The position numbers were made by a program, and so were the translations under genes. This document shows, piece after piece, positions 1 to 64,000 of a DNA stretch of 64,000 nt; positions within the stretch are counted from its first letter, which is position 1; the number at the start of each line of letters is the position of its first letter. Source of the DNA: Nitrospirota bacterium (GTDB taxonomy: Bacteria; Nitrospirota; Thermodesulfovibrionia; Thermodesulfovibrionales; Dissulfurispiraceae); NCBI GenBank assembly GCA_040758355.1, contig JBFLWF010000010.1, positions 1,776 through 65,775 of the forward strand, written 5' to 3'. The notes below the pieces were generated by a model. That model worked only from the letters and a program-made list of their open reading frames with translations. It was not told the DNA's origin and made no database searches.

Positions 1-253
1 AGGAAAGGTCACATGAGCCTTCGCTGATAAGGTTTTCTGTAAGACGCCTGTCCGAGTTTATCAAATTCATGGCGATTATTTCTGTCTGGAATGGAGTCAG
101 TGTTTCTATGGCATTGTTTTCGAACGTCACAGGGACAAGCTGTCCTGCAGACTCTACCTGCGCTGGTTTGCCAACTGTAAAGTTAAGGTCGGAGACATTT
201 GTGTGGCTGTCCAGCATTGTGGATAGTATGTAATCTATTTCCGGTTTTCTCAT
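1..253 (-). CDS. PilT/PilU-family type IV pilus retraction ATPase, 5' part only (84 codons; gene continues past the left edge)
   Basis: Own reverse translation from ATG 253..251 with AAGGAGG upstream: MRKPEIDYILSTMLDSHTNVSDLNFTVGKPAQVESAGQLVPV...SEGSCDLS. This matches the N-terminal SDLH..G.P..R..G block of PilT/PilU. It is absent from the ORF track because it is truncated. Confidence 0.6.
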   Translation of the reverse strand, partial: MRKPEIDYILSTMLDSHTNVSDLNFTVGKPAQVESAGQLVPVTFENNAIETLTPFQTEIIAMNLINSDRRLTENLISEGSCDLS

Positions 254-270
254 AAATTCCTCCTTTATTA

Positions 271-337
271 AGCTGTCAGCTATCAGCTTTCAGCTATTTC
301 TTTCATGCTGATTGCTGAGGGCTGACCGCTGATTGCT
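271..337. repeat. Heptamer-array hairpin (nnTCAGC units facing GCTGAnn units) between the two pilT-like genes
   Basis: agctgtcagctatcagctttcagctat (271..297) is imperfectly complementary to gctgattgctgagggctgaccgctgattgct (307..337). Both arms have 7-nt periodicity. Confidence 0.7.
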
Positions 338-340
338 TAT

Positions 341-1414
341 TTAGAACTCCGGCGGAGGCTCTTTCAGGTACTGCACAAACTTTTGTTTATCTATTGCCTT
401 GTCATAAGCATCTTCCGGGCTTATCCATTTCTTTAATAGAAGCTCCATTATTGCATCGTCCAGTGTCTGCATTCCATACTTCTTTCCTGTCTGCATTGCC
501 GAAGGTATCTGGTGTGTTTTGGCTTCTCTTATTAAGGCGCCTACTGCATATGTGCAGACCAAAATTTCTAATGCTGCGCATCTTCCTTTTTTGTCTACCC
601 TCTTAAACAGATTCTGGGCAATTACCCCTTTCAAGCTTTCGGACAGGGTTGTCCTTATCTGTGCCTGCTGATGCGATGGGAAGACATCTATTATTCTGTC
701 CACGGTCTTCGGTGCATTTGTGGTATGCAGGGTGCCGAATACAAGATGTCCGGTAGCTGCTGCTTCAAGCGCCAGTTGGATAGTCTCGAGGTCTCTCATT
801 TCTCCAACAAGTATGATGTCTGGGTCTTCTCTCAATGCACCTCTCAATGCAGAGGCAAATGATTTTGTATGTGTTCCTAATTCCCTGTGGTTAACTATGC
901 AGCCCTGGCTTTTATGTACGAACTCTATAGGGTCTTCTACCGTGATTATATGGTCTTTACGGCTTTTATTTGCATAATCTATGATCGCAGCCAGCGTGGT
1001 GGATTTACCGCTTCCTGTGGGCCCTGTAACCAGTACCATCCCTTTGCCGAGCATTGCAAACTTCTTGCATATGGGTGGAAGCCCAAGCTGCTCTATGGTC
1101 ATGATCTCGCTTGGGATGAGCCTGAATACCGATCCTATACCGTATTTTTGAAGAAATAGGTTGCAGCGAAACCTTGCCATGCCTGGGATTTCATAGCCGA
1201 AGTCCACATCACCTGTCTCTTCAAAGACCTTGATCTTATCTTCAGGCGTGATTTCATAGAGCATCCCCCTTAACTCATCATTATCCAGGACATTGTATTG
1301 AACCCTCTCCATATCGCCCCTGATGCGCAGGACGGGCTGCTGGCCCGAAACCAGATGGAGGTCTGAGGCTCCCTGGTCGAGCATGAGCTTAAAAAAAGCA
1401 TCGATTTTTGCCAT
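341..1414 (-). CDS. pilT: Twitching motility ATPase PilT
   Basis: 357-aa ORF with Walker A GPTGSGKSTT, ILVGEMRD, and a GALIREAKTHQI motif resembling the PilT AIRNLIREGK signature. Confidence 0.9.
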   Translation of the reverse strand: MAKIDAFFKLMLDQGASDLHLVSGQQPVLRIRGDMERVQYNVLDNDELRGMLYEITPEDKIKVFEETGDVDFGYEIPGMARFRCNLFLQKYGIGSVFRLIPSEIMTIEQLGLPPICKKFAMLGKGMVLVTGPTGSGKSTTLAAIIDYANKSRKDHIITVEDPIEFVHKSQGCIVNHRELGTHTKSFASALRGALREDPDIILVGEMRDLETIQLALEAAATGHLVFGTLHTTNAPKTVDRIIDVFPSHQQAQIRTTLSESLKGVIAQNLFKRVDKKGRCAALEILVCTYAVGALIREAKTHQIPSAMQTGKKYGMQTLDDAIMELLLKKWISPEDAYDKAIDKQKFVQYLKEPPPEF

Positions 1415-1572
1415 TTTAATCTCCTTTTTTTAGAAAGGTAATCTGCAAAGATAATCAAAACATATCAAACGACATATTTTTTGTCAACCCCGTTAGAAAG
1501 CAGGAGATTTCTAATGGGATTGCTTGCACAAAACATCTGTGGTTGTTTAGTATAAAAGATGGAGATAAATTT

Positions 1573-4233
1573 ATGGTAAGTATCTTACAGAAGATATTCG
1601 GCACAAAGAACGAGAGGGAATTAAAGAGACTATTCGAGTTTATCGATGAAATAAACAGCCTCGAACCTCTAATTTCATCCCTCAGCAACGACCAGTTGAA
1701 GGCAAAGACAGAGGAATTCAGAACAAGGCTTGAATCAGGCGAGAGCCTCGATGATATTCTGAAAGAGGCATTTGCCGTTGTCAGGGAAGTCTCAAAACGT
1801 CTTTTGAATATGAGACACTTCGATGTGCAGCTTATCGGCGGAATTGTGCTCCATGAAGGAAAGATAGCAGAGATGAAGACAGGCGAGGGCAAGACCCTCG
1901 TTGCTACTCTGCCTGTATATCTCAATGCACTCGATGGAAGGGGAGTTCATGTAGTTACCGTGAACGACTACCTCGCAAAAAGGGATGCCCAGTGGATGGG
2001 AGTTATTTACAACTTTTTAGGGCTCTCTGTGGGCGTGATACAGCACGACAACTCATTCCTTTTCGACCCAACATATACCTCCCATGACAAGCGTTTTAAT
2101 CTTCTCAGGCCATGCACGAGGAGGGAGGCGTACTTTGCAGATGTAACCTACGGCACCAATAATGAGTTCGGCTTCGATTATTTAAGGGATAATATGAAAT
2201 ACGATCCCTCTGATTTTGCCCAGAGGGAATTGAACTATGCAATCGTTGACGAGGTGGACAGCATCCTTATAGACGAGGCGAGAACTCCGCTTATAATATC
2301 TGGCCCTTCAGAAGAATCAACGGACAAGTATTACAAGGTGAATAAGATAATACCGAGCCTTAAGGCCGAAGCAGACTTCAAGATAGACGAAAAGCTCAAG
2401 AATGTTGTTCTTACGGAGTCAGGAAGCTCAAAGGTCGAAAGACTCCTCGGTGTCGGCAATCTCTATGACCCATCGAATATAGAGCTCGTCCACCATGTGC
2501 TTCAGGCATTGAGGGCTCACTATCTCTTTAAGAAGGATGTAGATTATGTTGTAAAGGAAGGAGAGGTCATCATTGTCGATGAGTTCACAGGCAGGCTCAT
2601 GCCGGGCAGGCGCTGGAGCGACGGACTGCATCAGGCAATCGAGGCTAAGGAGGGAGTGAAGATAGAAAGCGAAAACCAGACCCTCGCAACCATAACTTTC
2701 CAGAACCTCTTTAGAATGTACAATAAGCTCGCAGGTATGACAGGCACGGCAGACACAGAGGCAGAGGAGTTTGCGAAGATATATAACCTCGATGTTGTTG
2801 TTATGCCCACAAACAGGCCCATGATAAGAAACGACCATCCCGATGTTATATACAAAAGCGAAAAGGCAAAGTTCGATGCAGTTATAAATGACATCGAAGA
2901 ATGCAATAAAAAGGGACAGCCTGTCCTTGTGGGAACTACATCAATAGAAAAATCAGAGGTATTAAGCCATCTCCTCAAAAAGAAGGGAATAAAACACTCT
3001 GTCCTTAACGCCAAATACCATGAGAGAGAGGCAGAGATTGTTGCTCAGGCTGGAAGGTCAACTGCTGTGACCATTGCAACAAATATGGCGGGCAGGGGTA
3101 CAGATATTATATTAGGCGGCAATCCCGACGGTCTTGCAAGGGAGTTATTGAAGGATAAAAAGGAATATACGGAAGACGATTTTAAGACAGCGTATGAGAA
3201 GGCAAAAGATATATGCGATAAGGAAAAGGAGCAGGTTCTGTCAGCAGGAGGCCTTCATATAATCGGCACAGAGCGTCACGAGGCAAGGAGAATAGACAAT
3301 CAGCTCCGCGGAAGGTCAGGAAGGCAGGGCGACCCCGGATCTTCGAGATTCTACCTCTCCCTCGAAGACGACCTCATGAGGATATTCGGCTCTGACAGGA
3401 TAAACGGCCTTATGAACCTGCTGAAGATGGATGAAAGCATACCCATAGAAAATAAAATGGTGACAAAGGCCATAGAGAATGCACAGAAGAGGGTGGAGGC
3501 CCATAACTTCGACATAAGAAAACATCTTCTCGAATACGATGATGTGATGAACAAGCAGAGGAAGGAGATATACTCGTTCAGGCGTGAGGTGCTGGAAAGC
3601 GAGTCTCTAAAGGACAAGATATTCGAGATTATAGAAAATGAGGTAGATGAACTCCTCTCCATATATTGTCCCGATGCCGGCGAATGGGATTTGAACGGGC
3701 TTAAGGATGCAGTTTACGGCCTGTTTTCCGTGGACCTGCAGCTTGAGGAGTCGAGCCTTGATGAAATGGGCAATTTCATTGCCTCAAAGGCAAAGGAGGC
3801 GTACGAGAACAAGGAGAGGGAAGCAGGCCCTGAATTCATGCGTTACATAGAGAAGATGGTGCTCCTTCAGGTCATAGATGCCCAGTGGAAAGACCATCTT
3901 TTAGGCATAGACCATATAAAAGAGGGCATAGGATTGAGGGGATATGCCCAGAGAGATCCCCTTGTCGAATACAAAAAAGAGGCATTCGAACTCTTTGCCG
4001 ACATGTCCGGAAGGATCAATACAGAAGTCTTGATGAGGCTTTTCAAGATTCAGGTGAGACACGAAGATGAATCGGAGATAAAGATAAAGTCCCAGCAGAG
4101 GCTTGTTTATAACCGTGGAGACGGCGATTCTGCACAGCAGCCTGTGCATAAAGAGAAAAAGGTCGGAAGAAACGACCCCTGCCCGTGCGGAAGCGGAAAG
4201 AAGTACAAGAAGTGCTGCGGAGCATCTGCATAA
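1573..4233 (+). CDS. secA: Preprotein translocase ATPase SecA
   Basis: [14 protein letters not shown] Walker [20 protein letters not shown], and a C-terminal zinc motif [14 protein letters not shown]. The likely start is ATG 1573 ([20 protein letters not shown]), not the track's 1543. Confidence 0.95.
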
Positions 4234-4254
4234 ACAAATCTGCGGTTTAAGTCT

Positions 4255-4372
4255 GGCAAGGTATTTTCGCTCATTCTCGTCGGGCATCCAAGCCCGCCTG
4301 CGAGGCTAAGCCAGCCCGCTTAGACATCCGTGTCACGCTTGGGGCTGCCTAAGTCCGCTCAAATACCTTGCC
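4255..4372. repeat. Long imperfect palindrome in the convergent secA/cupin spacer
   Basis: GGCAAGGTATTT (4255..4266) is the reverse complement of AAATACCTTGCC (4361..4372). Inner arms ggcatccaagc / gcttggggctgcc and the small hairpin ctaagc-cagcccg-cttag lie between them. Confidence 0.6.
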
Positions 4373-4376
4373 CGCC

Positions 4377-4880
4377 TTATTTTGCAACTCTTTTGGGCTT
4401 ATCCCTTTTCGCATTAACGATGCAGAAGAATCCGAATGGCTCGTCATAGGGATTTGTGAGTTGGTGTACAGTATCGGGTGCTACATAAGCAGTATCGAGA
4501 TAATTTAAGGAATATGTCTTTTCCCCCATCCGAATTTTTCCCTTACCCCTTATGCACACTACCACATGCTCATGCCTGTGTCTTTCGAGACTGCTGTATC
4601 CATTGGGCTCTATCTCAAAATATCTGAGGTGGAATTTGCAGGTCTCTCCTTGATTTCCGATTAACACATTTCTTGAAATAGCTGACCAATTTTTATCTTT
4701 TTGGGCGCCGTCCTTTTGTTTGTATTTTTCTGTTTTGACACCACTCCATCTGAAATTGCCTTTATACCTGTATATTTTATTGCTGTCATCTCTTGCCCCT
4801 TTATTTTGCGGAGACCTCCAGTCGCAGGATGGTGCATGTTCAGAATATTTTTTTGTATTTGATGGATTGGCCTTTTTCAT
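4377..4880 (-). CDS. Cupin-domain protein
   Basis: C-terminal half FHLRYFEIEPNGYSSLERHRHEHVVVCIRGKG...YVAPDTVHQLTN fits the two-motif cupin pattern. The N-terminal about 70 aa is Lys-rich and low complexity. Confidence 0.7.
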   Translation of the reverse strand: MKKANPSNTKKYSEHAPSCDWRSPQNKGARDDSNKIYRYKGNFRWSGVKTEKYKQKDGAQKDKNWSAISRNVLIGNQGETCKFHLRYFEIEPNGYSSLERHRHEHVVVCIRGKGKIRMGEKTYSLNYLDTAYVAPDTVHQLTNPYDEPFGFFCIVNAKRDKPKRVAK

Positions 4881-5027
4881 TATTATTGATTATATACGAT
4901 TCGGGATTTTGCTTGCAAAAGTGTTATCCCGAGGCTATAATGTAAAAATATGGGGATACTGCATCATTAAGGAAATTAAAAAAGTCTCGACAATAAAATA
5001 ATCAGAATTTTCCATAACGGAGGGTAT

Positions 5028-5993
5028 ATGGCTCAGAGCGTTGGCGCTTTACCGGAGGTCTTAAAGGTCGGAACAAATGAAATGGAACTCGTTGTCTTCA
5101 GGATGTACAGTACACATCCTGACGGAAGTCCCGAGATCCTCGATTACGGTGTAAATGTTGCAAAGGTCAGGGAGATTATTCCAATGCCTACACTTACAAA
5201 GGTGCCGGATATGCCTGCCTATGCAGAGGCGCTTGCAGAGGTAAGGGGCGAGGTCATTCCCATAGTAAATCTCGGCAAATGGATGAAGATAGTCCCGCCT
5301 TCCAATATGGATATAAGGCCGAAGGTCATAGTCCTCGAAATGCTCGGAACTACCGTTGGCATGATTGTCCATGAGGTGGAGAGGATAAGGAGGATCAAAT
5401 GGGACCAGATAAAGCCTCCTCCGTCATTGCTCCAGGCAAAGCACAGCGGCAGGGTAACAGGAGTAACAAAGATAGACGACGAAGGCGAAGCACTCCTTTT
5501 GATTCTCGATCTCGAGAGCGTCATTTCCGAAATGGGCGGACTTATTCCGAAACATGAGATAGCCCTTGAGGAGATAGAAAGGGTAGGGAAGAAAAAACTC
5601 AAAGGCACAGTGCTTATAGCCGATGACTCGGCAGTTGCGAGGAAGATACTCAAGGATACCCTCGAAAACGTTGGACTCCATGTAATAGAGGCAGTGGACG
5701 GCAAACAAGCCTTTGATATATTGAATGACTTCATTCAAAGGATTGGCGACCAGCCTATTACCAATTTTGTCCAGCTTATTATCTCTGATGTGGAGATGCC
5801 TGAAATGGACGGCCTCACATTCACAAAGAATGTTAAGGCCAATAATAAGCTTCAATCAGTGCCCATAATAGTGAATACATCATTGAGCGGAGAGGAAAAC
5901 AGGGAAAAGGCAAAGAGTGTTGGCGCCGACGGCTACCTCGTAAAGTTTGATGTCACCAAGCTGATACAAGAGGTATCGAAGTTTTTAAAGTAA
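5028..5993 (+). CDS. cheV: Chemotaxis coupling protein CheV (CheW domain + receiver domain)
   Basis: N-terminal CheW-like block (NEMELVVFRM...GVNVAKVREI) followed by a receiver (VLIADDSAVARK...ISDVEMPEMDG...GADGYLVKF). Confidence 0.85.
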   Translation: MAQSVGALPEVLKVGTNEMELVVFRMYSTHPDGSPEILDYGVNVAKVREIIPMPTLTKVPDMPAYAEALAEVRGEVIPIVNLGKWMKIVPPSNMDIRPKVIVLEMLGTTVGMIVHEVERIRRIKWDQIKPPPSLLQAKHSGRVTGVTKIDDEGEALLLILDLESVISEMGGLIPKHEIALEEIERVGKKKLKGTVLIADDSAVARKILKDTLENVGLHVIEAVDGKQAFDILNDFIQRIGDQPITNFVQLIISDVEMPEMDGLTFTKNVKANNKLQSVPIIVNTSLSGEENREKAKSVGADGYLVKFDVTKLIQEVSKFLK

Positions 5994-6039
5994 ATGGGCA
6001 TATGAGTAGATGAGGTCTTCCAACCCATTCACCCATTAA
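5990..6039. repeat. Octamer-array hairpin overlapping the convergent cheV and ADH stop codons
   Basis: gtaaatgg gcatatga gtagatga - ggtcttccaa - cccattca cccattaa. The two arms are imperfect reverse complements. Confidence 0.6.
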
Positions 6040-7082
6040 CCAAAGACTATAAGGCATTTCAGAGAATCTTTTGCTTCTACGGTGAGTCTGTATGCCTTTT
6101 CTGTCTCGTCAATGGCAAACCTGTGGGTAACGAGTTTGTCAGCAGTAACAAGACCTTTATTTATAAAGTTCAAGGCCTCTTTTGTGTCATCAGGACCGCA
6201 TGAATAGCTGGTGACAATATTAATATCCCTGAAGTAAATATAGTTCGGGTCAATAGTAAGCATTTCATTTGGTTTTGCAGGCGTGAAGAACACAACAGTC
6301 CCGCCGGAGGCAACTGCCTCGATCCCCTGTTCCATTGCACTTGCATTGTTAGGTCCGACAATGACAATATCTGCCATAAAATTATTGGTTAAATCTTTTA
6401 GCCTGTCAATAAAGTTTTCTTTTGAGACATCTATAACATGATCTGCTCCGAACTCAAGCGCCTTGTTAAGTCTGAACGGTATCATATCGGCACCGATTAT
6501 TTTCTCCGCTTCAAACTCTCTTGCAAGCAGCGCATGCATCTGCCCCATGATCCCAAGACCGATGATGAGTATGGTGTCGCCTTTTTTTATGGATGCCCTC
6601 TTTAAAGATTTAACAACGCAGGCAGTCGGCTCAATCAGTGTGCCGTCTTCATAGCTCATATTTTCGGGTAGTTTCAGAGTATCGTTTTTCAGGTTTGTTT
6701 CTGGAATGAGTATATACTCAGATATGCCTCCCGGAATTATCTTTGTATTGCGCCATGTCTCGCATTGCACATAATCGCCGCGCTTGCAGTATTTGCAGTT
6801 TAGGCACGGCGCATGGTGATGAACAAAGACCCTATCGCAAATATTCAAGGCTGATGGCTGATGGCTGATGGCTGATAGCTCGCTGCCAAGTTCAACGATT
6901 TCTCCAACGGGTTCATGCCCCAAAACAATAGGTGCTTTTTTCTCGATATACCACGGCATCGCATCCCCCGAGCATATGCCGCAGGCCTTTGTCTTTATGA
7001 GGGCATCACGTGGGCCTATTTGAGGAACAGGAATATCCTCTATTCGAATGTCATTGAAACTGTAGAGCTTAGCGACTTTCAT
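6036..7082 (-). CDS. Zinc-dependent alcohol/threonine dehydrogenase family (MDR) protein
   Basis: GHEPVGEIVELG, structural-Zn cluster CLNCKYCKRGDYVQC, and Rossmann IIGLGIMG. It contains a heptamer-derived insert SAISHQPSA. Confidence 0.85.
   Translation of the reverse strand: MKVAKLYSFNDIRIEDIPVPQIGPRDALIKTKACGICSGDAMPWYIEKKAPIVLGHEPVGEIVELGSELSAISHQPSALNICDRVFVHHHAPCLNCKYCKRGDYVQCETWRNTKIIPGGISEYILIPETNLKNDTLKLPENMSYEDGTLIEPTACVVKSLKRASIKKGDTILIIGLGIMGQMHALLAREFEAEKIIGADMIPFRLNKALEFGADHVIDVSKENFIDRLKDLTNNFMADIVIVGPNNASAMEQGIEAVASGGTVVFFTPAKPNEMLTIDPNYIYFRDINIVTSYSCGPDDTKEALNFINKGLVTADKLVTHRFAIDETEKAYRLTVEAKDSLKCLIVFG
6849..6880. repeat. GGCTGAT x4 heptamer array inside the ADH coding sequence
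   Basis: ggctgat ggctgat ggctgat ggctgat agct. The coding (minus) strand reads ...SAISHQPSALN... Confidence 0.9.
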
Positions 7083-7381
7083 TTGCTTACTCCATAAAGC
7101 GCATCGAGCGGGCTTTGCGGAGCATTAGACATGTGTCTCAGGACAGTGGAATGTGAGTTCAAGCTTGCGGGCAAATCCTAAAAACCTGCTTACCCAATAC
7201 GCTAAAAACGGGATATTCTTTTCAGGAGCAAGTTTTCTTTCCAAAAGGAATTTTTGAAATTCAGGAAGCAGATTATTTTTAGAGCCTGACAATTTTCCCA
7301 CATTTTCCGCCTATTCGCTTTTAGTCCATAATATCATAAAATACGAAATACTGAAATATCCTATAATTGATTTTAGGAAAT

Positions 7382-8125
7382 AAATAGGGACAGCGACCAT
7401 TTTATTGACATAAATAGAGTGGATGCTTTACTATTAGCACATGCCGAGAATAGCCAGGGCAGTTGCAGTCGGATTCCCCCATCATATTACTCAGCGGGGC
7501 AACTATCGTCAGAGAGTCTTTGAAAAAGATGACGATTACTTCCGGTATTTGGAATGGCTGCAGATATATAGTAAAAAATATGCTTTGAAGATATGGGGCT
7601 ACTGCCTAATGAGCAATCATGTGCATTTTATAGCTGTTCCTATGGAAGACGATTCCCTTGCAAAGACATTTAATACCCTTCATATGAGATATTCACAGTA
7701 CATCAACTCAAGGCAAGAAAACAGAGGACACCTATGGCAGGGACGCTTCTTTTCATGTGCGCTTGATGAAAAACATCTCTACGCTGCTATGCGATATGTA
7801 GAAAATAATTCTGTGAGGGCTCGTATTGTTAAGAAGGCCGAAGATTACCGTTGGTCGAGTGCTTACGCTCATGCAAGGGGAAAGATGGATAAGGTTTTAG
7901 CAGATGACTGTTATATGGTTGAAAGAATAAAAGATTGGTCGGCATATCTCAGAGAGAAAGAGGATACAGTATTAGTCGAGGATATTCGGCAAAGCACAAA
8001 GACAGGTCGCCCATGTGGTGACGACAGGTTTGTAATGAAGATGGAAAAGCTGCTCGAAAGAAAACTGACTGCATTGCCGAAAGGAAGACCTCGCAAAACA
8101 AAATAAATAGTCGCTGTCCCTATTT
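7382..8125 (+). mobile_element. Y1-transposase (RAYT/IS200-like) element bounded by 16-bp perfect inverted repeats
   Basis: AAATAGGGACAGCGAC (7382..7397) and its exact reverse complement GTCGCTGTCCCTATTT (8110..8125) bracket the single transposase-like ORF. Confidence 0.65.
7441..8106 (+). CDS. REP-associated tyrosine transposase / IS200-like Y1 transposase family protein
   Basis: 221 aa with HHITQRGN N-terminus, HUH motif SNHVHFI, Tyr helix MRYVENNSVRA, YRWSS, and a basic tail PKGRPRKTK. Confidence 0.8.
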   Translation: MPRIARAVAVGFPHHITQRGNYRQRVFEKDDDYFRYLEWLQIYSKKYALKIWGYCLMSNHVHFIAVPMEDDSLAKTFNTLHMRYSQYINSRQENRGHLWQGRFFSCALDEKHLYAAMRYVENNSVRARIVKKAEDYRWSSAYAHARGKMDKVLADDCYMVERIKDWSAYLREKEDTVLVEDIRQSTKTGRPCGDDRFVMKMEKLLERKLTALPKGRPRKTK

Positions 8126-8129
8126 TTAT

Positions 8130-8267
8130 ATTTTTATTAGAATTTCCGAAAGAGACCTGACCGAACTGCAGAAAAGGGCAGTAAGCGAGGGATTACCTTA
8201 TCAGACGTATGTTTCCAGTATAATTCATAAATTTGTTACTGGGAAGCTGATAGAGGCAAAAAATTAA
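8130..8267 (+). pseudogene. 3' fragment of a ribbon-helix-helix (CopG/BrnA-like) antitoxin gene lacking a start codon
   Basis: Own translation directly after the right IR: IFIRISERDLTELQKRAVSEGLPYQTYVSSIIHKFVTGKLIEAKN*. It resembles the C-terminal RHH block (..IR...DL..L...A...G.PYQT...S..HK...G) of small antitoxins. There is no ATG/GTG and no 5' half on the other side of the element. Confidence 0.35.
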
Positions 8268-8274
8268 AAAGTAT

Positions 8275-9288
8275 TTAAGGAATAATCGCATACTTTATCC
8301 CTTCGCCTTTTGAGAGCCTATTAAGTGCGAGATTAAGGTCTTTCAATGGATAACTGCCGCTTATCAGAGGAGAGAGATTAAGTGTATCTTTTAATAGATT
8401 GTAGGCAATTTTTACATCATGGGGAGTAAAATGGAATACCCCCTTTAATGTTAATTCATCGTAATGAAGTCTATATGTATCGTATGTCACTATTGTCCCT
8501 TTTTTCACTCCTCCAAAGAGAATGACTGTTCCTCCCCTTCTCACATAATTTACAGAGGTTTCCCATACATCTATCTGCCCTGTACACTCAAAGACAAAGT
8601 CCATACCAAGGCCATCGGTGACGTAATCTATAGCACTTAGAAGTCCTGACGGCAATACAGTTACGTCCGCTCCGAGGCTTTTGGCAAGTTCGAGCCTTTC
8701 GTGCTCCAGCCCTGTAATAATGACCTCAGCTCTTTTTAGTTTTGCCAGAGAAAGGTGCAGAAGCCCAATAGGCCCTGTGCCGATTATCAATACCCGATCA
8801 CCTTTTTTGATGTTTAATCCATGCATGCCATGAACCACGCATGAAAGCGGCTCAAGCAGTGCTGCCTCTTCGAAACTCAGATTTGCAGGCTTATGAAAGA
8901 GATTTTGTTTGACTATATGTGAGGGCAATAGAATGTATTCTGCAAAGGCGCCTAAGACCTTTGTGTCCATTATATTTTCGCAGAGGTTGTGGAGCTTTTT
9001 TTTGCAATATTTGCATTTAAGGCATGGCGCGCTGTGAACCGCCATTATTTCATCTTCGGCTTTAAAGTCTTTGACCCCTTTGCCGACTTCTGCTATGACG
9101 CCAGAAAACTCGTGTCCGAATACTCCGGGCATCGGTATCATGGGATGTCCCCTGAGGAATGCCTTCAGGTCTGTGCCGCAGGTGAGGGCTGCCTTTACCT
9201 TCACGAGCACCTCACCCCTGGATGGTTTAGGGACAGGTGTTTCCCTTAATTCAATTGTCCCGGGTTTTATTAAATAGCTCGCAAGCAT
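8275..9288 (-). CDS. Zinc-dependent alcohol/sorbitol dehydrogenase family (MDR) protein
   Basis: GHEFSGVIAEVG, CLKCKYCKKKLHNLC, IIGTGPIG; 337 aa. Confidence 0.85.
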   Translation of the reverse strand: MLASYLIKPGTIELRETPVPKPSRGEVLVKVKAALTCGTDLKAFLRGHPMIPMPGVFGHEFSGVIAEVGKGVKDFKAEDEIMAVHSAPCLKCKYCKKKLHNLCENIMDTKVLGAFAEYILLPSHIVKQNLFHKPANLSFEEAALLEPLSCVVHGMHGLNIKKGDRVLIIGTGPIGLLHLSLAKLKRAEVIITGLEHERLELAKSLGADVTVLPSGLLSAIDYVTDGLGMDFVFECTGQIDVWETSVNYVRRGGTVILFGGVKKGTIVTYDTYRLHYDELTLKGVFHFTPHDVKIAYNLLKDTLNLSPLISGSYPLKDLNLALNRLSKGEGIKYAIIP

Positions 9289-9521
9289 TAATTAAACTCC
9301 AGTTTGCCGCCTAAGAACTGTCCGATGACGGCAGCCAATATGAAAAGGGGTATGAATTTATAGTCGGTGTTTGTGATGATCCTTATAAGGATTATAAATG
9401 GTATCGGTATATGGATATACATAAACCACTTCAGGGAATACTTTTTTGAACGGCTTCTCAGATAACCGAACGGAATATGCACTACAAAAGCAATCAGGGT
9501 TATTAGTAATATCGATGACAT
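9288..9521 (-). CDS. Small integral membrane protein, function unknown
   Basis: 77 aa with two or three hydrophobic spans. Its stop abuts the ADH start. Confidence 0.5.
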   Translation of the reverse strand: MSSILLITLIAFVVHIPFGYLRSRSKKYSLKWFMYIHIPIPFIILIRIITNTDYKFIPLFILAAVIGQFLGGKLEFN

Positions 9522-9534
9522 GTTGAATTATAGA

Positions 9535-9957
9535 TTAGCCTCTGCATTTTTCACAATATCCCAAAATTTCGAGACTGTGCCGTATCCCCTGAAATTTCTC
9601 CTTCTGGCATATCTCATCCTGAAGCATTTCGAGGGTAGGAGAATAGAATTCTATTACCTTTCCGCACTTCGTGCATATCATGTGGTCGTGGTGCCTGTCT
9701 TTTGATACCTTCTCATAATGTGCATGCCTGTCGATCCTTTCAACTTCTTCTATGAGTCCGATCTCTATGAGGAGGGGTATTGTCCTGTAAACAGATGCCC
9801 TCGATACCTTTGACCCCTTTGCCTTAAGCCTGATAAACAACTCTTCTGGATCGAAGTGCTTTTTCATGATAAGTATTTCGTTCAGTATCTCGTCCCGTTC
9901 TTTTGTTGATTTGAGGCCTTTCGTGGTCAGGAACTCCCTAAATTTTTGCTTTTCCAT
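9535..9957 (-). CDS. fur: Fur-family metal-responsive transcriptional regulator
   Basis: Winged-helix block SRASVYRTIPLL, metal sites HHDHMICTKCGKVIEF and CEKC; 140 aa. Confidence 0.85.
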   Translation of the reverse strand: MEKQKFREFLTTKGLKSTKERDEILNEILIMKKHFDPEELFIRLKAKGSKVSRASVYRTIPLLIEIGLIEEVERIDRHAHYEKVSKDRHHDHMICTKCGKVIEFYSPTLEMLQDEICQKEKFQGIRHSLEILGYCEKCRG

Positions 9958-9969
9958 AATTCCTCCGGA

Positions 9970-10058
9970 GTAAATGAGTTAATGGGTAAATGAGTAAATG
10001 AGTATTTGGGGTCTTTAACCCATATACCCATATACTCATATACTTATATACTTATATT
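9970..10058. repeat. Octamer-array hairpin (5 x GTAAATGA-type units facing 5 x CCCATATA-type units) between feoB and fur
   Basis: gtaaatga gttaatgg gtaaatga gtaaatga gtatttgg - ggtctttaa - cccatata cccatata ctcatata cttatata cttatatt. The last units supply the feoB C-terminal codons and stop. Confidence 0.8.
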
Positions 10059-12020
10059 GAAATATCGTAATATCCAGTTCAGCACTCCCCCGAATAGAAA
10101 TGCAGCAGGAAATACTATGGCTATAATCCACAGGGCTGTTTTTAGACCCCGTTCCTTTATGATCATGAAGAAATTGGCAAGGCACGGGACAAACAGGGTT
10201 ATTGTAACGAGGCTTACGATTGACTGAATCGGCGTTAGGAGGCCCTCTTGAGACATTACGAACAGTCCTGCCGCACCATAGTCCCTTCTCAGAAATCCGA
10301 GGATGAACGCCTCCGATGTTTTTGCAGGAAGGCCGAGGAGATTGACAACAACAGGCGATGTGAGCCTTTCGAGGTAAATAAGAAGATTGAATTTATGCAA
10401 AAGGAAAAGGATGAATGTGCCGAGGATGAAGAGCGGCACAGCCTCTTTCAGGTACCATTCAACCCTTCCTATTGTTTTTACCACGATGTTTGTTATATTG
10501 GGCATTCTGATGGGCGGTATTTCGAGGAAGAATTCGGTCCGTTCGCCGCTGACGATTTTTGATGCAAGGAAACCAGAAATGAAGAGAACTACGAGAACGC
10601 TCGATACCCATATGATTGCAGCCTTTAAGGAGAGGGCGCCGAGCATTCCCAGTATGACCCCCAATTGTGCAGAGCATGGTATGGCAAGGGCCAAAAGGAA
10701 TGTGGTGATTATCCTGTCCCTTCTTGTCTCCAGAATTCTCGATGTCATTACTGCCATTGTCCCGCATCCAAGACCCAAAACCATGGGAAGCACCGCCTTG
10801 CCATTGAGTCCTATTACATTGAATATCCTGTTGCTCATAATGGCGAGTCTCGGCAGGTATCCGCTGTCTTCAAGGATTGCAAAGGCTATGAAAAAAGTTA
10901 CGGTTATGGGGAGTATGATGGCAATGGCATATGTCAGGGCCACTGTTATAAGTCCGTACTCTCCCACGAGCAATTCCTGCAGCAGTTCTATCGGGATAAG
11001 GAGCTTGACGGCTTTTGTTACTGCTGGATTGAGGTAACCGTTAAATATGGTCTCCTCCACAAAGTCTACCAGTGTACCTGCGCCGAATACGCCGACAAAT
11101 TCATAAAAGCCGTATAACACTGCCAGTAAAACCGGAATGCCATAGACAGGGTGCATGCTTATACTGCCTATAAAATTCAGGAATTTTCCCCCTTCAGGAC
11201 TGACCCTTTTTATGACCTTGCCGGCTATTTCTTCTGCTGCCTCGATCCTTGTCTTATTTATCAAATATCCAACGGAGTCTCTGAACTTCAGCTTGCACTC
11301 GTCCCTTAGTCTTTCTATTTCTGAGAGTGCCTCTTCCTTTACATTGGCTTTCAGCCAGTCCCTGAGGCTTTCATCTTCCGACAGTATCATTATGGAGAGC
11401 GAACGCCGTGAAATATTTGATGACGGCAAGAGTTTTGATATCTTCTCGATATAATCCTCGATTACAGGAGTGTACTTTATCTGTATCGTGGGCCGCACGG
11501 GAGATACCATAGCCTCTTTTAATTCCTTTATCCCCTTTCGCTGAGGCGCTATGGTGCTTGTTACATTGATGCCGAGTGTGTTTTTAAGGCTTTCTACATC
11601 TATGGATATTCCCCTGTCCATTGCCTCATCGATCATATTGAGGTCAAGAACCATCGGAAGGCCCATCTCCGAGAGTTGAAGTGTGATCAGGAGCGTTCTT
11701 TTCAGGTTTTTTGCATCTCCTACCTGTACAACTGTTAAAGGCGCTTCTGTGAGGAGGATATCCCTTGTTACCTTTTCATCTTCGCTCATGGGTATAAGGC
11801 TGTTGACGCCGGGTGTATCAACGAGAAGCAATCTTTTACCGTCAAGGGATATATTGCCCTGTGTTATTTCAACAGTGGTACCGGGATAGTTTGATACTGT
11901 TACATATTTACCCGTGAGAAGACCGAATATCACGCTTTTACCCACATTTGGATTGCCGATAAGTGCGATTTTTTCTAAATTGCCGGCCTGTCTTTTTGTT
12001 TTCGGTTTATGTTCGTGCAA
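10044..12020 (-). CDS. feoB: Ferrous iron transporter FeoB
   Basis: N-terminal G domain GNPNVGKS / DTPG followed by a polytopic membrane domain; 658 aa. TTG start with GGAGGA 6 nt upstream. No feoA ORF is seen upstream. Confidence 0.9.
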   Translation of the reverse strand: MHEHKPKTKRQAGNLEKIALIGNPNVGKSVIFGLLTGKYVTVSNYPGTTVEITQGNISLDGKRLLLVDTPGVNSLIPMSEDEKVTRDILLTEAPLTVVQVGDAKNLKRTLLITLQLSEMGLPMVLDLNMIDEAMDRGISIDVESLKNTLGINVTSTIAPQRKGIKELKEAMVSPVRPTIQIKYTPVIEDYIEKISKLLPSSNISRRSLSIMILSEDESLRDWLKANVKEEALSEIERLRDECKLKFRDSVGYLINKTRIEAAEEIAGKVIKRVSPEGGKFLNFIGSISMHPVYGIPVLLAVLYGFYEFVGVFGAGTLVDFVEETIFNGYLNPAVTKAVKLLIPIELLQELLVGEYGLITVALTYAIAIILPITVTFFIAFAILEDSGYLPRLAIMSNRIFNVIGLNGKAVLPMVLGLGCGTMAVMTSRILETRRDRIITTFLLALAIPCSAQLGVILGMLGALSLKAAIIWVSSVLVVLFISGFLASKIVSGERTEFFLEIPPIRMPNITNIVVKTIGRVEWYLKEAVPLFILGTFILFLLHKFNLLIYLERLTSPVVVNLLGLPAKTSEAFILGFLRRDYGAAGLFVMSQEGLLTPIQSIVSLVTITLFVPCLANFFMIIKERGLKTALWIIAIVFPAAFLFGGVLNWILRYFNISI

Positions 12021-12095
12021 CTTAGTCCTCCATTTTGTTGCGATTTAATCTCAGTTACATTTTAAAACATATAGCAGATTATTTTCAACATAAAT

Positions 12096-12313
12096 CCGGC
12101 GATAAGGATAAGTCTCTTTCGTTCAGGAGCTATGTTTTGACAGTTCTAATGCTCCTTTCGCTACAGCCGCAAAACTCGCTTTGCTCAGACACTTGCGTCT
12201 GTCAGGCAATGGTATGGTCGCTCCAAGATTATACCATTGCCTGACACTTCAGTCGCAAAGAACTGTTACCAAAACATAGCTATTCACTCCAGAGACCTAT
12301 CCTTATCACCGAA
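12096..12313. repeat. MITE-like long palindromic element (about 218 bp)
   Basis: Terminal arms ccggcgataaggataagtctct...agctatgttttgacagttct (12096..12147) face agaactgttaccaaaacatagct...agagacctatccttatcaccgaa (12259..12313). The inner perfect 15-bp IR is gtcaggcaatggtat / ataccattgcctgac. Confidence 0.65.
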
Positions 12314-12324
12314 TCTCGGAAACT

Positions 12325-12360
12325 ATGAGCTATCAGCTATCAGCTATGAGCGATGAGCTA
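12325..12360. repeat. Intergenic heptamer array (ATGAGCT/ATCAGCT x5)
   Basis: atgagct atcagct atcagct atgagcg atgagct a. Confidence 0.9.
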
Positions 12361-12409
12361 ATTAGTTTAACTTGCATCTTATTTAGCGTATCTTGTATCC
12401 TTTTAAATT

Positions 12410-13513
12410 ATGCATAGAAGGTTATTTTTTATTGGTTTTTTGCTTTTAACTGCCTGCCAGATTATCGGCCAGGATATAGGATTGTCCGGGGTTTTTGATA
12501 TTCCTCCCGTTGCTGCGCAGACCGGTAAAGAACACGCAGCGACTATAAAAATCGGCAAGCATCCAAGTTTTGTGAGGATTGTTTTTTCCGGCATACCGGA
12601 TGAGTATGTGCAAAAAGCCTCGGTGATACTCACTGGTAATAATATTATCAAGGTGGATTTTCAGTCTCCTGTTACTTTTAAAACACCTGAGAAAGGCATC
12701 CTGAAAAGCGAAGCTCCCCTCGAAATAGCATCGGGGGTCAGGATTGGCGTAAAAGGAAGCAGTTGTTCGATTGCTGTAGAAAACCTCGATGATATAAACG
12801 TTTCAAAGCTTTCAACACCGACAAGGCTTGTCATAGATGCCTATATTAGCAAGCCGATAAAAGAAGAAAGGGCCATCATGGATACGCCCATCGAAGGCAG
12901 TTCCATCCCGATGGAGACATTTATTATAGATCCCGGTCATGGTGGATACGACAGCGGGATTCGCGGCAAGAATTTTGTGGAGAAGGACTTTGTCATGTCA
13001 TTCGCAAGGGATTTTTCGCACATGCTCGAAAAAAAGGGTAAAAAGGTCTTTCTTACCAGAAAAGGCGATCAGGTGCTCTCCATAAAGGACAGGGTCAAGG
13101 CTGCAAATCAGAAGTCTCCAGAAATCTTTATCAGCCTGCACATATCGTCCAAAAACGAGTTCGGCATATATACTGCGCCAAAGATGCCAAAGGTGATGAC
13201 AATCCAGAGCCAATCCCAGACAGAAAAGGCATCAGAGCAGGATAGCGATAAAAATATTGCGAATGCCATAGCAAGTAATATTAAAAATGAATTGGGTGTA
13301 AATGTCAGACGTGAGAGACTGCCCTTGTCGGTCATAGCATATGTCAATGCACCTGCTTTATTAATCGAACTGCCAAACCCCGAGAAATTTCATTATGATA
13401 AAAAAAACAGGGAGCGTCTGATAAATATAGTATTAAAGGGGATTGCGTCTTCTTCTGCTCAGGGATCACCCATTAAAAACGGAAAGGGAGAGGTATCAGC
13501 AGGTGGAAAATAA
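12410..13513 (+). CDS. N-acetylmuramoyl-L-alanine amidase (Amidase_3 family) lipoprotein
   Basis: Lipobox LLTAC. Catalytic domain IIDPGHGGYDSG...FISLHIS...ALLIELPN. Confidence 0.8.
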   Translation: MHRRLFFIGFLLLTACQIIGQDIGLSGVFDIPPVAAQTGKEHAATIKIGKHPSFVRIVFSGIPDEYVQKASVILTGNNIIKVDFQSPVTFKTPEKGILKSEAPLEIASGVRIGVKGSSCSIAVENLDDINVSKLSTPTRLVIDAYISKPIKEERAIMDTPIEGSSIPMETFIIDPGHGGYDSGIRGKNFVEKDFVMSFARDFSHMLEKKGKKVFLTRKGDQVLSIKDRVKAANQKSPEIFISLHISSKNEFGIYTAPKMPKVMTIQSQSQTEKASEQDSDKNIANAIASNIKNELGVNVRRERLPLSVIAYVNAPALLIELPNPEKFHYDKKNRERLINIVLKGIASSSAQGSPIKNGKGEVSAGGK

Positions 13514-14078
13514 GAGGAACTTACTTATAGCCCTGCTGCTCCTTTTAATCGCAGCATCATCCGGATGGCTGTTTACAAGGTATTATCATTCGCCGGCAGA
13601 GAAAAGCGATAGTCCATTGATTGAACTGAAGGACGGCATCCCTCAGGATCATCAAAATCGGGCTGCCTTTGGAATAAGCGGGGAGGACATGATTGCAGTA
13701 AAGATATTTTATCCATCCGAAGACGGCGTGACCCCTGAAGACAGAACGATCCCGAGCAAGCCGCTGCCTGTGGCAATGGCCGATGTGGTCATTGAAGAAT
13801 ATCTGAAAGTGTTAAGAGAAGGTCTTAAGGATGCAAAACTCCTCGGTGTATACCGTGATAGAAATAATGTGCTTTACATCGATTTTTCGGACGAATTCAG
13901 AAGGAATTTTTACGGGGATGCGAGACAGGAGTACTATCTTCTGAAGTCGCTGTTTGATACTGTTATTACAAACGTCGCCGGGACAGAGGATGTGAGGTTA
14001 TTAATAGAGGGAAAGGAGATAGAGAGCATAGGAGGTCATTTCTCAATTCTTTATGGACTGAAAGGGATAATGAATTGA
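13503..14078 (+). CDS. GerMN-domain protein with N-terminal membrane anchor
   Basis: The in-frame GTG at 13503 overlaps the amidase stop. Anchor LLIALLLLLIAASSGWLF. C-terminal block VLYIDFSDEF...LLKSLFDTVITNVAGTEDVRLLIEGKEIESIGGHF. Confidence 0.55.
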   Translation: MENKRNLLIALLLLLIAASSGWLFTRYYHSPAEKSDSPLIELKDGIPQDHQNRAAFGISGEDMIAVKIFYPSEDGVTPEDRTIPSKPLPVAMADVVIEEYLKVLREGLKDAKLLGVYRDRNNVLYIDFSDEFRRNFYGDARQEYYLLKSLFDTVITNVAGTEDVRLLIEGKEIESIGGHFSILYGLKGIMN

Positions 14079-14101
14079 GAAAACAAAGCTTTTGCGAATA
14101 T

Positions 14102-14920
14102 ATGAGCGATAGATCAATAGGCATTTTCGATTCAGGTGTAGGCGGCCTTACTGTTTTAAAAGAGGTCAGCAGGATATTGCCTTCTGAAAATATTATTTAC
14201 CTTGGCGACACTGCGAGGGTCCCTTATGGCATCAGATCGCCTGAGACCGTGACCCGATACTCCTTTGAATGCACGGAATTTCTCTTAAGGCAGGACATAA
14301 AGCTTTTAATTGTTGCTTGTAACACTGTATCTGCCATAAGCCTGAAAGAAATACAGAAAAAGGTTTCTATACCCGTAATAGGCGTTATAGAGCCGGGTGC
14401 AAGGGCTGCAGTAAATTCCACAAAAAATAGAAGGATAGGTATAATAGGGACAGAGGCGACCATCAAGAGCAGTGCCTACCTGAAGGCTATTAAAGCACTT
14501 GATAAGGATATAGAGGTCTTTGGATTGCCATGTCCGCTCTTCGTCCCGCTGGTGGAAGAGGGCTGGACAGACGGTATTATAGCCAGACTTGTTGTGGAGA
14601 AATACCTGAAGGATATGATGTACAAGGGAGTGGATACCCTTGTCCTTGGATGCACCCATTATCCGCTTTTGAAGGGTGTGATTCAGGATGTGATGAATAA
14701 TGTCTGTCTTGTGGATTCAGCCATCGAGACAGCGAAGGTTGTAAGGGATGTTTTAAAGAGTCGGGAGTCAAGAGTCGAGAGTCGAGAGGCAGGAGTTAGT
14801 GGTCAAGGAAGGATAAAATTTTATGTGACCGATTCTACCGAAAAGTTTGTGAATGTCGGCGAGAGGTTTTTGCAGAGCAGGATTGAGGATATAGAAAAAA
14901 TAACGCTGGAGGTAAGATGA
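14102..14920 (+). CDS. murI: Glutamate racemase MurI
   Basis: [25 protein letters not shown]. The likely start is ATG 14102, whereas the track starts at TTG 14075. The C-terminus carries a heptamer-derived [17 protein letters not shown] segment. Confidence 0.9.
14758..14806. repeat. GAGTCGA-type heptamer array (7 units) inside murI
   Basis: gagtcgg gagtcaa gagtcga gagtcga gaggcag gagttag tggtcaa. Confidence 0.85.
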
Positions 14921-15648
14921 GGCCTGACGGAAGAAAGAACGATGAACTGAGAAGGGTGGAGGTTAAAAGGAATTTCATACCCTCTGCTGAAGGCTCTGTA
15001 CTGATAGAAATGGGGAACACGAGGATCATATGCACGGCATCCATAGAGGACAAGGTGCCTCCCTTCCTAAGAGACCAGAAAAAGGGATGGGTGACTGCAG
15101 AATACGGCATGATCCCGAGGGCTACGCATACAAGGAGCATGAGGGAATCCACCTCTGGACGCATAGGAGGAAGGACGCAGGAGATCCAGAGATTAATCGG
15201 AAGGTCGCTAAGGGCGGTGGTTGACCTCGAACTTCTTGGCGAAAGGACAGTATGGATCGACTGCGATGTGATACAGGCTGATGGAGGTACGAGGACTGCC
15301 TCCATAACAGGAGCCTTTATCGCCCTTAATGATGCATTGCATCGTGCCCTGAGAAACGGCATAATAGAAAGGAACCCTGTAAAAGACTATCTTGCTGCTG
15401 TCAGCGTGGGCATTATTAACAGTGAGCCGCGCCTCGACCTCTGTTATGCCGAGGATTCCACGGCAGAGGTCGATATGAATGTGGTCATGACAGGAGACGC
15501 CAAAATAGTTGAAATCCAGGGCACTGCAGAATCAGAGCCATTTTCAAAGGATACGCTCAATGTACTTCTTTCGCTGGCAGAAAAGGGCGTTGGAGAGCTG
15601 GTTAAAATCCAGAGAGAGATAGTAAAGTCAAATATGTTAAAATATTAG
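14917..15648 (+). CDS. rph: Ribonuclease PH
   Basis: [12 protein letters not shown]..., [35 protein letters not shown]; 243 aa. Confidence 0.95.
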
Positions 15649-15652
15649 AAAT

Positions 15653-17467
15653 ATGCAAGGGAAAGGCCAAAATATGTATAAGAGTCTGTTTGTTTGGTTG
15701 CTCATAGGGATGGCAATGATCCTCCTCTTTAATCTCTTCAATGTCCCGCCCAAGAGCGAAAAGGAGATAATATTCTCCGAATTCATCTCGAAAGTGGAAT
15801 CCGGGGATGTGGATGAGGTCACAATCAAGGAGAACTACATTACCGGCAGGTTCAAGGACGGAAACAAGTTCAGGACATATACGGCGAATTATCCCGACCT
15901 TATTAAGGAGTTGAGGGATAAGAATGTTAAAATAACTGCCAGGCCGCCTGACCAGAACCCATGGTATGTGAACTTCTTCTTCTCATGGGGTCCTATTATA
16001 TTCCTCGTTCTGGTATGGATTGTTTTTATGAGGCAAATGCAGATGGGCGGCAACAAGGCAATGTCCTTTGGAAAGGCGAAGGCAAAGCTCGTATCTGAAA
16101 AATCGGTGAAGATTACATTTGCAGATGTTGCAGGCATAGAAGAGGCAAAGACAGAGGTTGAGGAAATAATCGAATTCCTTAAAGACCCGCAGAAGTTTTC
16201 CAAACTTGGAGGAAAAATCCCGAAGGGTGTCCTTCTGGTAGGATCTCCCGGCACCGGTAAGACCCTTCTTGCAAAGGCAATAGCAGGCGAGGCAGGCGTG
16301 CCATTCTTCTCGATATCTGGTTCCGACTTTGTGGAAATGTTTGTCGGTGTCGGTGCATCACGAGTAAGGGACCTCTTTGAACAGGCTAAGAAGAACGCTC
16401 CATGCATAATATTCATAGATGAAATAGATGCTGTCGGAAGACACAGAGGCGCAGGACTCGGAGGCGGACATGACGAAAGGGAGCAGACCCTTAATGCCCT
16501 TCTTGTTGAGATGGATGGCTTTGAAGGGAATGAAGGCATTATTATTATTGCTGCAACCAACAGGCCCGATGTCCTTGATCCAGCGCTTTTAAGACCGGGC
16601 AGATTTGACAGGCAGATAGTTGTGCCCATACCTGATGTGAGGGGAAGGAACGAGATACTTAAAGTTCATACTAAGAATATACCCCTTGCCGAAGATGCCA
16701 ACCTCGAAAAGATTGCAAGAGGAACACCAGGATTTTCCGGCGCAGACCTTGCAAACCTTGTGAATGAAGCCGCACTCCTTGCTGCAAGGAAGACAAAGGA
16801 CAAAGTAGATATGTCCGATTTTGAATCTGCCAAGGACAAGGTATTGATGGGTGTTGAAAGGCGGAGCATGGTTTTGAGCGATGCAGAAAAGAAGAATACC
16901 GCTTATCACGAGGCAGGCCATGCCCTTGTTGCGAAGCTTACGCCTGGAACAGATCCTATACACAAGGTGAGCATCATACCGAGGGGAAGGGCGCTTGGAG
17001 TTACGCAGCAGCTTCCAATAGACGACAGATATACATATTCGAGGGACTATCTCGAAAAGACATTGAATGTGCTTTTAGGAGGAAGGGCTGCCGAGGAGAT
17101 AGCCTTACATCACATGACTACAGGTGCAGGAAATGACCTTGAAAGGGCTACAGAGCTTGCAAGAAAGATGGTCACAGAATGGGGTATGAGCGAAAAGCTC
17201 GGTCCACTTACATTCGGGAAGAAGGATGAACAGATATTCCTCGGTCGTGAAATAGCAAAACACAAAGACTATAGCGAGAAGACCGCTGTTGATATAGATG
17301 AGGAGATAAAGAGAATAGTCACAGGCGCCTATGAAAGGGCAAGGAAGATTTTAGAGGACAACTACGACCTCCTCGATGCCCTTGCACACGCCCTTCTCGA
17401 GAGAGAGACAATAGAGGGACACGATATAGATAAACTCATTGAAGAGACAAGAGCTGTGGGGGCATGA
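15653..17467 (+). CDS. ftsH: ATP-dependent zinc metalloprotease FtsH
   Basis: [34 protein letters not shown] zinc site; 604 aa. The start may be the internal ATG at 15674. Confidence 0.95.
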
Positions 17468-18330
17468 AGATTGAGTGGTCGGGTTTCTCTTTAAACTTCG
17501 ATAAGAAGACTTACATCATGGGGGTGCTTAATGTCACCCCCGATTCATTTTCTGACGGTGGTCTTTTTTTTAGTGAAAAGAAGGCCATCGAACATGCCCT
17601 CAGACTCATAGAAGACGGAGCCGATATTATAGATATTGGCGGTGAATCCACAAGGCCCGGCTCGGAGCCTGTTTCAGTAGAAGAAGAAATCAGGCGCACA
17701 ATACCTGTAATAAAGGCTATCTCAAGAGAAATAAAAGTCCCGATCTCCATCGACACTTACAAGTCAGAGGTCGCAAAACACGCCCTTGATGCAGGAGCGT
17801 CAATTGTAAATGACATAAGCGGACTGAGGTTCGACCCTGAAATGCCAAAGGTTGTTTCTGAATATAAGGTTCCGGTAATAATCATGCACATAAAGGGAAG
17901 GCCGAAGGATATGCAGCAGAACCCTGTTTATGAGGCATTGATCCCTGAGATTATGGATTATCTGAGAATAAGTATTAGGCTTGCCAACAAATTCGGCATT
18001 TCAGATGATAAGATTATCATTGATCTAGGCATCGGTTTTGGAAAGACATTTGAGCATAACCTTGAGATCATAAAAAACCTTAAAGAATTTACTCTCCTTG
18101 GAAAGCCTATTGCAGTAGGCGTATCGAGAAAGGCTTTTATAGGAAAAATACTCGGCGATGTCCCTCCATCCGAAAGGCTTGAAGGCACTGCAGCTGCTGT
18201 GGCTATCTCCATATTCAATGGTGCAAACATTGTCAGGGTGCATGATGTGAAGGAGATGGCAAGGGTTGCAAAGGTTGCGGATGCTATAAAAAACGGGGTC
18301 CCCAAAAAGTCGCAAGACTTTTTGGGGTAG
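17464..18330 (+). CDS. folP: Dihydropteroate synthase
   Basis: [34 protein letters not shown]; 288 aa. Confidence 0.9.
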
Positions 18331-18350
18331 TAGTGATGTAGAATTTAATC

Positions 18351-19316
18351 ATGGCCGATTTCACCCAGGACGACCTCAGAGATTTAATGTCAAAATGGCT
18401 TGAGCCTGAGCGCATGCCGAAAAGGTTCAGGATTGTTACCGACACTACGGATTTTTATAGAGTGGATTATGACGATGTGGCAATATTTGAAGGCAGACCG
18501 TATCTTATAAGAAATGTCGAAAAGGAAGGCAGGTTCGGCATCGATGAGCAGCCAAAGTTCTGGGTCAAGAGGGCAATAGACCTGATAACCGGAGAGACAA
18601 AGATCATAAAACTGGTCTTCTGGGAAAGGTTTACTGCAAAGGTCGGGGGCATTTCATTTGAGTGCTTCAGAAGCCCTAAAAAAGAGGCAAGGATCCTCGA
18701 TCTGGTAAAAGGTCATCCCAATTTCATGCAGGGATTCTCTGTCGAGGATTCTGTTGGAAACCTCATACGCATCATCGATTATATTAAAGGCAAGACATTG
18801 AGCGACCTTGTATTTTCAATAAAGAAATCCCATGAAGAATATTTTCACGATGACCTTCCTTCACTCTTAAAATCTTATACGGAAATAATAGATGCCGTAA
18901 GATTCCTTCATAATCACGGTGAAAAACATGGCGACATCAGGAGAGATCACATACTAAAGGACACAAAGACAGGAGAGTATAAATGGATAGACTTTGATTT
19001 CAATTACTATCACGGGGAGAATAAATTCGGCTACGATCTGTTCGGCCTCGGCAATATCCTTATATTCCTCGTGGGCGGAGGCGATGTGACTATACAAGGC
19101 TTTGCAGATAAACCCGATATTTTGAATTCAATAAATGGAAATGACACGAACATCGTATTTCATAATCGTGTTGCAAACCTTAAAAAGGTCTATTCATATA
19201 TCCCCGATGAGCTTAATTACATCCTCCTGCATTTCTCCAACGGAGCGGCTGTGTTCTACGAATCCACGGATGAACTCTTCTCTGACATGGAGAAGGCGAT
19301 AAACAAAATATGCTAA
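18351..19316 (+). CDS. Atypical protein-kinase-like fold protein, function unknown
   Basis: [16 protein letters not shown] (HxD..N-like catalytic loop) followed by WIDFDFNY (DFG-like). I do not recognise a glycine-rich loop. Confidence 0.5.
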
Positions 19317-19357
19317 AATACGCACCTGGAAAAAGGCGTTTTAACAAAGGAGGAGAC

Positions 19358-20569
19358 GTGTCTGACAGGATTAAGGTGAAAAATCCCATCGTCGAAATAG
19401 ACGGCGATGAAATGACCAGGATCATATGGCATCTCATAAAGGAGAAGCTCATACTGCCTTTCCTTGATATCGATTTGAAATATTACGACCTCGGCCTAAA
19501 GCACAGGGATGAGACCGATGACAAGGTTACCGTTGAATCGGCATATGCCATAAAGGAGTTCGGTGTCGGTGTAAAGTGCGCCACCATAACTCCCAATGCA
19601 GCCCGTGTAAAGGAATACAACCTCAAACAACAGTGGAAAAGCCCCAACGGGACAATCCGTTCAATACTGGACGGTACGGTATTCAGAAAGCCCATAATCA
19701 TAAAAAATATTCCGCCTGCAGTCTGCAAATGGAAGAAGCCGATCATTATAGGACGCCATGCATACGGAGACATATACAAGGATGTGGAGATTGTGGTCGA
19801 TGGGCCCGGCACTGCAGAGATTGTCTTCACTCCCGAAGGAGGCGGTGAAAAGACCATATTGAAGATTCACGACTTCAAGGGCAAAGGCGTAATCATGGGA
19901 ATGCATAATACTGAAAAGTCCATCAGGAGCTTTGCACAGTCATGTATAAATTATGCCCTCAGCGAAAAGGTTGACCTGTGGTTCGGCGCAAAGGATACAA
20001 TTTCTAAACAGTATCACGGCTTTTTCAGAGATGTCTTTGCCGAGGAAGTGGAAAAGGTTAGAGACAAGTTTGGGCAGGCTGGAATACATTACCGTTACCT
20101 CCTGATCGATGATGCTGTTGCACAGGTGATAAAATCAGAAGGCGGCATGCTCTGGGCATGTATGAACTACGACGGTGATGTAATGTCCGATATGGTGGCA
20201 ACAGGTTTCGGAAGCCTTGGTCTTATGACATCTGTTCTTGTATCACCGGATGGCAAATTCGAGTATGAGGCTGCGCATGGTACAGTGATGAGACACTATT
20301 ACGAATATCTTAAAGGCAAGCCCACATCAACAAATTCCATTGCATCTATCTTCGCATGGACAGGCGCCATAGCAAAAAGGGGAGAGCTTGACAACACACC
20401 CGATGTAATCAGATTTGCAAAGACCATCGAAAGTGTTGTTATCCAGACAGTTGAAAGCGGCATAATGACAAAAGACCTGATGCTAATAGCAGAGCCTCCT
20501 GTAACAAAATACGCCCTTACAGAAGAGTTTATCGATGCAGTTTCAGAGAGGCTTAAAAAGGCGATTTAG
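19358..20569 (+). CDS. icd: NADP-dependent isocitrate dehydrogenase (eukaryote-like IDH1/2 type)
   Basis: [34 protein letters not shown]. The probable GTG start at 19358 has AGGAGG just upstream, whereas the track starts at 19310. Confidence 0.9.
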
Positions 20570-20811
20570 CCTCCATTTTCTTCCAGTTTTTTCAGCAGGT
20601 CTTTCTTCTTGATTCTTCCGTGAAGGGTTGAGCCGTCTTTGAACTCAAACACAGGAATATCGAACCTGTAAAGTTCATAGAGCGCATCGTCAGAGGTTAT
20701 GTCTATTTTGTTGACTTCTATTTCGTATTTTCCCATTAGGCCGTTCAGCATCTCCTCTGCCATGTCGCACAGCCAGCATCCCGGTTTATAGTAAAAAGTC
20801 AGCCTGACCAT
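20566..20811 (-). CDS. Glutaredoxin-like small thiol-disulfide protein
   Basis: 81 aa with [10 protein letters not shown] (CxxC) near the N-terminus in a thioredoxin-fold pattern. Confidence 0.7.
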
Positions 20812-20814
20812 AAT

Positions 20815-21408
20815 TTATTTCTTATCCTTTGAGCCGTGTACCCACCAGTCGCTCTTGTCCTCAAACCACCAGAGTGACGAATCCGTTTCTATTATTGTTT
20901 CTGCAAGTTCCCTCGCGATATCTGTCTTAAGTCGCTTCATGGCAAAATCGAGCCATTCATCAGCGTATTTATTGCCGAGGTCTTTGTATTCCTTCAATGC
21001 GAGTATCATTTCGAGCTGGTCGGCATCATAAGCCAACTGCGCCTCAAGGGTCTTTCCTTCCAAAAACTCGAGGATAAGTCCTTTTATCTCGTCTCCGAAA
21101 GGCAATGTTCCTGAAAGGTCATCGATTGCCTTATGCTCATCAGGTTTAACGTACTTTTTGTTAACATAATTCAGATCTCCTGTCCTTGCCTCATGAAGGT
21201 CATGGAACAGGCACATCTTGATAAGCTTGTCCGTATCCGCATTCTCTGTCATTCGTCCAAGGGCATATCCGATATACACTGTCCTGAATATATGCTCTGC
21301 AACTGATTCGGCCCCTGAGCCTAAAAACTGAAAGCCGGTGCGTGGCGTGCGCTTTAGCATTCCTGCCTCGAATAGAAAATTTGCTATCCTCTGCATAATG
21401 TTCTCCAT
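20815..21408 (-). CDS. HD-domain phosphohydrolase (YfbR-like 5'-nucleotidase family)
   Basis: ESVAEHIFR...LFHDLHEARTGD...AYDADQLEM; 197 aa. Confidence 0.75.
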   Translation of the reverse strand: MENIMQRIANFLFEAGMLKRTPRTGFQFLGSGAESVAEHIFRTVYIGYALGRMTENADTDKLIKMCLFHDLHEARTGDLNYVNKKYVKPDEHKAIDDLSGTLPFGDEIKGLILEFLEGKTLEAQLAYDADQLEMILALKEYKDLGNKYADEWLDFAMKRLKTDIARELAETIIETDSSLWWFEDKSDWWVHGSKDKK

Positions 21409-21515
21409 AAAATGATATTAGTTTTAACTTATTATTTTACTTCTGCATTGAGTATTTTTTCAAAAATTGGGTAAAATTTAAGGGGTTTAATATCAGATGG
21501 CACGGAGGTATTTTA

Positions 21516-21848
21516 ATGGAACTGGATGTAAGCATAGATAAAGATTCCATCTCAATCACTATCAGCAATCCTTTTCGCCTCGATGTAGATGCAATTGCGG
21601 AAAAGATAGAGGGCTTTGTTTCTTCTAAAGGGCTCAGATTGAACGGCTTTGACATAAAGGGACTCCTTCCGAAAATGGTCAGGGGCATTGCAGGATGCGA
21701 AGGTGGGTGTCCTGCCAATGCGCTGGAACTCGTGAGCAGCGGATTTAAGAATTTCGACCTTGCCTATATAGAAGGAGGAATACTTACAGCAAAGGCCGAA
21801 CTGGAAAATGGAAAAGTACTTAACCTTAAAATGTTTCCGGATTTTTAG
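21516..21848 (+). CDS. Hypothetical protein (110 aa, GCEGGCP motif)
   Basis: The ORF has GGAGG 6-10 nt upstream. I recognise no family. Confidence 0.4.
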   Translation: MELDVSIDKDSISITISNPFRLDVDAIAEKIEGFVSSKGLRLNGFDIKGLLPKMVRGIAGCEGGCPANALELVSSGFKNFDLAYIEGGILTAKAELENGKVLNLKMFPDF

Positions 21849-21866
21849 GCTTAGCAATGGATTTCT

Positions 21867-22547
21867 GTGAAGAAGAGTAAAAAGCTTCTGTTTGACCGGA
21901 TTATGAAAGGCATTCCTTTCTTTGCATGCCTTTCCGAAGATGAGATCAAGGATCTGCGGCATGTGCTCGTCGAAAAGCATTTCTCAAGAAATAAGATAAT
22001 ATTTGTGGAAGATGATACGCAGAATTATATGTATGTTATCCTTTCTGGTAAGGTAAAGGTAGTGTATCTGGGCGCCGACGGAAAGGAGCATATCCTTGCG
22101 GTGCATAAAACAGGGGATTTCTTTGGGGAGATGGCTTTGCTTGACGGAAAGACAGCGCCTGCCACGGTTATAGCAATGGAAGACACGGATATCCTGATAA
22201 TGTCAAGAAAGGACTTTGAAGAATCTCTACTGAAAAACAACAGGGTGCTCAAAGAGATAATTTCCATACTCTGTACAAGGCTCAGGGATGCATGGATGAT
22301 GAACAAGGTTCTGTGCCTGCCGCGTGCAGAGGAAAGGATCAGGACGCTGCTTAAGCTTATGGGAATTCATTACGGCATAAAAGATAAACGCGGCACTGTC
22401 ATAACATTGAGGCTTACCCATCAAGACATTGCCGATTATTCATCGCTATCCAGAGAGACTGTAACCCGCCTTCTTAACAGGCTTGTCAGGGGCGGGGAGA
22501 TCGAAGTCCTTGACGACAGAAATATCCTTCTTAAGCCATCCTTTTAG
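21867..22547 (+). CDS. Crp/Fnr-family transcriptional regulator with CRP-type recognition helix
   Basis: cNMP-binding-like barrel (IIFVEDDTQNYMYVILSGKVKV...GDFFGEMALLDG) and HTH QDIADYSSLSRETVTRLLNRL. RETVTR parallels E. coli CRP RETVGR. The start may be GTG 21867 or ATG 21903. Confidence 0.85.
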   Translation: MKKSKKLLFDRIMKGIPFFACLSEDEIKDLRHVLVEKHFSRNKIIFVEDDTQNYMYVILSGKVKVVYLGADGKEHILAVHKTGDFFGEMALLDGKTAPATVIAMEDTDILIMSRKDFEESLLKNNRVLKEIISILCTRLRDAWMMNKVLCLPRAEERIRTLLKLMGIHYGIKDKRGTVITLRLTHQDIADYSSLSRETVTRLLNRLVRGGEIEVLDDRNILLKPSF

Positions 22548-22563
22548 CAAAAAAGCACTATTT

Positions 22564-22606
22564 TGTGATTTTGGTCACACTTTCCCGATTTCAGGCCGGC
22601 TATAAT
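22564..22606 (+). promoter_or_regulatory. Perfect CRP-type box TGTGA-N6-TCACA plus consensus -10 TATAAT upstream of the HU gene
   Basis: tgtgattttggtcaca at 22564..22579 and tataat at 22601..22606. The box centre lies about 41.5 nt from a start site placed 7 nt after the -10, which is class II geometry. Confidence 0.6.
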
Positions 22607-22639
22607 GGATTTAGAAAATAATAAAAAGCGGGGGTAAAG

Positions 22640-22912
22640 ATGACAAAGACAGAACTAATCGATAAGGTTTCATCATCGGCAGGAATCACAAAGGCCGAGG
22701 CAGGAAAGACCATCGACACCACCCTTAAGTCGATAGAGGTATCTCTGAAAAAAGGGCAGAAGGTCATCCTTGTCGGGTTCGGAACATTCTCTGTTTCCAA
22801 AAGGAAGGCAAGGAATGGACGCAATCCAAGAACAGGCAAAGAAATCAAAATCCCTGCGATCAGGGTCCCGAAATTTACAGCGGGCAAGATTTTGAGGGAT
22901 GCAGTGAAGTAA
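22640..22912 (+). CDS. hup: Nucleoid-associated DNA-binding protein HU
   Basis: MTKTELIDKVS...GFGTFSVSKRKARNGRNPRTGKEIKIPA; 90 aa. Confidence 0.95.
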   Translation: MTKTELIDKVSSSAGITKAEAGKTIDTTLKSIEVSLKKGQKVILVGFGTFSVSKRKARNGRNPRTGKEIKIPAIRVPKFTAGKILRDAVK

Positions 22913-22926
22913 GGAGAGAGTTTAAT

Positions 22927-23166
22927 ATGTTTAAGCTTTTAAAAAGAATCATAATTGTATGGGTGCTGTTTATCACTATCGCGGTTATAGGAGGAGGCGG
23001 CGACCAGTTCAGGTGGTTTTTTGATAAAACAGGCATTGTGTCTCAAAAGGTCACGGATTGGATCGCAACAAAGGCCGACAGTTTGAAGGAAGAGGCAGAT
23101 GCAGTAAAAGAGCTTGTAAAGCAGTGGACAGGCAGTAAAAAGAAGCTTGCCCAGAATAGTAACTGA
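22927..23166 (+). CDS. Small membrane-anchored protein, function unknown
   Basis: 79 aa with one N-terminal TM (IIIVWVLFITIAVIGGGG) and AAGGAGAG upstream. Confidence 0.5.
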   Translation: MFKLLKRIIIVWVLFITIAVIGGGGDQFRWFFDKTGIVSQKVTDWIATKADSLKEEADAVKELVKQWTGSKKKLAQNSN

Positions 23167-23170
23167 GAAT

Positions 23171-23833
23171 TTACAGTCCTTTGTCCAGAAATCCCTTCAT
23201 CAATGCAGCAGTGAATTGCTCCTCAATATCAATATCAGGCCCGAAGAAATGTTGGCTGTTTTTCAAAACTTGTGTAACGCCGTGTGCGTCAAGCATGCTG
23301 TCAGGGAGTGCTGCGGAGGGATTTGAGCTTACGATAAAAAAGCCTTCGGGATTTGCCCATACACGCCAGTAATAGTTGCTTTTATCCTCGATGGCAAAAA
23401 CCATATTCGCATTGCAGAGTTCTTTTAACGTGTAACCGTAGTTTCTTAAAAAATCGATGGGTACTATCTGTGAGGCTTCAAAGAACCTTTTCCATTGGGG
23501 GTTGGTAAATGAAACGATCCCTTTCTTTAAGGTGTGTTGAAACTGTATAAGATCCACATGAGCTTTATGCATCCTGCTTGCAGGACTGTGCTCAAGCCAG
23601 ACTATTTTGTCTGCTGGTATATCTGCTAAAAACTTGGCATAAACCTGAGTTGCGATGCGGTCACAAACATTGGTGACAGATAAACCCTTATTTTTTTTGC
23701 TTTCTGTCATCATTACGCATTGGACGCCATTGTCATATCTGACTATATCAATAGTGCATTGACCTGCGTGGATTCTGGATGGGTGCGGTATCTGATATTG
23801 GAAAGTTCCGCTGAAAAGTACGTCCATTGTCAT
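23171..23833 (-). CDS. Hypothetical protein (220 aa), no family recognised
   Basis: A long ORF tightly coupled to the upstream 80-aa ORF, apparently in an operon with argS. Confidence 0.55.
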   Translation of the reverse strand: MTMDVLFSGTFQYQIPHPSRIHAGQCTIDIVRYDNGVQCVMMTESKKNKGLSVTNVCDRIATQVYAKFLADIPADKIVWLEHSPASRMHKAHVDLIQFQHTLKKGIVSFTNPQWKRFFEASQIVPIDFLRNYGYTLKELCNANMVFAIEDKSNYYWRVWANPEGFFIVSSNPSAALPDSMLDAHGVTQVLKNSQHFFGPDIDIEEQFTAALMKGFLDKGL

Positions 23834-23834
23834 T

Positions 23835-24077
23835 TCATATATATTCTATGTCGTTAAAATCTTCGTATAGCGGCGAAGATTTGGTGTAGTAGCTTACGCC
23901 GTCTTCTTCTTCTGTAATGCATTTGTAGAGTTCTGCCGTAACAGTGCCTGCAAAGGCACCCATCACTGCCCCTATAAGTCCTCCCTTTTCAGGATGTCTC
24001 TGGTTTGACAAAATGCCTGCTGCAGTTCCGGCTGCCGTGGCTATTGCAAGCCATATCAGATAATTCGATCTTTTCAT
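23835..24077 (-). CDS. Small glycine-zipper membrane protein
   Basis: AIATAAGTAAGIL and GGLIGAVMGAFAGTV glycine-zipper-like segments; 80 aa. Confidence 0.5.
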   Translation of the reverse strand: MKRSNYLIWLAIATAAGTAAGILSNQRHPEKGGLIGAVMGAFAGTVTAELYKCITEEEDGVSYYTKSSPLYEDFNDIEYI

Positions 24078-24089
24078 TCAGCTATACAC

Positions 24090-25742
24090 TTACATCCTTT
24101 CTGGCGCCTTTACTCCCAGTATTTTTAATCCATGTCTTAAAACAATCTGTATTGCCTTGCAAAGGGCAAGCCGTGCCTTTGTAATCTCCAAATCCTCTGA
24201 TACCACCCTGTGTTTGTGGTAATAAGGATGGAACATGCCCGCAATTTCCTGCAGATAAAAGGTTATTCTGTGCGGCTCATGCGCTATTGCCGCATTCCTG
24301 AACATCATGGGATATAGAAGAAGTTTTTTGATAATGCGAATCTCCTCTTCATTGAATAGTTCACCATTAAAGTCGGTTAAAGGCTGAAGGCTAATGGCTG
24401 AAGGCTGATGGCTTTCTTTTGCCTTTTCGAATATACTATTTATCCTTGCATGGGCATACTGGACATAATATACAGGATTCTCTGATGACTGTGCCTTTGC
24501 CACTTCTATATCCACTTCGAGATGGCTGTCAGACCTCCTCGTGAGGAATAGAAACTTTGTGGTATCGGCGCCTATCTCATCCATCACCTCGCGGAGCGTG
24601 ATGAATTCGCCGGCCCTTTTCGACATCTGCACGGGCTTTCCTCCCCTTAAAAGTGTAACCATCTGCGCAAGCAGGACCCTCAGGTGTTCCTTCGGATATC
24701 CGAGAGCCTGAATAACAGCCTGCATCCTTGGCACATAACCGTGATGATCAGCACCCCAAATGTCTATAATCTCGTCGAATCCCTTTTCCACTTTTTTTCT
24801 ATGGTATGCAATATCGGGGGCAAAGTATGTGTAGTCGCCTTCTCTTTTAATTATAACCCTGTCCTTGTCATCTCCGAATTCCGTTGACTTGAACCATGTG
24901 GCGTCCTCTTTTTCATAGATATATCCACGTTTTTTAAGGTCATTTATAGCTTGAACGACCTCTCCTTTTTCATAAAGATCTTGTTCGCTTTGCCATGAGT
25001 CGAAGAAAACGCCAAAGTCCTCAAGGTCTTTCTTTATTGCATCCAGCATTTTCTTGTATGCGAAATCCGTAATCTTATCAAGTAATTCTTCATCTTTAGG
25101 CTGAAGGCTGAAGGCTGAAGGCTGAAGGCTGTTTTTAAATTCCTTTGCAAGGTCTTCTATATACTCTCCTCTATAGCCATCTTCTGGAAAGGGATAGCAT
25201 ATTCCTATCAACTGCTTGTATTTTGCAAACACAGACATGCCGAGCAGCTTCACCTGTCTGCCTGCATCGTTTATATAGTATTCTCTTTCTACTTTATATC
25301 CTGCCTCCTGAAGCAGGTTGCTGAGCGCAGCGCCGAGAGCTGCTCCCCTTCCGTGTCCGAGGTGTAGAGGGCCTGTTGGGTTCGCACTCACAAACTCTAT
25401 CTGAACCCTTCTGCCTTTTCCTATGTCCTCAATAAGAAAATTGTCCTGCTTTTCAATGAGTTCTTTTAATTCATCGCATAGGTACCTTTTTGAGAATGTG
25501 AAATTTATGAATCCAGGCCCTGCTATATCTATCTTTTCAAATATCTCCTTATTTTTGATGGAGTTAACAATATCTTCTGCTATCTTTCTGGGAGGCTTTT
25601 TCAGGGGCTTTGCAAGTCCCATGGCAACAGGGGTTGATAAATCCCCGAAGCCTTCCTCCTTAGGAATCTCGATCTCGATGCTGACCTCTGCGTGCTGTGC
25701 ATTGACTGCTTTTTTCAGTATTTCCCTGAGAATTTTTTCCAT
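24090..25742 (-). CDS. argS: Arginine--tRNA ligase
   Basis: HIGH-type SANPTGPLHLGHGR and MSKR (KMSKS-type). The likely start is ATG 25742 (MEKILREILKK), whereas the track extends to TTG 25790. It carries two heptamer-derived inserts. Confidence 0.9.
   Translation of the reverse strand: MEKILREILKKAVNAQHAEVSIEIEIPKEEGFGDLSTPVAMGLAKPLKKPPRKIAEDIVNSIKNKEIFEKIDIAGPGFINFTFSKRYLCDELKELIEKQDNFLIEDIGKGRRVQIEFVSANPTGPLHLGHGRGAALGAALSNLLQEAGYKVEREYYINDAGRQVKLLGMSVFAKYKQLIGICYPFPEDGYRGEYIEDLAKEFKNSLQPSAFSLQPKDEELLDKITDFAYKKMLDAIKKDLEDFGVFFDSWQSEQDLYEKGEVVQAINDLKKRGYIYEKEDATWFKSTEFGDDKDRVIIKREGDYTYFAPDIAYHRKKVEKGFDEIIDIWGADHHGYVPRMQAVIQALGYPKEHLRVLLAQMVTLLRGGKPVQMSKRAGEFITLREVMDEIGADTTKFLFLTRRSDSHLEVDIEVAKAQSSENPVYYVQYAHARINSIFEKAKESHQPSAISLQPLTDFNGELFNEEEIRIIKKLLLYPMMFRNAAIAHEPHRITFYLQEIAGMFHPYYHKHRVVSEDLEITKARLALCKAIQIVLRHGLKILGVKAPERM
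24382..24413. repeat. Heptamer array in argS (GGCTGAA GGCTAAT GGCTGAA GGCTGAT GGCT)
   Basis: Encodes HQPSAISLQP on the coding strand. Confidence 0.9.
25099..25131. repeat. Heptamer array in argS (GGCTGAA x4 + GGCTG)
   Basis: Encodes QPSAFSLQPSAFSLQP on the coding strand. Confidence 0.9.
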
Positions 25743-25959
25743 AACTGTTAAGTTTAAGCATCTTAATGTCTGATTGTCAATCAAACCCAAAATTTACATA
25801 AAATTAACGCTTATTAACTTCAAATTTACTGTATTTAGTAGTAGGATGTAGTATGCAGAAATGAAAAATTAAGGGGGAGGTGAGAGAAAAAGATTTTTAA
25901 GTATTCGTGGAGGGTTAGTCGGAATTTGAATTTATTCTCTAACAGAAGGAGGTAGTGCA

Positions 25960-27627
25960 ATGGGTAAAAGGATTTATGTATTGTTTGTGGCTGTTCTGGC
26001 GCTTGCCCTTGTAGGGGGAGTTTACTACACAAGCGCAGATGCCCAGTACAAAGCCGATGCAAAGAAGACAGCAGCCGAAAAACCTGTGAAGGTAGAGACA
26101 TGCTATGGATGCCATGCGCCTGTTAAAGAGCTTCACACAATGGGCAAGCATGCAAAGGTTAACTGTGCAAGCTGTCACAAGGGACTTGACAAGCATGTAA
26201 AGGCTCCAGGCCCGGATACAAGGCCTGTAACCGACACATCATGGGAGGCATGCGGACAGTGCCATAAGGAACAGTATGAAAGCTTTATGAAAGAGGCATA
26301 CCACAGGCCTGCAAGGGATGAGAAGTCCCAGCTTACCAACAGGTCGCCTAATCCATTCTGGGACAAGCTCATGATGCCGCATGGCTTTACAAAGGAGCAC
26401 AATCTTACAAGGAGCCACAAGTGGATGCTCATAGACCATCTGATTGTTGACAGGGCATACGGCGGAAGGTTCCAGGGAAAGAACGGATGGAATTATCTAT
26501 TTGAAGGCGGCAAGGCATGGGATGTGCTTGTTGATACAAAGCCCGATGCAAAAGAGCATAAGGCATTCATTCCACAGAGCGCACCGGCAGCAAACCCTGT
26601 TTGCCTGAATTGTAAAACTCAAGACCACATCCTCGACTGGGCATATATGGGAGACCCTGACAAGGGTGCAAAATGGTCGAGGGCATCTTTTGTTCCTGAG
26701 TTTGCAAAGAATCTGAATCATGCCCTTAACTGTTATATGTGCCATGACCCTCATGCAGCAAAGCCGAGAGTAGTGAGGGATGGATTAATCGATGCACTTA
26801 CAAGGCCTGACGGCGACACCCTCTGGCACAAGGATCCGAAAAGGACGGGAATCAAAGTTATCGATCTGGGCGTAAGGGGCTATACAAGAAAGATTGCGCT
26901 TCTTGATAAATACGATACAAGGCTTCAGTGCGGACAGTGCCATGTGGAGTATAACTGCAACCCGGGAACCGATACCAAGACAGGACAGCCTGTGACAATG
27001 AAGGACAGAAGGACAAACCACTTCCCGTATAAGGATGTATTCGATCTTTATGAACACTATGTGAACAAGATCAACTTCCTTGACTTCAAGCATGGATTGA
27101 CAGGTGGACTCCTCTGGAAGGCACAGCACCCCGAGGCAGAATCTTACTATAATTCAAAGCATGCAAAGGCAGGAGTTGGATGCGACGGCTGCCATACACC
27201 GAAGGTAAAGGACAAAAAGACGGGGAAGGTCTATACATCACACTTTGCAGTAACGCCGAAGGCTCAGCTTAAGGATACATGCCTGAAGTGCCATACAAAG
27301 TGGACAGAGGAGCAGGCAAAATATTCAATTGACTCCATCAAGGCATACACAAAGGGAAAGATGAGAAAGGCCGAGTTCTGGCTCTCTGCCTTAATCGACA
27401 AGATAGTCGAGGCAAAAAAGGCTGGAGTGGATGCAGAAACGATAAAGAAGGCTCAAGACCAGCATCTCAGGGCGCATATTCTCTGGGAGTACTGGACCGC
27501 TGAGAACTCAGACGGCTTCCACAACCCTGAAATGGCAAGGGAATCGCTTACAAGGTCTGTTGACGAATCACAGAAGGGCATCAAGATAATTACCGATGCC
27601 ATGGCAGCAAAAACAGCTGCAAAATAA
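25960..27627 (+). CDS. Octaheme cytochrome c, nitrite-reductase-like (ONR/TvNiR type; CXXCK at the 4th heme site)
   Basis: Signal/anchor VLFVAVLALALVGGV. Heme motifs in order: CYGCH, CASCH, CGQCH, CLNCK, CYMCH, CGQCH, CDGCH, CLKCH. Confidence 0.75.
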   Translation: MGKRIYVLFVAVLALALVGGVYYTSADAQYKADAKKTAAEKPVKVETCYGCHAPVKELHTMGKHAKVNCASCHKGLDKHVKAPGPDTRPVTDTSWEACGQCHKEQYESFMKEAYHRPARDEKSQLTNRSPNPFWDKLMMPHGFTKEHNLTRSHKWMLIDHLIVDRAYGGRFQGKNGWNYLFEGGKAWDVLVDTKPDAKEHKAFIPQSAPAANPVCLNCKTQDHILDWAYMGDPDKGAKWSRASFVPEFAKNLNHALNCYMCHDPHAAKPRVVRDGLIDALTRPDGDTLWHKDPKRTGIKVIDLGVRGYTRKIALLDKYDTRLQCGQCHVEYNCNPGTDTKTGQPVTMKDRRTNHFPYKDVFDLYEHYVNKINFLDFKHGLTGGLLWKAQHPEAESYYNSKHAKAGVGCDGCHTPKVKDKKTGKVYTSHFAVTPKAQLKDTCLKCHTKWTEEQAKYSIDSIKAYTKGKMRKAEFWLSALIDKIVEAKKAGVDAETIKKAQDQHLRAHILWEYWTAENSDGFHNPEMARESLTRSVDESQKGIKIITDAMAAKTAAK

Positions 27628-27637
27628 TCATAAACAA

Positions 27638-27672
27638 AAAAGGCGGGGCATAAGCCCCGCCTTTAAGTTTTT
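27638..27672 (+). terminator. Rho-independent terminator after the octaheme cytochrome gene
   Basis: aggcggggc-ataa-gccccgcct followed by ttaagttttt. Confidence 0.8.
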
Positions 27673-27706
27673 ACAAAAACCCAAAGGATTGGAGGGGAAG
27701 GGGAGT

Positions 27707-28216
27707 ATGGATATGAAAAGGATTATAATTTTTCTGATATTGATATTATGCGGCATGGCCGGACTCTATGTTTCCACAGGATACGGCCATAGAAACAGCG
27801 CTCCGAATCTTGAATGTATAAGCTGCCACGAAGGAGAAATGGTTCAGAATATGGTAAAGGTTCAGGGATTGCCTAAAAATTATGTTCCGGGCAAGACATA
27901 CAATTTAACAGTGGTTGTAACAAGCGACCTCGATAGCATGAGCGAATGCAAAGGAGGTTTTGCAATCGAGGCATCTGCAGGGAAATTGGTAGTCAAGGAC
28001 AAAAAAAATACCCAGTTGAGCAATGGAATATTAACCCATACACAGGAAGGCTCGGGATTAAGAAAATGGAATTTTAGCTGGAAGGCACCATCAGAGAAAA
28101 TCGATGCAAGCATTACGGTGATGGCGGTTGCAGCTAACGGGGATTATTCACCGTTTGGCGATAAGGTGGGTGCCGATAGCTATACAATTCATTACACAGG
28201 CAAGTCAACAAAGTAA
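27707..28216 (+). CDS. Secreted monoheme c-type cytochrome with C-terminal beta-sandwich-like domain, function unknown
   Basis: ATG 27707 after GGAGGGG. Signal peptide MDMKRIIIFLILILCGMAGLYVS and a single CISCH motif. The remainder, GGFAIEASAGKL...WNFSWKAPSEK...AVAANGDYSPFGD, is reminiscent of Reeler/DOMON-type patterns (weak, from memory). Confidence 0.6.
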   Translation: MDMKRIIIFLILILCGMAGLYVSTGYGHRNSAPNLECISCHEGEMVQNMVKVQGLPKNYVPGKTYNLTVVVTSDLDSMSECKGGFAIEASAGKLVVKDKKNTQLSNGILTHTQEGSGLRKWNFSWKAPSEKIDASITVMAVAANGDYSPFGDKVGADSYTIHYTGKSTK

Positions 28217-28247
28217 TTCATATAAACAAAAAAAGAGGAGGTCATAG

Positions 28248-31200
28248 ATGAAACTCAGCAGAAGAGATTTTCTAAGGGCAAGTGCCATAACAGCCGCTGC
28301 TGCAGCAGCAGGTATTGCAAGGCCTGAAATGCTTCTGGCTGCGGCGCCTGTTAAGTCCTTTCCAGTAGGGCAATGCAGGTTCTGTGCAGTCGGATGCACC
28401 ATGATAGCGGACTGTGAGGTTGATGCCGCAGGCAAGGTCACAAGGGTAGTAGCATTAAAGGGAGACCTGAAGAGTCCTGTAAATAGGGGCGTTCTTTGTA
28501 CTAAAGGTTTCTATCTCCATAAGGCCATTGCGTATAAAGACAGGCCCAAAGGCGCCCTTGTAAGAAAAGAATGGATTAATCCGAAAACAGGGAAGCCTGA
28601 TTTGAATAACTCTCCGAGGGTTCTTCAGGGAAAGACAACAAAAGACCCGAAGGGTTTAAAGCCATCGGAAGTGGATTTAAAGGAGAATTTTGCCCTCGTG
28701 CCGTGGGAGGATGCGATCAACTTTGTTGCCGATGCAGTAGAAAAATCCATAAAAGAGCATGGCAAGCACAGCGTTGCATTCTATGGAAGCGGCCAGTTGG
28801 GTACAGAAGAGACACATATTATGAACAAGGTCTTCAAGGGCGGAGGTGCATTGGCAAATAACGCCATCGAGGGACAGCCGAGGACATGCATGGCATCTGC
28901 GGTCGTTGGCTACCTCTACACCTTTGGAAAGGATGAGCCTTATGGATGTCTCGATGATATCGATGTGCCTGACCCTGACTTCAAAAAGCACGCAGATACG
29001 CTTTTCATAATCGGCAACAATACTGCAGAGGCACATCCGATAATCTTTAACAGGATGGCAGCAGCAAAATCAAAGAACCCCAATATGAAGGTGATACTTG
29101 CTGACCCGAGAAAGACCCGTTCCGGCACAATCGCCGATCTATGGCTGCCGTTTGCAACAGGCAGGGATCTTGTGCTTTTGAATGCGATTGCCTACGTAAT
29201 AACACATGAACTCGATGGCGCAAAATACGATGTAGAAAAAGGCACTGTGGATGCAAAATGGAAATACCTCGATAAAAAGTTCATCGAAAGGCACGTGAGC
29301 TTCGGCATACACGAGGATGTTAAAAAGACATGGATAAAGACCACATATGGAGGAGCAAGGGATACGGCATGGGATCTCACATACTCAGCAGAGCCGAGAA
29401 AGACCTATCCATCCCTTAAGACAAAATATGCATCGGAGGATGACATATTAAAAGACCTCTATAAGGGTTTTGCAGCCTTCCTCAAGTTTCTTGAGGACTA
29501 CAAGCCAGAAAAGGTCTCCGAAATAATATTCGAGGGCGAAGCTCCGCTCGTCTATGAAAAGGCGACCAGGACATGGAAGAAGATAAGCGGTCCCGAGGCA
29601 ATAAGGCTTGCAGCAAAATGGTTTGCCGAAGGATATACTTTGTCGGCCTGGTGCATGGGCGTGAACCAGAAGCTTCAGGGCACGTGGGTTAATGCATCGC
29701 TGCATATGCTCCATTTGATAACAGGAAAGGCGGTCAAACCGGGCAGACATTCCTTCAGCTTTACCGGACAGCCCAATGCCTGCGGTGGAATCAGGGCGCC
29801 GGGCGCACTGTGCCATGCACTTCCTTATGGAAGGCTTGTTGCAAATCCCCTTCACAGGGCAGCAGTCGAAAAGATATGGACAGACAGGGCATCAGCATAT
29901 TTAAAGAAAAAGGGCGTATCTGAATCCGAAATATCTGTAGAGATGAAAAAGATCAAGATACATGACAAGCCCGGTCCGCATACGGTTGAGATGTTCAGGC
30001 GCCTCGGTGCAGGACAGATAAAGGTTCAGTTTATATCAACCGTGAATGCAGGACAGAGCCTTCCATATGCATGGCCATACAGACTCGCGATGGCTGGTGC
30101 AAAAAAAGGAGAGGCATGGCCGCTTACCGTTACCCTCGAGGCATTTCCCAATGCCACGACAATGGTGTCAGACATAGTGCTCGGCGCATCGAGCTGGTTT
30201 GAAAAGGAGTTCATATTCGGAAACCTCGAAAGGCGGTATCAGGTCATAAAACAGGTAATAGAGCCCTATGGCAACACACTGCCGGACCATACAATCTTCG
30301 CATGTATTATGAGAAGACTGGAGGAAAAGGGTCTCGTGCCTCATGGCCATGTGTCACAGTTCTGGCCTGCTGAATATGACGGCGCCGACTGGATGAAAAA
30401 GACCGTTGCTGCTGGAAAGACAAAGGAATGGAACAGGGAATTTTCAGCCAACATATGGGAAGAGCTGTTGACCCTTTCAAAGGGTACAGGATACGACTTC
30501 AGCGGCATGAATAGAAAGATGCTCCTTGAGCAAAATCACGGATATAGAATTCCGCTTCCTTCTGAATACCATACAGATGCAGCGGTTAAGGCAAGATATG
30601 ACAAGTATCAGTCGAGAATCCAGTATGCATACCCCTATGATCCACATATAGATAAAATAACTGCTGCATACCTGAAGAACATGAAGGAGTTCAATCCTGT
30701 ATATGGCGCATGGCTTGAGAAGAATATAGAGGGTATGAAAAAGGATGAGGAATATCACAAAGAGGAAAACCTGCCCAAAGGATGGTATGCGAGCTTCTAT
30801 AATTCCAATGCCTTTATTAACGGCATGGTTGACATACCTACGCCTGACGGAAAGACCAGAAAGGCGCCGGGCTGGGACGGAAGGGCTATTGCATGGGCAA
30901 ATCCGTGGTGGGCATGCAAATTCGATGGAAAGGCATTTGCAAAGTACAAAACAGTGGAGGTCATCGAGAGGACATTTAATCCCAAAAAGGTTGAAGAGAA
31001 CAGCACACTGCCCTTTGATGTTAAGAGCAAATACACTGTTAATGTTATAGGCGACCCGAATAAGGACATGAATGCCCTCAAGAACATAGCATTAAGCCCT
31101 GCGGAGTTCCAGAACCTGCGGCATGAATACACAAAGACAGATGGAAGCAAGCTCCTCATCATCGATACTACAGCATATCCATATGGTGCATGTACAGGAA

Positions 31201-31583
31201 GGGTTGTGGAGCACTGGCACACAGGCAGCATGACCACGAGGGTGTCGGAGCTTAACCGTGCAGTCCCCGGCGCTTATGTAGAGCTTAATGAAGTCCTTGC
31301 AAAGAAACTGGGAATAAAGAACGGCGACTCCGTGATTGTGGAATCGCCGAGGGGCAAGATCGAGCTTCCTGCAAAGGTGCTCGATGTCGCAAAGGCAACG
31401 GGCGGTCCGAGATACGATTATGTCTTTGTCCCGTGGTTCGACGAGTACAAGCTCATTAATATGATAATGAGGGACGCCTTTGACCCCTTCAGCTTCCAGC
31501 CTGACTACAAGATGTTCGCTGTGAAGATTTACAAGGGGAAGACCAAAGGCAGACAGGCAGAGCCGGGCAAGGTGATAGCGTAG
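28248..31583 (+). CDS. napA: Periplasmic nitrate reductase catalytic subunit NapA-like Mo-bisPGD enzyme, unusually long (1111 aa)
   Basis: Tat signal SRRDFLRASAITAAAAAAG. [4Fe-4S] motif C43RFC46AVGC50...C84TKG. Mo-ligand block QPRTC214MASAV...GNNTAEAHP. C-terminal NapA blocks GRVVEHWHTGSMT and FVPWFDEYKLIN...DPFSFQPDYKMFAVKI. Confidence 0.8.
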   Translation: MKLSRRDFLRASAITAAAAAAGIARPEMLLAAAPVKSFPVGQCRFCAVGCTMIADCEVDAAGKVTRVVALKGDLKSPVNRGVLCTKGFYLHKAIAYKDRPKGALVRKEWINPKTGKPDLNNSPRVLQGKTTKDPKGLKPSEVDLKENFALVPWEDAINFVADAVEKSIKEHGKHSVAFYGSGQLGTEETHIMNKVFKGGGALANNAIEGQPRTCMASAVVGYLYTFGKDEPYGCLDDIDVPDPDFKKHADTLFIIGNNTAEAHPIIFNRMAAAKSKNPNMKVILADPRKTRSGTIADLWLPFATGRDLVLLNAIAYVITHELDGAKYDVEKGTVDAKWKYLDKKFIERHVSFGIHEDVKKTWIKTTYGGARDTAWDLTYSAEPRKTYPSLKTKYASEDDILKDLYKGFAAFLKFLEDYKPEKVSEIIFEGEAPLVYEKATRTWKKISGPEAIRLAAKWFAEGYTLSAWCMGVNQKLQGTWVNASLHMLHLITGKAVKPGRHSFSFTGQPNACGGIRAPGALCHALPYGRLVANPLHRAAVEKIWTDRASAYLKKKGVSESEISVEMKKIKIHDKPGPHTVEMFRRLGAGQIKVQFISTVNAGQSLPYAWPYRLAMAGAKKGEAWPLTVTLEAFPNATTMVSDIVLGASSWFEKEFIFGNLERRYQVIKQVIEPYGNTLPDHTIFACIMRRLEEKGLVPHGHVSQFWPAEYDGADWMKKTVAAGKTKEWNREFSANIWEELLTLSKGTGYDFSGMNRKMLLEQNHGYRIPLPSEYHTDAAVKARYDKYQSRIQYAYPYDPHIDKITAAYLKNMKEFNPVYGAWLEKNIEGMKKDEEYHKEENLPKGWYASFYNSNAFINGMVDIPTPDGKTRKAPGWDGRAIAWANPWWACKFDGKAFAKYKTVEVIERTFNPKKVEENSTLPFDVKSKYTVNVIGDPNKDMNALKNIALSPAEFQNLRHEYTKTDGSKLLIIDTTAYPYGACTGRVVEHWHTGSMTTRVSELNRAVPGAYVELNEVLAKKLGIKNGDSVIVESPRGKIELPAKVLDVAKATGGPRYDYVFVPWFDEYKLINMIMRDAFDPFSFQPDYKMFAVKIYKGKTKGRQAEPGKVIA

Positions 31584-31587
31584 AGAT

Positions 31588-31619
31588 AGAGTGCCGGAGT
31601 GCTTGCACTCCGGCACTCT
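31588..31619 (+). other. Perfect 14-bp stem / 4-nt loop hairpin between napA and napG (no U-tract)
   Basis: agagtgccggagtg-cttg-cactccggcactct. Confidence 0.7.
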
Positions 31620-31642
31620 AATATAAGACCTATAAGACTTAT

Positions 31643-32416
31643 ATGACCTATAAAAATCTTACAAGAAGAAATTTTTTAAAGGCATCTATTCTAACAGGCA
31701 CTACTGTGATAGCGGGCAGTGGGCTGACCGTTTTTGAAAGACACGCTTCTGCGGGGAAAGAGGAATCTGTAGGCCCGCTTCATGATATAGATGTTGGCGG
31801 CATTATAAGGCCTCCAGGTGCCTTGCCGGAAAAGGAATTCCGCTCAAAATGCATAAGCTGCGGCGTGTGCGTGAATGTCTGCCATGTGATGAAATACGAT
31901 GCCATTGCAATTGCTGCTTCCCCCTTACGCTCTTTTGGGACGCCTTACATAAAAGACATGAGGGATTTCCCGTGCGGCCTCTGTATGGAATGCCCGAGGC
32001 ACTGTCCCACTGGAGCCTTAAAAAAGGTAGAAAAGGAAAAGGCAACCATGGGAATGGCGCTCATTGATTTCGGCCTGTGCTTCGGCTGGAACGGCGATGT
32101 ATGCCTTTCATGCAGCAAGGCATGTCCAATTGGCGCAAAGGTCTTTGATTTTTACAACGGAGAGTGGGGTAATCAGCCCTATATCAATGACAACTGCGTA
32201 GGCTGCGGTTTATGCGTTAAATACTGCCCTCTTGGTGGCTCTGCAATAAAGGTGATTACAAAAAGGCAGTATTATGATAAGGTCAAAGCCTCTTATACAA
32301 GCGAATTTAAAAGACTTTTATCCATGCCCAATGAAGAGCGTTATAACATTGTTTACGGTCAAAATATGCCCCAGATAATGGCAAGGGGAAGGCTGGTGGA
32401 ACGTGAGTACAGATAG
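31643..32416 (+). CDS. napG: NapG-like Tat-exported four-cluster ferredoxin
   Basis: Tat signal TRRNFLKAS. Cluster motifs CISCGVCVNVC, CGLCMECPRHCP, CLSCSKACP, CVGCGLCVKYCP. Confidence 0.75.
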   Translation: MTYKNLTRRNFLKASILTGTTVIAGSGLTVFERHASAGKEESVGPLHDIDVGGIIRPPGALPEKEFRSKCISCGVCVNVCHVMKYDAIAIAASPLRSFGTPYIKDMRDFPCGLCMECPRHCPTGALKKVEKEKATMGMALIDFGLCFGWNGDVCLSCSKACPIGAKVFDFYNGEWGNQPYINDNCVGCGLCVKYCPLGGSAIKVITKRQYYDKVKASYTSEFKRLLSMPNEERYNIVYGQNMPQIMARGRLVEREYR

Positions 32417-33269
32417 TCAAGAACAGCAATCAGCAATCAGCAGTCAGCAAAAGAGGAAAATACCGTTATCAAAGATCAGACGGTTTGTAATGCTGGGCGT
32501 GATCGCGTTATTTCTCCTTCAATTCCTGAGAGTGAAAATCCTTGTCGGTGGGCTTTCTGGCTCGCTTGCTGTATGGTTAGTAAAGCTCATCGATGTCTTT
32601 GCCTATTTTGAGAGTCTTATTGCATCGAGGGATTTTACAACTACGGCCCTCTGGGCAGTGCTCCCTGTTATAGCGATTTATCTTATATTTGGCAGGGCAT
32701 TCTGCGGATGGGTGTGCCCCATGGACTTTCTTTTTGAGATGGTTGATAGGATAAGGGGCGATAGGCAATGGGCGACAGGCGATAGGATAAAGAGAATTTC
32801 TCCGAAAATCGGATATGTGATTGCAGCAGCATTGCTTATTGTATCTGGCCTGATGAATATACCATTCTTCACAAGCTACATTTCCCATCTCACAAACTTT
32901 TTCAGACTTTTGACAGGAAGCGTGTTTTTTGCATTTAAGCTCCCTGTGGAGCCGATAGTGCTGGCATATTCAGGAGGCATGATAACCCTGCTCCTCGGCC
33001 TCGAATATTTCTTTCCAAGACTCTGGTGCAGGGTCTTATGCCCTGTGGGAAAGACTTACGGGCTTTTTAACAAGGTAAGCCTTCTTAAACTGAAGTTTAT
33101 GGAAGGGGAGTGCGGTGAATGCAATCTGTGCGACCAGATGTGTTACATGAACGTAAAAATAGCTAAAAACATAGACCAGCCGGGACTCAGGGACATAAAC
33201 TGCATTTATTGCGGCAGGTGCGTGGAAGGGTGCGAGACTAAAGGAAGGCTCATAAAAATGAAATTCTAA
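32403..33269 (+). CDS. napH: NapH-like membrane-bound polyferredoxin (quinol dehydrogenase subunit)
   Basis: TM helices with CGWVCPMD and CRVLCPVG motifs, plus C-terminal CGECNLCDQMC and CIYCGRCVEGC. GTG start overlapping napG. The N-terminus holds a heptamer array. Confidence 0.75.
   Translation: MSTDSQEQQSAISSQQKRKIPLSKIRRFVMLGVIALFLLQFLRVKILVGGLSGSLAVWLVKLIDVFAYFESLIASRDFTTTALWAVLPVIAIYLIFGRAFCGWVCPMDFLFEMVDRIRGDRQWATGDRIKRISPKIGYVIAAALLIVSGLMNIPFFTSYISHLTNFFRLLTGSVFFAFKLPVEPIVLAYSGGMITLLLGLEYFFPRLWCRVLCPVGKTYGLFNKVSLLKLKFMEGECGECNLCDQMCYMNVKIAKNIDQPGLRDINCIYCGRCVEGCETKGRLIKMKF
32424..32451. repeat. Heptamer array in napH 5' end (CAGCAAT CAGCAAT CAGCAGT CAGCAAA)
   Basis: This is the reverse orientation of GCTGATT units. 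It encodes QQSAISSQQ. Confidence 0.9.
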
Positions 33270-33275
33270 CAATCT

Positions 33276-33340
33276 GTCATTCCCACGAAAGTGGGAATCC
33301 AGACAGCAAAGGTATAGATTCCTGCTTTCGCAGGAATGAC
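33276..33340. repeat. REP-like compound palindrome (two perfect hairpins inside an outer GTCATTCC/GGAATGAC inverted repeat)
   Basis: gtcattcccac-gaaa-gtgggaatcc ... attcctgc-tttc-gcaggaatgac. It produces the spurious PAKAGI / FRGND-type peptides seen in antisense ORFs 33036..33365 and 33266..33559. Confidence 0.75.
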
Positions 33341-33380
33341 TTTTAAAAGGTATTTTCGGAAACAATTAGAGGAGGGAACA

Positions 33381-33650
33381 ATGATTGTTGCAAGCGGGTT
33401 TATAGAGGCAAATGATATGAAAGACGTGGAAAGGGTAGTGGACGAATTGAAAGCAAGGGGCGTAGAGGTCAACGAAGTAAAGGATGAAAAAATAGTATTT
33501 TTAGTTGAGAGGGAGACGGTCTCCGAGGTAAAAAATTCACTGGATTCGCTAAAGGACATAGACGGCGTCAGAAATGTATACCTTGCCTACTATAGTCTTG
33601 AGGGCAGCGACAGGGATCTGGAAAATTTACTTCCCTTTAACACACATTAA
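33381..33650 (+). CDS. napD: NapD-like Tat-proofreading chaperone
   Basis: ATG 33381 after GAGGAGGG. MIVASGFIEANDMKDVERVVDELKARGVEVNEVKDEKIVFLVERETVSEV...IDGVRNVYLAYYSLE fits the NapD ferredoxin-like pattern. Confidence 0.6.
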   Translation: MIVASGFIEANDMKDVERVVDELKARGVEVNEVKDEKIVFLVERETVSEVKNSLDSLKDIDGVRNVYLAYYSLEGSDRDLENLLPFNTH

Positions 33651-33726
33651 TATCATCTTTACAGCCTTTTGCTTTAGACTTTAAGTAATGCAAAATTGTA
33701 GATTTGGGGAGAAAACTGTGCTGGAT

Positions 33727-33954
33727 ATGGTAGGCTTTATTGTGAAGATAAAAGAGGGATTAATGGACACTGCAGTGAAGAGTTTTGAAGATATGCCTCA
33801 TATAAGCATATACGGCGCAAAGGATAACCAGATAGTGCTGCTCGTTGATACAGACGATGTGCATGTACTGGCACACAAAATAAAAGAGATTCAGGCTATG
33901 AATGGAGTATTAGGCGTTTATCCTATTTTTTCCCGCGACTCTTTACCTTTTTGA
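33727..33954 (+). CDS. Second NapD-like small protein
   Basis: MVGFIVKIKEG...MPHISIYGAKDNQIVLLVDTDDVHVLAHKIKEIQAMNGVLGVYPIF has the same pattern as NapD. The start is uncertain (ATG 33727 or upstream). Confidence 0.5.
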   Translation: MVGFIVKIKEGLMDTAVKSFEDMPHISIYGAKDNQIVLLVDTDDVHVLAHKIKEIQAMNGVLGVYPIFSRDSLPF

Positions 33955-33968
33955 AATATTTTTAAAAT

Positions 33969-34586
33969 TCATGGATTAATGACTCCTCTGAGGATAAGTG
34001 CAGCGCCTTTGTAAAAATCTTCTTGTGTAGACTCTAATACTTTATCCGCAAAAAGAGGCAGCCACAATGTCATATGTTCGCTAAGAAAGTCGCTTCTTAT
34101 CTCAAAGAGCCTCGATGCATCTTCACGCTGTCCCTGCTCAAAGAGTTCTATTATTTTTTGCGTCAGGTAATAGATAAACTCAAGCTCTATGCCGATATGG
34201 TCATCAGGAATGCTGTAAAGGTTCTTCACAGCCATGCCTGCTTCAAGGTATCTTTTCCTGACATCAATGGTCTCGTCTGTCATTAAGGATCTGGACTCTG
34301 ATAAATAAAAAGAGGCATAAGGCACTGCTGGAGGATTTTTAGGCCCTATGAATAAACGGGCATATTCGAGTGCAAGTTCTTCGAGCCACTCATCAAGCCT
34401 GTATTCATTCTTTCTGATTGATTCGATCAGGAGTTTCAGCCCATAGTTTATTTCAGCGTCTGTTTCATCTGGAGGATCAATCTTTGCGAGCTCATTAATC
34501 AATTCTTTTGTCGGCTCTTTTAAAAATAACTGCCTCAAAAGATTGTATAAATAAAGTTCTTCTCTTAATTCGTCTATCATTGTCAC
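33969..34586 (-). CDS. TorD/DmsD-family molybdoenzyme maturation chaperone
   Basis: 205 aa with YARLFIGPKNPPAVPYASFYL...DHIGIELEFIYYL, typical of TorD-like chaperones. It sits directly downstream of the Mo subunit. Confidence 0.75.
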   Translation of the reverse strand: MTMIDELREELYLYNLLRQLFLKEPTKELINELAKIDPPDETDAEINYGLKLLIESIRKNEYRLDEWLEELALEYARLFIGPKNPPAVPYASFYLSESRSLMTDETIDVRKRYLEAGMAVKNLYSIPDDHIGIELEFIYYLTQKIIELFEQGQREDASRLFEIRSDFLSEHMTLWLPLFADKVLESTQEDFYKGAALILRGVINP

Positions 34587-34596
34587 CTCTTATTTG

Positions 34597-34651
34597 GTTG
34601 ATGAGTATATGAGTAAATGGGTAAATGAGCAAACACCCATCTACCCATTCA
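34597..34651. repeat. Octamer-array hairpin between the Mo-subunit gene and torD-like gene
   Basis: gttgatga gtatatga gtaaatgg gtaaatga - gcaaaca - cccatcta cccattca. Confidence 0.7.
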
Positions 34652-34661
34652 CTGTTTTTTC

Positions 34662-37538
34662 CTATGCCTTTTTAACCCTAATCATCATATCCGCATAGGC
34701 GCTCTGTCCCATTATGGGGCTTAGTGCATCCGGGTCTATCAGGTTGTTGCAGTCAGGCGTATAATCCTTTGACTTGTAAGCGGTGCCGAGGCCGGGGCTG
34801 AACCTGCCGCCGGAGCCGAATGCGATTTTGACGACACCGGGGCGTATGCCGCCAGATGCAAAAACCTTTCCCTTCGTGGATTTCCCGAGCGGGTTTTCTG
34901 CGATGACGAGGTCGCCGCTCTTTATACCGAGTTTTTTCGCATCATCGGAGTTCATCCAGATTGTGCCCACCGAGAAAGTATTGGCCTTGAATTTCCGCGT
35001 GATGGTTTTCATCGGCTCATCGCCCACAGGCATTGCTTCAGGCACTTCAGCCTCAAACTCGTTGTTCATAGGCATCCAGAGACCTTCAGCCTTTACCTCG
35101 CCGAGCCACGGCACCATCTGCGTGCCTGTCATGGAGTGGTGTATCCTGCCGGTAATAAGCTGGAACGGATAATCCTTCGCATACTTTTTGTACTCGGGAT
35201 TTGTGTGGGGATTCCATACGGTTTCAAACCAATAAAAGGTCTCCGGGAACTTGTCGAATCCGATTCTCTTAAGTCCGTAAGGCACTTCGCCGCCGGCTTT
35301 TTCAATGAGCTGGTTGTATTTTGCATATCTCCCTTTGCGTTTATCGCCGTCTTTGTAGTCCCATTTGAACTCAATAAGTTTTGAATCCGTCGGCGGCCAT
35401 ATTTTATGCGGTTCATCCGCATTGTGTTTTTTATATCTATACCAGCTCATCGGCCATACAGCAACCCCATGATTCTTTCTTAACCATGCAGGCGTAACCT
35501 GTTCTCCGACCACTTCCTTTTTCTCATGGTCTATCTTCACATTGCCCTTCTCAAGGGATTCAGGGGTTCCTCTGAGTGTATATCCTTCAGGATACTGAGG
35601 ATACGGCAAAGGCGTTCCGATGTTGGGTTTTCCAGGGGTTCCCAGTATCAGGTCGGTGGCAAAGGTATCTTCATCTTTATACCTTTCCCAGAAGTCACCT
35701 GGCTTTATATCGGTGTCGCCGAGTTCATGGAACTTCTTCGCGAGGAGATTCATTATCTCCGTAGGGTTCTTGGATTCGTGTAAGGGCTTGATAACTGCAT
35801 CCCTGAGATAACCAAGAGGCATAGGCGGATATATATCAGACCAGCTTACCCTTTCGGCATAACTCGCTTCCGGCAATATCACATCGGCATAGAGGGCGCT
35901 TTCAAGATTCAATGTGTCTATGAACACCATGAGGTCAAGTTTGTAATTGCCTGAAGCGTCCTTTGCCGTAAGCGCCTCCCTCCATCTCCATGTGGCGGAG
36001 CCGCTTACAACAGAGTTTCCTGTCCTTAGAATGTACGCCTTTATGGGATATCTGTGCCCTCTGAAAGAACCGTACCCTATCTGAACCTCTTTCCCTTCAA
36101 AGAACTCAGGGTAATCACCGACAACATCATCCCATGCCGCAGGGTATTTACTCCCATAATGGTCTTTGTTGAGCTCGCTTACTTTGCCTTCAACCTCTTT
36201 TCCGTCAATCATGCGTTTTACTTTTCTGTCAACGAATTTTTTGTTTTCTACAAATGAGAATTCCCTTCCCTTGCCGCCTTTGCTCCATTTCATTATCTCG
36301 CAGTCAATCACGCCGCCGGGTGCATCAAAATTTCCGGTAATCACATTCAATGCTACGCCCAAAATAGAGCCGCAGTAGCCGTTAAAGTGGTGTCCCGGAG
36401 ACTGCATACCCCAGACGAGTGCAGCGGGCTTGGTAATACCGAAGGTGTGGGCGAGTTCAGCGATGTCATCCTTTGAAACGCCGGCTCTCTCGGAAACCCA
36501 CTCAAGGCTGAAGTAGTTCAGACCGTTAATGGGGTCTTTTTTATGCCACCATGATTTGAATGCCGCCTCAAATTCATCCCAGCCCGTGGAATACTTCTTG
36601 AAGCTCCAGTCGATATACTTTTTGCTTGGATCGTTCTGGTTGTCGTTTTCAAGGATATAACGGAGCATTGCTGCAAAAATGTCATTATCCGTTCCGGGTC
36701 TTGGCGCTATCCACTTGTCTGCAAGCGATGCGGTATTTGAATAGCTCGGGTCTATGACGAAATACTTGCATCCATTTTCAACTCTTGCGCCGACAGTGCC
36801 CCTGTTTTCATACATAATTCTTGTAGCCACAAAGGGGTTCCAGCCGCAATAGACAATGAGCTTCGTTTTGTAGGACATGTCTTTTTTCAAGCTGCCGTCG
36901 GGCTGTCTTACATAGACAGGTCTCATCAAATCAGGCTCCCATCTCTTGCCACCGACAATGAGTTTCGGCCCATGCCTTCTCGGGGTGTCGCATATGGAGC
37001 CGTGCTCAACAACATTTGATGTGCCGAAAGCAAAGAAGAGCCGCCAGTACTGGTCTCTGTCCGTCACATCGCCGGTGTCCATAATGATTGATTCCGGACC
37101 GTGCTTCTTTTTTATCTCCATCAGCTTTTTGCCGATATGGTCTATGGCCTCATCCCATGTGACGCGTTTGAATTTGCCCGAACCCCTTTCTCCGACCCTT
37201 ATCATAGGATATTTAAGCCTGTAAGGAGAATAAATCAACTGCTGTCCCGATGCGCCTTTAGCACAGACAATACCGTCGTTAAAAGGCACATGCGGGTTGC
37301 CGTAAATCTTGTGGACCTTGCCGTCCTTCACCCAGAACTCAAGGCCGCACTCACTGGGGCACATACAGTCGGCGCTGTACTTGACTTCATATTTGCCCAT
37401 TGCCTTCTGCATTGCCTCTGCTTCAGCAGGGCTCAGATGCTTTAATGACATGAGCCCGCTCTTTTCCAGCGCTGCAACACCGGTGAGCGCACCAGCATAT
37501 TTTAAAAATACCCTTCTCGATACTTGCATATTCTTCAC
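34662..37538 (-). CDS. Tat-exported Mo-bisPGD oxidoreductase catalytic subunit, Psr/Phs/Ttr/Arr-like, substrate unknown
   Basis: Tat signal SRRVFLKYAGALTG. N-terminal FeS motif DCMCPSECG...CAKG. Candidate Mo-ligand Cys in HGSICDTPRR; 958 aa. Confidence 0.75.
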   Translation of the reverse strand: MKNMQVSRRVFLKYAGALTGVAALEKSGLMSLKHLSPAEAEAMQKAMGKYEVKYSADCMCPSECGLEFWVKDGKVHKIYGNPHVPFNDGIVCAKGASGQQLIYSPYRLKYPMIRVGERGSGKFKRVTWDEAIDHIGKKLMEIKKKHGPESIIMDTGDVTDRDQYWRLFFAFGTSNVVEHGSICDTPRRHGPKLIVGGKRWEPDLMRPVYVRQPDGSLKKDMSYKTKLIVYCGWNPFVATRIMYENRGTVGARVENGCKYFVIDPSYSNTASLADKWIAPRPGTDNDIFAAMLRYILENDNQNDPSKKYIDWSFKKYSTGWDEFEAAFKSWWHKKDPINGLNYFSLEWVSERAGVSKDDIAELAHTFGITKPAALVWGMQSPGHHFNGYCGSILGVALNVITGNFDAPGGVIDCEIMKWSKGGKGREFSFVENKKFVDRKVKRMIDGKEVEGKVSELNKDHYGSKYPAAWDDVVGDYPEFFEGKEVQIGYGSFRGHRYPIKAYILRTGNSVVSGSATWRWREALTAKDASGNYKLDLMVFIDTLNLESALYADVILPEASYAERVSWSDIYPPMPLGYLRDAVIKPLHESKNPTEIMNLLAKKFHELGDTDIKPGDFWERYKDEDTFATDLILGTPGKPNIGTPLPYPQYPEGYTLRGTPESLEKGNVKIDHEKKEVVGEQVTPAWLRKNHGVAVWPMSWYRYKKHNADEPHKIWPPTDSKLIEFKWDYKDGDKRKGRYAKYNQLIEKAGGEVPYGLKRIGFDKFPETFYWFETVWNPHTNPEYKKYAKDYPFQLITGRIHHSMTGTQMVPWLGEVKAEGLWMPMNNEFEAEVPEAMPVGDEPMKTITRKFKANTFSVGTIWMNSDDAKKLGIKSGDLVIAENPLGKSTKGKVFASGGIRPGVVKIAFGSGGRFSPGLGTAYKSKDYTPDCNNLIDPDALSPIMGQSAYADMMIRVKKA

Positions 37539-37541
37539 CTC

Positions 37542-38204
37542 CTACTGGTTGATTAAGCCGTCGGCTGTTTTAAATACTTCCTTATCCGGAGCAATGAAAT
37601 GAACCCTCGGTTTTGTTCCATAATCCGGATGCCATGTCTCCGTCTTTTCTGAAGCCTTGAGCTTTGAAACGGCGCTGTTGGAATCGTTTAAATCACCAAA
37701 AGTCCTTGCCCGTCCCATGCAGTTGCGGACACATGCAGGCTCTTCGATACCTGCTGCGAGCCTATGGCTGCAAAAGTCGCACTTGTCGACAACCCTCAAA
37801 TCCTTTGCCTTCTTTCCTTTAACCTCAGGCACGTCTTTGGCGTATTTTGACGGATCGTTTTTGACAGGGATATGCGGATGTATAAACCGTGCGCCGTAAG
37901 GACATGCACCAACACATCTGCCGCAGCCGATGCATATGTCCCTGTCCACCATAACTACGCCGTCCTCCCGTTTGTAAGTAGCCCCTGTGGGACAGGGAAG
38001 GATGCACGGCGGCTCATCACACTGGTTGCAGATTTTAGGGAAAAAATACCTCTTTGGTTTCGGATATTCGCCCATATCGGCGATATCCACCCTTGACCTG
38101 AACTGCCCTATCGGCGCTGCATTTTCCATCTTGCAGCTTACCTGGCAGGATGTGCAGCCCACGCACTTCCTCAGGTCAACAAGCAATGCATACTTTTTTG
38201 ACAT
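37542..38204 (-). CDS. Four-cluster iron-sulfur subunit (DmsB/PsrB family)
   Basis: CVGCTSCQVSCK, CNQCDEPPCILPCPTGA, CIGCGRCVGACPYGA, CDFCSHRL...PACVRNC. True start ATG 38204 (MSKKYALLVD) after AAAGGAGGA. The track's TTG 38246 lies inside the promoter. Confidence 0.85.
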   Translation of the reverse strand: MSKKYALLVDLRKCVGCTSCQVSCKMENAAPIGQFRSRVDIADMGEYPKPKRYFFPKICNQCDEPPCILPCPTGATYKREDGVVMVDRDICIGCGRCVGACPYGARFIHPHIPVKNDPSKYAKDVPEVKGKKAKDLRVVDKCDFCSHRLAAGIEEPACVRNCMGRARTFGDLNDSNSAVSKLKASEKTETWHPDYGTKPRVHFIAPDKEVFKTADGLINQ

Positions 38205-38241
38205 AATAGCTCCTCCTTTCATGTGGAATTTGAAAGAGAAA

Positions 38242-38257
38242 AGCAATCATTATGCCA
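38242..38257 (-). promoter_or_regulatory. Sigma-54 (-24/-12) promoter for the FeS/Mo/TorD operon
   Basis: The minus strand reads TGGCAT-aatga-TTGCT with GG-N10-GC spacing, matching the consensus TGGCAC-N5-TTGCW. It lies about 38-53 nt upstream of ATG 38204. Confidence 0.7.
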
Positions 38258-38299
38258 TAAATAACTACTTGATAGACAAAGATATTTATTTTGGAATAG

Positions 38300-38335
38300 T
38301 GTTCAAAAACAGGGCAGGTGTGCAGAGGTTGAACA
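38300..38335. promoter_or_regulatory. Palindromic TGTTCAA-N22-TTGAACA motif (candidate enhancer/UAS), copy 1
   Basis: gtgttcaaaaacagggcaggtgtgcagaggttgaacag lies 45-80 nt upstream of the -24 element. A second, about 80% identical copy sits at 40464..40500. Confidence 0.5.
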
Positions 38336-38351
38336 GCCGTCTTTTAATTTT

Positions 38352-38711
38352 TTATCTAAACCATTCCTTGAGCTTGTTATGAATATTTTTAATCTCAAAA
38401 GGTTTCTCAAAGAAGAAATCAATTTTCAGCGTATCCATCTCGGTCTTGCTCAGATGGCAGAAGGCCGAAATGAGAATTATCTTGCCGTCGAAGCCTTTAC
38501 TTCTAAAGAATTTTATTACTTCGATGCCGTCCAAAGGCTCCATTTTATAATCTGTGATTATTACATCAAGCCCTCTTGGGTTTATTAATGATATTGCTGC
38601 TTCTGAAGAATTTGTTGCCACCACATCATAGTCATTCTCTGAAAGATATTGTAACAGTGAGACAATAACGAGGGGCTCATCATCTATAATCAATATCCTA
38701 TTTTTGACCAA
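38352..38711 (-). CDS. Stand-alone receiver-domain response regulator (CheY-like)
   Basis: ILIIDDEPLV...VIITDYKMEPLDG...KIILISA; 119 aa with no output domain. Confidence 0.85.
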   Translation of the reverse strand: MVKNRILIIDDEPLVIVSLLQYLSENDYDVVATNSSEAAISLINPRGLDVIITDYKMEPLDGIEVIKFFRSKGFDGKIILISAFCHLSKTEMDTLKIDFFFEKPFEIKNIHNKLKEWFR

Positions 38712-40083
38712 ACCACACCTTCCGAGAATAAAAAATTCTACCTTTTGTCAGTCCCTTCTTTAAAAAAGTGGATGGGGTTAGGGGACAGGGGGTTGCCCCA
38801 TCCACAGGAGGGCAGACTATCGGCAACTCTATTACAAATGTAGTTCCTTCGGCTTCGATGCTTTTTACCCTTATATCTCCGCCATGCGCCTTAATGATGT
38901 TATAGCAAATACTAAGACCGAGTCCTGTGCCTTTTCCAAATCCTTTTGTTGTGAAGAAGGGCTCGAATATCCTGTCTATTATTTGCTGTGGAATGCCCGG
39001 GCCATTGTCTGACACCTCTATAATCAACCGGTTGTTTTCTTTGTATGCCTTTAAAATTATTTTGTCTCCCTTTCCTGAATCCCTGATGGCATGAATGGCA
39101 TTTGAGATAAGATTCAACAATACGCGCTCCATCTGTTCCTTATCGAGGGGCATCGCTATTTCTTCAGCGATGTCCTTAGATAAGGTAATCTTACTAACAT
39201 GCAATGCCTCTGAAACAAGGTCTAAGGTCTCATCAACCATTTCTTTTATATTCACCTGAGTTCTTTTCAGCGTCGGGGACTTTGAAAAGGCAAGCAGATC
39301 CCGAACAATATTCGCCATGCGATCGGCTGATCTATTAATCTTCTCAGCCATTGTTTTTACATTATCATCAGCGGAAGTTTTTAATAAAAGCTCGCTGAAA
39401 CCGCTTACCGCAGTTAATGGATTGTTCAATTCGTGGGCGACGCCTGCTGTTACCCGTCCTATTGCAGCCAGTTTTTCGGATTGAATAAGCCTCGATTCCC
39501 TCTCTTTTGCCTCTGATTCAAGCCTTGAGATGCGTCTCAAAGATGCTGCCGAAAATCCTACAAATAAAAAGAGGCCTGCAAAGCCAATAACAATGCCTGT
39601 TCCTCTGACCCTGTAGATTTCATGTCTGACATGCCCCAATCTCACATCTGTCAGTGATTTAGCCTTTACATAGGCATCTTCGGCAGAAGTGGTAATATGT
39701 TTTACTGTAATTAATACTTTCTCATGTTTCTCATATGGATCCCTTTCACTTAGTTCTTTTACAAATTGATTGATGCCATTCTCCATATCTTTTATATGAG
39801 CCACAACAGTATTCGGATGGTGACAGCCGTAACATTCAGTAATAATAGCCTGCGCCTTTGATCTAAGTGTTCTCAGTTCAGCTTCAGGTCTGTCTTTAGT
39901 AATTGCATCTTTCAGTTGATAAATTGTATCCCTCAGCTCAACCCGCTTTATAAGACTCTTTTGTGCCTCTGTCAGGGACTCCACCCTTTCTTTAACCACA
40001 AAAAGTCTTGCGCCCATAAACATAATGCCTGCTACGGTGATGACAATATAAAAACCGAGGATTATCAGAAACATTCGCTTCAT
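38698..40083 (-). CDS. Sensor histidine kinase with CXXCH motif in the periplasmic sensor domain
   Basis: TM1 (LIILGFYIVITVAGIMFMG), then an about 130-aa extracytoplasmic segment containing ITECYGCHHP, then TM2. H-box GVAHELNNPL and a HATPase block with DNGPGIP and GTGLGLSI. Confidence 0.85.
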   Translation of the reverse strand: MKRMFLIILGFYIVITVAGIMFMGARLFVVKERVESLTEAQKSLIKRVELRDTIYQLKDAITKDRPEAELRTLRSKAQAIITECYGCHHPNTVVAHIKDMENGINQFVKELSERDPYEKHEKVLITVKHITTSAEDAYVKAKSLTDVRLGHVRHEIYRVRGTGIVIGFAGLFLFVGFSAASLRRISRLESEAKERESRLIQSEKLAAIGRVTAGVAHELNNPLTAVSGFSELLLKTSADDNVKTMAEKINRSADRMANIVRDLLAFSKSPTLKRTQVNIKEMVDETLDLVSEALHVSKITLSKDIAEEIAMPLDKEQMERVLLNLISNAIHAIRDSGKGDKIILKAYKENNRLIIEVSDNGPGIPQQIIDRIFEPFFTTKGFGKGTGLGLSICYNIIKAHGGDIRVKSIEAEGTTFVIELPIVCPPVDGATPCPLTPSTFLKKGLTKGRIFYSRKVWFGQK

Positions 40084-40361
40084 ACTTACGCTATCTCCCT
40101 TGTCTTAAACCCTGCTGTTGAATTCCTCAACTCTCCAGCCGGTGACCAGCCATTACCTTGCTTTTCAAAGATACATCTCTGATGTTCATATTCCTCCCGC
40201 TGTTTAACAGCAACAGACTTCTACAAAGTCTTTGTTTTTAAATTAAAAATTAATCCTCAGATGTGGATTGGAATTCACATTCAAGAATTATGCCGACACA
40301 TTCTTCCTTAGTTCAACTTATTGATAATTATCTGTTTTGTTCTTCAGGGGATGTTTAAAGA

Positions 40362-40377
40362 TGTGACTAAAGTCACA
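40362..40377. promoter_or_regulatory. Second perfect CRP-type box TGTGA-N6-TCACA
   Basis: tgtgactaaagtcaca lies in the 420-bp spacer upstream of the heme-motif kinase gene, about 280 nt from its start. Confidence 0.45.
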
Positions 40378-40463
40378 GAAATCGTAACAAGAAAGAAACG
40401 ATGTGTAACAGAATTCGGACAGAATTGAACCGTTATGATTGATAATTAATGCTTTTTTGATTG

Positions 40464-40500
40464 TGTTCAAAAAATAGGCGGGATGTGCAGGATGTGAACA
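40464..40500. promoter_or_regulatory. Palindromic TGTTCAA-N-TGAACA motif, copy 2
   Basis: gtgttcaaaaaataggcgggatgtgcaggatgtgaacag sits immediately after the stop codon of the NtrC-type regulator gene. Confidence 0.45.
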
Positions 40501-40502
40501 GA

Positions 40503-41897
40503 TTATTGAGTATCTTCTCCAAGTTTTTTTCTCAAGGTATTTCTTGATATGCCTAAGAGTTTTGCAGCGTGGACCTGATTTCCCTTTGTAAGCTCCAATG
40601 CCCTTTTGACCATGGATTTTTCAAGCGTGCTGACTATATCCTGAAACCTCTCCTGACAGCCATCCTTGAATGCAAGTTCAACGACGTTTTGAATTGCGTG
40701 CTCTGTGGAAACACAACTATTTCGCAACAAACTCTGCATATGCAGTTCTTCGCAGCATTCTGAGGATAGGTAATCGCTGTTACAGAAAACTATTGTCTTC
40801 TGAACAACATTCTCAAGCTCCCTGACATTGCCGTGCCATGTATGTTCTTCCAGCTTTTTCAGGGCGTCAGCGGTGATGCCTTTTATTGTTTTGCCGAGCT
40901 TTTTATTGTATTTCTGTATGAAGTAATGGACAAGTTCTTTAATATCCTCTTTCCGTTTCCTTAGTGGTGGTACATTAATAGTGACCACATTTATACGATA
41001 ATAAAGGTCTTCCCTGAATGTGTTGTTTTTTACCATATCCTCTATATCTTTGTTGGTTGCAGCAATTATCCTTACATTTGTTTCAATAGTCTCTGTGCCG
41101 CCAAGTCTCTGGAATTTCCCGTCCTGCAGTATACGCAAGAGCTTTGCCTGAAGGCCGACGGGCATATCACCGATTTCATCAAGAAAGATCGTCCCTCCGC
41201 TGCATTGCTCAAATTTCCCTATGCGTTTAAAATCTGCGCCTGTAAATGCCCCTCGCTCGTATCCGAAAAGCTCGCTCTCAAGGAGCTGTTCTGGAATGGC
41301 TGCGCAATTTATTGCAAGGAATGGTTTGGATGACCTGTTGCTGTAATGGTAGATTGCCCTCGCAACGAGTTCTTTCCCCGTGCCATTTTCTCCCTTTATA
41401 AGAACAGTTGCGTCTGTTGGCGCTGCCCTTCCTATCTGTTTATAAATATCGAGCATGGCAGGGCTTTTGCCTATAATTCTTTCGCCACCTGCATAATCTT
41501 TCACCTCATCAAAGGTGACCACCTCTTCCATCAGCTCTCTTGTTTTGATAGCATCCTTAGCGCGGATAAGTAATTCGTCGTTATCAAAAGGCTTGGCAAG
41601 ATAATCGTATGCACCTAATCTTATGGCCTCTATCGCCTTTTCGGTGGTGCTGAAGGCTGTCATCATGATTACCTGAACTTTTGGATGAGATTCCTTTATC
41701 CTTTTTAATACTTCAAGGCCGTCCATTTCGGGCATCCTTACATCCATTATCACAAGATCGGGATTTACATCATTTAAAACTGACAATGCATCTTCACCAC
41801 TTGTGGCTGTGTGCACATTATAGCCTTCGGATTGAAGAAATCTCTGAAGGGAATAACACACTGTCCTCTGGTCGTCGACAACGAGTATCTTACTCAT
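40503..41897 (-). CDS. Sigma-54-dependent response regulator (NtrC family)
   Basis: Receiver (VIMDVRMPEMDG), AAA+ domain (GENGTGKELVARAIH, GAFTGA loop in ERGAFTGADF) and C-terminal HTH AAKLLGISRNTLRKKL. Confidence 0.9.
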   Translation of the reverse strand: MSKILVVDDQRTVCYSLQRFLQSEGYNVHTATSGEDALSVLNDVNPDLVIMDVRMPEMDGLEVLKRIKESHPKVQVIMMTAFSTTEKAIEAIRLGAYDYLAKPFDNDELLIRAKDAIKTRELMEEVVTFDEVKDYAGGERIIGKSPAMLDIYKQIGRAAPTDATVLIKGENGTGKELVARAIYHYSNRSSKPFLAINCAAIPEQLLESELFGYERGAFTGADFKRIGKFEQCSGGTIFLDEIGDMPVGLQAKLLRILQDGKFQRLGGTETIETNVRIIAATNKDIEDMVKNNTFREDLYYRINVVTINVPPLRKRKEDIKELVHYFIQKYNKKLGKTIKGITADALKKLEEHTWHGNVRELENVVQKTIVFCNSDYLSSECCEELHMQSLLRNSCVSTEHAIQNVVELAFKDGCQERFQDIVSTLEKSMVKRALELTKGNQVHAAKLLGISRNTLRKKLGEDTQ

Positions 41898-43276
41898 ACA
41901 TTTAGAGGTATCTCCAGATTAAAGGTTGTCCCTTTGCCGTTACTTTCAAAACTAATCTCTCCGCTATGGATGTTTATAATATTATACACAATTGATAGTC
42001 CGAGACCTGTCCCGTCTCCCTTTGTTGTAAAAAACGGGTCAAAGATTTTGTCTTTTATTTCTTCAGGTATACCACTCCCTGTATCTCCAATGCTAACGAC
42101 TGCACTGCCATTTTCCATTTTACTGGATATGGTCAATGTGCCTCCGTCAGGCATTGCCTCAACTGCATTAAGGACGAGATTCAGCAAGGCCTGCTGCAAC
42201 ATGGCCCTGTCAGCCTTTACCGGCGGGAGTTTCGAGAGATTAAGAGATACCTTTACTGATTGATTCTTTATCTGAAACTGTGTGAGGTTTAATACCTGTT
42301 TTATTACGGAATTAATATATACATCCGACAGATTAAACTCATCACTTCTTGCAAATCTCAGAAATTTTGTGAGGAGGTTGTTCATCTGATCTGCTGCCGA
42401 TAAAACTATCTCCATGTCATCTCTTGTTAAAGATGGATTATCCTTAAATGTTTGAAATAGAGTTCTTATAGAGGTAAGCGGGTTTCTCAGTTCATGAGCC
42501 AACCCTGCTGAAAGCCTTCCAAGTGCAGTGAGCTTTTCTGTCCTGAGCATCTGCTTGTAAGATTCCTCCATCTTCTTTCTGTATGCATCAAGTTCGTAAG
42601 AGAGGTTATTGAATGTCTCGGAGAGTTCACCAACTTCATCCCTCGATTTTATCTCGATGCTTTTGCCAAAATCTCCTTTTGCAAGGTCATGCGTAAACTC
42701 AACAAGCCTGTTAAGGGGTTTTGTTATAAGCCTGCTCATGAAACATGAAAGCACAGAGCCAACGAGCATCACTATGACGGTCAGCAGTATGATGAGGTTT
42801 CTTATCCTGCCCAGTGTTTGCGTAATCTTGTCTTCTTTAATTCCAATATGGAGTTCGGGCTTCATTCCTTCAAATATCTTTATCCCAACATCCCTTATAG
42901 AGCCAACCTCTGTATCCAATAACTGCATTGAGACCTGTTTATTCGACAGGGGATTCCAGTTTAAGATGTCTGGCGGATGACCATTCTTAAAGGTGTGGGC
43001 AAGCAAGTATTCGTCTTTGGCAGTAACAAATATATATTCTATATCTCTTTCTGTCTTAAGGACATCTACTATTGCCTCCTCTATTTTATAGACATCATCT
43101 ATGAGTATAGAATCAGCGATTCTGTTTGATAGATTTTTTGCGAGTGACTCGCCCTCTCTCGATAATTCAGCCCTCATGGCATCTGTCACAGCCCCTCTTA
43201 CTGCCATGCCTACCAGCATACCCAGACTTATAACAATAACTACATTAAGAAGGACTATCTTAAACCAGAGTTTCAT
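41894..43276 (-). CDS. Sensor histidine kinase (periplasmic sensor, HAMP, HisKA, HATPase)
   Basis: HAMP ITKPLNRLVEFTHDLAKGDF, H-box GLAHELRNPLT, GDTGSGIP, GTGLGLSI; 460 aa. Confidence 0.85.
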   Translation of the reverse strand: MKLWFKIVLLNVVIVISLGMLVGMAVRGAVTDAMRAELSREGESLAKNLSNRIADSILIDDVYKIEEAIVDVLKTERDIEYIFVTAKDEYLLAHTFKNGHPPDILNWNPLSNKQVSMQLLDTEVGSIRDVGIKIFEGMKPELHIGIKEDKITQTLGRIRNLIILLTVIVMLVGSVLSCFMSRLITKPLNRLVEFTHDLAKGDFGKSIEIKSRDEVGELSETFNNLSYELDAYRKKMEESYKQMLRTEKLTALGRLSAGLAHELRNPLTSIRTLFQTFKDNPSLTRDDMEIVLSAADQMNNLLTKFLRFARSDEFNLSDVYINSVIKQVLNLTQFQIKNQSVKVSLNLSKLPPVKADRAMLQQALLNLVLNAVEAMPDGGTLTISSKMENGSAVVSIGDTGSGIPEEIKDKIFDPFFTTKGDGTGLGLSIVYNIINIHSGEISFESNGKGTTFNLEIPLNV

Positions 43277-44208
43277 TTGAGCAGACCGTATTTAAGCGTG
43301 AGGTCTTTTATCTCGCGCATAGAAGATTCACTATATAGGGTAAATCCATTGGGCATTTCTGTCTTATCCCAATCCACAAGAATACCGGATTGTTTATTCT
43401 TAGGATCAAATGAAAGGAGTGCTGCCTTTACAGCCTTTAAAATAACAGGATCAACATTTTTATTGTAACAAATCAGGCTGCTTGGATATGGTTTCGAGGT
43501 GGCAAGTATTTTTATTTTCCCCTCTGCCAGCAATCTCTTTGCGAGGGTGTCCTGTATTCCACCCGCATCGTATTCCCCGTTCAAAACTGCCCTCGCTGTG
43601 TTTGCATGTGAACCTGTAAATACATGAGTCTTTAAATCCCCCAATGTAATTCCTGTATCTTCAAGCATCTTACGGGGGATGATATGCCCCTGTGTTGAGA
43701 ATCTATCGCCAAAGGCAAATGTTTTGCCTTTCAAGTCTTTAAGGCTTTTTATAGAACTGCCTATCCTTGCAAAAATAACAGCACGATACTCGGGTTTTCC
43801 GTCAGAATTGAGTCCCATGACAAGACAGCCTGTACCATATTTTTTATTCGCCAATATACAATTAACAGGCCCAAGTGCAGCAAAATGGGTAATTCCCTTG
43901 CCGAGATTATCGACAGTATCTTCATACTTTTCTGTGAATCGTAAAGAGAACCTGTTGCCGGTATTGACTTCAAGGTAACGCATAAAAGGAAGATATATCT
44001 TCACATCTTCCCTTGGGCCAAGCCTCAGGTCGAAGCCGAATTTCAATGATCCGATATCAGAGGATTTGATGTGATTCTCTGTAGCAGGAGACCGTTTGTT
44101 GAGACTCACTTTTTTAGGAACTTCTTTATCTTTGCAGCTATGGATCAGCATGGATAAAAAGGCGAGGGTTATAATGAGAAATAATGTTTTACGGCGGTAT
44201 GTTTTCAT
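43273..44208 (-). CDS. PhnD-like periplasmic substrate-binding lipoprotein associated with the kinase
   Basis: Lipobox LIHSC. AALGPVNCILA...KGKTFAFGDRFSTQGHIIPR...GEYDAGGI fits the phosphonate-binding-protein-like (PhnD) fold pattern. Confidence 0.65.
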   Translation of the reverse strand: MKTYRRKTLFLIITLAFLSMLIHSCKDKEVPKKVSLNKRSPATENHIKSSDIGSLKFGFDLRLGPREDVKIYLPFMRYLEVNTGNRFSLRFTEKYEDTVDNLGKGITHFAALGPVNCILANKKYGTGCLVMGLNSDGKPEYRAVIFARIGSSIKSLKDLKGKTFAFGDRFSTQGHIIPRKMLEDTGITLGDLKTHVFTGSHANTARAVLNGEYDAGGIQDTLAKRLLAEGKIKILATSKPYPSSLICYNKNVDPVILKAVKAALLSFDPKNKQSGILVDWDKTEMPNGFTLYSESSMREIKDLTLKYGLLK

Positions 44209-44218
44209 ACATAAATTT

Positions 44219-44917
44219 TTATTCCGGTTTAAAACGATACCCTATCCCGGAAACAGTGATTATATATTCGGGCTCGGAAGGATTGTCCTCTATTTTCTGT
44301 CTCAGGTGCTGGATGTGGACATCTATAACCCTGCTCCATGAATATATCTTCGATTCTTTCCAGAGATGGTTTTTTATGTCCTCCCTGCTCAGCACAGAAC
44401 CCCTGCTGGAAATCAGGAGGCACAAAAGGTCGTACTCCTTCGGCGTCAGGATTATCTCTTTGTTTTTGACCTTCACTATTCTTCTCTTATAGTCGATGTT
44501 CAGTTTTCCTATTGTTATCTGTTCTTCGGTAGAGGGTTTTAACCTCCTCAGGCATGCCTTTATCCGTGCGATCAACTCAAGTGTCTCAAATGGTTTTACA
44601 ACATAGTCGTCAGCGCCGCTTTCGAGTCCTATTACCTTATCGGAAATCTTATCCTTTGCAGTAAGCATTATTATCGGCAACGAGGGATACCGTTTTCTCA
44701 AGGTGCGGCATATCTCAACTCCATCTCCGTCAGGGAGCATGAGGTCGAGGATCAGGAGGTCAGGTTTTTTTGCAGAGATTGTCTTCTGCCCTTCTGTCCA
44801 TGATTCTGCAGTAGCGACATTGTATTTATGAAGCTCGATGTTCGCCTTTAAGACCTTCAGGATGTCCCTGTCGTCATCGATTACCAGTATTGTATGGTTT
44901 TTATTCTCTTTTAGCAT
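44219..44917 (-). CDS. OmpR/PhoB-family response regulator
   Basis: Receiver LLILDLMLPDGDG and a winged-helix output (LTPKEYDLLCLL...GIGYRF); 232 aa. Confidence 0.9.
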   Translation of the reverse strand: MLKENKNHTILVIDDDRDILKVLKANIELHKYNVATAESWTEGQKTISAKKPDLLILDLMLPDGDGVEICRTLRKRYPSLPIIMLTAKDKISDKVIGLESGADDYVVKPFETLELIARIKACLRRLKPSTEEQITIGKLNIDYKRRIVKVKNKEIILTPKEYDLLCLLISSRGSVLSREDIKNHLWKESKIYSWSRVIDVHIQHLRQKIEDNPSEPEYIITVSGIGYRFKPE

Positions 44918-46665
44918 GGCGTTGTTATCTTCTTTGCTATCTCCAGCAGTTTATGCTGTTCTGTCCTGTTGAAACCTTCCTGTGAAAAGCTTTCATGATG
45001 CCCTTTTGTGTAAGGCAGTTTAAAATAGAAGCAGCTTCCGTTTTTGCCGTCGCTGTTTACGCCGATTATGCCATCATGCGCCTCTATTATGCTTTTGCAT
45101 ATGGCAAGACCGAGCCCTGTGCCTTCCTTATTGCCGTTTTTGTAGAATTTTTCAAAAACCCTTTCATGCTCCGAGGGCGGAATACCCGGACCTTCGTCCC
45201 ATATTTCCACAACCGCATGATCCTTCTCGGGATATGCAAAGACAAGTATCTCGGATTCCTCCGGAGCGAACTTTATGGCATTTGACAGGAGATTGATAAT
45301 GACCTGCTTTATCCTGTCTTCATCCATACGGACTATAATATTGTTTGGTATGTTTGCATTGAAGTATATGCCCTTTTCATCGGCATTTATCTGGAAATAC
45401 GTTAGGGCTTCAGCAATAAGATAGGAAAGGTTTACATCGGCAAAACGCAATTCGGACGTCCCCATCTCTATCCTCTCGATGTCCAGCATGGTGTTGACCA
45501 TGCGTATCAATCTCTCGGAGTTTTTCTTTATTACCTCAAAGAATATATGGAGGTCATCGAGGGCTGTTTCTTCATGGTGATATTGCAAATAGGACGAGAG
45601 TTTTGCCGATATGTAATCCATTGCACCTTTGATCGATGTCAGAGGTGTCCTTAATTCATGGGATGCCCGTGCTATGAAGTCGGATTTTCTTATGCTCGCC
45701 TCATTAAGGAGACGGTTGGTTTCGATTAATTTCCTGTTTGTTTCTTCGAGGCCCTTTGTTGCGTCCTTTATCTTATTGTTCAGGCAGTTGTGATAATCGG
45801 TGAGTGTGCCTGCCATTTGGGAAAAGGCGCTGCAGAGGTCTTCGAACTCATCTCCTGTCTTTAACCTCTTTGACGGAGAGTACGTGCCCTCCGAGAATTC
45901 ATTGATCGCGGATCTCAGTCTTTTCATCGGGGTAAGTACAATCTTTTTCATCATTAAAAACATGGCGGCCATAAGCGTCAGGACAGTAAGGACAGCAGCA
46001 ATTAACATGCTCTGCCTGTTTTCGGCAATCTCTGCAAAGGTTTTATCCATTGGGATTGCGACGCTTATAGCGCCCCTGACATCGCCGACTTTGTAGCCCT
46101 GCTTTGCGTGGCAGTTAAGGCATGCCTCTTCAACATAGAGCGGCGATATATACCTGAGATATTTGGAGTTGTCCATTTGTTCTATGGAGATAAGCTCTTT
46201 TAGGGTAGTTTTTTCAAATTGCTGGAGTGCATTTCTCTCGAATTCATCCGGTGCGTTTTCCGGGTTTGTTAGTTTGAGGCTCGTTATGTGAAACCAGTAA
46301 AGTCCTTTGTCCTTTGCATACTTAGATAGTTCCTTTGTGACCATTGCAGGCGTTTCCCTTATGTACCGCTTTCCCTGTACATCCCTGATCTCTGAATCCT
46401 TTATATAGGGGTTTGGCTTTATCCACGGAAGCTTCTCTACGAATATCCCTCCGTGGTCTGCTATCCATTTTCTTGTGATCACTATCTGCTTGAATATGGC
46501 ACGGGCTTCATTCTCCACCTGTCCCATGATGAGTCTTTCCTGACGCTGGGCAATAAAGTAGAAGGAAATGCCGAGGGCTACAATCAGGGTAATGCTGCAG
46601 CCTATGATTAATTTAGTGCTGAGATTCAGCCTCGGGTTTCTGATTTTTTTAAATAAATCAGACAT
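44911..46665 (-). CDS. Sensor histidine kinase with DUF3365-like c-type-heme sensor domain
   Basis: The extracytoplasmic domain ends in LYVEEACLNCHAKQGYKVGDVRGAISV, the pattern of the Tll0287/DUF3365 heme-c domain. It is followed by HAMP, H-box ASHELRTPLT and HATPase. Confidence 0.8.
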   Translation of the reverse strand: MSDLFKKIRNPRLNLSTKLIIGCSITLIVALGISFYFIAQRQERLIMGQVENEARAIFKQIVITRKWIADHGGIFVEKLPWIKPNPYIKDSEIRDVQGKRYIRETPAMVTKELSKYAKDKGLYWFHITSLKLTNPENAPDEFERNALQQFEKTTLKELISIEQMDNSKYLRYISPLYVEEACLNCHAKQGYKVGDVRGAISVAIPMDKTFAEIAENRQSMLIAAVLTVLTLMAAMFLMMKKIVLTPMKRLRSAINEFSEGTYSPSKRLKTGDEFEDLCSAFSQMAGTLTDYHNCLNNKIKDATKGLEETNRKLIETNRLLNEASIRKSDFIARASHELRTPLTSIKGAMDYISAKLSSYLQYHHEETALDDLHIFFEVIKKNSERLIRMVNTMLDIERIEMGTSELRFADVNLSYLIAEALTYFQINADEKGIYFNANIPNNIIVRMDEDRIKQVIINLLSNAIKFAPEESEILVFAYPEKDHAVVEIWDEGPGIPPSEHERVFEKFYKNGNKEGTGLGLAICKSIIEAHDGIIGVNSDGKNGSCFYFKLPYTKGHHESFSQEGFNRTEQHKLLEIAKKITTPC

Positions 46666-46692
46666 ATCTAATTATAATCGATTTTAACGGAT

Positions 46693-48705
46693 TTATGATA
46701 TGCTGAAAAGTACAGTCCTGTCCTTGCCGGATTCTTTTGCCTTATACAGGGCGATGTCGGCGTTTTTTATCAGCTCATTGACGCTCTTGCCGTCTTCGGG
46801 GAAGGATGCCAGTCCTATGCTGACCGTTATCGCAGGACGCGGGAATTTTTTGAACCTGTAAACAAGGGATTCTTTTATGTTATTCCGTATCCTTTCTGTG
46901 ACTATAAATGCCTCGTCTTTGTGCGTCTGGGGCATGAGGATCGCAAACTCTTCCCCCCCAAACCTGCAAAGGACATCATTTGCCCTCAGGCACTCCCTGG
47001 CAATACGCGATAGTTCTTTCAGGACACTGTCGCCTGCAAGGTGTCCTTCTGTATCGTTGAGGAGCTTAAAATCGTCGATGTCGAATATTGCCAGCGAAAA
47101 AATAAGGCTATAACGCTCAGAACGGTGAACCTCTTCTGTAAAACGCTCCTGAAAGTACCTCCTGTTAAATAAACCGGTTAAATGATCCGTGATGGAAAGC
47201 TCCTTCATCTGTTCCGCAAGATTGTAATAATTGGACACCTTCAATGAGATCGAGGCGTAAGATGCAAAATGGTTAAGGAGGTTAAAATCCCGCTCCGTGA
47301 ATTCCTCGCCTGTTGTTTTATCGGTAACATTGAGGACACCCATGGTCTCGGATGCGAACTTCAAGGGCACGCTCACAAAGGAGCCTGTTTTATAATGGGG
47401 CTTTGGTTTCATGTGCGGCAGTTCCATCTTGTTAACATCTTTTATAAAGAGGGGGCTTCCATCTTTGAATACCCTCCCTGCAATCCCTTCGCCTGACTTT
47501 ATCCTTATTCCATGCGCAAGCCACCTGTTGATGCCCTTCACAGCCTTTATCAGCAGGCTGTCCCCTTCAGGCAGCATTAATGATCCCTTTTCAGCAGTCA
47601 GAAGTTCGGTGGCAGTGTCTACAATCGATTCATAAAGTAAATCAGGGCTATGCAGTTGCGGCGTCAGTTTTGTTACAGAGGTGTTTAATATATACATGTC
47701 ATTGATGCATTCGTCATAGGCATTATGAAGGATGTTTGCCTTAAAGACAAGGCAGACGAGCTTGCAAAACTCCAATATGCTGTATGCCTCTTCCCGTGAG
47801 ATAACAGAGTTGTATATGGCTATTACGCCGTGCGTGCAATCCTTGCATGCAATAGGGAAGATATGCATTGAATTGATGCTGTCAGGGAAGCCGAGTCTGG
47901 ATATTTCGGCGATGTCATTGGTGGACGTTGGCTTTAAGCCCTCGATGGCGCGTGAAATCATGTGGTTGTTATCTTCTATGTAGAGAGATATCACCTCATC
48001 CCTCAGTTTCCCGGAGGACATAACCGTCTTGAAGAAATTCCTCTCTTTGACCATTATGGAGACCGTGTCAACATGGAATAAGAACAACAGTGCATCAACG
48101 ATTAATGAATGGACATCCTTTGTGGGGGCAGGTAATTGCATATTGTACAGTACATCTATAAGGGTTTTAGCCCATTGGTATCTCTTGTGGTTCAGATTCC
48201 TTTCGTAGCTGCTTCTCAGAATGTTTTCCAACAGGGATTTGAGGTGTGATGCAACTTTCTGGACAGAGGCATAGTCTTTTACGGCGATCACGTCAACCCA
48301 TGATTCCATTTTCGGCGGCGAAAAGCCGAAATTCTGTCCCCTTTTAATAACAAAATCCTCAAATTCGCTCCGTACAAGATAAAATGCACTGCTTACAAGG
48401 ACTATTTTGTCGTTGTCTATAATGACGGGGATAAAAAGATGGTGCTGGTTGGCAGGCCCTTTGAAAACCGAGGCCTCCTTCCTTACCACTGCCCTTTCTA
48501 TCCCGCTGCGAATGAATTTTTCGTGTTCATCCTTCCCTGAGGCATACGCCTTTATCTGGGAAATCAGTTTGTCTTCACGTTTGAATGGAATGAGTAATGC
48601 CCCGCTGCTGTCGTATGTTGAAAAGGAGAGGTCGCTGATCTCTGAAATAGCATCCTGTACGCTTGACAGAAGTGCAATGTCGATAAATTCGAGATTTATG
48701 GACAT
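46693..48705 (-). CDS. GAF-domain diguanylate cyclase (GGDEF)
   Basis: C-terminal DHLTGLFNRRYF...RFGGEEFAILM...ADIALYKAKESGKDR, with long GAF-like N-terminal regions; 670 aa. Confidence 0.85.
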   Translation of the reverse strand: MSINLEFIDIALLSSVQDAISEISDLSFSTYDSSGALLIPFKREDKLISQIKAYASGKDEHEKFIRSGIERAVVRKEASVFKGPANQHHLFIPVIIDNDKIVLVSSAFYLVRSEFEDFVIKRGQNFGFSPPKMESWVDVIAVKDYASVQKVASHLKSLLENILRSSYERNLNHKRYQWAKTLIDVLYNMQLPAPTKDVHSLIVDALLFLFHVDTVSIMVKERNFFKTVMSSGKLRDEVISLYIEDNNHMISRAIEGLKPTSTNDIAEISRLGFPDSINSMHIFPIACKDCTHGVIAIYNSVISREEAYSILEFCKLVCLVFKANILHNAYDECINDMYILNTSVTKLTPQLHSPDLLYESIVDTATELLTAEKGSLMLPEGDSLLIKAVKGINRWLAHGIRIKSGEGIAGRVFKDGSPLFIKDVNKMELPHMKPKPHYKTGSFVSVPLKFASETMGVLNVTDKTTGEEFTERDFNLLNHFASYASISLKVSNYYNLAEQMKELSITDHLTGLFNRRYFQERFTEEVHRSERYSLIFSLAIFDIDDFKLLNDTEGHLAGDSVLKELSRIARECLRANDVLCRFGGEEFAILMPQTHKDEAFIVTERIRNNIKESLVYRFKKFPRPAITVSIGLASFPEDGKSVNELIKNADIALYKAKESGKDRTVLFSIS

Positions 48706-48862
48706 GTATCCCCCAATTAAATGTCCCCCAAGCGAACTTTTTGCGAACTGTAAACAGGTTAGTAAATTATATTTTATTTGCTACTATTATTTAGAAACTC
48801 GGGAACAATGTCAATATTAATTTTTGGGTAGGTGTTTTAAGGATATGATATAATTGAAAATC

Positions 48863-49030
48863 ATGGAAATATGCCCTGTTTGCAAACAGCCTATGAGTGA
48901 GTGTACATGCTGCCCGGAATGAGGGCATGTATGCCTCCTGGACCTGGGGGAGCCATACTGTCCTGTGTGTAAGCCTGATCCAAAAGAAATGCTGAAGGCA
49001 ACTATAGAAAGTCTCAAGAAAATGGGGTAA
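48863..49030 (+). CDS. Candidate small Cys-rich (double CPVC) ORF interrupted by an in-frame TGA (possible selenoprotein, read-through or pseudogene)
   Basis: Own translation: MEICPVCKQPMSECTCCPE-TGA(48920..48922)-GHVCLLDLGEPYCPVCKPDPKEMLKATIESLKKMG*. The Shine-Dalgarno is weak. Confidence 0.2.
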
Positions 49031-49050
49031 CGGAGCGGGGAGTGAGTTTT

Positions 49051-49491
49051 ATGGAACAGCAAAGACCTGAACTGACAGAGATATTCCGGAAGATACTTGT
49101 AAAGGTCGACATTATATTTCATATAGTGGCTGCACTGTTATTGCTTGTTGCCTGCAGTTTTATCCTATATTATGCAATGCTCAATATTATGAATCCTTCC
49201 CGCGATTCGATACTTCACCTTGTAAACGATGTTCTTTTGGCATTGATAATCCTTGAACTTTTATGGACTATTATCAGATTCCTGAAAAAGCAGAAGTTCA
49301 TATTAGGGCCTTTCCTTGCCATCGGCATGATAGCTGCTGTGAGGAGGATACTTTTAATAGAGGCGCAGACATCTTTTATGGAGCATGTGCCAGTGGAAAA
49401 GCTTTATGAGATAGGTCTCAGTGCTGTTGTAATTATAATCCTGATGTTTGCTTATTATTTATCTGTGAAGGCGCAGAAGATTGAACAATAG
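49051..49491 (+). CDS. PsiE-like (phosphate-starvation-inducible family) membrane protein
   Basis: Four hydrophobic helices with LLALIILELLWTIIRFL and AAVRRILLIE blocks. The start is ATG 49051 or GTG 49042. Confidence 0.5.
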   Translation: MEQQRPELTEIFRKILVKVDIIFHIVAALLLLVACSFILYYAMLNIMNPSRDSILHLVNDVLLALIILELLWTIIRFLKKQKFILGPFLAIGMIAAVRRILLIEAQTSFMEHVPVEKLYEIGLSAVVIIILMFAYYLSVKAQKIEQ

Positions 49492-49500
49492 GAGGTAAAA

Positions 49501-49998
49501 ATGGCAGAAGAACATTCCTTTGATATTGTATGCGAAGTGAATATGCAGGAGGTTTTGAACGCAGTTGATCAGTCAACAAAGGAGATAGGTCAGAGGTTTG
49601 ACTTCAAGGGAAGCAAGAGCAGCATTGAATTGGACAAGGGTAAGGGCACTATCACTCTTATTTCTGACGATGAGATGAAACTGAAAAGCGTTATCGATAT
49701 ACTGCAAACAAAGCTCGTTAAAAGAGGAGTTTCTTTGAAGGCATTGATCTACGGGAAGGTTGAGCCGGCAGCCGGGAATACCGTCAGGCAGCTCATTACG
49801 CTTCAACAGGGAATCCCGCAGGAGAAGGCAAAAGAAATAGTAAAGCTGATAAAAGACACCAAGCTGAAAGTCGGTGCTGAGATACAGAAGGATCAGGTGC
49901 GCGTAAAGGCAAAGAAGATAGACGACCTTCAGGCGATTATAGCAAAGCTTAAGGAAAAGGACTTCGGCATAGCCCTGCAGTTTGCGAATTATAGATGA
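49501..49998 (+). CDS. yajQ: YajQ-family nucleotide-binding protein
   Basis: [33 protein letters not shown]...; 165 aa. Confidence 0.9.
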
Positions 49999-50837
49999 GC
50001 CTTAAACAAATCCTCGATAGATTCTACAGGGAATACAACTTTAGAGAGCGTATTCTCCACGACCCTATAGAATTTCCACACCAATATAAGAGACCGGAAG
50101 ATATTGAGGTCTCCGGTTTTATTGCATCCTGCTTTGCTTACGGCAGGGTGGATCTGTTCAAGCCTGTGGTAAAGAAGATACTTTCCACAATGGGTGAGAG
50201 TCCTTATGATTTTCTGTTAGACTCCAACTTAAAGAGACATAGACGTCTGTTTTCAGGCATCAAATACAGGTTCAATGAGAATAATGATATTATCTGTCTT
50301 CTATATGTATTAAACAGGACTTTAAAAAGATATAAGCGGCTTGATGCCCTCTTTAAGCTTCACTGCTGGAATGACGATCAAAATATCGGTATTGGACTGG
50401 CAGGGCTTGTAGAGTCTTTATTGAGCATAGACACATCGCCTGTGTATGGAAAAAACATTAAGCCTGCTGGATTCCTCCAGTTTTTCCCTTCTCCTAAGAA
50501 AGGCAGTGCATGTAAGAGGATGAATCTTTTTTTGAGATGGATGATAAGGGACAGGGATATCGATTTCGGAATATGGAAGGGAATCCAAAAGAATAAACTG
50601 GTCATTCCTCTTGATACGCACATAGCGCGTATATCGAAATGTCTTGGTTTTACGAAGAGGTCATCTCAGGACTGGAAAATGGCTGTTGAGATTACAGAGG
50701 CTTTGAAATGGTTTGATCCTGAAGACCCTCTCAAATACGACTTTGCCTTATGCCATCAGGGAATATCAAAGGTCTGCAGTAAAATGAACTGTAAGGACTG
50801 CGATTTTAATCCTTATGCTGGAAATACCCGATTATGA
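49995..50837 (+). CDS. TIGR02757/DUF2400-family protein
   Basis: [28 protein letters not shown]..., [12 protein letters not shown], and C-terminal Cys residues; family recognised from memory. Confidence 0.65.
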
Positions 50838-51096
50838 TGGTTATAAACATTACAACACCTGCAAAGATATATACCGTCAACCCCCAGCTTGTTTTTCCAA
50901 GTATGTTTATAAAGTAGGTCTGGTTGAATATAAATCCCCAGTACATCACAAAACAGTAAGAGATTAAGAGCCCCATTTTATGTTTTCCAAACAGCAGACA
51001 GAATGAATTGATAATAACAAAGATAACGACCTGCCCTAATGGTATAGCGAACTCCTTGTCGGAAAAGAACTCCATAAAGCCATTTGTTAATTCCAT
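50806..51096 (-). CDS. Small membrane protein, function unknown (last gene of the efflux operon)
   Basis: 96 aa with three hydrophobic spans, 10 nt downstream of cusA. Confidence 0.45.
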   Translation of the reverse strand: MELTNGFMEFFSDKEFAIPLGQVVIFVIINSFCLLFGKHKMGLLISYCFVMYWGFIFNQTYFINILGKTSWGLTVYIFAGVVMFITIIIGYFQHKD

Positions 51097-51106
51097 ACAA
51101 TCCCCC

Positions 51107-54100
51107 TTATTTTCTGAACTCCCTCCCTTTCCATATCATATATATTGCCGGATAGATTATCAACTCAAGGATGGTGGATGTAATCACGCCGCCGACCATT
51201 GGAGCTGCAATCCTCTTCATGACATCGGCTCCTGTGCCGTGGCTGAACATAATGGGAACAAGACCTGCGAGTATAACGCTGACAGTCATAATCTTTGGAC
51301 GTATCCTTTTTACAGCACCGTGCATGATCGCATCCTTGAGGTCATTTATACCATTGAGTCTGCCTTCCTTTTTCCATTTCTCATACGCTAATTCGAGATA
51401 GAGGAGCATTACCACGCCTGTCTCGGCATCGAGTCCTGCAAGTGCTATTATCCCAACCCATACAGCTATGCTCATGTTGTAATTAAGCAGATAGAGGAGC
51501 CAGAAAGAGCCGACAAGAGAGAAAGGCACTGCCAATAATACGATTGCGGTCTTTGTAACCGACTTTGTATTGAAGTAGATAAGCACGAAAATGATGAGCG
51601 CCGTGAGTGGAATAACGAGTTTCAATCTTTCGTGTGTTTTAACTATATATTCGTACTCGCCGCTCCACTCAAGGCGATAACCTTCTGGAATCTTTAAAGA
51701 TGCGACTTTCTTTTTTGCCTCTTCAACATATCCGCCCACATCCCTGCCTGAGAAATCTATATATACATACGATGCCAAAAGCCCTTCTTCGCTTTTTATC
51801 TGTGTAGGGCCTCTTACAATCTTTATGTCCGTTAGTTCTCCCAGTGGCACCTGAACAATATTCATTGCTGCCGGCTGCACGCTGCCCATCGCCGACCTTT
51901 GGCCGCTGACAGCTGGCTGCTGACTGTTCATTACAGGCACAAGCACCCTTTTGAGTTTTTCTACGTCATTTCTTAATTCCCTCGAATAGCGGACATTTAC
52001 AGGATACCGCTCCCTGCCTTCGACTGTGGTGGTAAGGCTCATGCCACCAATAGCAGACTGAATTATTTCGTTGACATCGTCAATATTCAAACCGTATCTT
52101 GCTGCTTCCTCCCTTTTAATGTTGAAGTCGAGGAAATATCCTGTTGTCACCCTTTCTGCATACACGCTCCTTGTGCCTGGAATTTCCTTGATATGGTTCT
52201 CTAATTCAAGTCCTAATCTTTCTATCTCTTCAAGTTTCGAACCCATTACCTTAATGCCCACAGGAGTCCTTATGCCTGTAGAGAGCATATCTATGCGGGC
52301 TTTTATCGGCATTGTGAATGAATTTGCCACTCCGGGAATGCTCAGTGCATCATTCATTTCATTTTTCAGGCTTTCGACTGTAACGCCAGGCCTCCATCCC
52401 GATTCAGGCTTCAGGTTGACCACTGTCTCGAACATCTCAAGCGGCGCAGGGTCTGTAGCAGTTTCTGCCCTGCCAGCCTTTCCGAATACCTGTGCCACTT
52501 CAGGGATACCCTTCAGTATCTTGTCCTGCATTTGCAAGAGGCTTGAGACCTCCGATATGGAAGCGGCAGGCACTGTTACAGGCATATAAAAGAGTGTGCC
52601 TTCATATAATGGCGGCATGAATTCCGAGCCGAGCTTGATAAAGGGGTATACGGTAACTGCCATAATGATTATTGCGAGGATAATAACCGTCTTTTTAAAA
52701 CGCAGTGCGAGGCTCGCTATGGGTTCGTAAATTTTATGAAGGATGACACTTATCGGATTCTTTTCCTCCGGCCTTATTTTTCCCCTGATGAAAAGGGTCA
52801 TTAATACAGGCGTCAGCGTTACTGCAAGGAATGATGAAAAAAGCATTGCAAAGGTCTTTGTGTAAGCCAGAGGCTTAAAGAGTCTTCCTGCCTGCGCCTG
52901 AAGGGTAAACACCGGAAGAAATCCCACTGTAATCACAAGGAGTGAAAAGAAAAGGGAAGGGCCGACCTCTTTTGCAGCATCGATTATCACATCTATCCTG
53001 CTGCCCTGTCTGCCGTGTTCTTCCCATTCTTCGAGCTTTTTATGTGCGTTTTCCACCATTATGATGGACGCATCCACCATTGCTCCGATGGCAATGGCTA
53101 TGCCGCTTAAGCTCATGATATTCGATGTTACGCCGAGATAATACATGCATATGAACGAAATGATGATTGCAACAGGCAGCGTCAATATAACTACAAGGGC
53201 ACTCGGCAGATGGAATAAAAACACGATACAGACTGCGCTCACCGCAACAGAGAGTTTTATGATTTCTTCTTTAAGAGTATCGATTGAGCGGTGTATGAGA
53301 TCAGACCTGTCGTAGGTCACGACAATTTTCATGCCCTTCGGAAGGCTCGGCTCTATATCCTTTTTGATTTTTTCCTTAACCCTGTCTATGACACTAAGGA
53401 CATTCTCGCCGAATCTCACAACTACGATGCCTCCTGCCACCTCTCCTTTCCCATCAAGCTCTGCAATACCCCTCCTTATTTCAGGACCGAGCTGTATGTT
53501 TGCAATATCCTTTAAAAATACAGGCGTTCCTGCTCCGTTTGTGCCCACAGATATGCTTTCGAGGTCTTTGAGGCTTTTAATGTAGCCGCGTCCCCTTACC
53601 ATGTATTCTATACCAGAGAATTCAAGCACTCTTCCTTCCACGTCCTTATTGCTTTTCTTAATTGCCTCCATGACTTTTGGCAGGGGTAGATTGTATGCAA
53701 GAAGCTTGTTGGGGTCTATTGTAATCTGGTACTGTTTTACAAACCCGCCGATGCTTGCAACCTGTGAAACCCCTTCAACGCTTTCGATGGCGAGTTTTAT
53801 GTTGTAGTCCTGGACCGAGCGAAGCTGCGATAGATCATGATTGCCTGTTTCATCTATCACCGCGTATGAGAATCCCCACCCTACGCTGGTCGCATCCGGG
53901 CCGAGCACGGGATTCACATCAGCGGGTATCTTGCTTTTAACCGCCTGCAGATACTCAAGCACCCTGCTTCGGGCCCAGTAAATATTTGTCCCTTCTTCAA
54001 AGATGACGTATATGAACGAGCTGCCGAGATACGAAAATCCGCGAACCACCTGCACCTTCGGAGCAGCGAGGAGCGTGGATGTTATAGGATATGTTATCTG

Positions 54101-54289
54101 GTCTTCCACAAGGTCAGGGCTTCTTCCGGGCCATTCCGTAAAGATGATTACCTGTGTGTCGCTCAAATCCGGTATGGCATCGAGGGGAGTCTTTTTGAGT
54201 GCCCAGTATCCCCATACTATGAGAAAAGCAACGAGCAGAAAAATGATAAACTTGTTGCGTGCGCTGTATTCGATTATCTTTGCAATCAT
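51107..54289 (-). CDS. cusA: Heavy-metal efflux RND transporter, CusA/CzcA family
   Basis: 1060 aa with a 12-TM RND layout and typical N-terminus MIAKIIEYSARNKFIIFLL...DAIPDLSDTQVIIFTEWPGRSP. It carries a heptamer-derived segment QQPAVSGQRSAMGSVQPAAMN. Confidence 0.9.
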   Translation of the reverse strand: MIAKIIEYSARNKFIIFLLVAFLIVWGYWALKKTPLDAIPDLSDTQVIIFTEWPGRSPDLVEDQITYPITSTLLAAPKVQVVRGFSYLGSSFIYVIFEEGTNIYWARSRVLEYLQAVKSKIPADVNPVLGPDATSVGWGFSYAVIDETGNHDLSQLRSVQDYNIKLAIESVEGVSQVASIGGFVKQYQITIDPNKLLAYNLPLPKVMEAIKKSNKDVEGRVLEFSGIEYMVRGRGYIKSLKDLESISVGTNGAGTPVFLKDIANIQLGPEIRRGIAELDGKGEVAGGIVVVRFGENVLSVIDRVKEKIKKDIEPSLPKGMKIVVTYDRSDLIHRSIDTLKEEIIKLSVAVSAVCIVFLFHLPSALVVILTLPVAIIISFICMYYLGVTSNIMSLSGIAIAIGAMVDASIIMVENAHKKLEEWEEHGRQGSRIDVIIDAAKEVGPSLFFSLLVITVGFLPVFTLQAQAGRLFKPLAYTKTFAMLFSSFLAVTLTPVLMTLFIRGKIRPEEKNPISVILHKIYEPIASLALRFKKTVIILAIIIMAVTVYPFIKLGSEFMPPLYEGTLFYMPVTVPAASISEVSSLLQMQDKILKGIPEVAQVFGKAGRAETATDPAPLEMFETVVNLKPESGWRPGVTVESLKNEMNDALSIPGVANSFTMPIKARIDMLSTGIRTPVGIKVMGSKLEEIERLGLELENHIKEIPGTRSVYAERVTTGYFLDFNIKREEAARYGLNIDDVNEIIQSAIGGMSLTTTVEGRERYPVNVRYSRELRNDVEKLKRVLVPVMNSQQPAVSGQRSAMGSVQPAAMNIVQVPLGELTDIKIVRGPTQIKSEEGLLASYVYIDFSGRDVGGYVEEAKKKVASLKIPEGYRLEWSGEYEYIVKTHERLKLVIPLTALIIFVLIYFNTKSVTKTAIVLLAVPFSLVGSFWLLYLLNYNMSIAVWVGIIALAGLDAETGVVMLLYLELAYEKWKKEGRLNGINDLKDAIMHGAVKRIRPKIMTVSVILAGLVPIMFSHGTGADVMKRIAAPMVGGVITSTILELIIYPAIYMIWKGREFRK
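51905..51926. repeat. Short heptamer array inside cusA (GCTGACA GCTGGCT GCTGACT)
   Basis: 7-nt periodicity read directly; it is translated in the antisense orientation as ..SGQRSA... Confidence 0.7.
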
Positions 54290-54293
54290 GTTA

Positions 54294-55529
54294 TCAGTGT
54301 TTGTGTCCGCCGAGGGGCGCTACATTTTTCAGTTTTGCCTCGGAGTCTATGAGGAACGTGGCTGATGAAGCGACCTTCTCGCCTGCCTTCAACCCCATTA
54401 TTACCTCCCTCAATCCTTCGGCTCTCAATCCGAGCATTACCTCTCTCGGTTCGAAATACCCTTCTCCTCTGTCAACATAGACTATCTGCCGCGTGCCGGT
54501 GTCTATTATCGCATCTTCCGGAATGGCAAGTTTGTTGCCGATGTTAATCTTTATCTCCACGTTGGTGAACATCTGGGGCTTAAGCTGTCCGCCTGGGTTT
54601 GGGATGGTAAACCTTATATTTGCCGTTCTCGTTTCACCCGCAAGCGAGGGATAGATATAATCTATCGCTGATGAAAATTCCTTGCCCGGGAAATAACTAA
54701 GGCTGATGTTCGCCTTTTGTCCGGTCTTTATCAGAGGCAATTCGTATTCATAAATATCCGAAACTACCCATACCGCAGACAGGTCTGCCACATCGAAGAG
54801 TTTTTCTCCGGGCATGATACGCATGCCCTGCAATGCCGTCTTTTGCACGATGTAGCCGTTTACAGGACTGTAGACGGTAAGTGTCCTTATAGGTTTTCCG
54901 GTCTCTTCGATTTTTTTAATCTGGTCATCCGTTATATCCCAGAGCCTTAACCGTTGTTTTGCGGCTTCAACTATAGCCTCTGCATCCTTTGAGAGGAGGT
55001 TGCCTATGCGCTCATTCTTTATTTCCTTGCCCTGTTTTGTCCATTTAACGACATTCAGATATTCCTGCTGCGTTGCGAAAAGCTCAGGACTATAAATATC
55101 CGCGAGAGGCTCTCCTTTTTTGACATATCTTCCCGTATAATCCACGTAGAGCTTTTCTATCCATCCTTCGAATTTCGTATTGACGGTAAACAACCTGCGC
55201 TCGTCGTATTCGATGCGTCCGACTGTCCTGATGATCTTCTGGAGGGGTTTTACGGACACCTCGACTGTTTTTACTCCTATCAACTGCTGCTTGTCCGGAG
55301 GTATTTCTACTGTGGGAGGCTCTTCAGGCGTTTGTTCCTGTGCTGTTGTTTGCTGCTGAGATATGTTTTCTCCGGTATGGACTTGATGTTCCGAAGACTG
55401 TGCTTTTGCGGATTCCGCACTTTTGGTTTTAAAAATAGTGCTCAGAGATATTGCCTTCGAAAAATAAAATAAAATACCGGCAATTAAAATTAATCCCGCT
55501 GCGATTATTAATAATTTTCTCTTTTTCAT
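54294..55529 (-). CDS. cusB: Efflux RND periplasmic adaptor subunit (CusB-like)
   Basis: 411 aa with an N-terminal anchor, biotinyl-lipoyl-like and beta-barrel blocks (GWIEKLYVDYTGRYVKKGEPL...VNGYIVQK...). It lies between the OMP and RND genes. Confidence 0.85.
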   Translation of the reverse strand: MKKRKLLIIAAGLILIAGILFYFSKAISLSTIFKTKSAESAKAQSSEHQVHTGENISQQQTTAQEQTPEEPPTVEIPPDKQQLIGVKTVEVSVKPLQKIIRTVGRIEYDERRLFTVNTKFEGWIEKLYVDYTGRYVKKGEPLADIYSPELFATQQEYLNVVKWTKQGKEIKNERIGNLLSKDAEAIVEAAKQRLRLWDITDDQIKKIEETGKPIRTLTVYSPVNGYIVQKTALQGMRIMPGEKLFDVADLSAVWVVSDIYEYELPLIKTGQKANISLSYFPGKEFSSAIDYIYPSLAGETRTANIRFTIPNPGGQLKPQMFTNVEIKINIGNKLAIPEDAIIDTGTRQIVYVDRGEGYFEPREVMLGLRAEGLREVIMGLKAGEKVASSATFLIDSEAKLKNVAPLGGHKH

Positions 55530-56854
55530 TTCCCCTCCTGACTGCTGACTGCTGTTATCGCCTCAACCCTTGCTATTGCCTTTTCCCTTTCGACGAACTG
55601 ATTCCAATAGAGGGTCTCAAGCTCGATAAGGGATTTCAGCCTCGATATAACTGTAATGGCCTCAACCCTTCCGGTGACATATCCTGAAAGGGCTGATTCA
55701 AAATCCTGATATGTCTTTGGGATTAATCCGTTTTTATATAATTCCATTAATTTTTCTGCTGTCCTGAGCATGGAGTAATTGTCCCTGATTGCCGAAGACA
55801 ACATTATCTTGGTTGATTCAAGTTCATGCCTTGCCTCTGACAAGGATGCCCCTGCCTCATTGACTGCCTGTTTCTGTTTTGTCTTATAAAAGATCGGGAT
55901 ATTGATAGTAGTTGTAATACTCCACATATCGGGTACTTCTTTATTTCTTAAAAAATAGCTGCCGTTGATTGTAAAGTCAGGATAGTATTCCTTTTTGGCC
56001 ATTTGAACCTTTGCCTCTGCCCCTGCAACCATCTTCTCTTTGACCCTTATCTCAGGGGAATTTGCATATGCCGTATTAATTAACCCCTCCATGTTTTGCG
56101 TGAATGCGGTGTATGACAGTTCGGCAGGCCTGCCGAGGGGCGAGCTGACATCCCTGCCTATAGTGGTATTAAGCATCGCTTCTATGGATTGTATTTTCTG
56201 TCCGAGCATCTCCTCTTTCTCAAGGAGCATATACTTTTCTGTCTGGGCCATTAATACCTCTTGCTGTGAGGCCATACCTGCTGAATATCGTGAAAGTGCT
56301 GCATCCTCTATCCTTGAAAAGAGATTGGTTCTGTCTTTGATAAGGTCAATATTCTTATATGCAAGAAACAGCTCATAATAAAACTCCTTGACACGTGCTG
56401 TGGTCCTTAACCGGATGACTTCGGAGAATGCCTTTTGGCTTTCAGCATCCCATGAAGCCATTTCGCCTTTCAGAGATAATTTCCCCGGGAAAGGGAATGT
56501 TTGAGAAGCTGAGAACATCCACTGAGAATCCGGGGAGTCAGAGAAGTTATAGAGCTTCCTGAAACCTTCATTCTGATAGCCGAACATGAGCATTGGGTCG
56601 GGAAGGCTCTTTGCCTGCGGTATTCTGAATTTCGAGGCATTTATTTTTGCTTCGGCAACAAGGATTTCATGATTGTTTTTCAATGCCTCGTCGATTAGGC
56701 TCTGAAGATTTAATTCCTCGGCAAAGGCAAATGAAGCTGACAGCTGACAGCCGACAGCTATCAGCAAAAGACAAATCGTACTAATACGTTTTATCTTTCT
56801 ACTGATAGCTGAACGCTGATTGCTTAAAGCTGCCTTTTTACCTTGCATCCACAT
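55526..56854 (-). CDS. TolC-family outer membrane efflux protein (CusC-like)
   Basis: 442 aa with the two-repeat OEP architecture (LQSLIDEALKNNHEILVAEAKI... / ...INTAYANSPEIRVKEKMV...). The signal region is built from heptamer arrays. Confidence 0.85.
   Translation of the reverse strand: MWMQGKKAALSNQRSAISRKIKRISTICLLLIAVGCQLSASFAFAEELNLQSLIDEALKNNHEILVAEAKINASKFRIPQAKSLPDPMLMFGYQNEGFRKLYNFSDSPDSQWMFSASQTFPFPGKLSLKGEMASWDAESQKAFSEVIRLRTTARVKEFYYELFLAYKNIDLIKDRTNLFSRIEDAALSRYSAGMASQQEVLMAQTEKYMLLEKEEMLGQKIQSIEAMLNTTIGRDVSSPLGRPAELSYTAFTQNMEGLINTAYANSPEIRVKEKMVAGAEAKVQMAKKEYYPDFTINGSYFLRNKEVPDMWSITTTINIPIFYKTKQKQAVNEAGASLSEARHELESTKIMLSSAIRDNYSMLRTAEKLMELYKNGLIPKTYQDFESALSGYVTGRVEAITVISRLKSLIELETLYWNQFVEREKAIARVEAITAVSSQEGK
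56735..56824. repeat. Two heptamer arrays in the 5' end of the TolC-like gene
   Basis: agctgac agctgac agccgac agctatc agcaaaa (56735..56769) and ctgatagctgaacgctgattgct (56802..56824). cagctatcag and ctgatagctg are reverse complements. Confidence 0.85.
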
Positions 56855-57233
56855 TGAATTTCACTGTTGTTGTCTTGCCGCCGCGTATGATTTTTACGGC
56901 AATATTCCATGCACCAGACATGGAGAGATTCATCTTCGCCTTGTACTCGTTGCCTTTCAATTCTGCGTCGGTTTTGTAATTCATCGCAGGCATTCCGGGC
57001 ATTGCCGGCATGGAGTATTCGACCTTTACCTTTGCATCAGTGACATATTTGCCGGCAGCATCTTTGACTTCTATCTCGATATTGTTATCACCAACAACAG
57101 GCGGGTTTTTGTCGATTTTTACCTCAACATCATACTCTCCTGCTTTTTTCTTTACCTCATAATCCTTTGCATAGGCGATTCCTGCGATGAGAAGCAGGAT
57201 CAGAGTAAACACTACTAACTTTTTCATGTTCAT
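56838..57233 (-). CDS. FixH/YtkA-like periplasmic protein with Met-rich motif
   Basis: Signal peptide, then KIDKNPPVVGDNNIEIEVKDAAGKYVTDAKV...MPAMPGMPAM...GAWNIAVKI; 131 aa. Confidence 0.65.
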   Translation of the reverse strand: MNMKKLVVFTLILLLIAGIAYAKDYEVKKKAGEYDVEVKIDKNPPVVGDNNIEIEVKDAAGKYVTDAKVKVEYSMPAMPGMPAMNYKTDAELKGNEYKAKMNLSMSGAWNIAVKIIRGGKTTTVKFNVDAR

Positions 57234-57294
57234 ATCTTACCTCCTTACAGGTTAAATTTGAAGACCCATTGTTTATTTTTGCCGTGGCACATAT

Positions 57295-58020
57295 TCAGAT
57301 GCCTTCTGCATTATATTTGCCTTTAGGCAGATTCTGTTTTATTGCATCAGGGAAGACAAAGATAACGCCATCTTCAAGTTTTTGCTTTTTTATCTTCATT
57401 CTCAATTCCCAATTACCGCCTCTTTGGAAATCAAGATTCTTTATTGTGTACAGGCCGCCTTTTTGTTCGGTAACGGAGAGCGCAACGACACCACCATGGT
57501 CTGGAGGAGATGCTCCGTGTATCAGCAGATCAACATGTATCTTTGCGCCTTCCACATCTTCATCATGCGAGCCGTGTATGACAATCCCAACATCATTCTT
57601 GCCGATTTTGAATTCTTTGCCGTCCAGCAGCATTTCTACGCTGAATAAGCCTTTGTCCGTGATTTTAAAAAGGCTGTTATCGCGATGCTTTGTGAATTTG
57701 GGCTTTTCGGCTTCCATGCTGCGTCCATCCGAATGAGTATAAACGGTGCCGATATATTTCTCCGGGTCCTTTTTGAATTCTTCAAGGCACATCAGGCAGC
57801 ATAAGCTGTAGATTTTACCTTTATATTCGTATTTATATGTTTGCGCCGTTTTCTCATCGATTTTATCACCGCTTACCGGGCACATTTTTACATGTTCATG
57901 AGGGGTTGCCTGCCCGGACATTCCATTTTTCTTATTGTGGTCATGATCTTTATGTCCCTCGGCATAAACTCCTGATAGCAATAAAAGGATCGGCACAATT
58001 ATTACAATAAATTTTTTCAT
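57295..58020 (-). CDS. Secreted YHS/TRASH-domain protein fused to a FixH-like domain
   Basis: His-rich leader GHKDHDHNKK. YHS block CPVSGDKIDEKTAQTYKYEYKGKIYSLCCLMCLEEFKKDPEKY. C-terminal beta-rich FixH-like domain. Confidence 0.7.
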   Translation of the reverse strand: MKKFIVIIVPILLLLSGVYAEGHKDHDHNKKNGMSGQATPHEHVKMCPVSGDKIDEKTAQTYKYEYKGKIYSLCCLMCLEEFKKDPEKYIGTVYTHSDGRSMEAEKPKFTKHRDNSLFKITDKGLFSVEMLLDGKEFKIGKNDVGIVIHGSHDEDVEGAKIHVDLLIHGASPPDHGGVVALSVTEQKGGLYTIKNLDFQRGGNWELRMKIKKQKLEDGVIFVFPDAIKQNLPKGKYNAEGI

Positions 58021-58028
58021 AATTCCCC

Positions 58029-58427
58029 CTACCGCTTAAACTCTTTTTCAACAGTATCCCGTATCTTTTTTACGGGATAGCCTTTTTTGTAAAGCTCGAA
58101 GGCCCGCAGGGCCTCCCCGAGACAGATGTCTCACATTGCAGCATGGTTGTCAACATAGCAACTGAGGAGGCTCTTGTGCTTAAACACCGGGGACTCCTCG
58201 CACATGCAATAGCAGTATATGCTGTCCAAAACCCATGGGATTTCTTTTGCCACCTGATATGCTTTTTTAATGCGAGGGTCGCTGAACATATCTGGATTAA
58301 GGGTTGCCCTTGTCTCACCTCTCCTCAGGGATTCATCCTTCATCGGCTTTTGTGCGAATGTGTCGTTTGCCGCTGCGAATAGAATTGTTACTATAATCAG
58401 CACTAAGAATGCAGAAAACTTTTTCAT
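58029..58427 (-). CDS. CYCXC/PCYCGC-motif periplasmic protein, candidate selenoprotein (in-frame TGA at 58133..58131)
   Basis: Signal peptide and CYCMC motif. The frame continues through TGA: ...NHAAM-U-DICLGEALRAFELYKKGYPVKKIRDTVEKEFKR* (TAG 58031..58029). A SECIS-like hairpin at 58121..58095 begins 10 nt after the TGA. Confidence 0.6.
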
Positions 58428-58474
58428 TCACTTACCTCCTGTCTTTTTATTTGCAGTATGTTACGCAAATATTT

Positions 58475-58492
58475 TGAATAAATTATGAATAA
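58475..58492 (-). promoter_or_regulatory. Direct repeat TTATTCA-N4-TTATTCA (11-nt period) upstream of the selenoprotein/cus operon
   Basis: The plus strand reads tgaataa-atta-tgaataa, 48-65 nt upstream of ATG 58427. The geometry is typical of OmpR-family binding sites. Confidence 0.35.
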
Positions 58493-58498
58493 CTGCAC

Positions 58499-58534
58499 CC
58501 AAAAAAAGAGGCAGCCTTGGGGGAAAGGCTGCCT
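58499..58534 (-). terminator. Rho-independent terminator after the 104-aa secreted protein gene
   Basis: The minus strand reads aggcagcc-tttcccccaa-ggctgcct followed by cttttttt. Confidence 0.75.
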
Positions 58535-58561
58535 GAAGGAGGGGTATGAGTAAAAGGCCTG

Positions 58562-58876
58562 TTAATATATAGACCTGATTCTGCCTGTCCTGCAGTCGAG
58601 CAGTATTTTGTCAACGAGTTCTCCGTCTTTATAAACCTCTGCCTCTGCAAATCTCCCGTCCTGCTTTATCAAAACTACCCTTAGCCCCTTTTTCGAATAG
58701 TAAGATTTCAGGGCATCTGTTATCTCTTTTTGCGTAGGCTGTTTGGTGCAGTATCCGTAATCTCCACACAAAGGGCAATAAGCGCCGTATGGGGTAATTT
58801 CATCTCCTGAGCTTTTGGAGTAGGTTCCTGAAAATAAAGATGCAAACAATATAAATATGAAAACAAGCTTTATCAT
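58562..58876 (-). CDS. Small secreted protein (PepSY-like C-terminus?), function unknown
   Basis: Signal peptide MIKLVFIFILFASLFSG, then a Cys pair CPLCGDYGYC and a C-terminal AEVYKDGELVDKILLDCRTGRIRSIY. Confidence 0.5.
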   Translation of the reverse strand: MIKLVFIFILFASLFSGTYSKSSGDEITPYGAYCPLCGDYGYCTKQPTQKEITDALKSYYSKKGLRVVLIKQDGRFAEAEVYKDGELVDKILLDCRTGRIRSIY

Positions 58877-58916
58877 TGATTTAAGATAACAAGCGATATT
58901 GAAGGAATTATGAAGA

Positions 58917-59684
58917 TTAAATCCTCATATCTTTGAGGAATGGGAATCTTGAACGGATTTCTATAGCCTCTGATGGATTTATTTCTCCTAACAGGAACTC
59001 CTCTTTATCATTACCGCAGATGATGTCATTTCCTGATGGATCAAAAATATGTGATGCCCCTGAATAATGAATGCCGTTGCCGTCTGTTCCTGTACGATTA
59101 ACGCCGATTACAAAGCATTGATTCTCGATTGCCCTGGCCTTCAGCAATATCTCCCAGTGCTCTTTCCGAGAAGCAGGCCAGTTGGCAATAACAAAGATCG
59201 CCTGCACATTCTTTGCTACTTTTCTGAATACCTCCGGAAATCTCAGATCGTAACAGATGAAGATACTGGAGGGTATTCCGTCTATGTCAAAGATGACCGT
59301 ATCGCTGCCTGCAATATAATATTTATCTTCACCGGAGAAGGAGAACGGATGGATTTTTTTGTAAGCGGCAATGCGAATGCCTCTTCTGTCATAGACAACC
59401 GCTATATTCCTGCCCTTTTCTTCATCTTGCTCCTTTACAGGGAAACCCGCAATCAGATATATGCTGTATTTTTTTGCTATTTCTGACAGCACCGAATTGG
59501 TCTCTCCATTGTCATCTTCTGCAATGGCAGGGACATTCATGGAAAAGCCGGTATTGAACATCTCGGGGAAGACGATGACATCGCATTTTTCCTCTGCTGC
59601 TTTTTTTGCAAAGGACTCTGCCTTTTCGTAGTTTGTCTTCTTCGATTCCCATTCAATATTTAATTGTATTAAGGCGATTTTCAT
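58917..59684 (-). CDS. Carbon-nitrogen hydrolase (nitrilase superfamily) protein
   Basis: Catalytic triad context VIVFPEMFNTGF (Glu), AAYKKIHPF (Lys), FICYDLRFPE (Cys); 255 aa. Confidence 0.85.
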   Translation of the reverse strand: MKIALIQLNIEWESKKTNYEKAESFAKKAAEEKCDVIVFPEMFNTGFSMNVPAIAEDDNGETNSVLSEIAKKYSIYLIAGFPVKEQDEEKGRNIAVVYDRRGIRIAAYKKIHPFSFSGEDKYYIAGSDTVIFDIDGIPSSIFICYDLRFPEVFRKVAKNVQAIFVIANWPASRKEHWEILLKARAIENQCFVIGVNRTGTDGNGIHYSGASHIFDPSGNDIICGNDKEEFLLGEINPSEAIEIRSRFPFLKDMRI

Positions 59685-59687
59685 TCG

Positions 59688-61037
59688 TTAAGCACCTCTT
59701 GGGAGATAGATTCTGAATGTAGTTCCTTCATTCACCTTGCTTTCCACCTCAATCTTTCCGCCCATAACATTTACCAGTTCTTTTACGATGGCGAGTCCAA
59801 GTCCTAATCCAGCGGTTCTTGATCCTTCAATCCTGTAAAAACGGTCGAATATGTGCGGCATTTCGTTTTCCGGTATGCCTCTTCCAGAATCCCTTATTTC
59901 TATGTAAAAATCGCTTTCTTCTGTCCCGTAATCAATCCAGACACCGCCCTTTTCTGTAAATTTTAAAGAATTTGATATGATATTTCTTATTATCTTTTCC
60001 AATTTTTCTATATCGGTAACAACCATTAAGTCATCCTCTTTTGCGATAGTTATATCGAGGCGCTTTTCTTTAAATGCCGGCCTCAGTTCTTCGGATAGTT
60101 CTGATATGAATTCCTTGAGATTGACTTCTGCCACCTCCCCCTTTGTGAAGAAACTCGTCTCGGCAGTTGTGATATCCTCTATGCCCTTTATGAGTCTAAT
60201 CAGACGGTTAATCTCGCCTTTTATATTTTCCAAACCTTTCCCTGATTCGATTACTCCATCTTCTATTGCTTCTATATGAGATTTCGTTATTGTCAGCGGC
60301 GTCCTCAGTTCGTGCGCAATATTGGACATAAGACGTTTTCGCAATTCCTCCTCTTTTCGGAGTGATTCTGCCATAATGTTGAAGCTCTCGGATAACCTCC
60401 CGACTTCGTCGCCGGTTTTCGGTGTTATTGTCACATTGAAATCACCTTTTGCAATACTCTCTGCTGCTGTCTTGAGATCGGTCAAGGGTTTTGACAGATA
60501 TCGGCTGAAGAATAGGGCTATTACCAGCGAGCCTCCGCCTGCTATAAGAAATGAGACGAGGATGAAGTTTCTCGACCTCATTCTAAATACGGCTTCCTTC
60601 TCTTTTATCACATCCTTCTCAAATGGCCTCGACAGTAGCTTGCCGATGTTTTTGCCTTCGATGTAAAGAGGGTATTCTTCGTATTTGCCTTCTGTCATGT
60701 GCATGTGAAAGAGTGCTTTCATTCTGCGTTTCATGGTATCCGAAAGGGAGTCCATAACTTCCATGGATGATATAACTTCATGTCCGTCAGCATTAAGGAC
60801 TTTTATATCGAGACCCAGCATCATTGCCCAGTGTATTGATTCTGACAATGCCTTTGTATCCCATTTCCCATCAGAGTAACTGCCTTCAACCGAAGCCAGT
60901 ATCCAGTAGAACTGGTCTTCTTTCACGCCGTTCACGTAGTTGTCGAAATCTTTTATTATCAGCCATTCGAAGATAAAATTGGAAAGAAGTGCTGCAAGGA
61001 TTACAATTATGAACGCAAGAAATATTTTTGTCTTCAT
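59688..61037 (-). CDS. Sensor histidine kinase (HAMP-HisKA-HATPase; BaeS/CusS-like architecture)
   Basis: HAMP LSKPLTDLKTAAESIAKGDF, H-box IAHELRTPLT, DSGRGIP, GLGLGLAIV; 449 aa. Confidence 0.85.
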   Translation of the reverse strand: MKTKIFLAFIIVILAALLSNFIFEWLIIKDFDNYVNGVKEDQFYWILASVEGSYSDGKWDTKALSESIHWAMMLGLDIKVLNADGHEVISSMEVMDSLSDTMKRRMKALFHMHMTEGKYEEYPLYIEGKNIGKLLSRPFEKDVIKEKEAVFRMRSRNFILVSFLIAGGGSLVIALFFSRYLSKPLTDLKTAAESIAKGDFNVTITPKTGDEVGRLSESFNIMAESLRKEEELRKRLMSNIAHELRTPLTITKSHIEAIEDGVIESGKGLENIKGEINRLIRLIKGIEDITTAETSFFTKGEVAEVNLKEFISELSEELRPAFKEKRLDITIAKEDDLMVVTDIEKLEKIIRNIISNSLKFTEKGGVWIDYGTEESDFYIEIRDSGRGIPENEMPHIFDRFYRIEGSRTAGLGLGLAIVKELVNVMGGKIEVESKVNEGTTFRIYLPRGA

Positions 61038-61735
61038 TAATCCGGAATACCTATGAATTTGTAGCCCGTGCCGTATACTGTTTTTATAAACACAGGCCTC
61101 TGGGGATTGTCCTCTATTTTGTGGCGTATGTTCTTTATGTGTGCATCGATAACCCTGTCATACCCTTCAAAATCATATCCCTGAACCGCATTTACAATCT
61201 GAAGGCGTGTGAAAACAATCTGCGGCTTTTCTGCAAGGCAGAGGAGTATCTTAAACTCTGTGGATGTAAGGGGTATAATCTTTCCACCCTTTTTAACCTC
61301 CATGGAAGGAGTGTCTATGAGCAGAAGACTGTTGTTAAATGATAAGAGCTTTTTTTCGTTCTTCTTAGTTCTTCTTAGATGTGCCTTGACCCTTGCCACA
61401 AGCTCCCTCGGGCTGAATGGCTTTATGACATAATCATCGGCGCCAATGCCGAGCCCTTTTATCCTGTCATCCTCGGAGCTTTTAGCAGTGAGCATAATTA
61501 TTGGTACGTCAGAGAACTCCCTTATGGAACTGCATATGGTTTCACCGTCAATGTCCGGAAGCATCAGGTCAAGGATTATGAGGTCAAAATTATTTTTAAT
61601 CTGTTGAAGGGCATCCTGTCCTGTATTTGCTATGGTTACCTTAAAGCCATCCCTCTCAAGATATGACCCGACAATGTCAGAGATCTTTTTTTCGTCTTCT
61701 ACTATAAGAATCTTTTCGCTTGTCAATTTATTCAT
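61037..61735 (-). CDS. OmpR-family response regulator
   Basis: LIILDLMLPDIDG receiver and a winged-helix LTSTEFKILLCL...GTGYKF; 232 aa. Confidence 0.9.
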   Translation of the reverse strand: MNKLTSEKILIVEDEKKISDIVGSYLERDGFKVTIANTGQDALQQIKNNFDLIILDLMLPDIDGETICSSIREFSDVPIIMLTAKSSEDDRIKGLGIGADDYVIKPFSPRELVARVKAHLRRTKKNEKKLLSFNNSLLLIDTPSMEVKKGGKIIPLTSTEFKILLCLAEKPQIVFTRLQIVNAVQGYDFEGYDRVIDAHIKNIRHKIEDNPQRPVFIKTVYGTGYKFIGIPD

Positions 61736-62732
61736 TGGCAGGTACTCTTACGCCCCTCAGAAATTCGGCGCTCATTTCCGGTATGAGCGGATTGATATAC
61801 ATGCCCGAGCCGAGTTCAAATCCAGATGCCATTGCAACCCTCGGAACTATGCTGATATACCAGTGTATAAATTCAGAGGACGAATTGCCCGGCTTTCCAG
61901 ACCTTACTACATAGTTAAAATCCGGATGCTCCAGGCCGTAATAAAGTTTTGACATCGTTTTTTTGAGGTTTATTGCAAGGTCCCACATCTCCTCCGGTCT
62001 TATGTCAGAGAATGAGCCCGAATGCCTTTTCGGAAATATCCATATATGAAATGCGGAGAGGGCTGCATAAGGGACAAAGGATACAAAGTGTTCTGTGTTG
62101 CAGAGTATCCTGCTTCCATCGTTTATCTCGTCATTTAATGTATTGCATAAAAGACACTCTCCGGTGTCATCGAAATATCTCATAGAGTTCTCGATCCTGC
62201 CCCTTATCTGGAGAGGCGTTACAGGAACCCCGACTATCTGGGAGTGGGGATGTTCTATAGTGGTGCCTGATGCAGGGCCGTTGTTCTTGAATATAATTAC
62301 ATGCTCTATCCTGCAGTCATTGTATATCTCGACGAAGCGGTCTTTGTATGTCTGCATAACCTCTTTCAGTTGCTCGACAGGCATGGTTGCTGTAGTGAGA
62401 TTATGAGCAGGCGACTCTATAATGATCTCATGGAGACCAACACCGTTGACGTTCTTTTTCAATCCGACGTTTATTCTTTGTCTTTCGCCTTCTTTTGAAA
62501 GTACAGCGAATTTATTCGGCACGACCCTTATCTTCCATCCCTTTTCGTCGCTGATCCTGTATTGTTCATGCGGTGTTTTGGCCTCATTCCCGGGGCAGAA
62601 GGGACATGTCTCGACAAACTCCGGAAGTCTTTTGCGCTCCCTTGCGCCTATGAAATCTTCTGGCCTTTTTCCTTTTTCTCTGGCAATGATAACCCATTCC
62701 CGTGTTATCAGGTTCAGTCTAAGCTCAGGCAT
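61728..62732 (-). CDS. galT: Galactose-1-phosphate uridylyltransferase-like (HIT superfamily) nucleotidyltransferase
   Basis: Zn motif CPFCPGNE, VVPNKF, and active-site HPHSQIVG (HxHxQ); 334 aa. Confidence 0.75.
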   Translation of the reverse strand: MPELRLNLITREWVIIAREKGKRPEDFIGARERKRLPEFVETCPFCPGNEAKTPHEQYRISDEKGWKIRVVPNKFAVLSKEGERQRINVGLKKNVNGVGLHEIIIESPAHNLTTATMPVEQLKEVMQTYKDRFVEIYNDCRIEHVIIFKNNGPASGTTIEHPHSQIVGVPVTPLQIRGRIENSMRYFDDTGECLLCNTLNDEINDGSRILCNTEHFVSFVPYAALSAFHIWIFPKRHSGSFSDIRPEEMWDLAINLKKTMSKLYYGLEHPDFNYVVRSGKPGNSSSEFIHWYISIVPRVAMASGFELGSGMYINPLIPEMSAEFLRGVRVPANE

Positions 62733-62820
62733 AGCTTACCCCCCTCTCGGCTTTTATCTAATATTATCACATCTTGCATGAATCCGTAATGACCATAATC
62801 CGTAAAAAAAACATTTACAG

Positions 62821-62989
62821 AAGAAAAGCAGGCATGGCTGAAAAGCATTTATCAGCGATACCTTAGAGCCGACCCCTCCCGCTGTTTAAGGGCAACTTCA
62901 GTATCACCTTTTGCATTAAGCAGATAAACAGGCAGCAAAATAATCTCATCGCATTGATAAAGGCTTTGATGCCGTGCCTGCTTTTCTTG
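62821..62989. repeat. Long imperfect palindrome (MITE-like or structured RNA) in the galT-like / polyferredoxin spacer
   Basis: aagaaaagcaggcatggc (62821..62838) matches the reverse complement of gccgtgcctgcttttctt (62971..62988) at 17/18. The arms extend inward (aaagcatttatcagcgata vs tcatcgcattgataaaggcttt). Confidence 0.6.
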
Positions 62990-63028
62990 ATTACTGATTA
63001 TGGTAATGACATATCCTATCGTTATTCC

Positions 63029-64000
63029 TTACGGATGGGCAAGGGTATGGATAAAAGGCATGAGGACCCTCAGTTCATCGAGAGAGACGGAAGAATGCCA
63101 CGTGCCTGTTAGTTTTGCTATTAAAATAACTCCGAAGAATACCGCTATTACTGCCGAAATGAAAACTTCCGGTCTTAATGCCTTTCTGTTCGGAATGGCT
63201 GTATTTAGAGCATCTCTAACAGGACAATGGCTTACGCATGTGAGACATCCTGTGCATTCAGGCGAATGTATGGCCTCTTTTTTATCCACCGGTAAAAGGG
63301 AAGGGCAGTTCTTTGTGCATAACCCGCACTGAATGCATTTAGTCTTATCCCTTCGTATCTTTGCCGGACTAATTGAACTTAATAGCCCGAGTAATCCTCC
63401 GTATGGACATAGATATCTGCACCAGAAGTTTTTATATAAAAGGGAAAGTCCGAATAGTACACCGAGGGTTATCTTTGTTGTGAGCGACATCTCCGTAAAG
63501 AATTTCAATAGCTTTATGTCGGAAACCTTCCAATAAGGAGTATTTAAAAATTCTGCTATTTGTACAGGAGTCATTTTAATGATAATGACATAAAGGAAAA
63601 ACGCCATAAGAATGTACTTTAAGGAGCGCAGAGGGTAATCTATGTATTTCATGATTGTAAAATTTTTTCCGAAGATTCTTTTGCCTATTTTCCATACTGC
63701 ATCGGACAATGCTCCTACAGGGCATATCCAACTGCAAAAGGATTTTTTCAGCAGAATTGCCAATAGTATTGCACCGATGAATATTACGAGTGCTGCGGGA
63801 TGTATTGGGTCAAATATGCCTTCTGTAATCCAGAGTTTCAATGCCATCAATGCACCGATTGGCATAAACCCTTCAACTGATGGAGGGCGGTTGACAGCAG
63901 GCATCAGTCCATGCTCCAGCGCCTGCGTAAAGAGATAGAACTTATAGCCTGCGTATATAACGATGACAAAGATTGCCCACTGAATGGCGTATCTAATTTT
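63029..64000 (-). CDS. NapH/YccM-like membrane polyferredoxin, 3' part (N-terminus beyond the right edge)
   Basis: CSWICPVGALSD, CRYLCPYGGLLG, CIQCGLCTKNCP, CTGCLTCVSHCP. The reading frame stays open upstream of the track's ATG to position 64000. Confidence 0.75.
   Translation of the reverse strand, partial: KIRYAIQWAIFVIVIYAGYKFYLFTQALEHGLMPAVNRPPSVEGFMPIGALMALKLWITEGIFDPIHPAALVIFIGAILLAILLKKSFCSWICPVGALSDAVWKIGKRIFGKNFTIMKYIDYPLRSLKYILMAFFLYVIIIKMTPVQIAEFLNTPYWKVSDIKLLKFFTEMSLTTKITLGVLFGLSLLYKNFWCRYLCPYGGLLGLLSSISPAKIRRDKTKCIQCGLCTKNCPSLLPVDKKEAIHSPECTGCLTCVSHCPVRDALNTAIPNRKALRPEVFISAVIAVFFGVILIAKLTGTWHSSVSLDELRVLMPFIHTLAHP

What the first reader, a model, noticed from the sequence alone, without database searches (positions are those of the whole stretch)
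25960..33954. Non-canonical periplasmic nitrate/nitrite locus: octaheme CXXCK cytochrome, orphan monoheme protein, oversized NapA, NapGH and two NapD, with no NapB/NapC/NrfH
Seen: 25960..27627 encodes a signal-anchored protein with seven CXXCH motifs and one CXXCK, in the order CYGCH, CASCH, CGQCH, CLNCK, CYMCH, CGQCH, CDGCH, CLKCH. A lysine motif at the fourth site is the layout of octaheme nitrite reductases (three N-terminal hemes plus an NrfA-like pentaheme core). After a strong terminator (27638..27672) come tightly spaced genes for a secreted monoheme protein, a Tat-NapA-like enzyme, a Tat-NapG-like ferredoxin, a NapH-like membrane protein and two NapD-like ORFs. I see no diheme NapB, tetraheme NapC/NrfH or NapF here. 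Inference: this is a self-contained quinol->NapGH->NapA module next to a nitrite-to-ammonium octaheme enzyme. The unknown monoheme protein is a candidate NapB replacement or ONR redox partner. I do not recognise this combination as a described nap/nrf operon type.
Basis: partly seen in the sequence, partly recalled or inferred. Interest (0 to 1): 0.75.

Follow-up and report, generated by a model that had tools for sequence, protein, structure and literature searches.

The report
Nitrate-to-ammonium gene cluster with overlooked cytochrome
This is a real, conserved gene cluster for respiring nitrate to ammonium, of a type already reported in Desulfurivibrio, but it always includes a small one-heme protein that published accounts omit and that may be the missing electron donor of this unusual nitrate reductase.

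Summary
The window comes from a Dissulfurispira-like Nitrospirota genome. At 25960-33954 it encodes an octaheme nitrite reductase 50% identical to the solved TvNiR enzyme, with every catalytic residue kept. A terminator follows, then a monoheme protein, a 1111-aa NapA, NapG, NapH and two NapD. No NapB-, NapC- or NrfH-like cytochrome lies anywhere in the 64 kb.

The operon type is not undescribed. Desulfurivibrio alkaliphilus (2017) and D. dismutans (2025) carry orthologs, about 73% identical in NapA. They were published as 'napAGHD' plus an octaheme nitrite reductase. Both are induced by nitrate, and the NapA electron donor was called unknown.

New here:
- The monoheme gene lies directly upstream of the long NapA in 48 of 49 genome loci and is followed by it in all 30 testable metagenome loci. 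A homolog also lies about 1.3 kb upstream of the NapA-like gene in the archaeon Pyrolobus.
- Its predicted fold is a beta-sandwich (reeler-like, cytochrome f-like). It is not a NapB.
- In one genome a tetraheme cytochrome takes its place.
- A heme-sensor kinase and regulator pair flanks the cluster in about 20 genomes.

I read the monoheme as a functional NapB substitute. This rests on synteny and is not demonstrated.

The parts
25960..27627 (+). Octaheme cytochrome c nitrite reductase (ONR, TvNiR/TaNiR type), 555 aa, with an N-terminal hydrophobic signal or anchor
   Evidence: It has seven CXXCH motifs and one CXXCK at site 4. It matches PDB TvNiR 2ot4/2zo5 at E=1e-168 and the octaheme NiR 8rv0 at 2e-157, against about 1e-24 for pentaheme NrfA. 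It is 50% identical to TvNiR over 524 aa. R165, K219, Y331, C333 and H390 align with TvNiR R131, K188, Y303, C305 and H361.
27639..27672 (+). Intrinsic-terminator-like hairpin with a T-rich tail, between the ONR gene and the nap genes
   Evidence: The stem has 11 pairs, 8 of them GC, with a 4-nt loop and the tail AAGTTTTTAC.
27707..28216 (+). Secreted monoheme c-type cytochrome with a beta-sandwich fold (choice-of-anchor V domain); proposed electron-donor subunit of the long NapA
   Evidence: It matches NF041895 at 96.9 bits (cutoff 42) and has a single CISCH. The AF2 model has pLDDT 87.7. Its best PDB folds are the F-spondin reeler domain (E 9e-8) and cytochrome f at rank 5. It has no sequence relative in the PDB. 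It lies directly upstream of the long NapA in 48/49 genome loci and 30/30 metagenome loci. H41 and H111 are invariant, including in Pyrolobus.
28248..31583 (+). Long-form periplasmic nitrate reductase catalytic subunit (NapA-like, 1111 aa) with a Tat signal
   Evidence: Its best NCBIfam hit is NapA at 449.6 bits, below the equivalog cutoff of 904; Fdh scores 253 and NasC 208. Its best PDB hit is D. desulfuricans NapA at E=4e-125. C214, M215, M470 and R516 align with DdNapA C140, M141, M308 and R354. It has about 355 extra residues in folded insertions. The top 8 Foldseek hits are all NapA, TMt 0.82-0.91.
31643..32416 (+). NapG-like periplasmic ferredoxin with a Tat signal and four [4Fe-4S] motifs
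   Evidence: It matches NF007012 NapG at 2.9e-31 and TIGR00397 MauM/NapG at 2e-27, both below their cutoffs, and has a weak TAT_signal hit. It is syntenic in nearly all loci.
32403..33269 (+). NapH-like membrane quinol dehydrogenase subunit
   Evidence: It matches TIGR02163 NapH/MauN at 4e-37 and NF007013 at 3.7e-35, both below their cutoffs. The sequence shows two CX3CP motifs (CGWVCP, CRVLCP) and two C-terminal CX2CX2CX3C motifs.
33381..33650 (+). NapD-like chaperone 1 (the ORF as listed starts at 33336)
   Evidence: It scores 32.5 bits on Pfam NapD (gathering threshold 28). It is conserved downstream of NapH in almost all loci. A GAGGAGGG ribosome-binding site precedes the ATG at 33381.
33718..33954 (+). 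NapD-like chaperone 2 (the ORF as listed starts at 33688), a distant paralog
   Evidence: It scores 40.8 bits on Pfam NapD. It is only 26% identical to NapD1 over 43 aa. It is found in only 5 other loci: L015, L028, L031, L037 and L042.
44219..46665 (-). Sensor kinase with a Tll0287-like heme-c domain (584 aa, CLNCH) and an OmpR-type response regulator (232 aa); probable regulator of the cluster, lying about 10 kb away here
   Evidence: The kinase hits Pfam Tll0287-like, HAMP, HisKA and HATPase; the regulator hits Response_reg and Trans_reg_C. Full-length orthologs of both (kinase up to 1067 bits, regulator up to 474 bits) lie directly beside the ONR-nap cluster in about 20 other genomes. L058 also has a Tll0287-type kinase and a response regulator upstream of its ONR. 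The regulatory role is inferred from synteny only.

Best explanation

Step 1, nitrate to nitrite. NapH, a membrane protein with CX3CP motifs, oxidises menaquinol. It passes electrons to the Tat-exported poly-ferredoxin NapG. I propose that NapG passes them to the small beta-sandwich monoheme cytochrome encoded just upstream of napA. This cytochrome would feed the [4Fe-4S] cluster and the Mo-bisMGD site of a long-form NapA, so it would do the job of NapB without being related to it. The NapD proteins chaperone the Tat substrates.

Step 2, nitrite to ammonium. The TvNiR-type octaheme enzyme, encoded immediately upstream as a separate transcription unit, performs the six-electron reduction.

A heme-c (Tll0287-like) sensor kinase and OmpR-type regulator pair, which flanks the cluster in many relatives, probably controls expression.

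Basis of each claim:
- Shown by homology: the identities of ONR, NapA, NapG, NapH and NapD, and conservation of their catalytic or cofactor residues.
- Shown by comparison: the obligate linkage of the monoheme gene to the long NapA.
- Taken from the literature on orthologs: induction by nitrate.
- Inferred: the order of electron transfer, the role of the monoheme protein, and the role of the sensor.
For: ONR: E=1e-168 and 50% identity to TvNiR. All eight heme sites and R131, K188, Y303, C305 and H361 are conserved.

NapA:
- NapA is the best family in NCBIfam and all the top PDB hits are NapA.
- The Mo-ligand Cys and the active-site Met, Met and Arg of DdNapA are conserved.
- The model is confident (pLDDT 89.6). 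Its 8 best structural matches are all NapA.

NapG, NapH and NapD: family hits and cofactor motifs.

Orthologs in cultured organisms:
- D. alkaliphilus NapA is 73% identical and lies in the same mono-NapA-G-H-D order.
- Its operon is highly expressed with nitrate, and the genome lacks napB, nrfB and nrfH (PMC5516251).
- In D. dismutans, NapA and the ONR are strongly up on nitrate. The choice-of-anchor V protein RS11650, NapG and NapH were detected only in nitrate-grown cells (PMC12142623 Table S1).

Linkage of the monoheme gene to NapA:
- It is on the same strand and within 400 nt upstream in 48/49 genome loci from Nitrospirota, Desulfobacterota/Thermodesulfobacteriota and Bacteroidota/Kryptonia.
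- In the reverse test, all 30 metagenome loci that have downstream DNA show a long NapA after the monoheme gene.
- The linkage holds where the ONR is elsewhere (Desulfurivibrio, Kryptonia). In the archaeon Pyrolobus fumarii a homolog lies about 1.3 kb upstream of the NapA-like gene, with an opposite-strand gene between them.
- The one exception, L045, has a c3/c7-like tetraheme cytochrome in the same slot. This is a non-homologous swap of one small cytochrome for another.

No ORF with 2 or 4 heme motifs lies within 10 kb in almost all loci.
Against: - No biochemical or genetic data exist for the monoheme protein. Its role rests on gene order and one low-abundance proteomic detection.
- NapG could reduce NapA directly, since D. 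desulfuricans NapA is monomeric.
- NapA, NapG and NapH all score below the NCBIfam equivalog cutoffs.
- Archaeal relatives of the long NapA include organisms not known to respire nitrate, on my own knowledge. Ignicoccus islandicus has the Mo subunit alone, without a monoheme gene or NapGH nearby.
- No electron donor for the ONR is encoded in the window.
- No complex could be modelled with the tools available.
- The rest of this genome was not available to check for napB, napC or nrfH.
Confidence: 0.65

Rival explanations
1. The long NapA is a true monomer fed directly by NapG. The monoheme protein is not on the main electron path. It could be an entry point for other periplasmic donors, a sensor, a protective protein or a maturation factor.
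For: The closest solved relative is the monomeric D. desulfuricans NapA. Thorup et al. inferred a monomeric NapA. Most of the wider choice-of-anchor V family lacks a heme motif: only 45 of the top 149 representatives have CXXCH. The fold is therefore not intrinsically a redox fold.
Against: The Nap-linked subfamily always keeps CXXCH and an invariant second His. Linkage to NapA is near-obligate in both directions. Another small cytochrome replaces it in L045. It was detected only under nitrate, together with NapG and NapH.
Confidence: 0.2
2. The monoheme cytochrome is the redox partner of the octaheme nitrite reductase, or serves both enzymes, rather than being specific to NapA.
For: The ONR gene lies directly upstream of the monoheme gene in 32 of 43 loci. 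No NrfH-like donor for the ONR is encoded nearby.
Against: In Desulfurivibrio, Kryptonia and several MAGs the ONR is absent from the locus while the monoheme gene stays directly next to napA. In Pyrolobus a monoheme homolog also stays near the NapA-like gene, about 1.3 kb upstream. In the window a strong terminator separates the ONR gene from the monoheme gene, and only 31 nt separate the monoheme gene from napA. L010 and Kryptonia pair the same mono-Nap unit with a different octaheme family, PF13447.
Confidence: 0.1
3. The long Mo enzyme is not a nitrate reductase in this organism and reduces some other oxyanion, so the cluster is not a DNRA unit.
For: It scores at half the NapA equivalog cutoff. 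It has about 355 inserted residues. Archaeal relatives occur in organisms not known for nitrate respiration (the physiology is from my own knowledge).
Against: The Mo ligand and active-site residues of NapA are conserved. The gene is adjacent to a nitrite reductase in 32/43 loci. Orthologs are induced by nitrate in two cultured Desulfurivibrio species that grow by DNRA. Published phylogenies place the ortholog in the Nap clade.
Confidence: 0.05

Closest known systems
Desulfurivibrio alkaliphilus / D. dismutans 'NapAGHD' periplasmic nitrate reductase (Thorup et al. 2017, PMC5516251; PMC12142623, 2025)
   Same: NapA is orthologous: 1111 aa, 73-74% identical, same length. The gene order mono-NapA-NapG-NapH-NapD is the same. 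There is no NapB, NapC or NrfH. Each genome also has a CXXCK octaheme nitrite reductase.
   Different: In Desulfurivibrio the ONR gene is elsewhere in the genome and there is one NapD. Here the ONR gene lies directly upstream and there are two NapD paralogs. Neither paper's main text, as far as my term searches showed, names the upstream choice-of-anchor V gene as part of the system. It appears only as a row in the 2025 proteome table.
TvNiR (Thioalkalivibrio nitratireducens) and the octaheme nitrite reductase in PDB 8rv0
   Same: It has eight hemes with a Lys-ligated catalytic heme at site 4. The catalytic Arg, Tyr and His and the Cys of the Tyr-Cys link are conserved. Identity to TvNiR is 50%.
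   Different: The host is a Nitrospirota bacterium and the gene is physically linked to a nap operon. The oligomeric state and the physiological donor are untested.
Wolinella/Campylobacter-type NapAGHBFLD system
   Same: NapGH serves as the quinol-oxidising module without NapC, and NapD is the chaperone. Literature knowledge, as cited.
   Different: That system passes electrons through diheme NapB to a NapA of roughly 900 aa. Here there is no NapB, NapF or NapL. A beta-sandwich monoheme protein stands in the operon instead, and NapA carries different insertions.
Desulfovibrio desulfuricans monomeric NapA (PDB 2NAP)
   Same: It is the closest solved structure (E=4e-125, TMt 0.91). The FeS motif and the active-site Cys, Met, Met and Arg are shared.
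   Different: It is 723 aa against 1111 aa. The window protein has folded insertions at about 108-144, 322-447, 546-565, 695-720 and 802-974.
Cytochrome f and the reeler domain (fold level only)
   Same: The predicted fold is a beta-sandwich with the heme-binding CXXCH near the N-terminus, as in the large domain of cytochrome f. The best structural matches are F-spondin reeler domains (E about 1e-7, target-normalised TM 0.59-0.66) and cytochrome f chain 2jxm_B (E 1.4e-5).
   Different: There is no detectable sequence homology and the TM scores are moderate. The heme ligation is unknown. The invariant H111 suggests bis-His rather than the N-terminal amine ligation of cytochrome f; this is an inference.

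Membership tests
NapA (periplasmic nitrate reductase catalytic subunit) | Twin-arginine signal and an N-terminal CX2CX3C...C [4Fe-4S] motif | tested here: met
   The N-terminus reads MKLSRRDFLRASA. TIGR01409 scores 23.5 against a cutoff of 16.7. Pfam Molybdop_Fe4S4 scores 30.9 bits. C43, C46, C50 and C84 are invariant in alignment A3.
NapA (periplasmic nitrate reductase catalytic subunit) | Mo-coordinating Cys in the PRxCMASAV motif, plus the active-site Met and Arg of DdNapA (C140, M141, M308, R354) | tested here: met
   PRTCMASAV, WCMGVNQ and NACGGIR align with the DdNapA residues. C214, M215, M470 and R516 are invariant in 53 sequences. That these residues are the defining ones comes from my own knowledge of the DdNapA literature.
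NapA (periplasmic nitrate reductase catalytic subunit) | Score above the curated NCBIfam equivalog cutoffs (NF010055, TIGR01706) | tested here: not met
   It scores 449.6 against 904, and 423.3 against 930.55. NapA is still the best family, ahead of Fdh-alpha at 252.9 and NasC at 207.6. The match is split into pieces by insertions.
NapA (periplasmic nitrate reductase catalytic subunit) | NapA fold | tested here: met
   The AF2 model has pLDDT 89.6 and pTM 0.91. Foldseek ranks 1-8 are all NapA structures, with target-normalised TM 0.82-0.91.
NapA (periplasmic nitrate reductase catalytic subunit) | Nitrate reductase activity | not testable with these tools
   Only indirect evidence exists: orthologs 73-74% identical are induced by nitrate in two Desulfurivibrio species.
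Octaheme nitrite reductase (TvNiR/TaNiR type) | Eight heme-binding motifs with CXXCK at the fourth site | tested here: met
   The motif order was confirmed. K219 aligns with TvNiR K188.
Octaheme nitrite reductase (TvNiR/TaNiR type) | Catalytic Arg, Tyr and His, and the Cys of the Tyr-Cys cross-link | tested here: met
   R165, Y331, H390 and C333 align with TvNiR R131, Y303, H361 and C305. The residue roles are from my own knowledge of the TvNiR literature.
Octaheme nitrite reductase (TvNiR/TaNiR type) | Full-length similarity to solved ONRs rather than to NrfA, Otr or HAO | tested here: met
   E=1e-168 to TvNiR and 2e-157 to 8rv0 over about 515 residues. NrfA matches only the C-terminal half at about 1e-24. 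No Otr or HAO chain appears among the hits.
NapB (diheme electron-transfer subunit) | Two CXXCH motifs in a small all-alpha cytochrome; NapB family match | tested here: not met
   The monoheme protein has one CXXCH, no Pfam or NCBIfam NapB hit, and a predicted beta-sandwich fold. It may work like NapB, but it is not a member.
Choice-of-anchor V domain (NCBIfam NF041895) | Score above the curated cutoff | tested here: met
   It scores 96.9 bits against a cutoff of 42, covering profile positions 12-147 of 150. [quoted passage not shown]
NapG / NapH quinol dehydrogenase module | NapG has a Tat signal and four [4Fe-4S] motifs. NapH has membrane helices, two CX3CP motifs and two C-terminal [4Fe-4S] motifs. 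| tested here: met
   The motifs can be read directly in the translations. NapG and NapH are the best family hits.
NapG / NapH quinol dehydrogenase module | Scores above the NCBIfam cutoffs | tested here: not met
   NapG scores 108.5 against 269. NapH scores 128.1 against 213 (TIGR02163) and 121.4 against 234. Both are divergent members.
NapD chaperone | Pfam PF03927 score above the gathering threshold | tested here: met
   The two ORFs score 32.5 and 40.8 bits against 28. Both fall below the E. coli-type equivalog NF007840.

The most novel reading that the evidence does not exclude
The choice-of-anchor V monoheme protein is a previously unrecognised kind of beta-sandwich c-type cytochrome. 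It would be the dedicated electron-donating subunit of a distinct, ancient long-NapA lineage found in Nitrospirota, Desulfobacterota, Kryptonia and Pyrodictiaceae archaea. This would answer the 'electron donor unknown' question left open for Desulfurivibrio in 2017. The unit would be regulated by a heme-c Tll0287-type sensor kinase.
Probability: 0.5. Interest if true: 0.6.

Novelty: new member of a known kind. Interest (0 to 1): 0.42.

Why it matters
This Nap and ONR pair seems to be the standard nitrate-ammonification module of Thermodesulfovibrionia-type Nitrospirota and of sulfur-disproportionating or sulfide-oxidising Desulfobacterota. I found it in about 50 species-level genomes and about 30 metagenome contigs. 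Routine annotation only partly recognises it: database names for NapA homologs range from 'nitrate reductase NapA' to generic molybdopterin oxidoreductase or 'selenocysteine-containing dehydrogenase', NrfH and NapB are absent, and the monoheme protein is named hypothetical in many sources. Gene-marker surveys that look for napAB and nrfAH could therefore undercount DNRA potential. Recognising the monoheme gene as a constant part of the unit turns an open question, who reduces this NapA, into a direct experiment in cultured Desulfurivibrio strains.

Tried and rejected
- Literature search for 'choice-of-anchor V': no paper in the searchable library.
- 'napAGHD' appears in only three papers. In the passages I read from the two Desulfurivibrio papers, the upstream gene is not discussed.
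- Sequence search of the monoheme protein against the PDB: nothing below E=0.1.
- Met139 as the distal heme ligand: invariant in bacteria but not conserved in the Pyrolobus homolog, so His111 is the better candidate.
- Transcript level of the D. alkaliphilus upstream gene: Table S3 of PMC5516251 is not held as text, so this could not be checked.
- Link between the neighbouring 958-aa Mo enzyme and the nitrate-induced 'Arr-like' enzyme of D. dismutans: no hit named Desulfurivibrio among the top 120 homologs, most of which carry no name. The enzyme is also absent from all other nap loci. I treat it as an unrelated neighbour.
- The kinase at 38698-40083 as the conserved neighbour: only its kinase core matches kinases in other loci. 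The true conserved pair is 44219-46665.
- Complex prediction of NapA with the monoheme protein or NapG: not possible, because only single chains from the window or from homolog searches can be submitted.
- Whole-genome check for napB, napC or nrfH in the source organism: not possible from a 64 kb window.

Full report
**What is there.**

The 555-aa product of 25960-27627 carries CYGCH, CASCH, CGQCH, CLNCK, CYMCH, CGQCH, CDGCH and CLKCH in that order. A GC-rich hairpin at 27639-27664 with a T-rich tail follows it.

Next comes a small protein with a single CISCH. Its real start is most likely 27707 or 27713, downstream of the terminator and a purine-rich ribosome-binding region.

After that lie:
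- a 1111-aa Tat-signal molybdoenzyme;
- a Tat-signal poly-ferredoxin;
- a membrane protein with two CX3CP motifs and two FeS motifs;
- two short NapD-like ORFs.

Pfam and NCBIfam assign these to NapA, NapG, NapH and NapD. The NapD hits pass the Pfam gathering score. The NapA, NapG and NapH hits are the best families but fall well below the NCBIfam equivalog cutoffs.

A six-frame scan of the whole 64 kb finds no other ORF with two or more CXXCH motifs. No NapB, NapC or NrfH candidate lies in the window.

**Source organism.** The nearest NapA homologs are 97% identical, and one is named Dissulfurispira sp. The next tier is annotated Nitrospirota, Thermodesulfovibrionales or Dissulfurispiraceae. 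G+C is about 42-48%.

**The octaheme enzyme.** It matches the solved eight-heme nitrite reductase of Thioalkalivibrio (TvNiR) at E=1e-168. It matches a second solved octaheme nitrite reductase, 8rv0, at 2e-157. Both matches are full length. Pentaheme NrfA matches only the C-terminal half, at about 1e-24.

BLASTP gives 50% identity to TvNiR over 524 residues. R165, K219, Y331, C333 and H390 align with TvNiR R131, K188, Y303, C305 and H361. I checked the TvNiR numbering against the chain offsets. The residue roles are from my knowledge of the TvNiR literature. This protein is an ONR, not Otr or HAO.

**The Mo subunit.** NapA is the top NCBIfam family at 449.6 bits, ahead of Fdh-alpha at 253 and NasC at 208. 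The best solved relatives are all NapA, led by the monomeric Desulfovibrio desulfuricans enzyme at E=4e-125.

The alignment keeps the FeS cysteines, the Mo-ligand Cys (PRTCMASAV) and the residues matching DdNapA M141, M308 and R354. These are invariant across 53 long and short NapA sequences.

Compared with NapAs of about 767 aa, the protein has about 355 extra residues. The main insertions are at 108-144, 322-447, 546-565, 695-720 and 802-974. An AlphaFold model (pLDDT 89.6, pTM 0.91) shows these insertions as confidently folded subdomains rather than disordered loops. The eight best structural matches are all NapA, with target-normalised TM 0.82-0.91.

**This type is already in the literature.** The long NapA is 73% identical to that of Desulfurivibrio alkaliphilus and 71% identical to that of Ca. 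Kryptonium.

Thorup et al. 2017 described a D. alkaliphilus 'napAGHD operon'. It was highly expressed during sulfide oxidation with nitrate. They reported no napB, an unknown electron donor, 'a novel type of NapA ... similar to Ca. Kryptonia', and no nrfB or nrfH (PMC5516251).

The 2025 D. dismutans paper names the system NapAGHD plus a CXXCK octaheme nitrite reductase homologous to TaNiR. It shows both strongly up on nitrate (PMC12142623).

The functional reading is right.

**What the published accounts leave out.** In D. alkaliphilus, in Ca. Kryptonium and in a more distant lineage (L058, NapA 60% identical), a homolog of the monoheme protein sits directly upstream of the long NapA. In the archaeon Pyrolobus fumarii a homolog (33% identical) lies about 1.3 kb upstream, with an opposite-strand gene in between. 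The motifs CxxCH, GGFA, LTHT, WxFxWxAP and AAxGD are conserved.

I then tested the linkage systematically:
- Forward test. Among 50 genome loci found with NapA as query, 49 include the NapA start with at least 700 nt upstream. Of these, 48 have the monoheme gene within 400 nt on the same strand.
- Reverse test. I searched metagenome contigs with the monoheme profile. All 32 close homologs (at least 42% identity) lie before a long NapA wherever downstream DNA exists, which is 30 of 30. Five distant family members (25-31%) are not Nap-linked.
- The exception. In L045, a Bacteroidota MAG, a 123-aa c3/c7-like tetraheme cytochrome occupies exactly that slot.

The ONR gene lies directly upstream in 32 of 43 loci. 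It is absent from the locus in Desulfurivibrio, Kryptonia and some MAGs, where the monoheme gene still stays with napA. The monoheme protein therefore tracks NapA rather than the ONR.

Within 10 kb of these loci there is almost never any ORF with 2 or 4 heme motifs.

In the D. dismutans proteome table, the choice-of-anchor V protein RS11650, NapG and NapH were detected only in formate + nitrate cells. This is weak support: abundances are low, and many proteins were seen only in that condition.

**Nature of the monoheme protein.** It matches NCBIfam NF041895, the choice-of-anchor V domain, at 96.9 bits against a cutoff of 42. It has no sequence relative in the PDB.

Its AlphaFold model (pLDDT 87.7) has an N-terminal signal helix, the CXXCH turn and a beta-sandwich. 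The best structural matches are F-spondin reeler domains (E about 1e-7, target-normalised TM 0.59-0.66). Cytochrome f appears at rank 5.

The wider family is large: 3207 representatives at E<=1e-3. Most members lack heme motifs, with CXXCH in only 45 of the top 149. Many carry C-terminal anchors. The Nap-linked proteins form a small heme-bearing branch.

H41 (in CXXCH) and H111 (in LTHT) are invariant, including in Pyrolobus; M139 is not. I therefore favour bis-His ligation, which is an inference.

The protein is not a NapB. It has one heme and a different fold.

**Mechanism proposed.** Menaquinol is oxidised by NapH, and electrons pass to NapG, then to the monoheme cytochrome, then to the NapA [4Fe-4S] cluster and Mo-bisMGD, which reduces nitrate to nitrite. 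The ONR then reduces nitrite to ammonium.

The NapGH part follows established knowledge of NapC-independent systems. The step through the monoheme protein is my inference from synteny, from the cytochrome swap in L045 and from the proteome detection.

The donor to the ONR remains unknown. The two NapD paralogs are 26% identical over 43 aa, and the second occurs in only five other loci. They may serve the two Tat substrates, NapA and NapG; this is speculation.

**Beyond the given coordinates.** The 584-aa histidine kinase at 44911-46665 has a Tll0287-like heme-c domain (CLNCH), HAMP and HisKA domains. The OmpR-type regulator at 44219-44917 lies next to it.

Both are full-length orthologs of a pair that lies directly next to the ONR-nap cluster in about 20 other genomes. 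That pair sits either just after napD on the opposite strand or just before the ONR gene. L058 also has a Tll0287-type kinase and a response regulator upstream of its ONR. This pair is probably the cluster's regulator.

In this genome about 10 kb separates the pair from the cluster. That stretch holds a TorD-like chaperone, a 958-aa Mo enzyme, an FeS subunit and further two-component genes.

**Verdict.** The function is well supported by homology and by data on cultured orthologs. The system is a new member of a known, if little studied, kind. The added value is the constant, overlooked monoheme partner and the conserved heme-sensor regulator. Both can be tested in existing Desulfurivibrio cultures.

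Noticed in passing
window 33276-33340: Two 23-nt hairpin units lie in inverted orientation in the NapH-NapD1 spacer: GTCATTCCCACGAAAGTGGGAAT on the + strand and GTCATTCCTGCGAAAGCAGGAAT on the - strand. They occur only here in the window (0.04 expected by chance). This looks like a small palindromic (REP/MITE-like) element. The first ATG of the NapD1 ORF falls inside it.
   Followed up: partly
window 33969-38246 (- strand): A convergent cluster lies here: a TorD-like chaperone (205 aa), a 958-aa Tat molybdoenzyme and a 234-aa four-cluster FeS subunit, with no membrane-anchor gene adjacent. The best solved relative is polysulfide/thiosulfate reductase 2vpw (8e-40). Homologs of about 948 aa at 60-92% identity are widespread in anaerobes such as Desulfitobacterium, Desulfuribacillus and Neomoorella, and none has a defined substrate in the names returned. 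The cluster is not found beside the nap cluster in other genomes.
   Followed up: partly
window 38352-40083 (- strand): A histidine kinase (461 aa) has a CYGCH heme-c motif between its two predicted membrane helices. A stand-alone receiver protein is next to it, just upstream of the Mo958 cluster. It may be a second heme-based sensor.
   Followed up: no
window 21867-22547: A Crp/Fnr-family regulator (cNMP_binding + HTH_Crp_2) lies 3.4 kb upstream of the ONR gene. I saw no obvious FNR-type palindrome in the ONR upstream region when reading it.
   Followed up: no
L045 9589-9960 and 2675-5166: In the one genome lacking the monoheme gene, a 123-aa tetraheme c3/c7-like cytochrome sits directly upstream of the long NapA. 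The same locus carries an ORF with four CXXCH and one CXXCK (NrfA-like by motif count) next to an ORF with four CXXCH.
   Followed up: partly
L003/L030/L033 (Kryptonia) about 13200-16440; L010 7759-9279: Kryptonia place a Rieske/cytochrome b pair and an 8xCXXCH octaheme of the PF13447 family (not the ONR type) after napD. L010 has a PF13447 octaheme where the ONR usually sits. The same mono-NapAGHD unit is thus combined with different multiheme enzymes.
   Followed up: partly
L005 (Pyrolobus fumarii) 6046-13884; L057 (Ignicoccus islandicus) 6001-9741: Archaeal long NapA-like proteins (about 1250 aa, 40% identical) exist. Pyrolobus has a monoheme homolog with a Thr-rich linker and a C-terminal membrane anchor, plus NapG- and NapH-like genes. 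Ignicoccus islandicus has the Mo subunit alone, with neither nearby.
   Followed up: partly
L042 13330-20837; L041 13324-15510; L015 13330-14326: In some relatives napA and napG are separated by 1-7.5 kb of extra DNA. I did not examine its content.
   Followed up: no
L003 5928-7409; L045 8062-9561: A protein of about 495 aa with no Pfam hit on record (for the Kryptonia copy) lies just upstream of the cytochrome-napA pair in Kryptonia and Bacteroidota loci. It has an N-terminal signal-like hydrophobic stretch and ends in Phe. It may be an outer-membrane channel for nitrate or nitrite.
   Followed up: no

What the first reader, a model, noticed from the sequence alone, without database searches (positions are those of the whole stretch)
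58029..58427. Candidate selenoprotein: CYCXC-motif periplasmic protein with in-frame TGA and SECIS-like hairpin, first gene of the Cu/Ag efflux operon
Seen: the track ORF (58131..58427) has a signal peptide and a CYCMC motif, and it ends at TGA 58133..58131. The same frame runs 33 more codons to TAG 58031..58029: ...SCYVDNHAAM-[TGA]-DICLGEALRAFELYKKGYPVKKIRDTVEKEFKR. The TGA occupies the first position of a CxxC-like pair (U-D-I-C). Ten nt after the TGA the mRNA can fold as CUC-GG-GAGGCCC-UGC-GGGCCUUC-GAG (58121..58095; 8 bp, 2-nt bulge, 3 bp). Its position and shape are compatible with a bacterial SECIS. Established (from memory): PCYCGC/CYCXC-motif proteins are a periplasmic family for which selenocysteine-containing members are annotated. 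The gene is only 8 nt upstream of the YHS/FixH gene and the CusCBA genes. A Sec redox or metal-binding protein may therefore take part in metal detoxification.
Basis: partly seen in the sequence, partly recalled or inferred. Interest (0 to 1): 0.7.

Follow-up and report, generated by a model that had tools for sequence, protein, structure and literature searches.

The report
Selenoprotein gene heading a copper pump operon
The small gene really does read through its TGA as selenocysteine, but it belongs to an already catalogued selenoprotein family (CYCXC / OS_HP4). What this work adds is that the family, whose function is unknown, keeps turning up beside copper-resistance and periplasmic thiol-redox genes.

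Summary
The observation and its interpretation both hold. ORF 58427..58131 (-) ends at TGA, and the frame runs 33 more codons to TAG 58031..58029.

- **Family match.** With Cys at the TGA, the 132-aa product matches NCBIfam NF041379 "CYCXC family (seleno)protein" (OS_HP4) end to end, 127 bits against a cut-off of 90. The truncated ORF scores 82 bits and fails.
- **Recoding.** 95 of 105 related places (the window included) carry TGA at this codon and 10 carry TGT/TGC. Distant homologues have Cys there (UxxC/CxxC). The tail evolves like coding sequence.
- **Hairpin.** An 8-bp hairpin 14 nt after the TGA is present in all 84 TGA forms. It shows compensatory changes and is weaker in the 7 Cys forms.
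- **Genetic code.** TGA is an ordinary stop for 11 of 50 other genes in the window.
- **Untested.** selA/B/C/D are not in the window and I could not search the source genome.
- **Context.** The gene order CYCXC-(YHS)-YtkA-CusCBA recurs in 39 of 57 TGA loci that have enough flank. CusA keeps the Cu(I)/Ag(I) Met triad, and there is no CusF.

Reviews already list this family as a selenoprotein, so this is a new member of a known kind. Its function is still unknown.

The parts
58029..58427 (-). Full gene of the CYCXC-family selenoprotein, 132 codons plus the TAG stop; UGA codon 99 is read as Sec
   Evidence: Searches show the sequence. NF041379 is matched over 1-90/90 at 127.1 bits (cut-off 90) with read-through only. 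PF13798 at 45 bits.
58353..58427 (-). Predicted Sec-type signal peptide MKKFSAFLVLIIVTILFAAANDTFA|QKP (residues 1-25)
   Evidence: Read from the sequence: a basic start, a 17-residue hydrophobic core, then T-F-A. No signal-peptide predictor was available. Homologues carry an N-terminal anchor or a lipobox (PMC13068155).
58200..58214 (-). CYCMC motif (Cys72, Cys74, Cys76)
   Evidence: The three Cys are invariant in alignments A2 and A3.
58122..58133 (-). U-D-I-C motif: Sec codon TGA at 58133..58131 and Cys102 at 58124..58122
   Evidence: TGA in 95 and TGT/TGC in 10 of 105 related places. Cys in 34 of 36 distant homologues. In the AF2 model of P0024 the motif sits at the N-terminus of a long helix.
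58098..58116 (-). SECIS-like hairpin: an 8-bp stem GGAGGCCC/GGGCCUUC with loop UGC. The stem starts 14 nt after the TGA.
   Evidence: 91.8% of cells paired, 6 pairs with changes on both sides, 0 of 500 shuffles reach the observed score; mean MFE -14.9 kcal/mol in 84 Sec forms against -7.1 in 7 Cys forms; synonymous sites in the hairpin codons are more conserved, p = 0.004.
58435..58440 (-). Ribosome-binding site AGGAGG
58509..58534 (-). Terminator-like hairpin plus T-run after the upstream gene. This places the CYCXC gene first in its transcription unit.
   Evidence: 10-bp stem, then CTTTTTTT
57295..58020 (-). Secreted His-rich protein with a YHS domain, starting 8 nt after the selenoprotein gene
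   Evidence: PF04945, 39.8 bits. The 45-codon extension after its own TGA stop is not conserved in L003, so that TGA is an ordinary stop.
56838..57233 (-). YtkA/FixH-like secreted protein. It overlaps the start of cusC.
   Evidence: PF13115, 73 bits. It follows the selenoprotein gene in most related loci.
51107..56854 (-). CusC-like (55526..56854), CusB-like (54294..55529) and CusA (51107..54289) heavy-metal RND efflux genes
   Evidence: TIGR00914, 1099 bits; 47% identity to E. coli CusA, Met573/623/672 conserved, TM4 motif AIGAMVDASIIMVEN. The CusC-like gene is only 20% identical to E. coli CusC and had no NCBIfam hit at 1e-25.
59688..61735 (-). Two-component system (kinase 59688..61037, regulator 61037..61735) upstream on the same strand; a candidate regulator of the operon
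   Evidence: best matches are BaeSR-type, and the heavy-metal subfamilies TIGR01386/01387 score below cut-off. Syntenic in L003, L007, L010 and L011. The regulatory link is inferred.

Best explanation
The gene encodes a 132-residue exported protein of the CYCXC/PCYCGC family (NCBIfam NF041379, Pfam PF13798, 'OS_HP4').

**Recoding.** UGA codon 99 is recoded as selenocysteine. A conserved 8-bp hairpin starting 14 nt after the UGA serves as the bacterial SECIS. It recruits SelB with Sec-tRNA(Sec) so that the ribosome inserts Sec instead of terminating. Translation then continues for 33 codons, which form the last two helices of a small all-alpha domain.

**Shown here:** the in-frame UGA, the conserved and translated tail, the Sec/Cys pair, the conserved hairpin with compensatory changes, family membership, and the operon context.

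**Inferred:** SelB binding, actual selenium incorporation, export, and function.

**Function (inferred, about 50%).** After export by the Sec translocon, the domain displays a U-x-x-C pair at a helix N-terminus next to invariant Cys72/74/76, Cys90 and His95. The protein is co-transcribed with a YHS protein, a YtkA-like protein and a CusCBA Cu(I)/Ag(I) pump that has no CusF. It would then work in periplasmic copper/silver handling in one of two ways. It could bind Cu(I)/Ag(I) through thiolate and selenolate ligands and pass the metal toward the pump. Or it could be a selenol/thiol redox partner of the DsbD/CcdA-TlpA pathway that repairs or prevents copper-induced thiol damage.
For: **Recoding**
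- 127.1 bits against a cut-off of 90 over the whole NF041379 profile with read-through only; the truncated ORF scores 81.7.
- all 16 full-length genome loci have TGA at this codon and the tail DICLGEALRA[FS]ELYKKGY..KEFKR.
- 95 places with TGA against 10 with TGT/TGC.
- differences at codon positions 1/2/3 are 3.2/3.0/13.2 in the tail and 6.3/6.5/22.7 upstream; the other frames have stops.
- Cys at this column in 34 of 36 distant homologues.
- TGA ends 11 of 50 other genes in the window, so the recoding is local.

**SECIS**
- on 89 distinct sequences, 91.8% of cells are paired. G-C changes to C-G, A-U or G-C to C-G at three stem pairs, and 0 of 500 shuffles reach the observed covariation.
- every one of 84 Sec forms folds at -10 to -20 kcal/mol; the 7 Cys forms average -7.1 (p = 1e-5).
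- third-position conservation is 0.85 in the hairpin codons and 0.64 elsewhere (p = 0.004).
- distant clades (L023-L025) keep an 8-bp stem on the same codons with a different sequence and a 5-nt loop starting UG.

**Known family**
-.

**Lineage**
- Thermodesulfovibrio genomes are reported to hold selA, selB, selC and selD (PMC5389517).

**Function**
- YtkA/CusC(BA) follows in 39 of 57 TGA loci.
- the CusA Met triad is kept and there is no CusF.
- Cys-form and Sec-form relatives sit in cytochrome c maturation clusters with CcdA and thioredoxin-like genes.
- other neighbours are TlpA-like proteins, YHS-TrxB-like fusions and Met-rich proteins.
- a CopA-type ATPase and YHS genes lie nearby.
- Burkholderia and Paraburkholderia plasmid homologues lie among cueR, multicopper oxidase, dsbD, dsbA, tlpA, copD and an RND pump with a copper-binding protein.
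Against: - No selA/B/C/D and no tRNA-Sec in the 64-kb window. The source genome could not be searched.
- No curated bacterial SECIS model exists in Rfam to score against.
- On the 17 closest sequences alone, covariation was not significant (73 of 500 shuffles).
- The larger alignment was fitted to the model, and the sequences are related to each other, so the shuffle control overstates significance.
- Part of the hairpin follows from the conserved peptide G-E-A-L-R-A. Two Cys forms keep a 6-bp remnant.
- Function rests on gene neighbourhood only. 18 of 57 TGA loci and all 9 Cys loci with enough flank lack Cus genes downstream.
- The fold has no solved relative, so neither metal binding nor redox activity is supported by structure.
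Confidence: 0.85

Rival explanations
1. The UGA is recoded, but as cysteine rather than selenocysteine. A tRNA(Sec)-like tRNA(Cys) with a UCA anticodon (selC*), delivered by SelB or a paralogue to the same hairpin, would insert Cys.
For: PMC5389517 reports selC* tRNA(Cys) genes in Thermodesulfovibrio and in contigs probably from Nitrospirae. It shows that one such tRNA decodes UGA as Cys in E. coli. Every sequence test run here (Sec/Cys pair, conserved tail, hairpin) fits this reading equally well.
Against: The same paper finds the full selABCD set in all genomes that contain selC*. The selB* and cysS* partners were described in Deltaproteobacteria, not in Nitrospirae. TGA is kept in 95 places even though a single mutation would give a Cys codon, which suggests the encoded residue is not simply Cys. 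The family is curated as a selenoprotein.
Confidence: 0.07
2. The TGA is a real stop. The product is the 98-residue protein, and the downstream 33 codons are untranslated or the remnant of a formerly longer gene.
For: Nearly all public gene calls stop there. No Sec machinery was seen in the window.
Against: The tail shows purifying selection at codon positions 1 and 2 across 17 genomes. It has no start codon of its own. It is needed to reach the family's score cut-off. It carries the invariant second Cys of the CxxC and two helices modelled at pLDDT above 90. TGA is kept in 95 independent assemblies.
Confidence: 0.02
3. Functional rival: the protein is a general periplasmic thiol/selenol oxidoreductase, for example one that keeps apocytochrome c or other envelope cysteines reduced. 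It would have no direct contact with copper or with the Cus pump. The operon link would only reflect copper's damage to envelope thiols.
For: Relatives head Ccm or Ccs cytochrome c maturation clusters with CcdA/DsbD_TM and thioredoxin-like genes. TlpA-like genes follow in L062, L078 and L086. dsbD, dsbA and tlpA lie nearby in the plasmid islands. The UxxC sits at a helix N-terminus.
Against: The fold is not thioredoxin-like and has no solved relative. Seven invariant Cys/His/Sec residues are more than a redox pair needs and look like a metal site. The tightest and most frequent neighbours are metal proteins: YHS, YtkA and CusCBA.
Confidence: 0.35

Closest known systems
CYCXC family (seleno)protein, NCBIfam NF041379 (OS_HP4; part of Pfam PF13798 PCYCGC)
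   Same: Full-length profile match above the curated cut-off. It has the CYCXC motif, a UxxC with Sec at the first position as listed in the reviews, and an N-terminal export signal.
   Different: Nothing structural. The reviews and Pfam give no function. The regular placement in front of YtkA-CusCBA in Nitrospirota is not mentioned in the papers I could search.
E. coli fdhF-type bacterial SECIS / SelB recoding
   Same: A hairpin inside the coding region just after the UGA. The apical loop is 22 nt after the UGA and has a G in its first two bases. From memory, this fits the bSECISearch consensus of 16-37 nt and a G in the first two loop positions.
   Different: A 3-nt loop (5 nt in other clades), no conserved bulged U, and no sequence similarity. 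SelB binding was not tested. Loop UUC in L001 and L011 lacks the G unless the closing pair opens.
CusF of the E. coli CusCFBA system
   Same: A small periplasmic protein encoded with a CusCBA pump. Here it sits in an operon that has no CusF, so it could fill the same metal-delivery role.
   Different: No sequence or fold relation. CusF is a beta-barrel with Met/His/Trp ligands (from memory), whereas this protein is all-alpha and rich in Cys and Sec. The N-terminal Met triad of CusB that receives Cu from CusF is not conserved here.
Periplasmic copper-linked thiol-redox systems (ScsABCD, DsbD-TlpA, CopG with its CxCC motif)
   Same: A Cys-rich periplasmic protein co-located with copper-resistance genes and with DsbD/CcdA and TlpA-type reductases.
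   Different: Not a thioredoxin fold. The resemblance is functional, and partly recalled from memory. No homology.

Membership tests
CYCXC family (seleno)protein (NF041379 / OS_HP4) | Whole-protein HMM score above the curated cut-off of 90 bits | tested here: met
   127.1 bits over profile 1-90/90 with Cys in place of U. The truncated ORF scores 81.7 bits and fails.
CYCXC family (seleno)protein (NF041379 / OS_HP4) | C-Y-C-x-C motif and a downstream U/C-x-x-C | tested here: met
   C72, C74, C76, C90, H95 and C102 are invariant, and column 99 is Cys or TGA.
Pfam PF13798 PCYCGC | Score above the gathering threshold of 25 bits | tested here: met
   45 bits.
Bacterial selenoprotein gene | In-frame UGA aligned with Cys in homologues (Sec/Cys pair) | tested here: met
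   Cys in 34 of 36 distant homologues; 95 places with TGA against 10 with TGT/TGC.
Bacterial selenoprotein gene | Coding conservation continues past the UGA | tested here: met
   codon-position pattern 3.2/3.0/13.2, with stops in the other frames.
Bacterial selenoprotein gene | SECIS stem-loop just downstream of the UGA, conserved as a structure | tested here: met
   The hairpin is present in all 84 Sec forms, has compensatory pairs, and is weaker in Cys forms. No curated bacterial SECIS model was available, and SelB binding was not tested.
Bacterial selenoprotein gene | selA, selB, selC and selD present in the same genome | not testable with these tools
   Absent from the 64-kb window. The literature reports the set in Thermodesulfovibrio (PMC5389517).
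Bacterial selenoprotein gene | Selenium actually present in the protein | not testable with these tools
   Needs 75Se labelling or mass spectrometry.
CusCFBA-type Cu(I)/Ag(I) efflux system (context) | HME-RND pump with the CusA Met573/623/672 triad and the monovalent-type TM4 motif | tested here: met
   TIGR00914 at 1099 bits, 47% identity to E. coli CusA, all three Met residues aligned.
CusCFBA-type Cu(I)/Ag(I) efflux system (context) | CusF periplasmic chaperone and the N-terminal Met triad of CusB | tested here: not met
   no CusF hit in the window (best E = 0.88). CusB Met49/64/66 align to A/Q/Q, though the N-terminal alignment is weak.
Thioredoxin-fold thiol-disulfide oxidoreductases | Thioredoxin fold around the CxxC | tested here: not met
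   an all-alpha model (pLDDT 84.6) with no PDB match at E < 4 or TM > 0.3.

The most novel reading that the evidence does not exclude
In Nitrospirota the CYCXC selenoprotein is the dedicated periplasmic partner of a CusF-less CusCBA pump. It would be a Cu(I)/Ag(I) carrier or Cu-reducing protein that uses a selenolate ligand, and so the first selenoprotein component of an RND metal-efflux system. This would also give the first function to the widespread PF13798 family. A second, less likely twist is that the UGA is read as Cys by a selC*-type tRNA in this lineage.
Probability: 0.3. Interest if true: 0.6.

Novelty: new member of a known kind. Interest (0 to 1): 0.33.

Why it matters
**Annotation.** Most public gene calls for this clade are wrong. 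Over a hundred protein clusters are truncated at 98-101 residues. Some are split into a main gene and a 30-residue tail gene, and some were translated with Trp at the TGA.

**Biology.** PF13798/CYCXC has no known function. Three kinds of neighbour recur:
- CusCBA, YHS and YtkA in Nitrospirota;
- cueR, multicopper oxidase, dsbD, tlpA and copD in Burkholderia plasmids;
- cytochrome c maturation redox genes elsewhere.

Together these give a concrete, testable hypothesis: periplasmic copper/thiol homeostasis, with Sec as a high-affinity soft-metal ligand or a fast redox centre. The gain is modest. It does not change what is known about Sec decoding.

Tried and rejected
- **Rfam.** No match at gathering thresholds on the window. 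A permissive search on 57950..58250 gave only chance miRNA/snoRNA hits. Rfam has no general bacterial SECIS model.
- **tRNA search.** None in the window or in L001-L017, so no tRNA-Sec.
- **NCBIfam scan of about 46 window genes.** No SelA, SelB or SelD.
- **A second selenoprotein at 38246..34662.** The ferredoxin and molybdopterin ORFs are in the same frame and 3 nt apart, but the stop is TAG, followed by an RBS and an ATG. They are two genes.
- **The YHS gene's own TGA with a 45-codon extension.** It is not conserved in L003, so it is an ordinary stop.
- **Six-frame scan for other ORF-TGA-ORF cases.** Nothing credible.
- **PDB.** No match by sequence or by fold.
- **Source contig.** An exact-protein look-up found nothing on record.
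- Alignment A2 was too diverse for the metagenome scan, so A4 was used.
- **Covariation on 17 close sequences.** Not significant. Only the 89-sequence set was informative.
- **L017.** It holds only a remnant of the tail.

Full report
**1. The observation.** The minus-strand ORF 58427..58131 encodes 98 residues and ends at TGA 58133..58131. The same frame continues for 33 sense codons (DICLGEALRAFELYKKGYPVKKIRDTVEKEFKR) to TAG 58031..58029. The tail has no ATG, GTG or TTG of its own. The CYCMC motif is at 58214..58200. AGGAGG lies 7 nt before the ATG. A terminator-like hairpin with a T-run (58534..58509) separates the gene from the one upstream. The next gene starts 8 nt after the TAG. The predicted hairpin exists: GGAGGCCC-UGC-GGGCCUUC at 58116..58098.

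**2. Is the TGA read through?** With Cys in place of the TGA, the 132-residue product matches NCBIfam NF041379, "CYCXC family (seleno)protein" (model name OS_HP4_CYCXC). The match covers the whole 90-position profile at 127.1 bits against a curated cut-off of 90. The 98-residue ORF reaches only 81.7 bits and covers profile positions 1-56. Pfam PF13798 (PCYCGC) also matches.

A protein search returned hundreds of relatives. Nearly all are 98-101 residues long and end at ...HAAM, which is what gene callers produce from a Sec codon. I therefore went to the DNA.
- Sixteen genome loci, from Nitrospirota/Thermodesulfovibrionales MAGs and one MAG labelled Chloroflexota, all carry TGA at this codon. 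All continue with a near-identical 33-codon tail.
- A metagenome scan added 80 loci. Over all places held, 95 have TGA and 10 have TGT or TGC.
- In the tail, pairwise differences fall at codon positions 1/2/3 as 3.2/3.0/13.2. The 45 codons upstream give 6.3/6.5/22.7. The two other frames of the tail contain 31 and 13 stops over the 17 sequences.
- A full HMMER search seeded with the one full-length hit (P0024) found about 890 relatives. In an alignment of 36 of them, Cys occupies the TGA column in 34.
- The remaining two show Trp. For P0024 the DNA shows TGA, so the Trp is a gene-caller artefact. The other, P0143, was not checked.

TGA is not reassigned in this organism. It ends 11 of 50 other genes in the window, cusB and cusC among them. 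The recoding is therefore local.

**3. The hairpin.** On the 17 closest sequences the 8-bp stem is almost always paired, but the sequences are too similar for covariation to be significant (73 of 500 shuffles). I built a covariance model from that alignment and aligned 96 matches from all loci.

On 89 distinct sequences:
- 91.8% of cells are paired.
- Six pairs show changes on both sides. Examples are G24-C45 to C-G in 4 sequences, G27-C42 to A-U in 14, and C30-G39 to G-C in 3.
- None of 500 shuffles reaches the observed values.
- Sliding the 3' arm by one column drops pairing to about 62%.

Caveats: the alignment was fitted to the model, and related sequences inflate the shuffle control.

Three independent observations point the same way.
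- All 84 distinct TGA forms fold between -10 and -20 kcal/mol over nt +10..+51. Seven Cys forms average -7.1 (p = 1e-5).
- Synonymous third positions are more conserved in hairpin codons +5..+12 (0.85) than elsewhere in the gene (0.64; p = 0.004).
- Distant Sec clades (L023-L025) place an 8-bp stem of different sequence (CGAGGCGC/GCGUCUCG, loop UGGAU) on the same codons.

The loop lies 22 nt after the UGA and has G as its second base in most sequences. From memory, this fits the published bacterial SECIS consensus. Rfam holds no general bacterial SECIS model to test against.

**4. Sec machinery.** The window holds no tRNA gene and no SelA, SelB or SelD. It also holds no other credible in-frame-TGA gene. 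This is the one refutation test left open. The literature reports the complete selABCD set in Thermodesulfovibrio genomes. It also reports a tRNA(Sec)-like tRNA(Cys) (selC*) in this lineage (PMC5389517). That leaves a small chance that the UGA is read as Cys.

**5. The protein.** The N-terminus (MKK, then 17 hydrophobic residues, then TFA|Q) reads as a Sec-type signal peptide. Relatives have a membrane anchor or a lipobox instead, so the domain is extracytoplasmic. An AlphaFold2 model of the close Sec-form relative P0024 reaches pLDDT 84.6, and above 90 over most of the domain. It is all-alpha, and the UxxC sits at the N-terminus of the longest helix. Neither the sequence nor the model matches anything in the PDB. 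Invariant residues are Y57, C72, C74, C76, C90, H95 and C102, plus U/C99. That is more than a redox pair needs and suggests a metal site.

**6. Context and likely function.** The gene is followed by:
- a secreted His-rich YHS protein (57295..58020);
- a YtkA/FixH-like protein (56838..57233);
- cusC-like, cusB-like and cusA genes, closely spaced or overlapping.

CusA is 47% identical to E. coli CusA. It keeps Met573/623/672 and the monovalent-type TM4 motif. There is no CusF, and the N-terminal Met triad of CusB is not conserved.

Among TGA-form loci with at least 1.5 kb downstream, 39 of 57 have YtkA/CusC(BA) next, sometimes with YHS in between. None of the 9 Cys-form loci does.

The other neighbourhoods are informative too.
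- System I or II cytochrome c maturation genes with CcdA and thioredoxin-like proteins.
- TlpA-like thioredoxins, YHS-TrxB-like fusions and Met-rich proteins.
- A CopA-type ATPase, and separately YHS genes.
- In annotated Burkholderia and Paraburkholderia plasmids: cueR, multicopper oxidase, dsbD, dsbA, tlpA, copD and an RND pump with a copper-binding protein.

The common thread is periplasmic copper handling together with thiol-disulfide redox. My best reading is a Cys/Sec-rich periplasmic protein that either carries Cu(I)/Ag(I) toward the pump or works as a selenol/thiol redox partner under copper stress. This rests on gene neighbourhood alone.

**7. [quoted passage not shown] NCBI has a curated model that names it. 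The finding is therefore a correct rediscovery: a new member of a known kind. Two points go modestly beyond that. One is the recurrent operon link to a CusF-less CusCBA pump. The other is the cross-phylum copper/thiol-redox neighbourhood of a family still described as of unknown function. I found no paper that makes this link in the searchable library.

**8. Verdict.**
- Observation: confirmed.
- Interpretation: supported.
- Confidence that the UGA is recoded and the full 132-residue protein is made: about 0.9.
- Confidence that the inserted residue is Sec rather than Cys: somewhat lower.
- Confidence in a role in copper/silver handling: about 0.5.
- Interest: about 0.33.

Noticed in passing
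P0001-P0120; L024 6001-6432 and L025 6001-6420; L108 566-976: Public gene calls for this clade are systematically wrong. Most are truncated at the TGA (98-101 aa). Some call the 30-residue tail as a separate gene. At least one (P0024) was translated with Trp at the TGA, apparently under another genetic code.
   Followed up: yes
window 58562..58876 (-): A 104-residue secreted protein with a CPLCGDYGYC motif matches no Pfam or NCBIfam family. It lies just upstream of the selenoprotein gene, separated from it by a terminator. It also lies immediately upstream in L003 and L010, and several kb upstream in L001 and L013.
   Followed up: partly
window columns 58101/58099 of the hairpin; alignment A1 columns 39 and 41: Ala-Phe (GCC UUC) and Ala-Ser (GCU UCC) variants alternate as a perfectly linked pair of changes (8 against 9 of 17 sequences). 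Each version keeps exactly one G-U in the stem, so an amino-acid change looks coupled to RNA pairing.
   Followed up: partly
L009 738-1808, L042 453-1517, L061 3943-5007: In some Sec-form loci the next gene is a fusion: an N-terminal YHS/TRASH-like Cys motif joined to a thioredoxin-reductase-like flavoprotein (...IIIGGGPAGLTAAVYA...). I identified it by eye only.
   Followed up: no
L003 11133-15727: The closest syntenic relative (Thermodesulfovibrionales MAG DeMMO5_1) has about 4.5 kb inserted between the YHS gene and the YtkA gene. The window lacks this insertion.
   Followed up: no
window 54294..55529 (-) and the whole window: The Cus system here has no CusF. The N-terminal Met triad of CusB (E. 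coli M49/M64/M66) aligns to A/Q/Q. Periplasmic metal delivery must therefore differ from the E. coli model.
   Followed up: partly
window 25960..33269 (+) and 33969..38246 (-): There are two molybdopterin oxidoreductase clusters. One is a 1111-aa NapA/Fdh-like enzyme with a multihaem cytochrome and NapG/NapH-like proteins. The other is a PhsA/DmsA-like enzyme with a TAT signal, an Fe-S subunit and a TorD-like chaperone. Both catalytic subunits are Cys-type, not Sec.
   Followed up: partly
window 7441..8106 (+): A gene similar to REP-associated tyrosine transposases (NF047646, 66 bits, below the 80-bit cut-off).
   Followed up: no
L017 9990-10072: A 639-kb Nitrospirota contig keeps only the last 24 or so codons of the tail (SFELYKKGYPVKQIRDTVEKEFK) with no recognisable N-terminal part. 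It is probably a gene remnant.
   Followed up: partly
L027 and L095, hairpin region: Two metagenome contigs carry single-base indels in or just after the hairpin: an extra A in an A-run, and one G missing. These are probably assembly errors.
   Followed up: no
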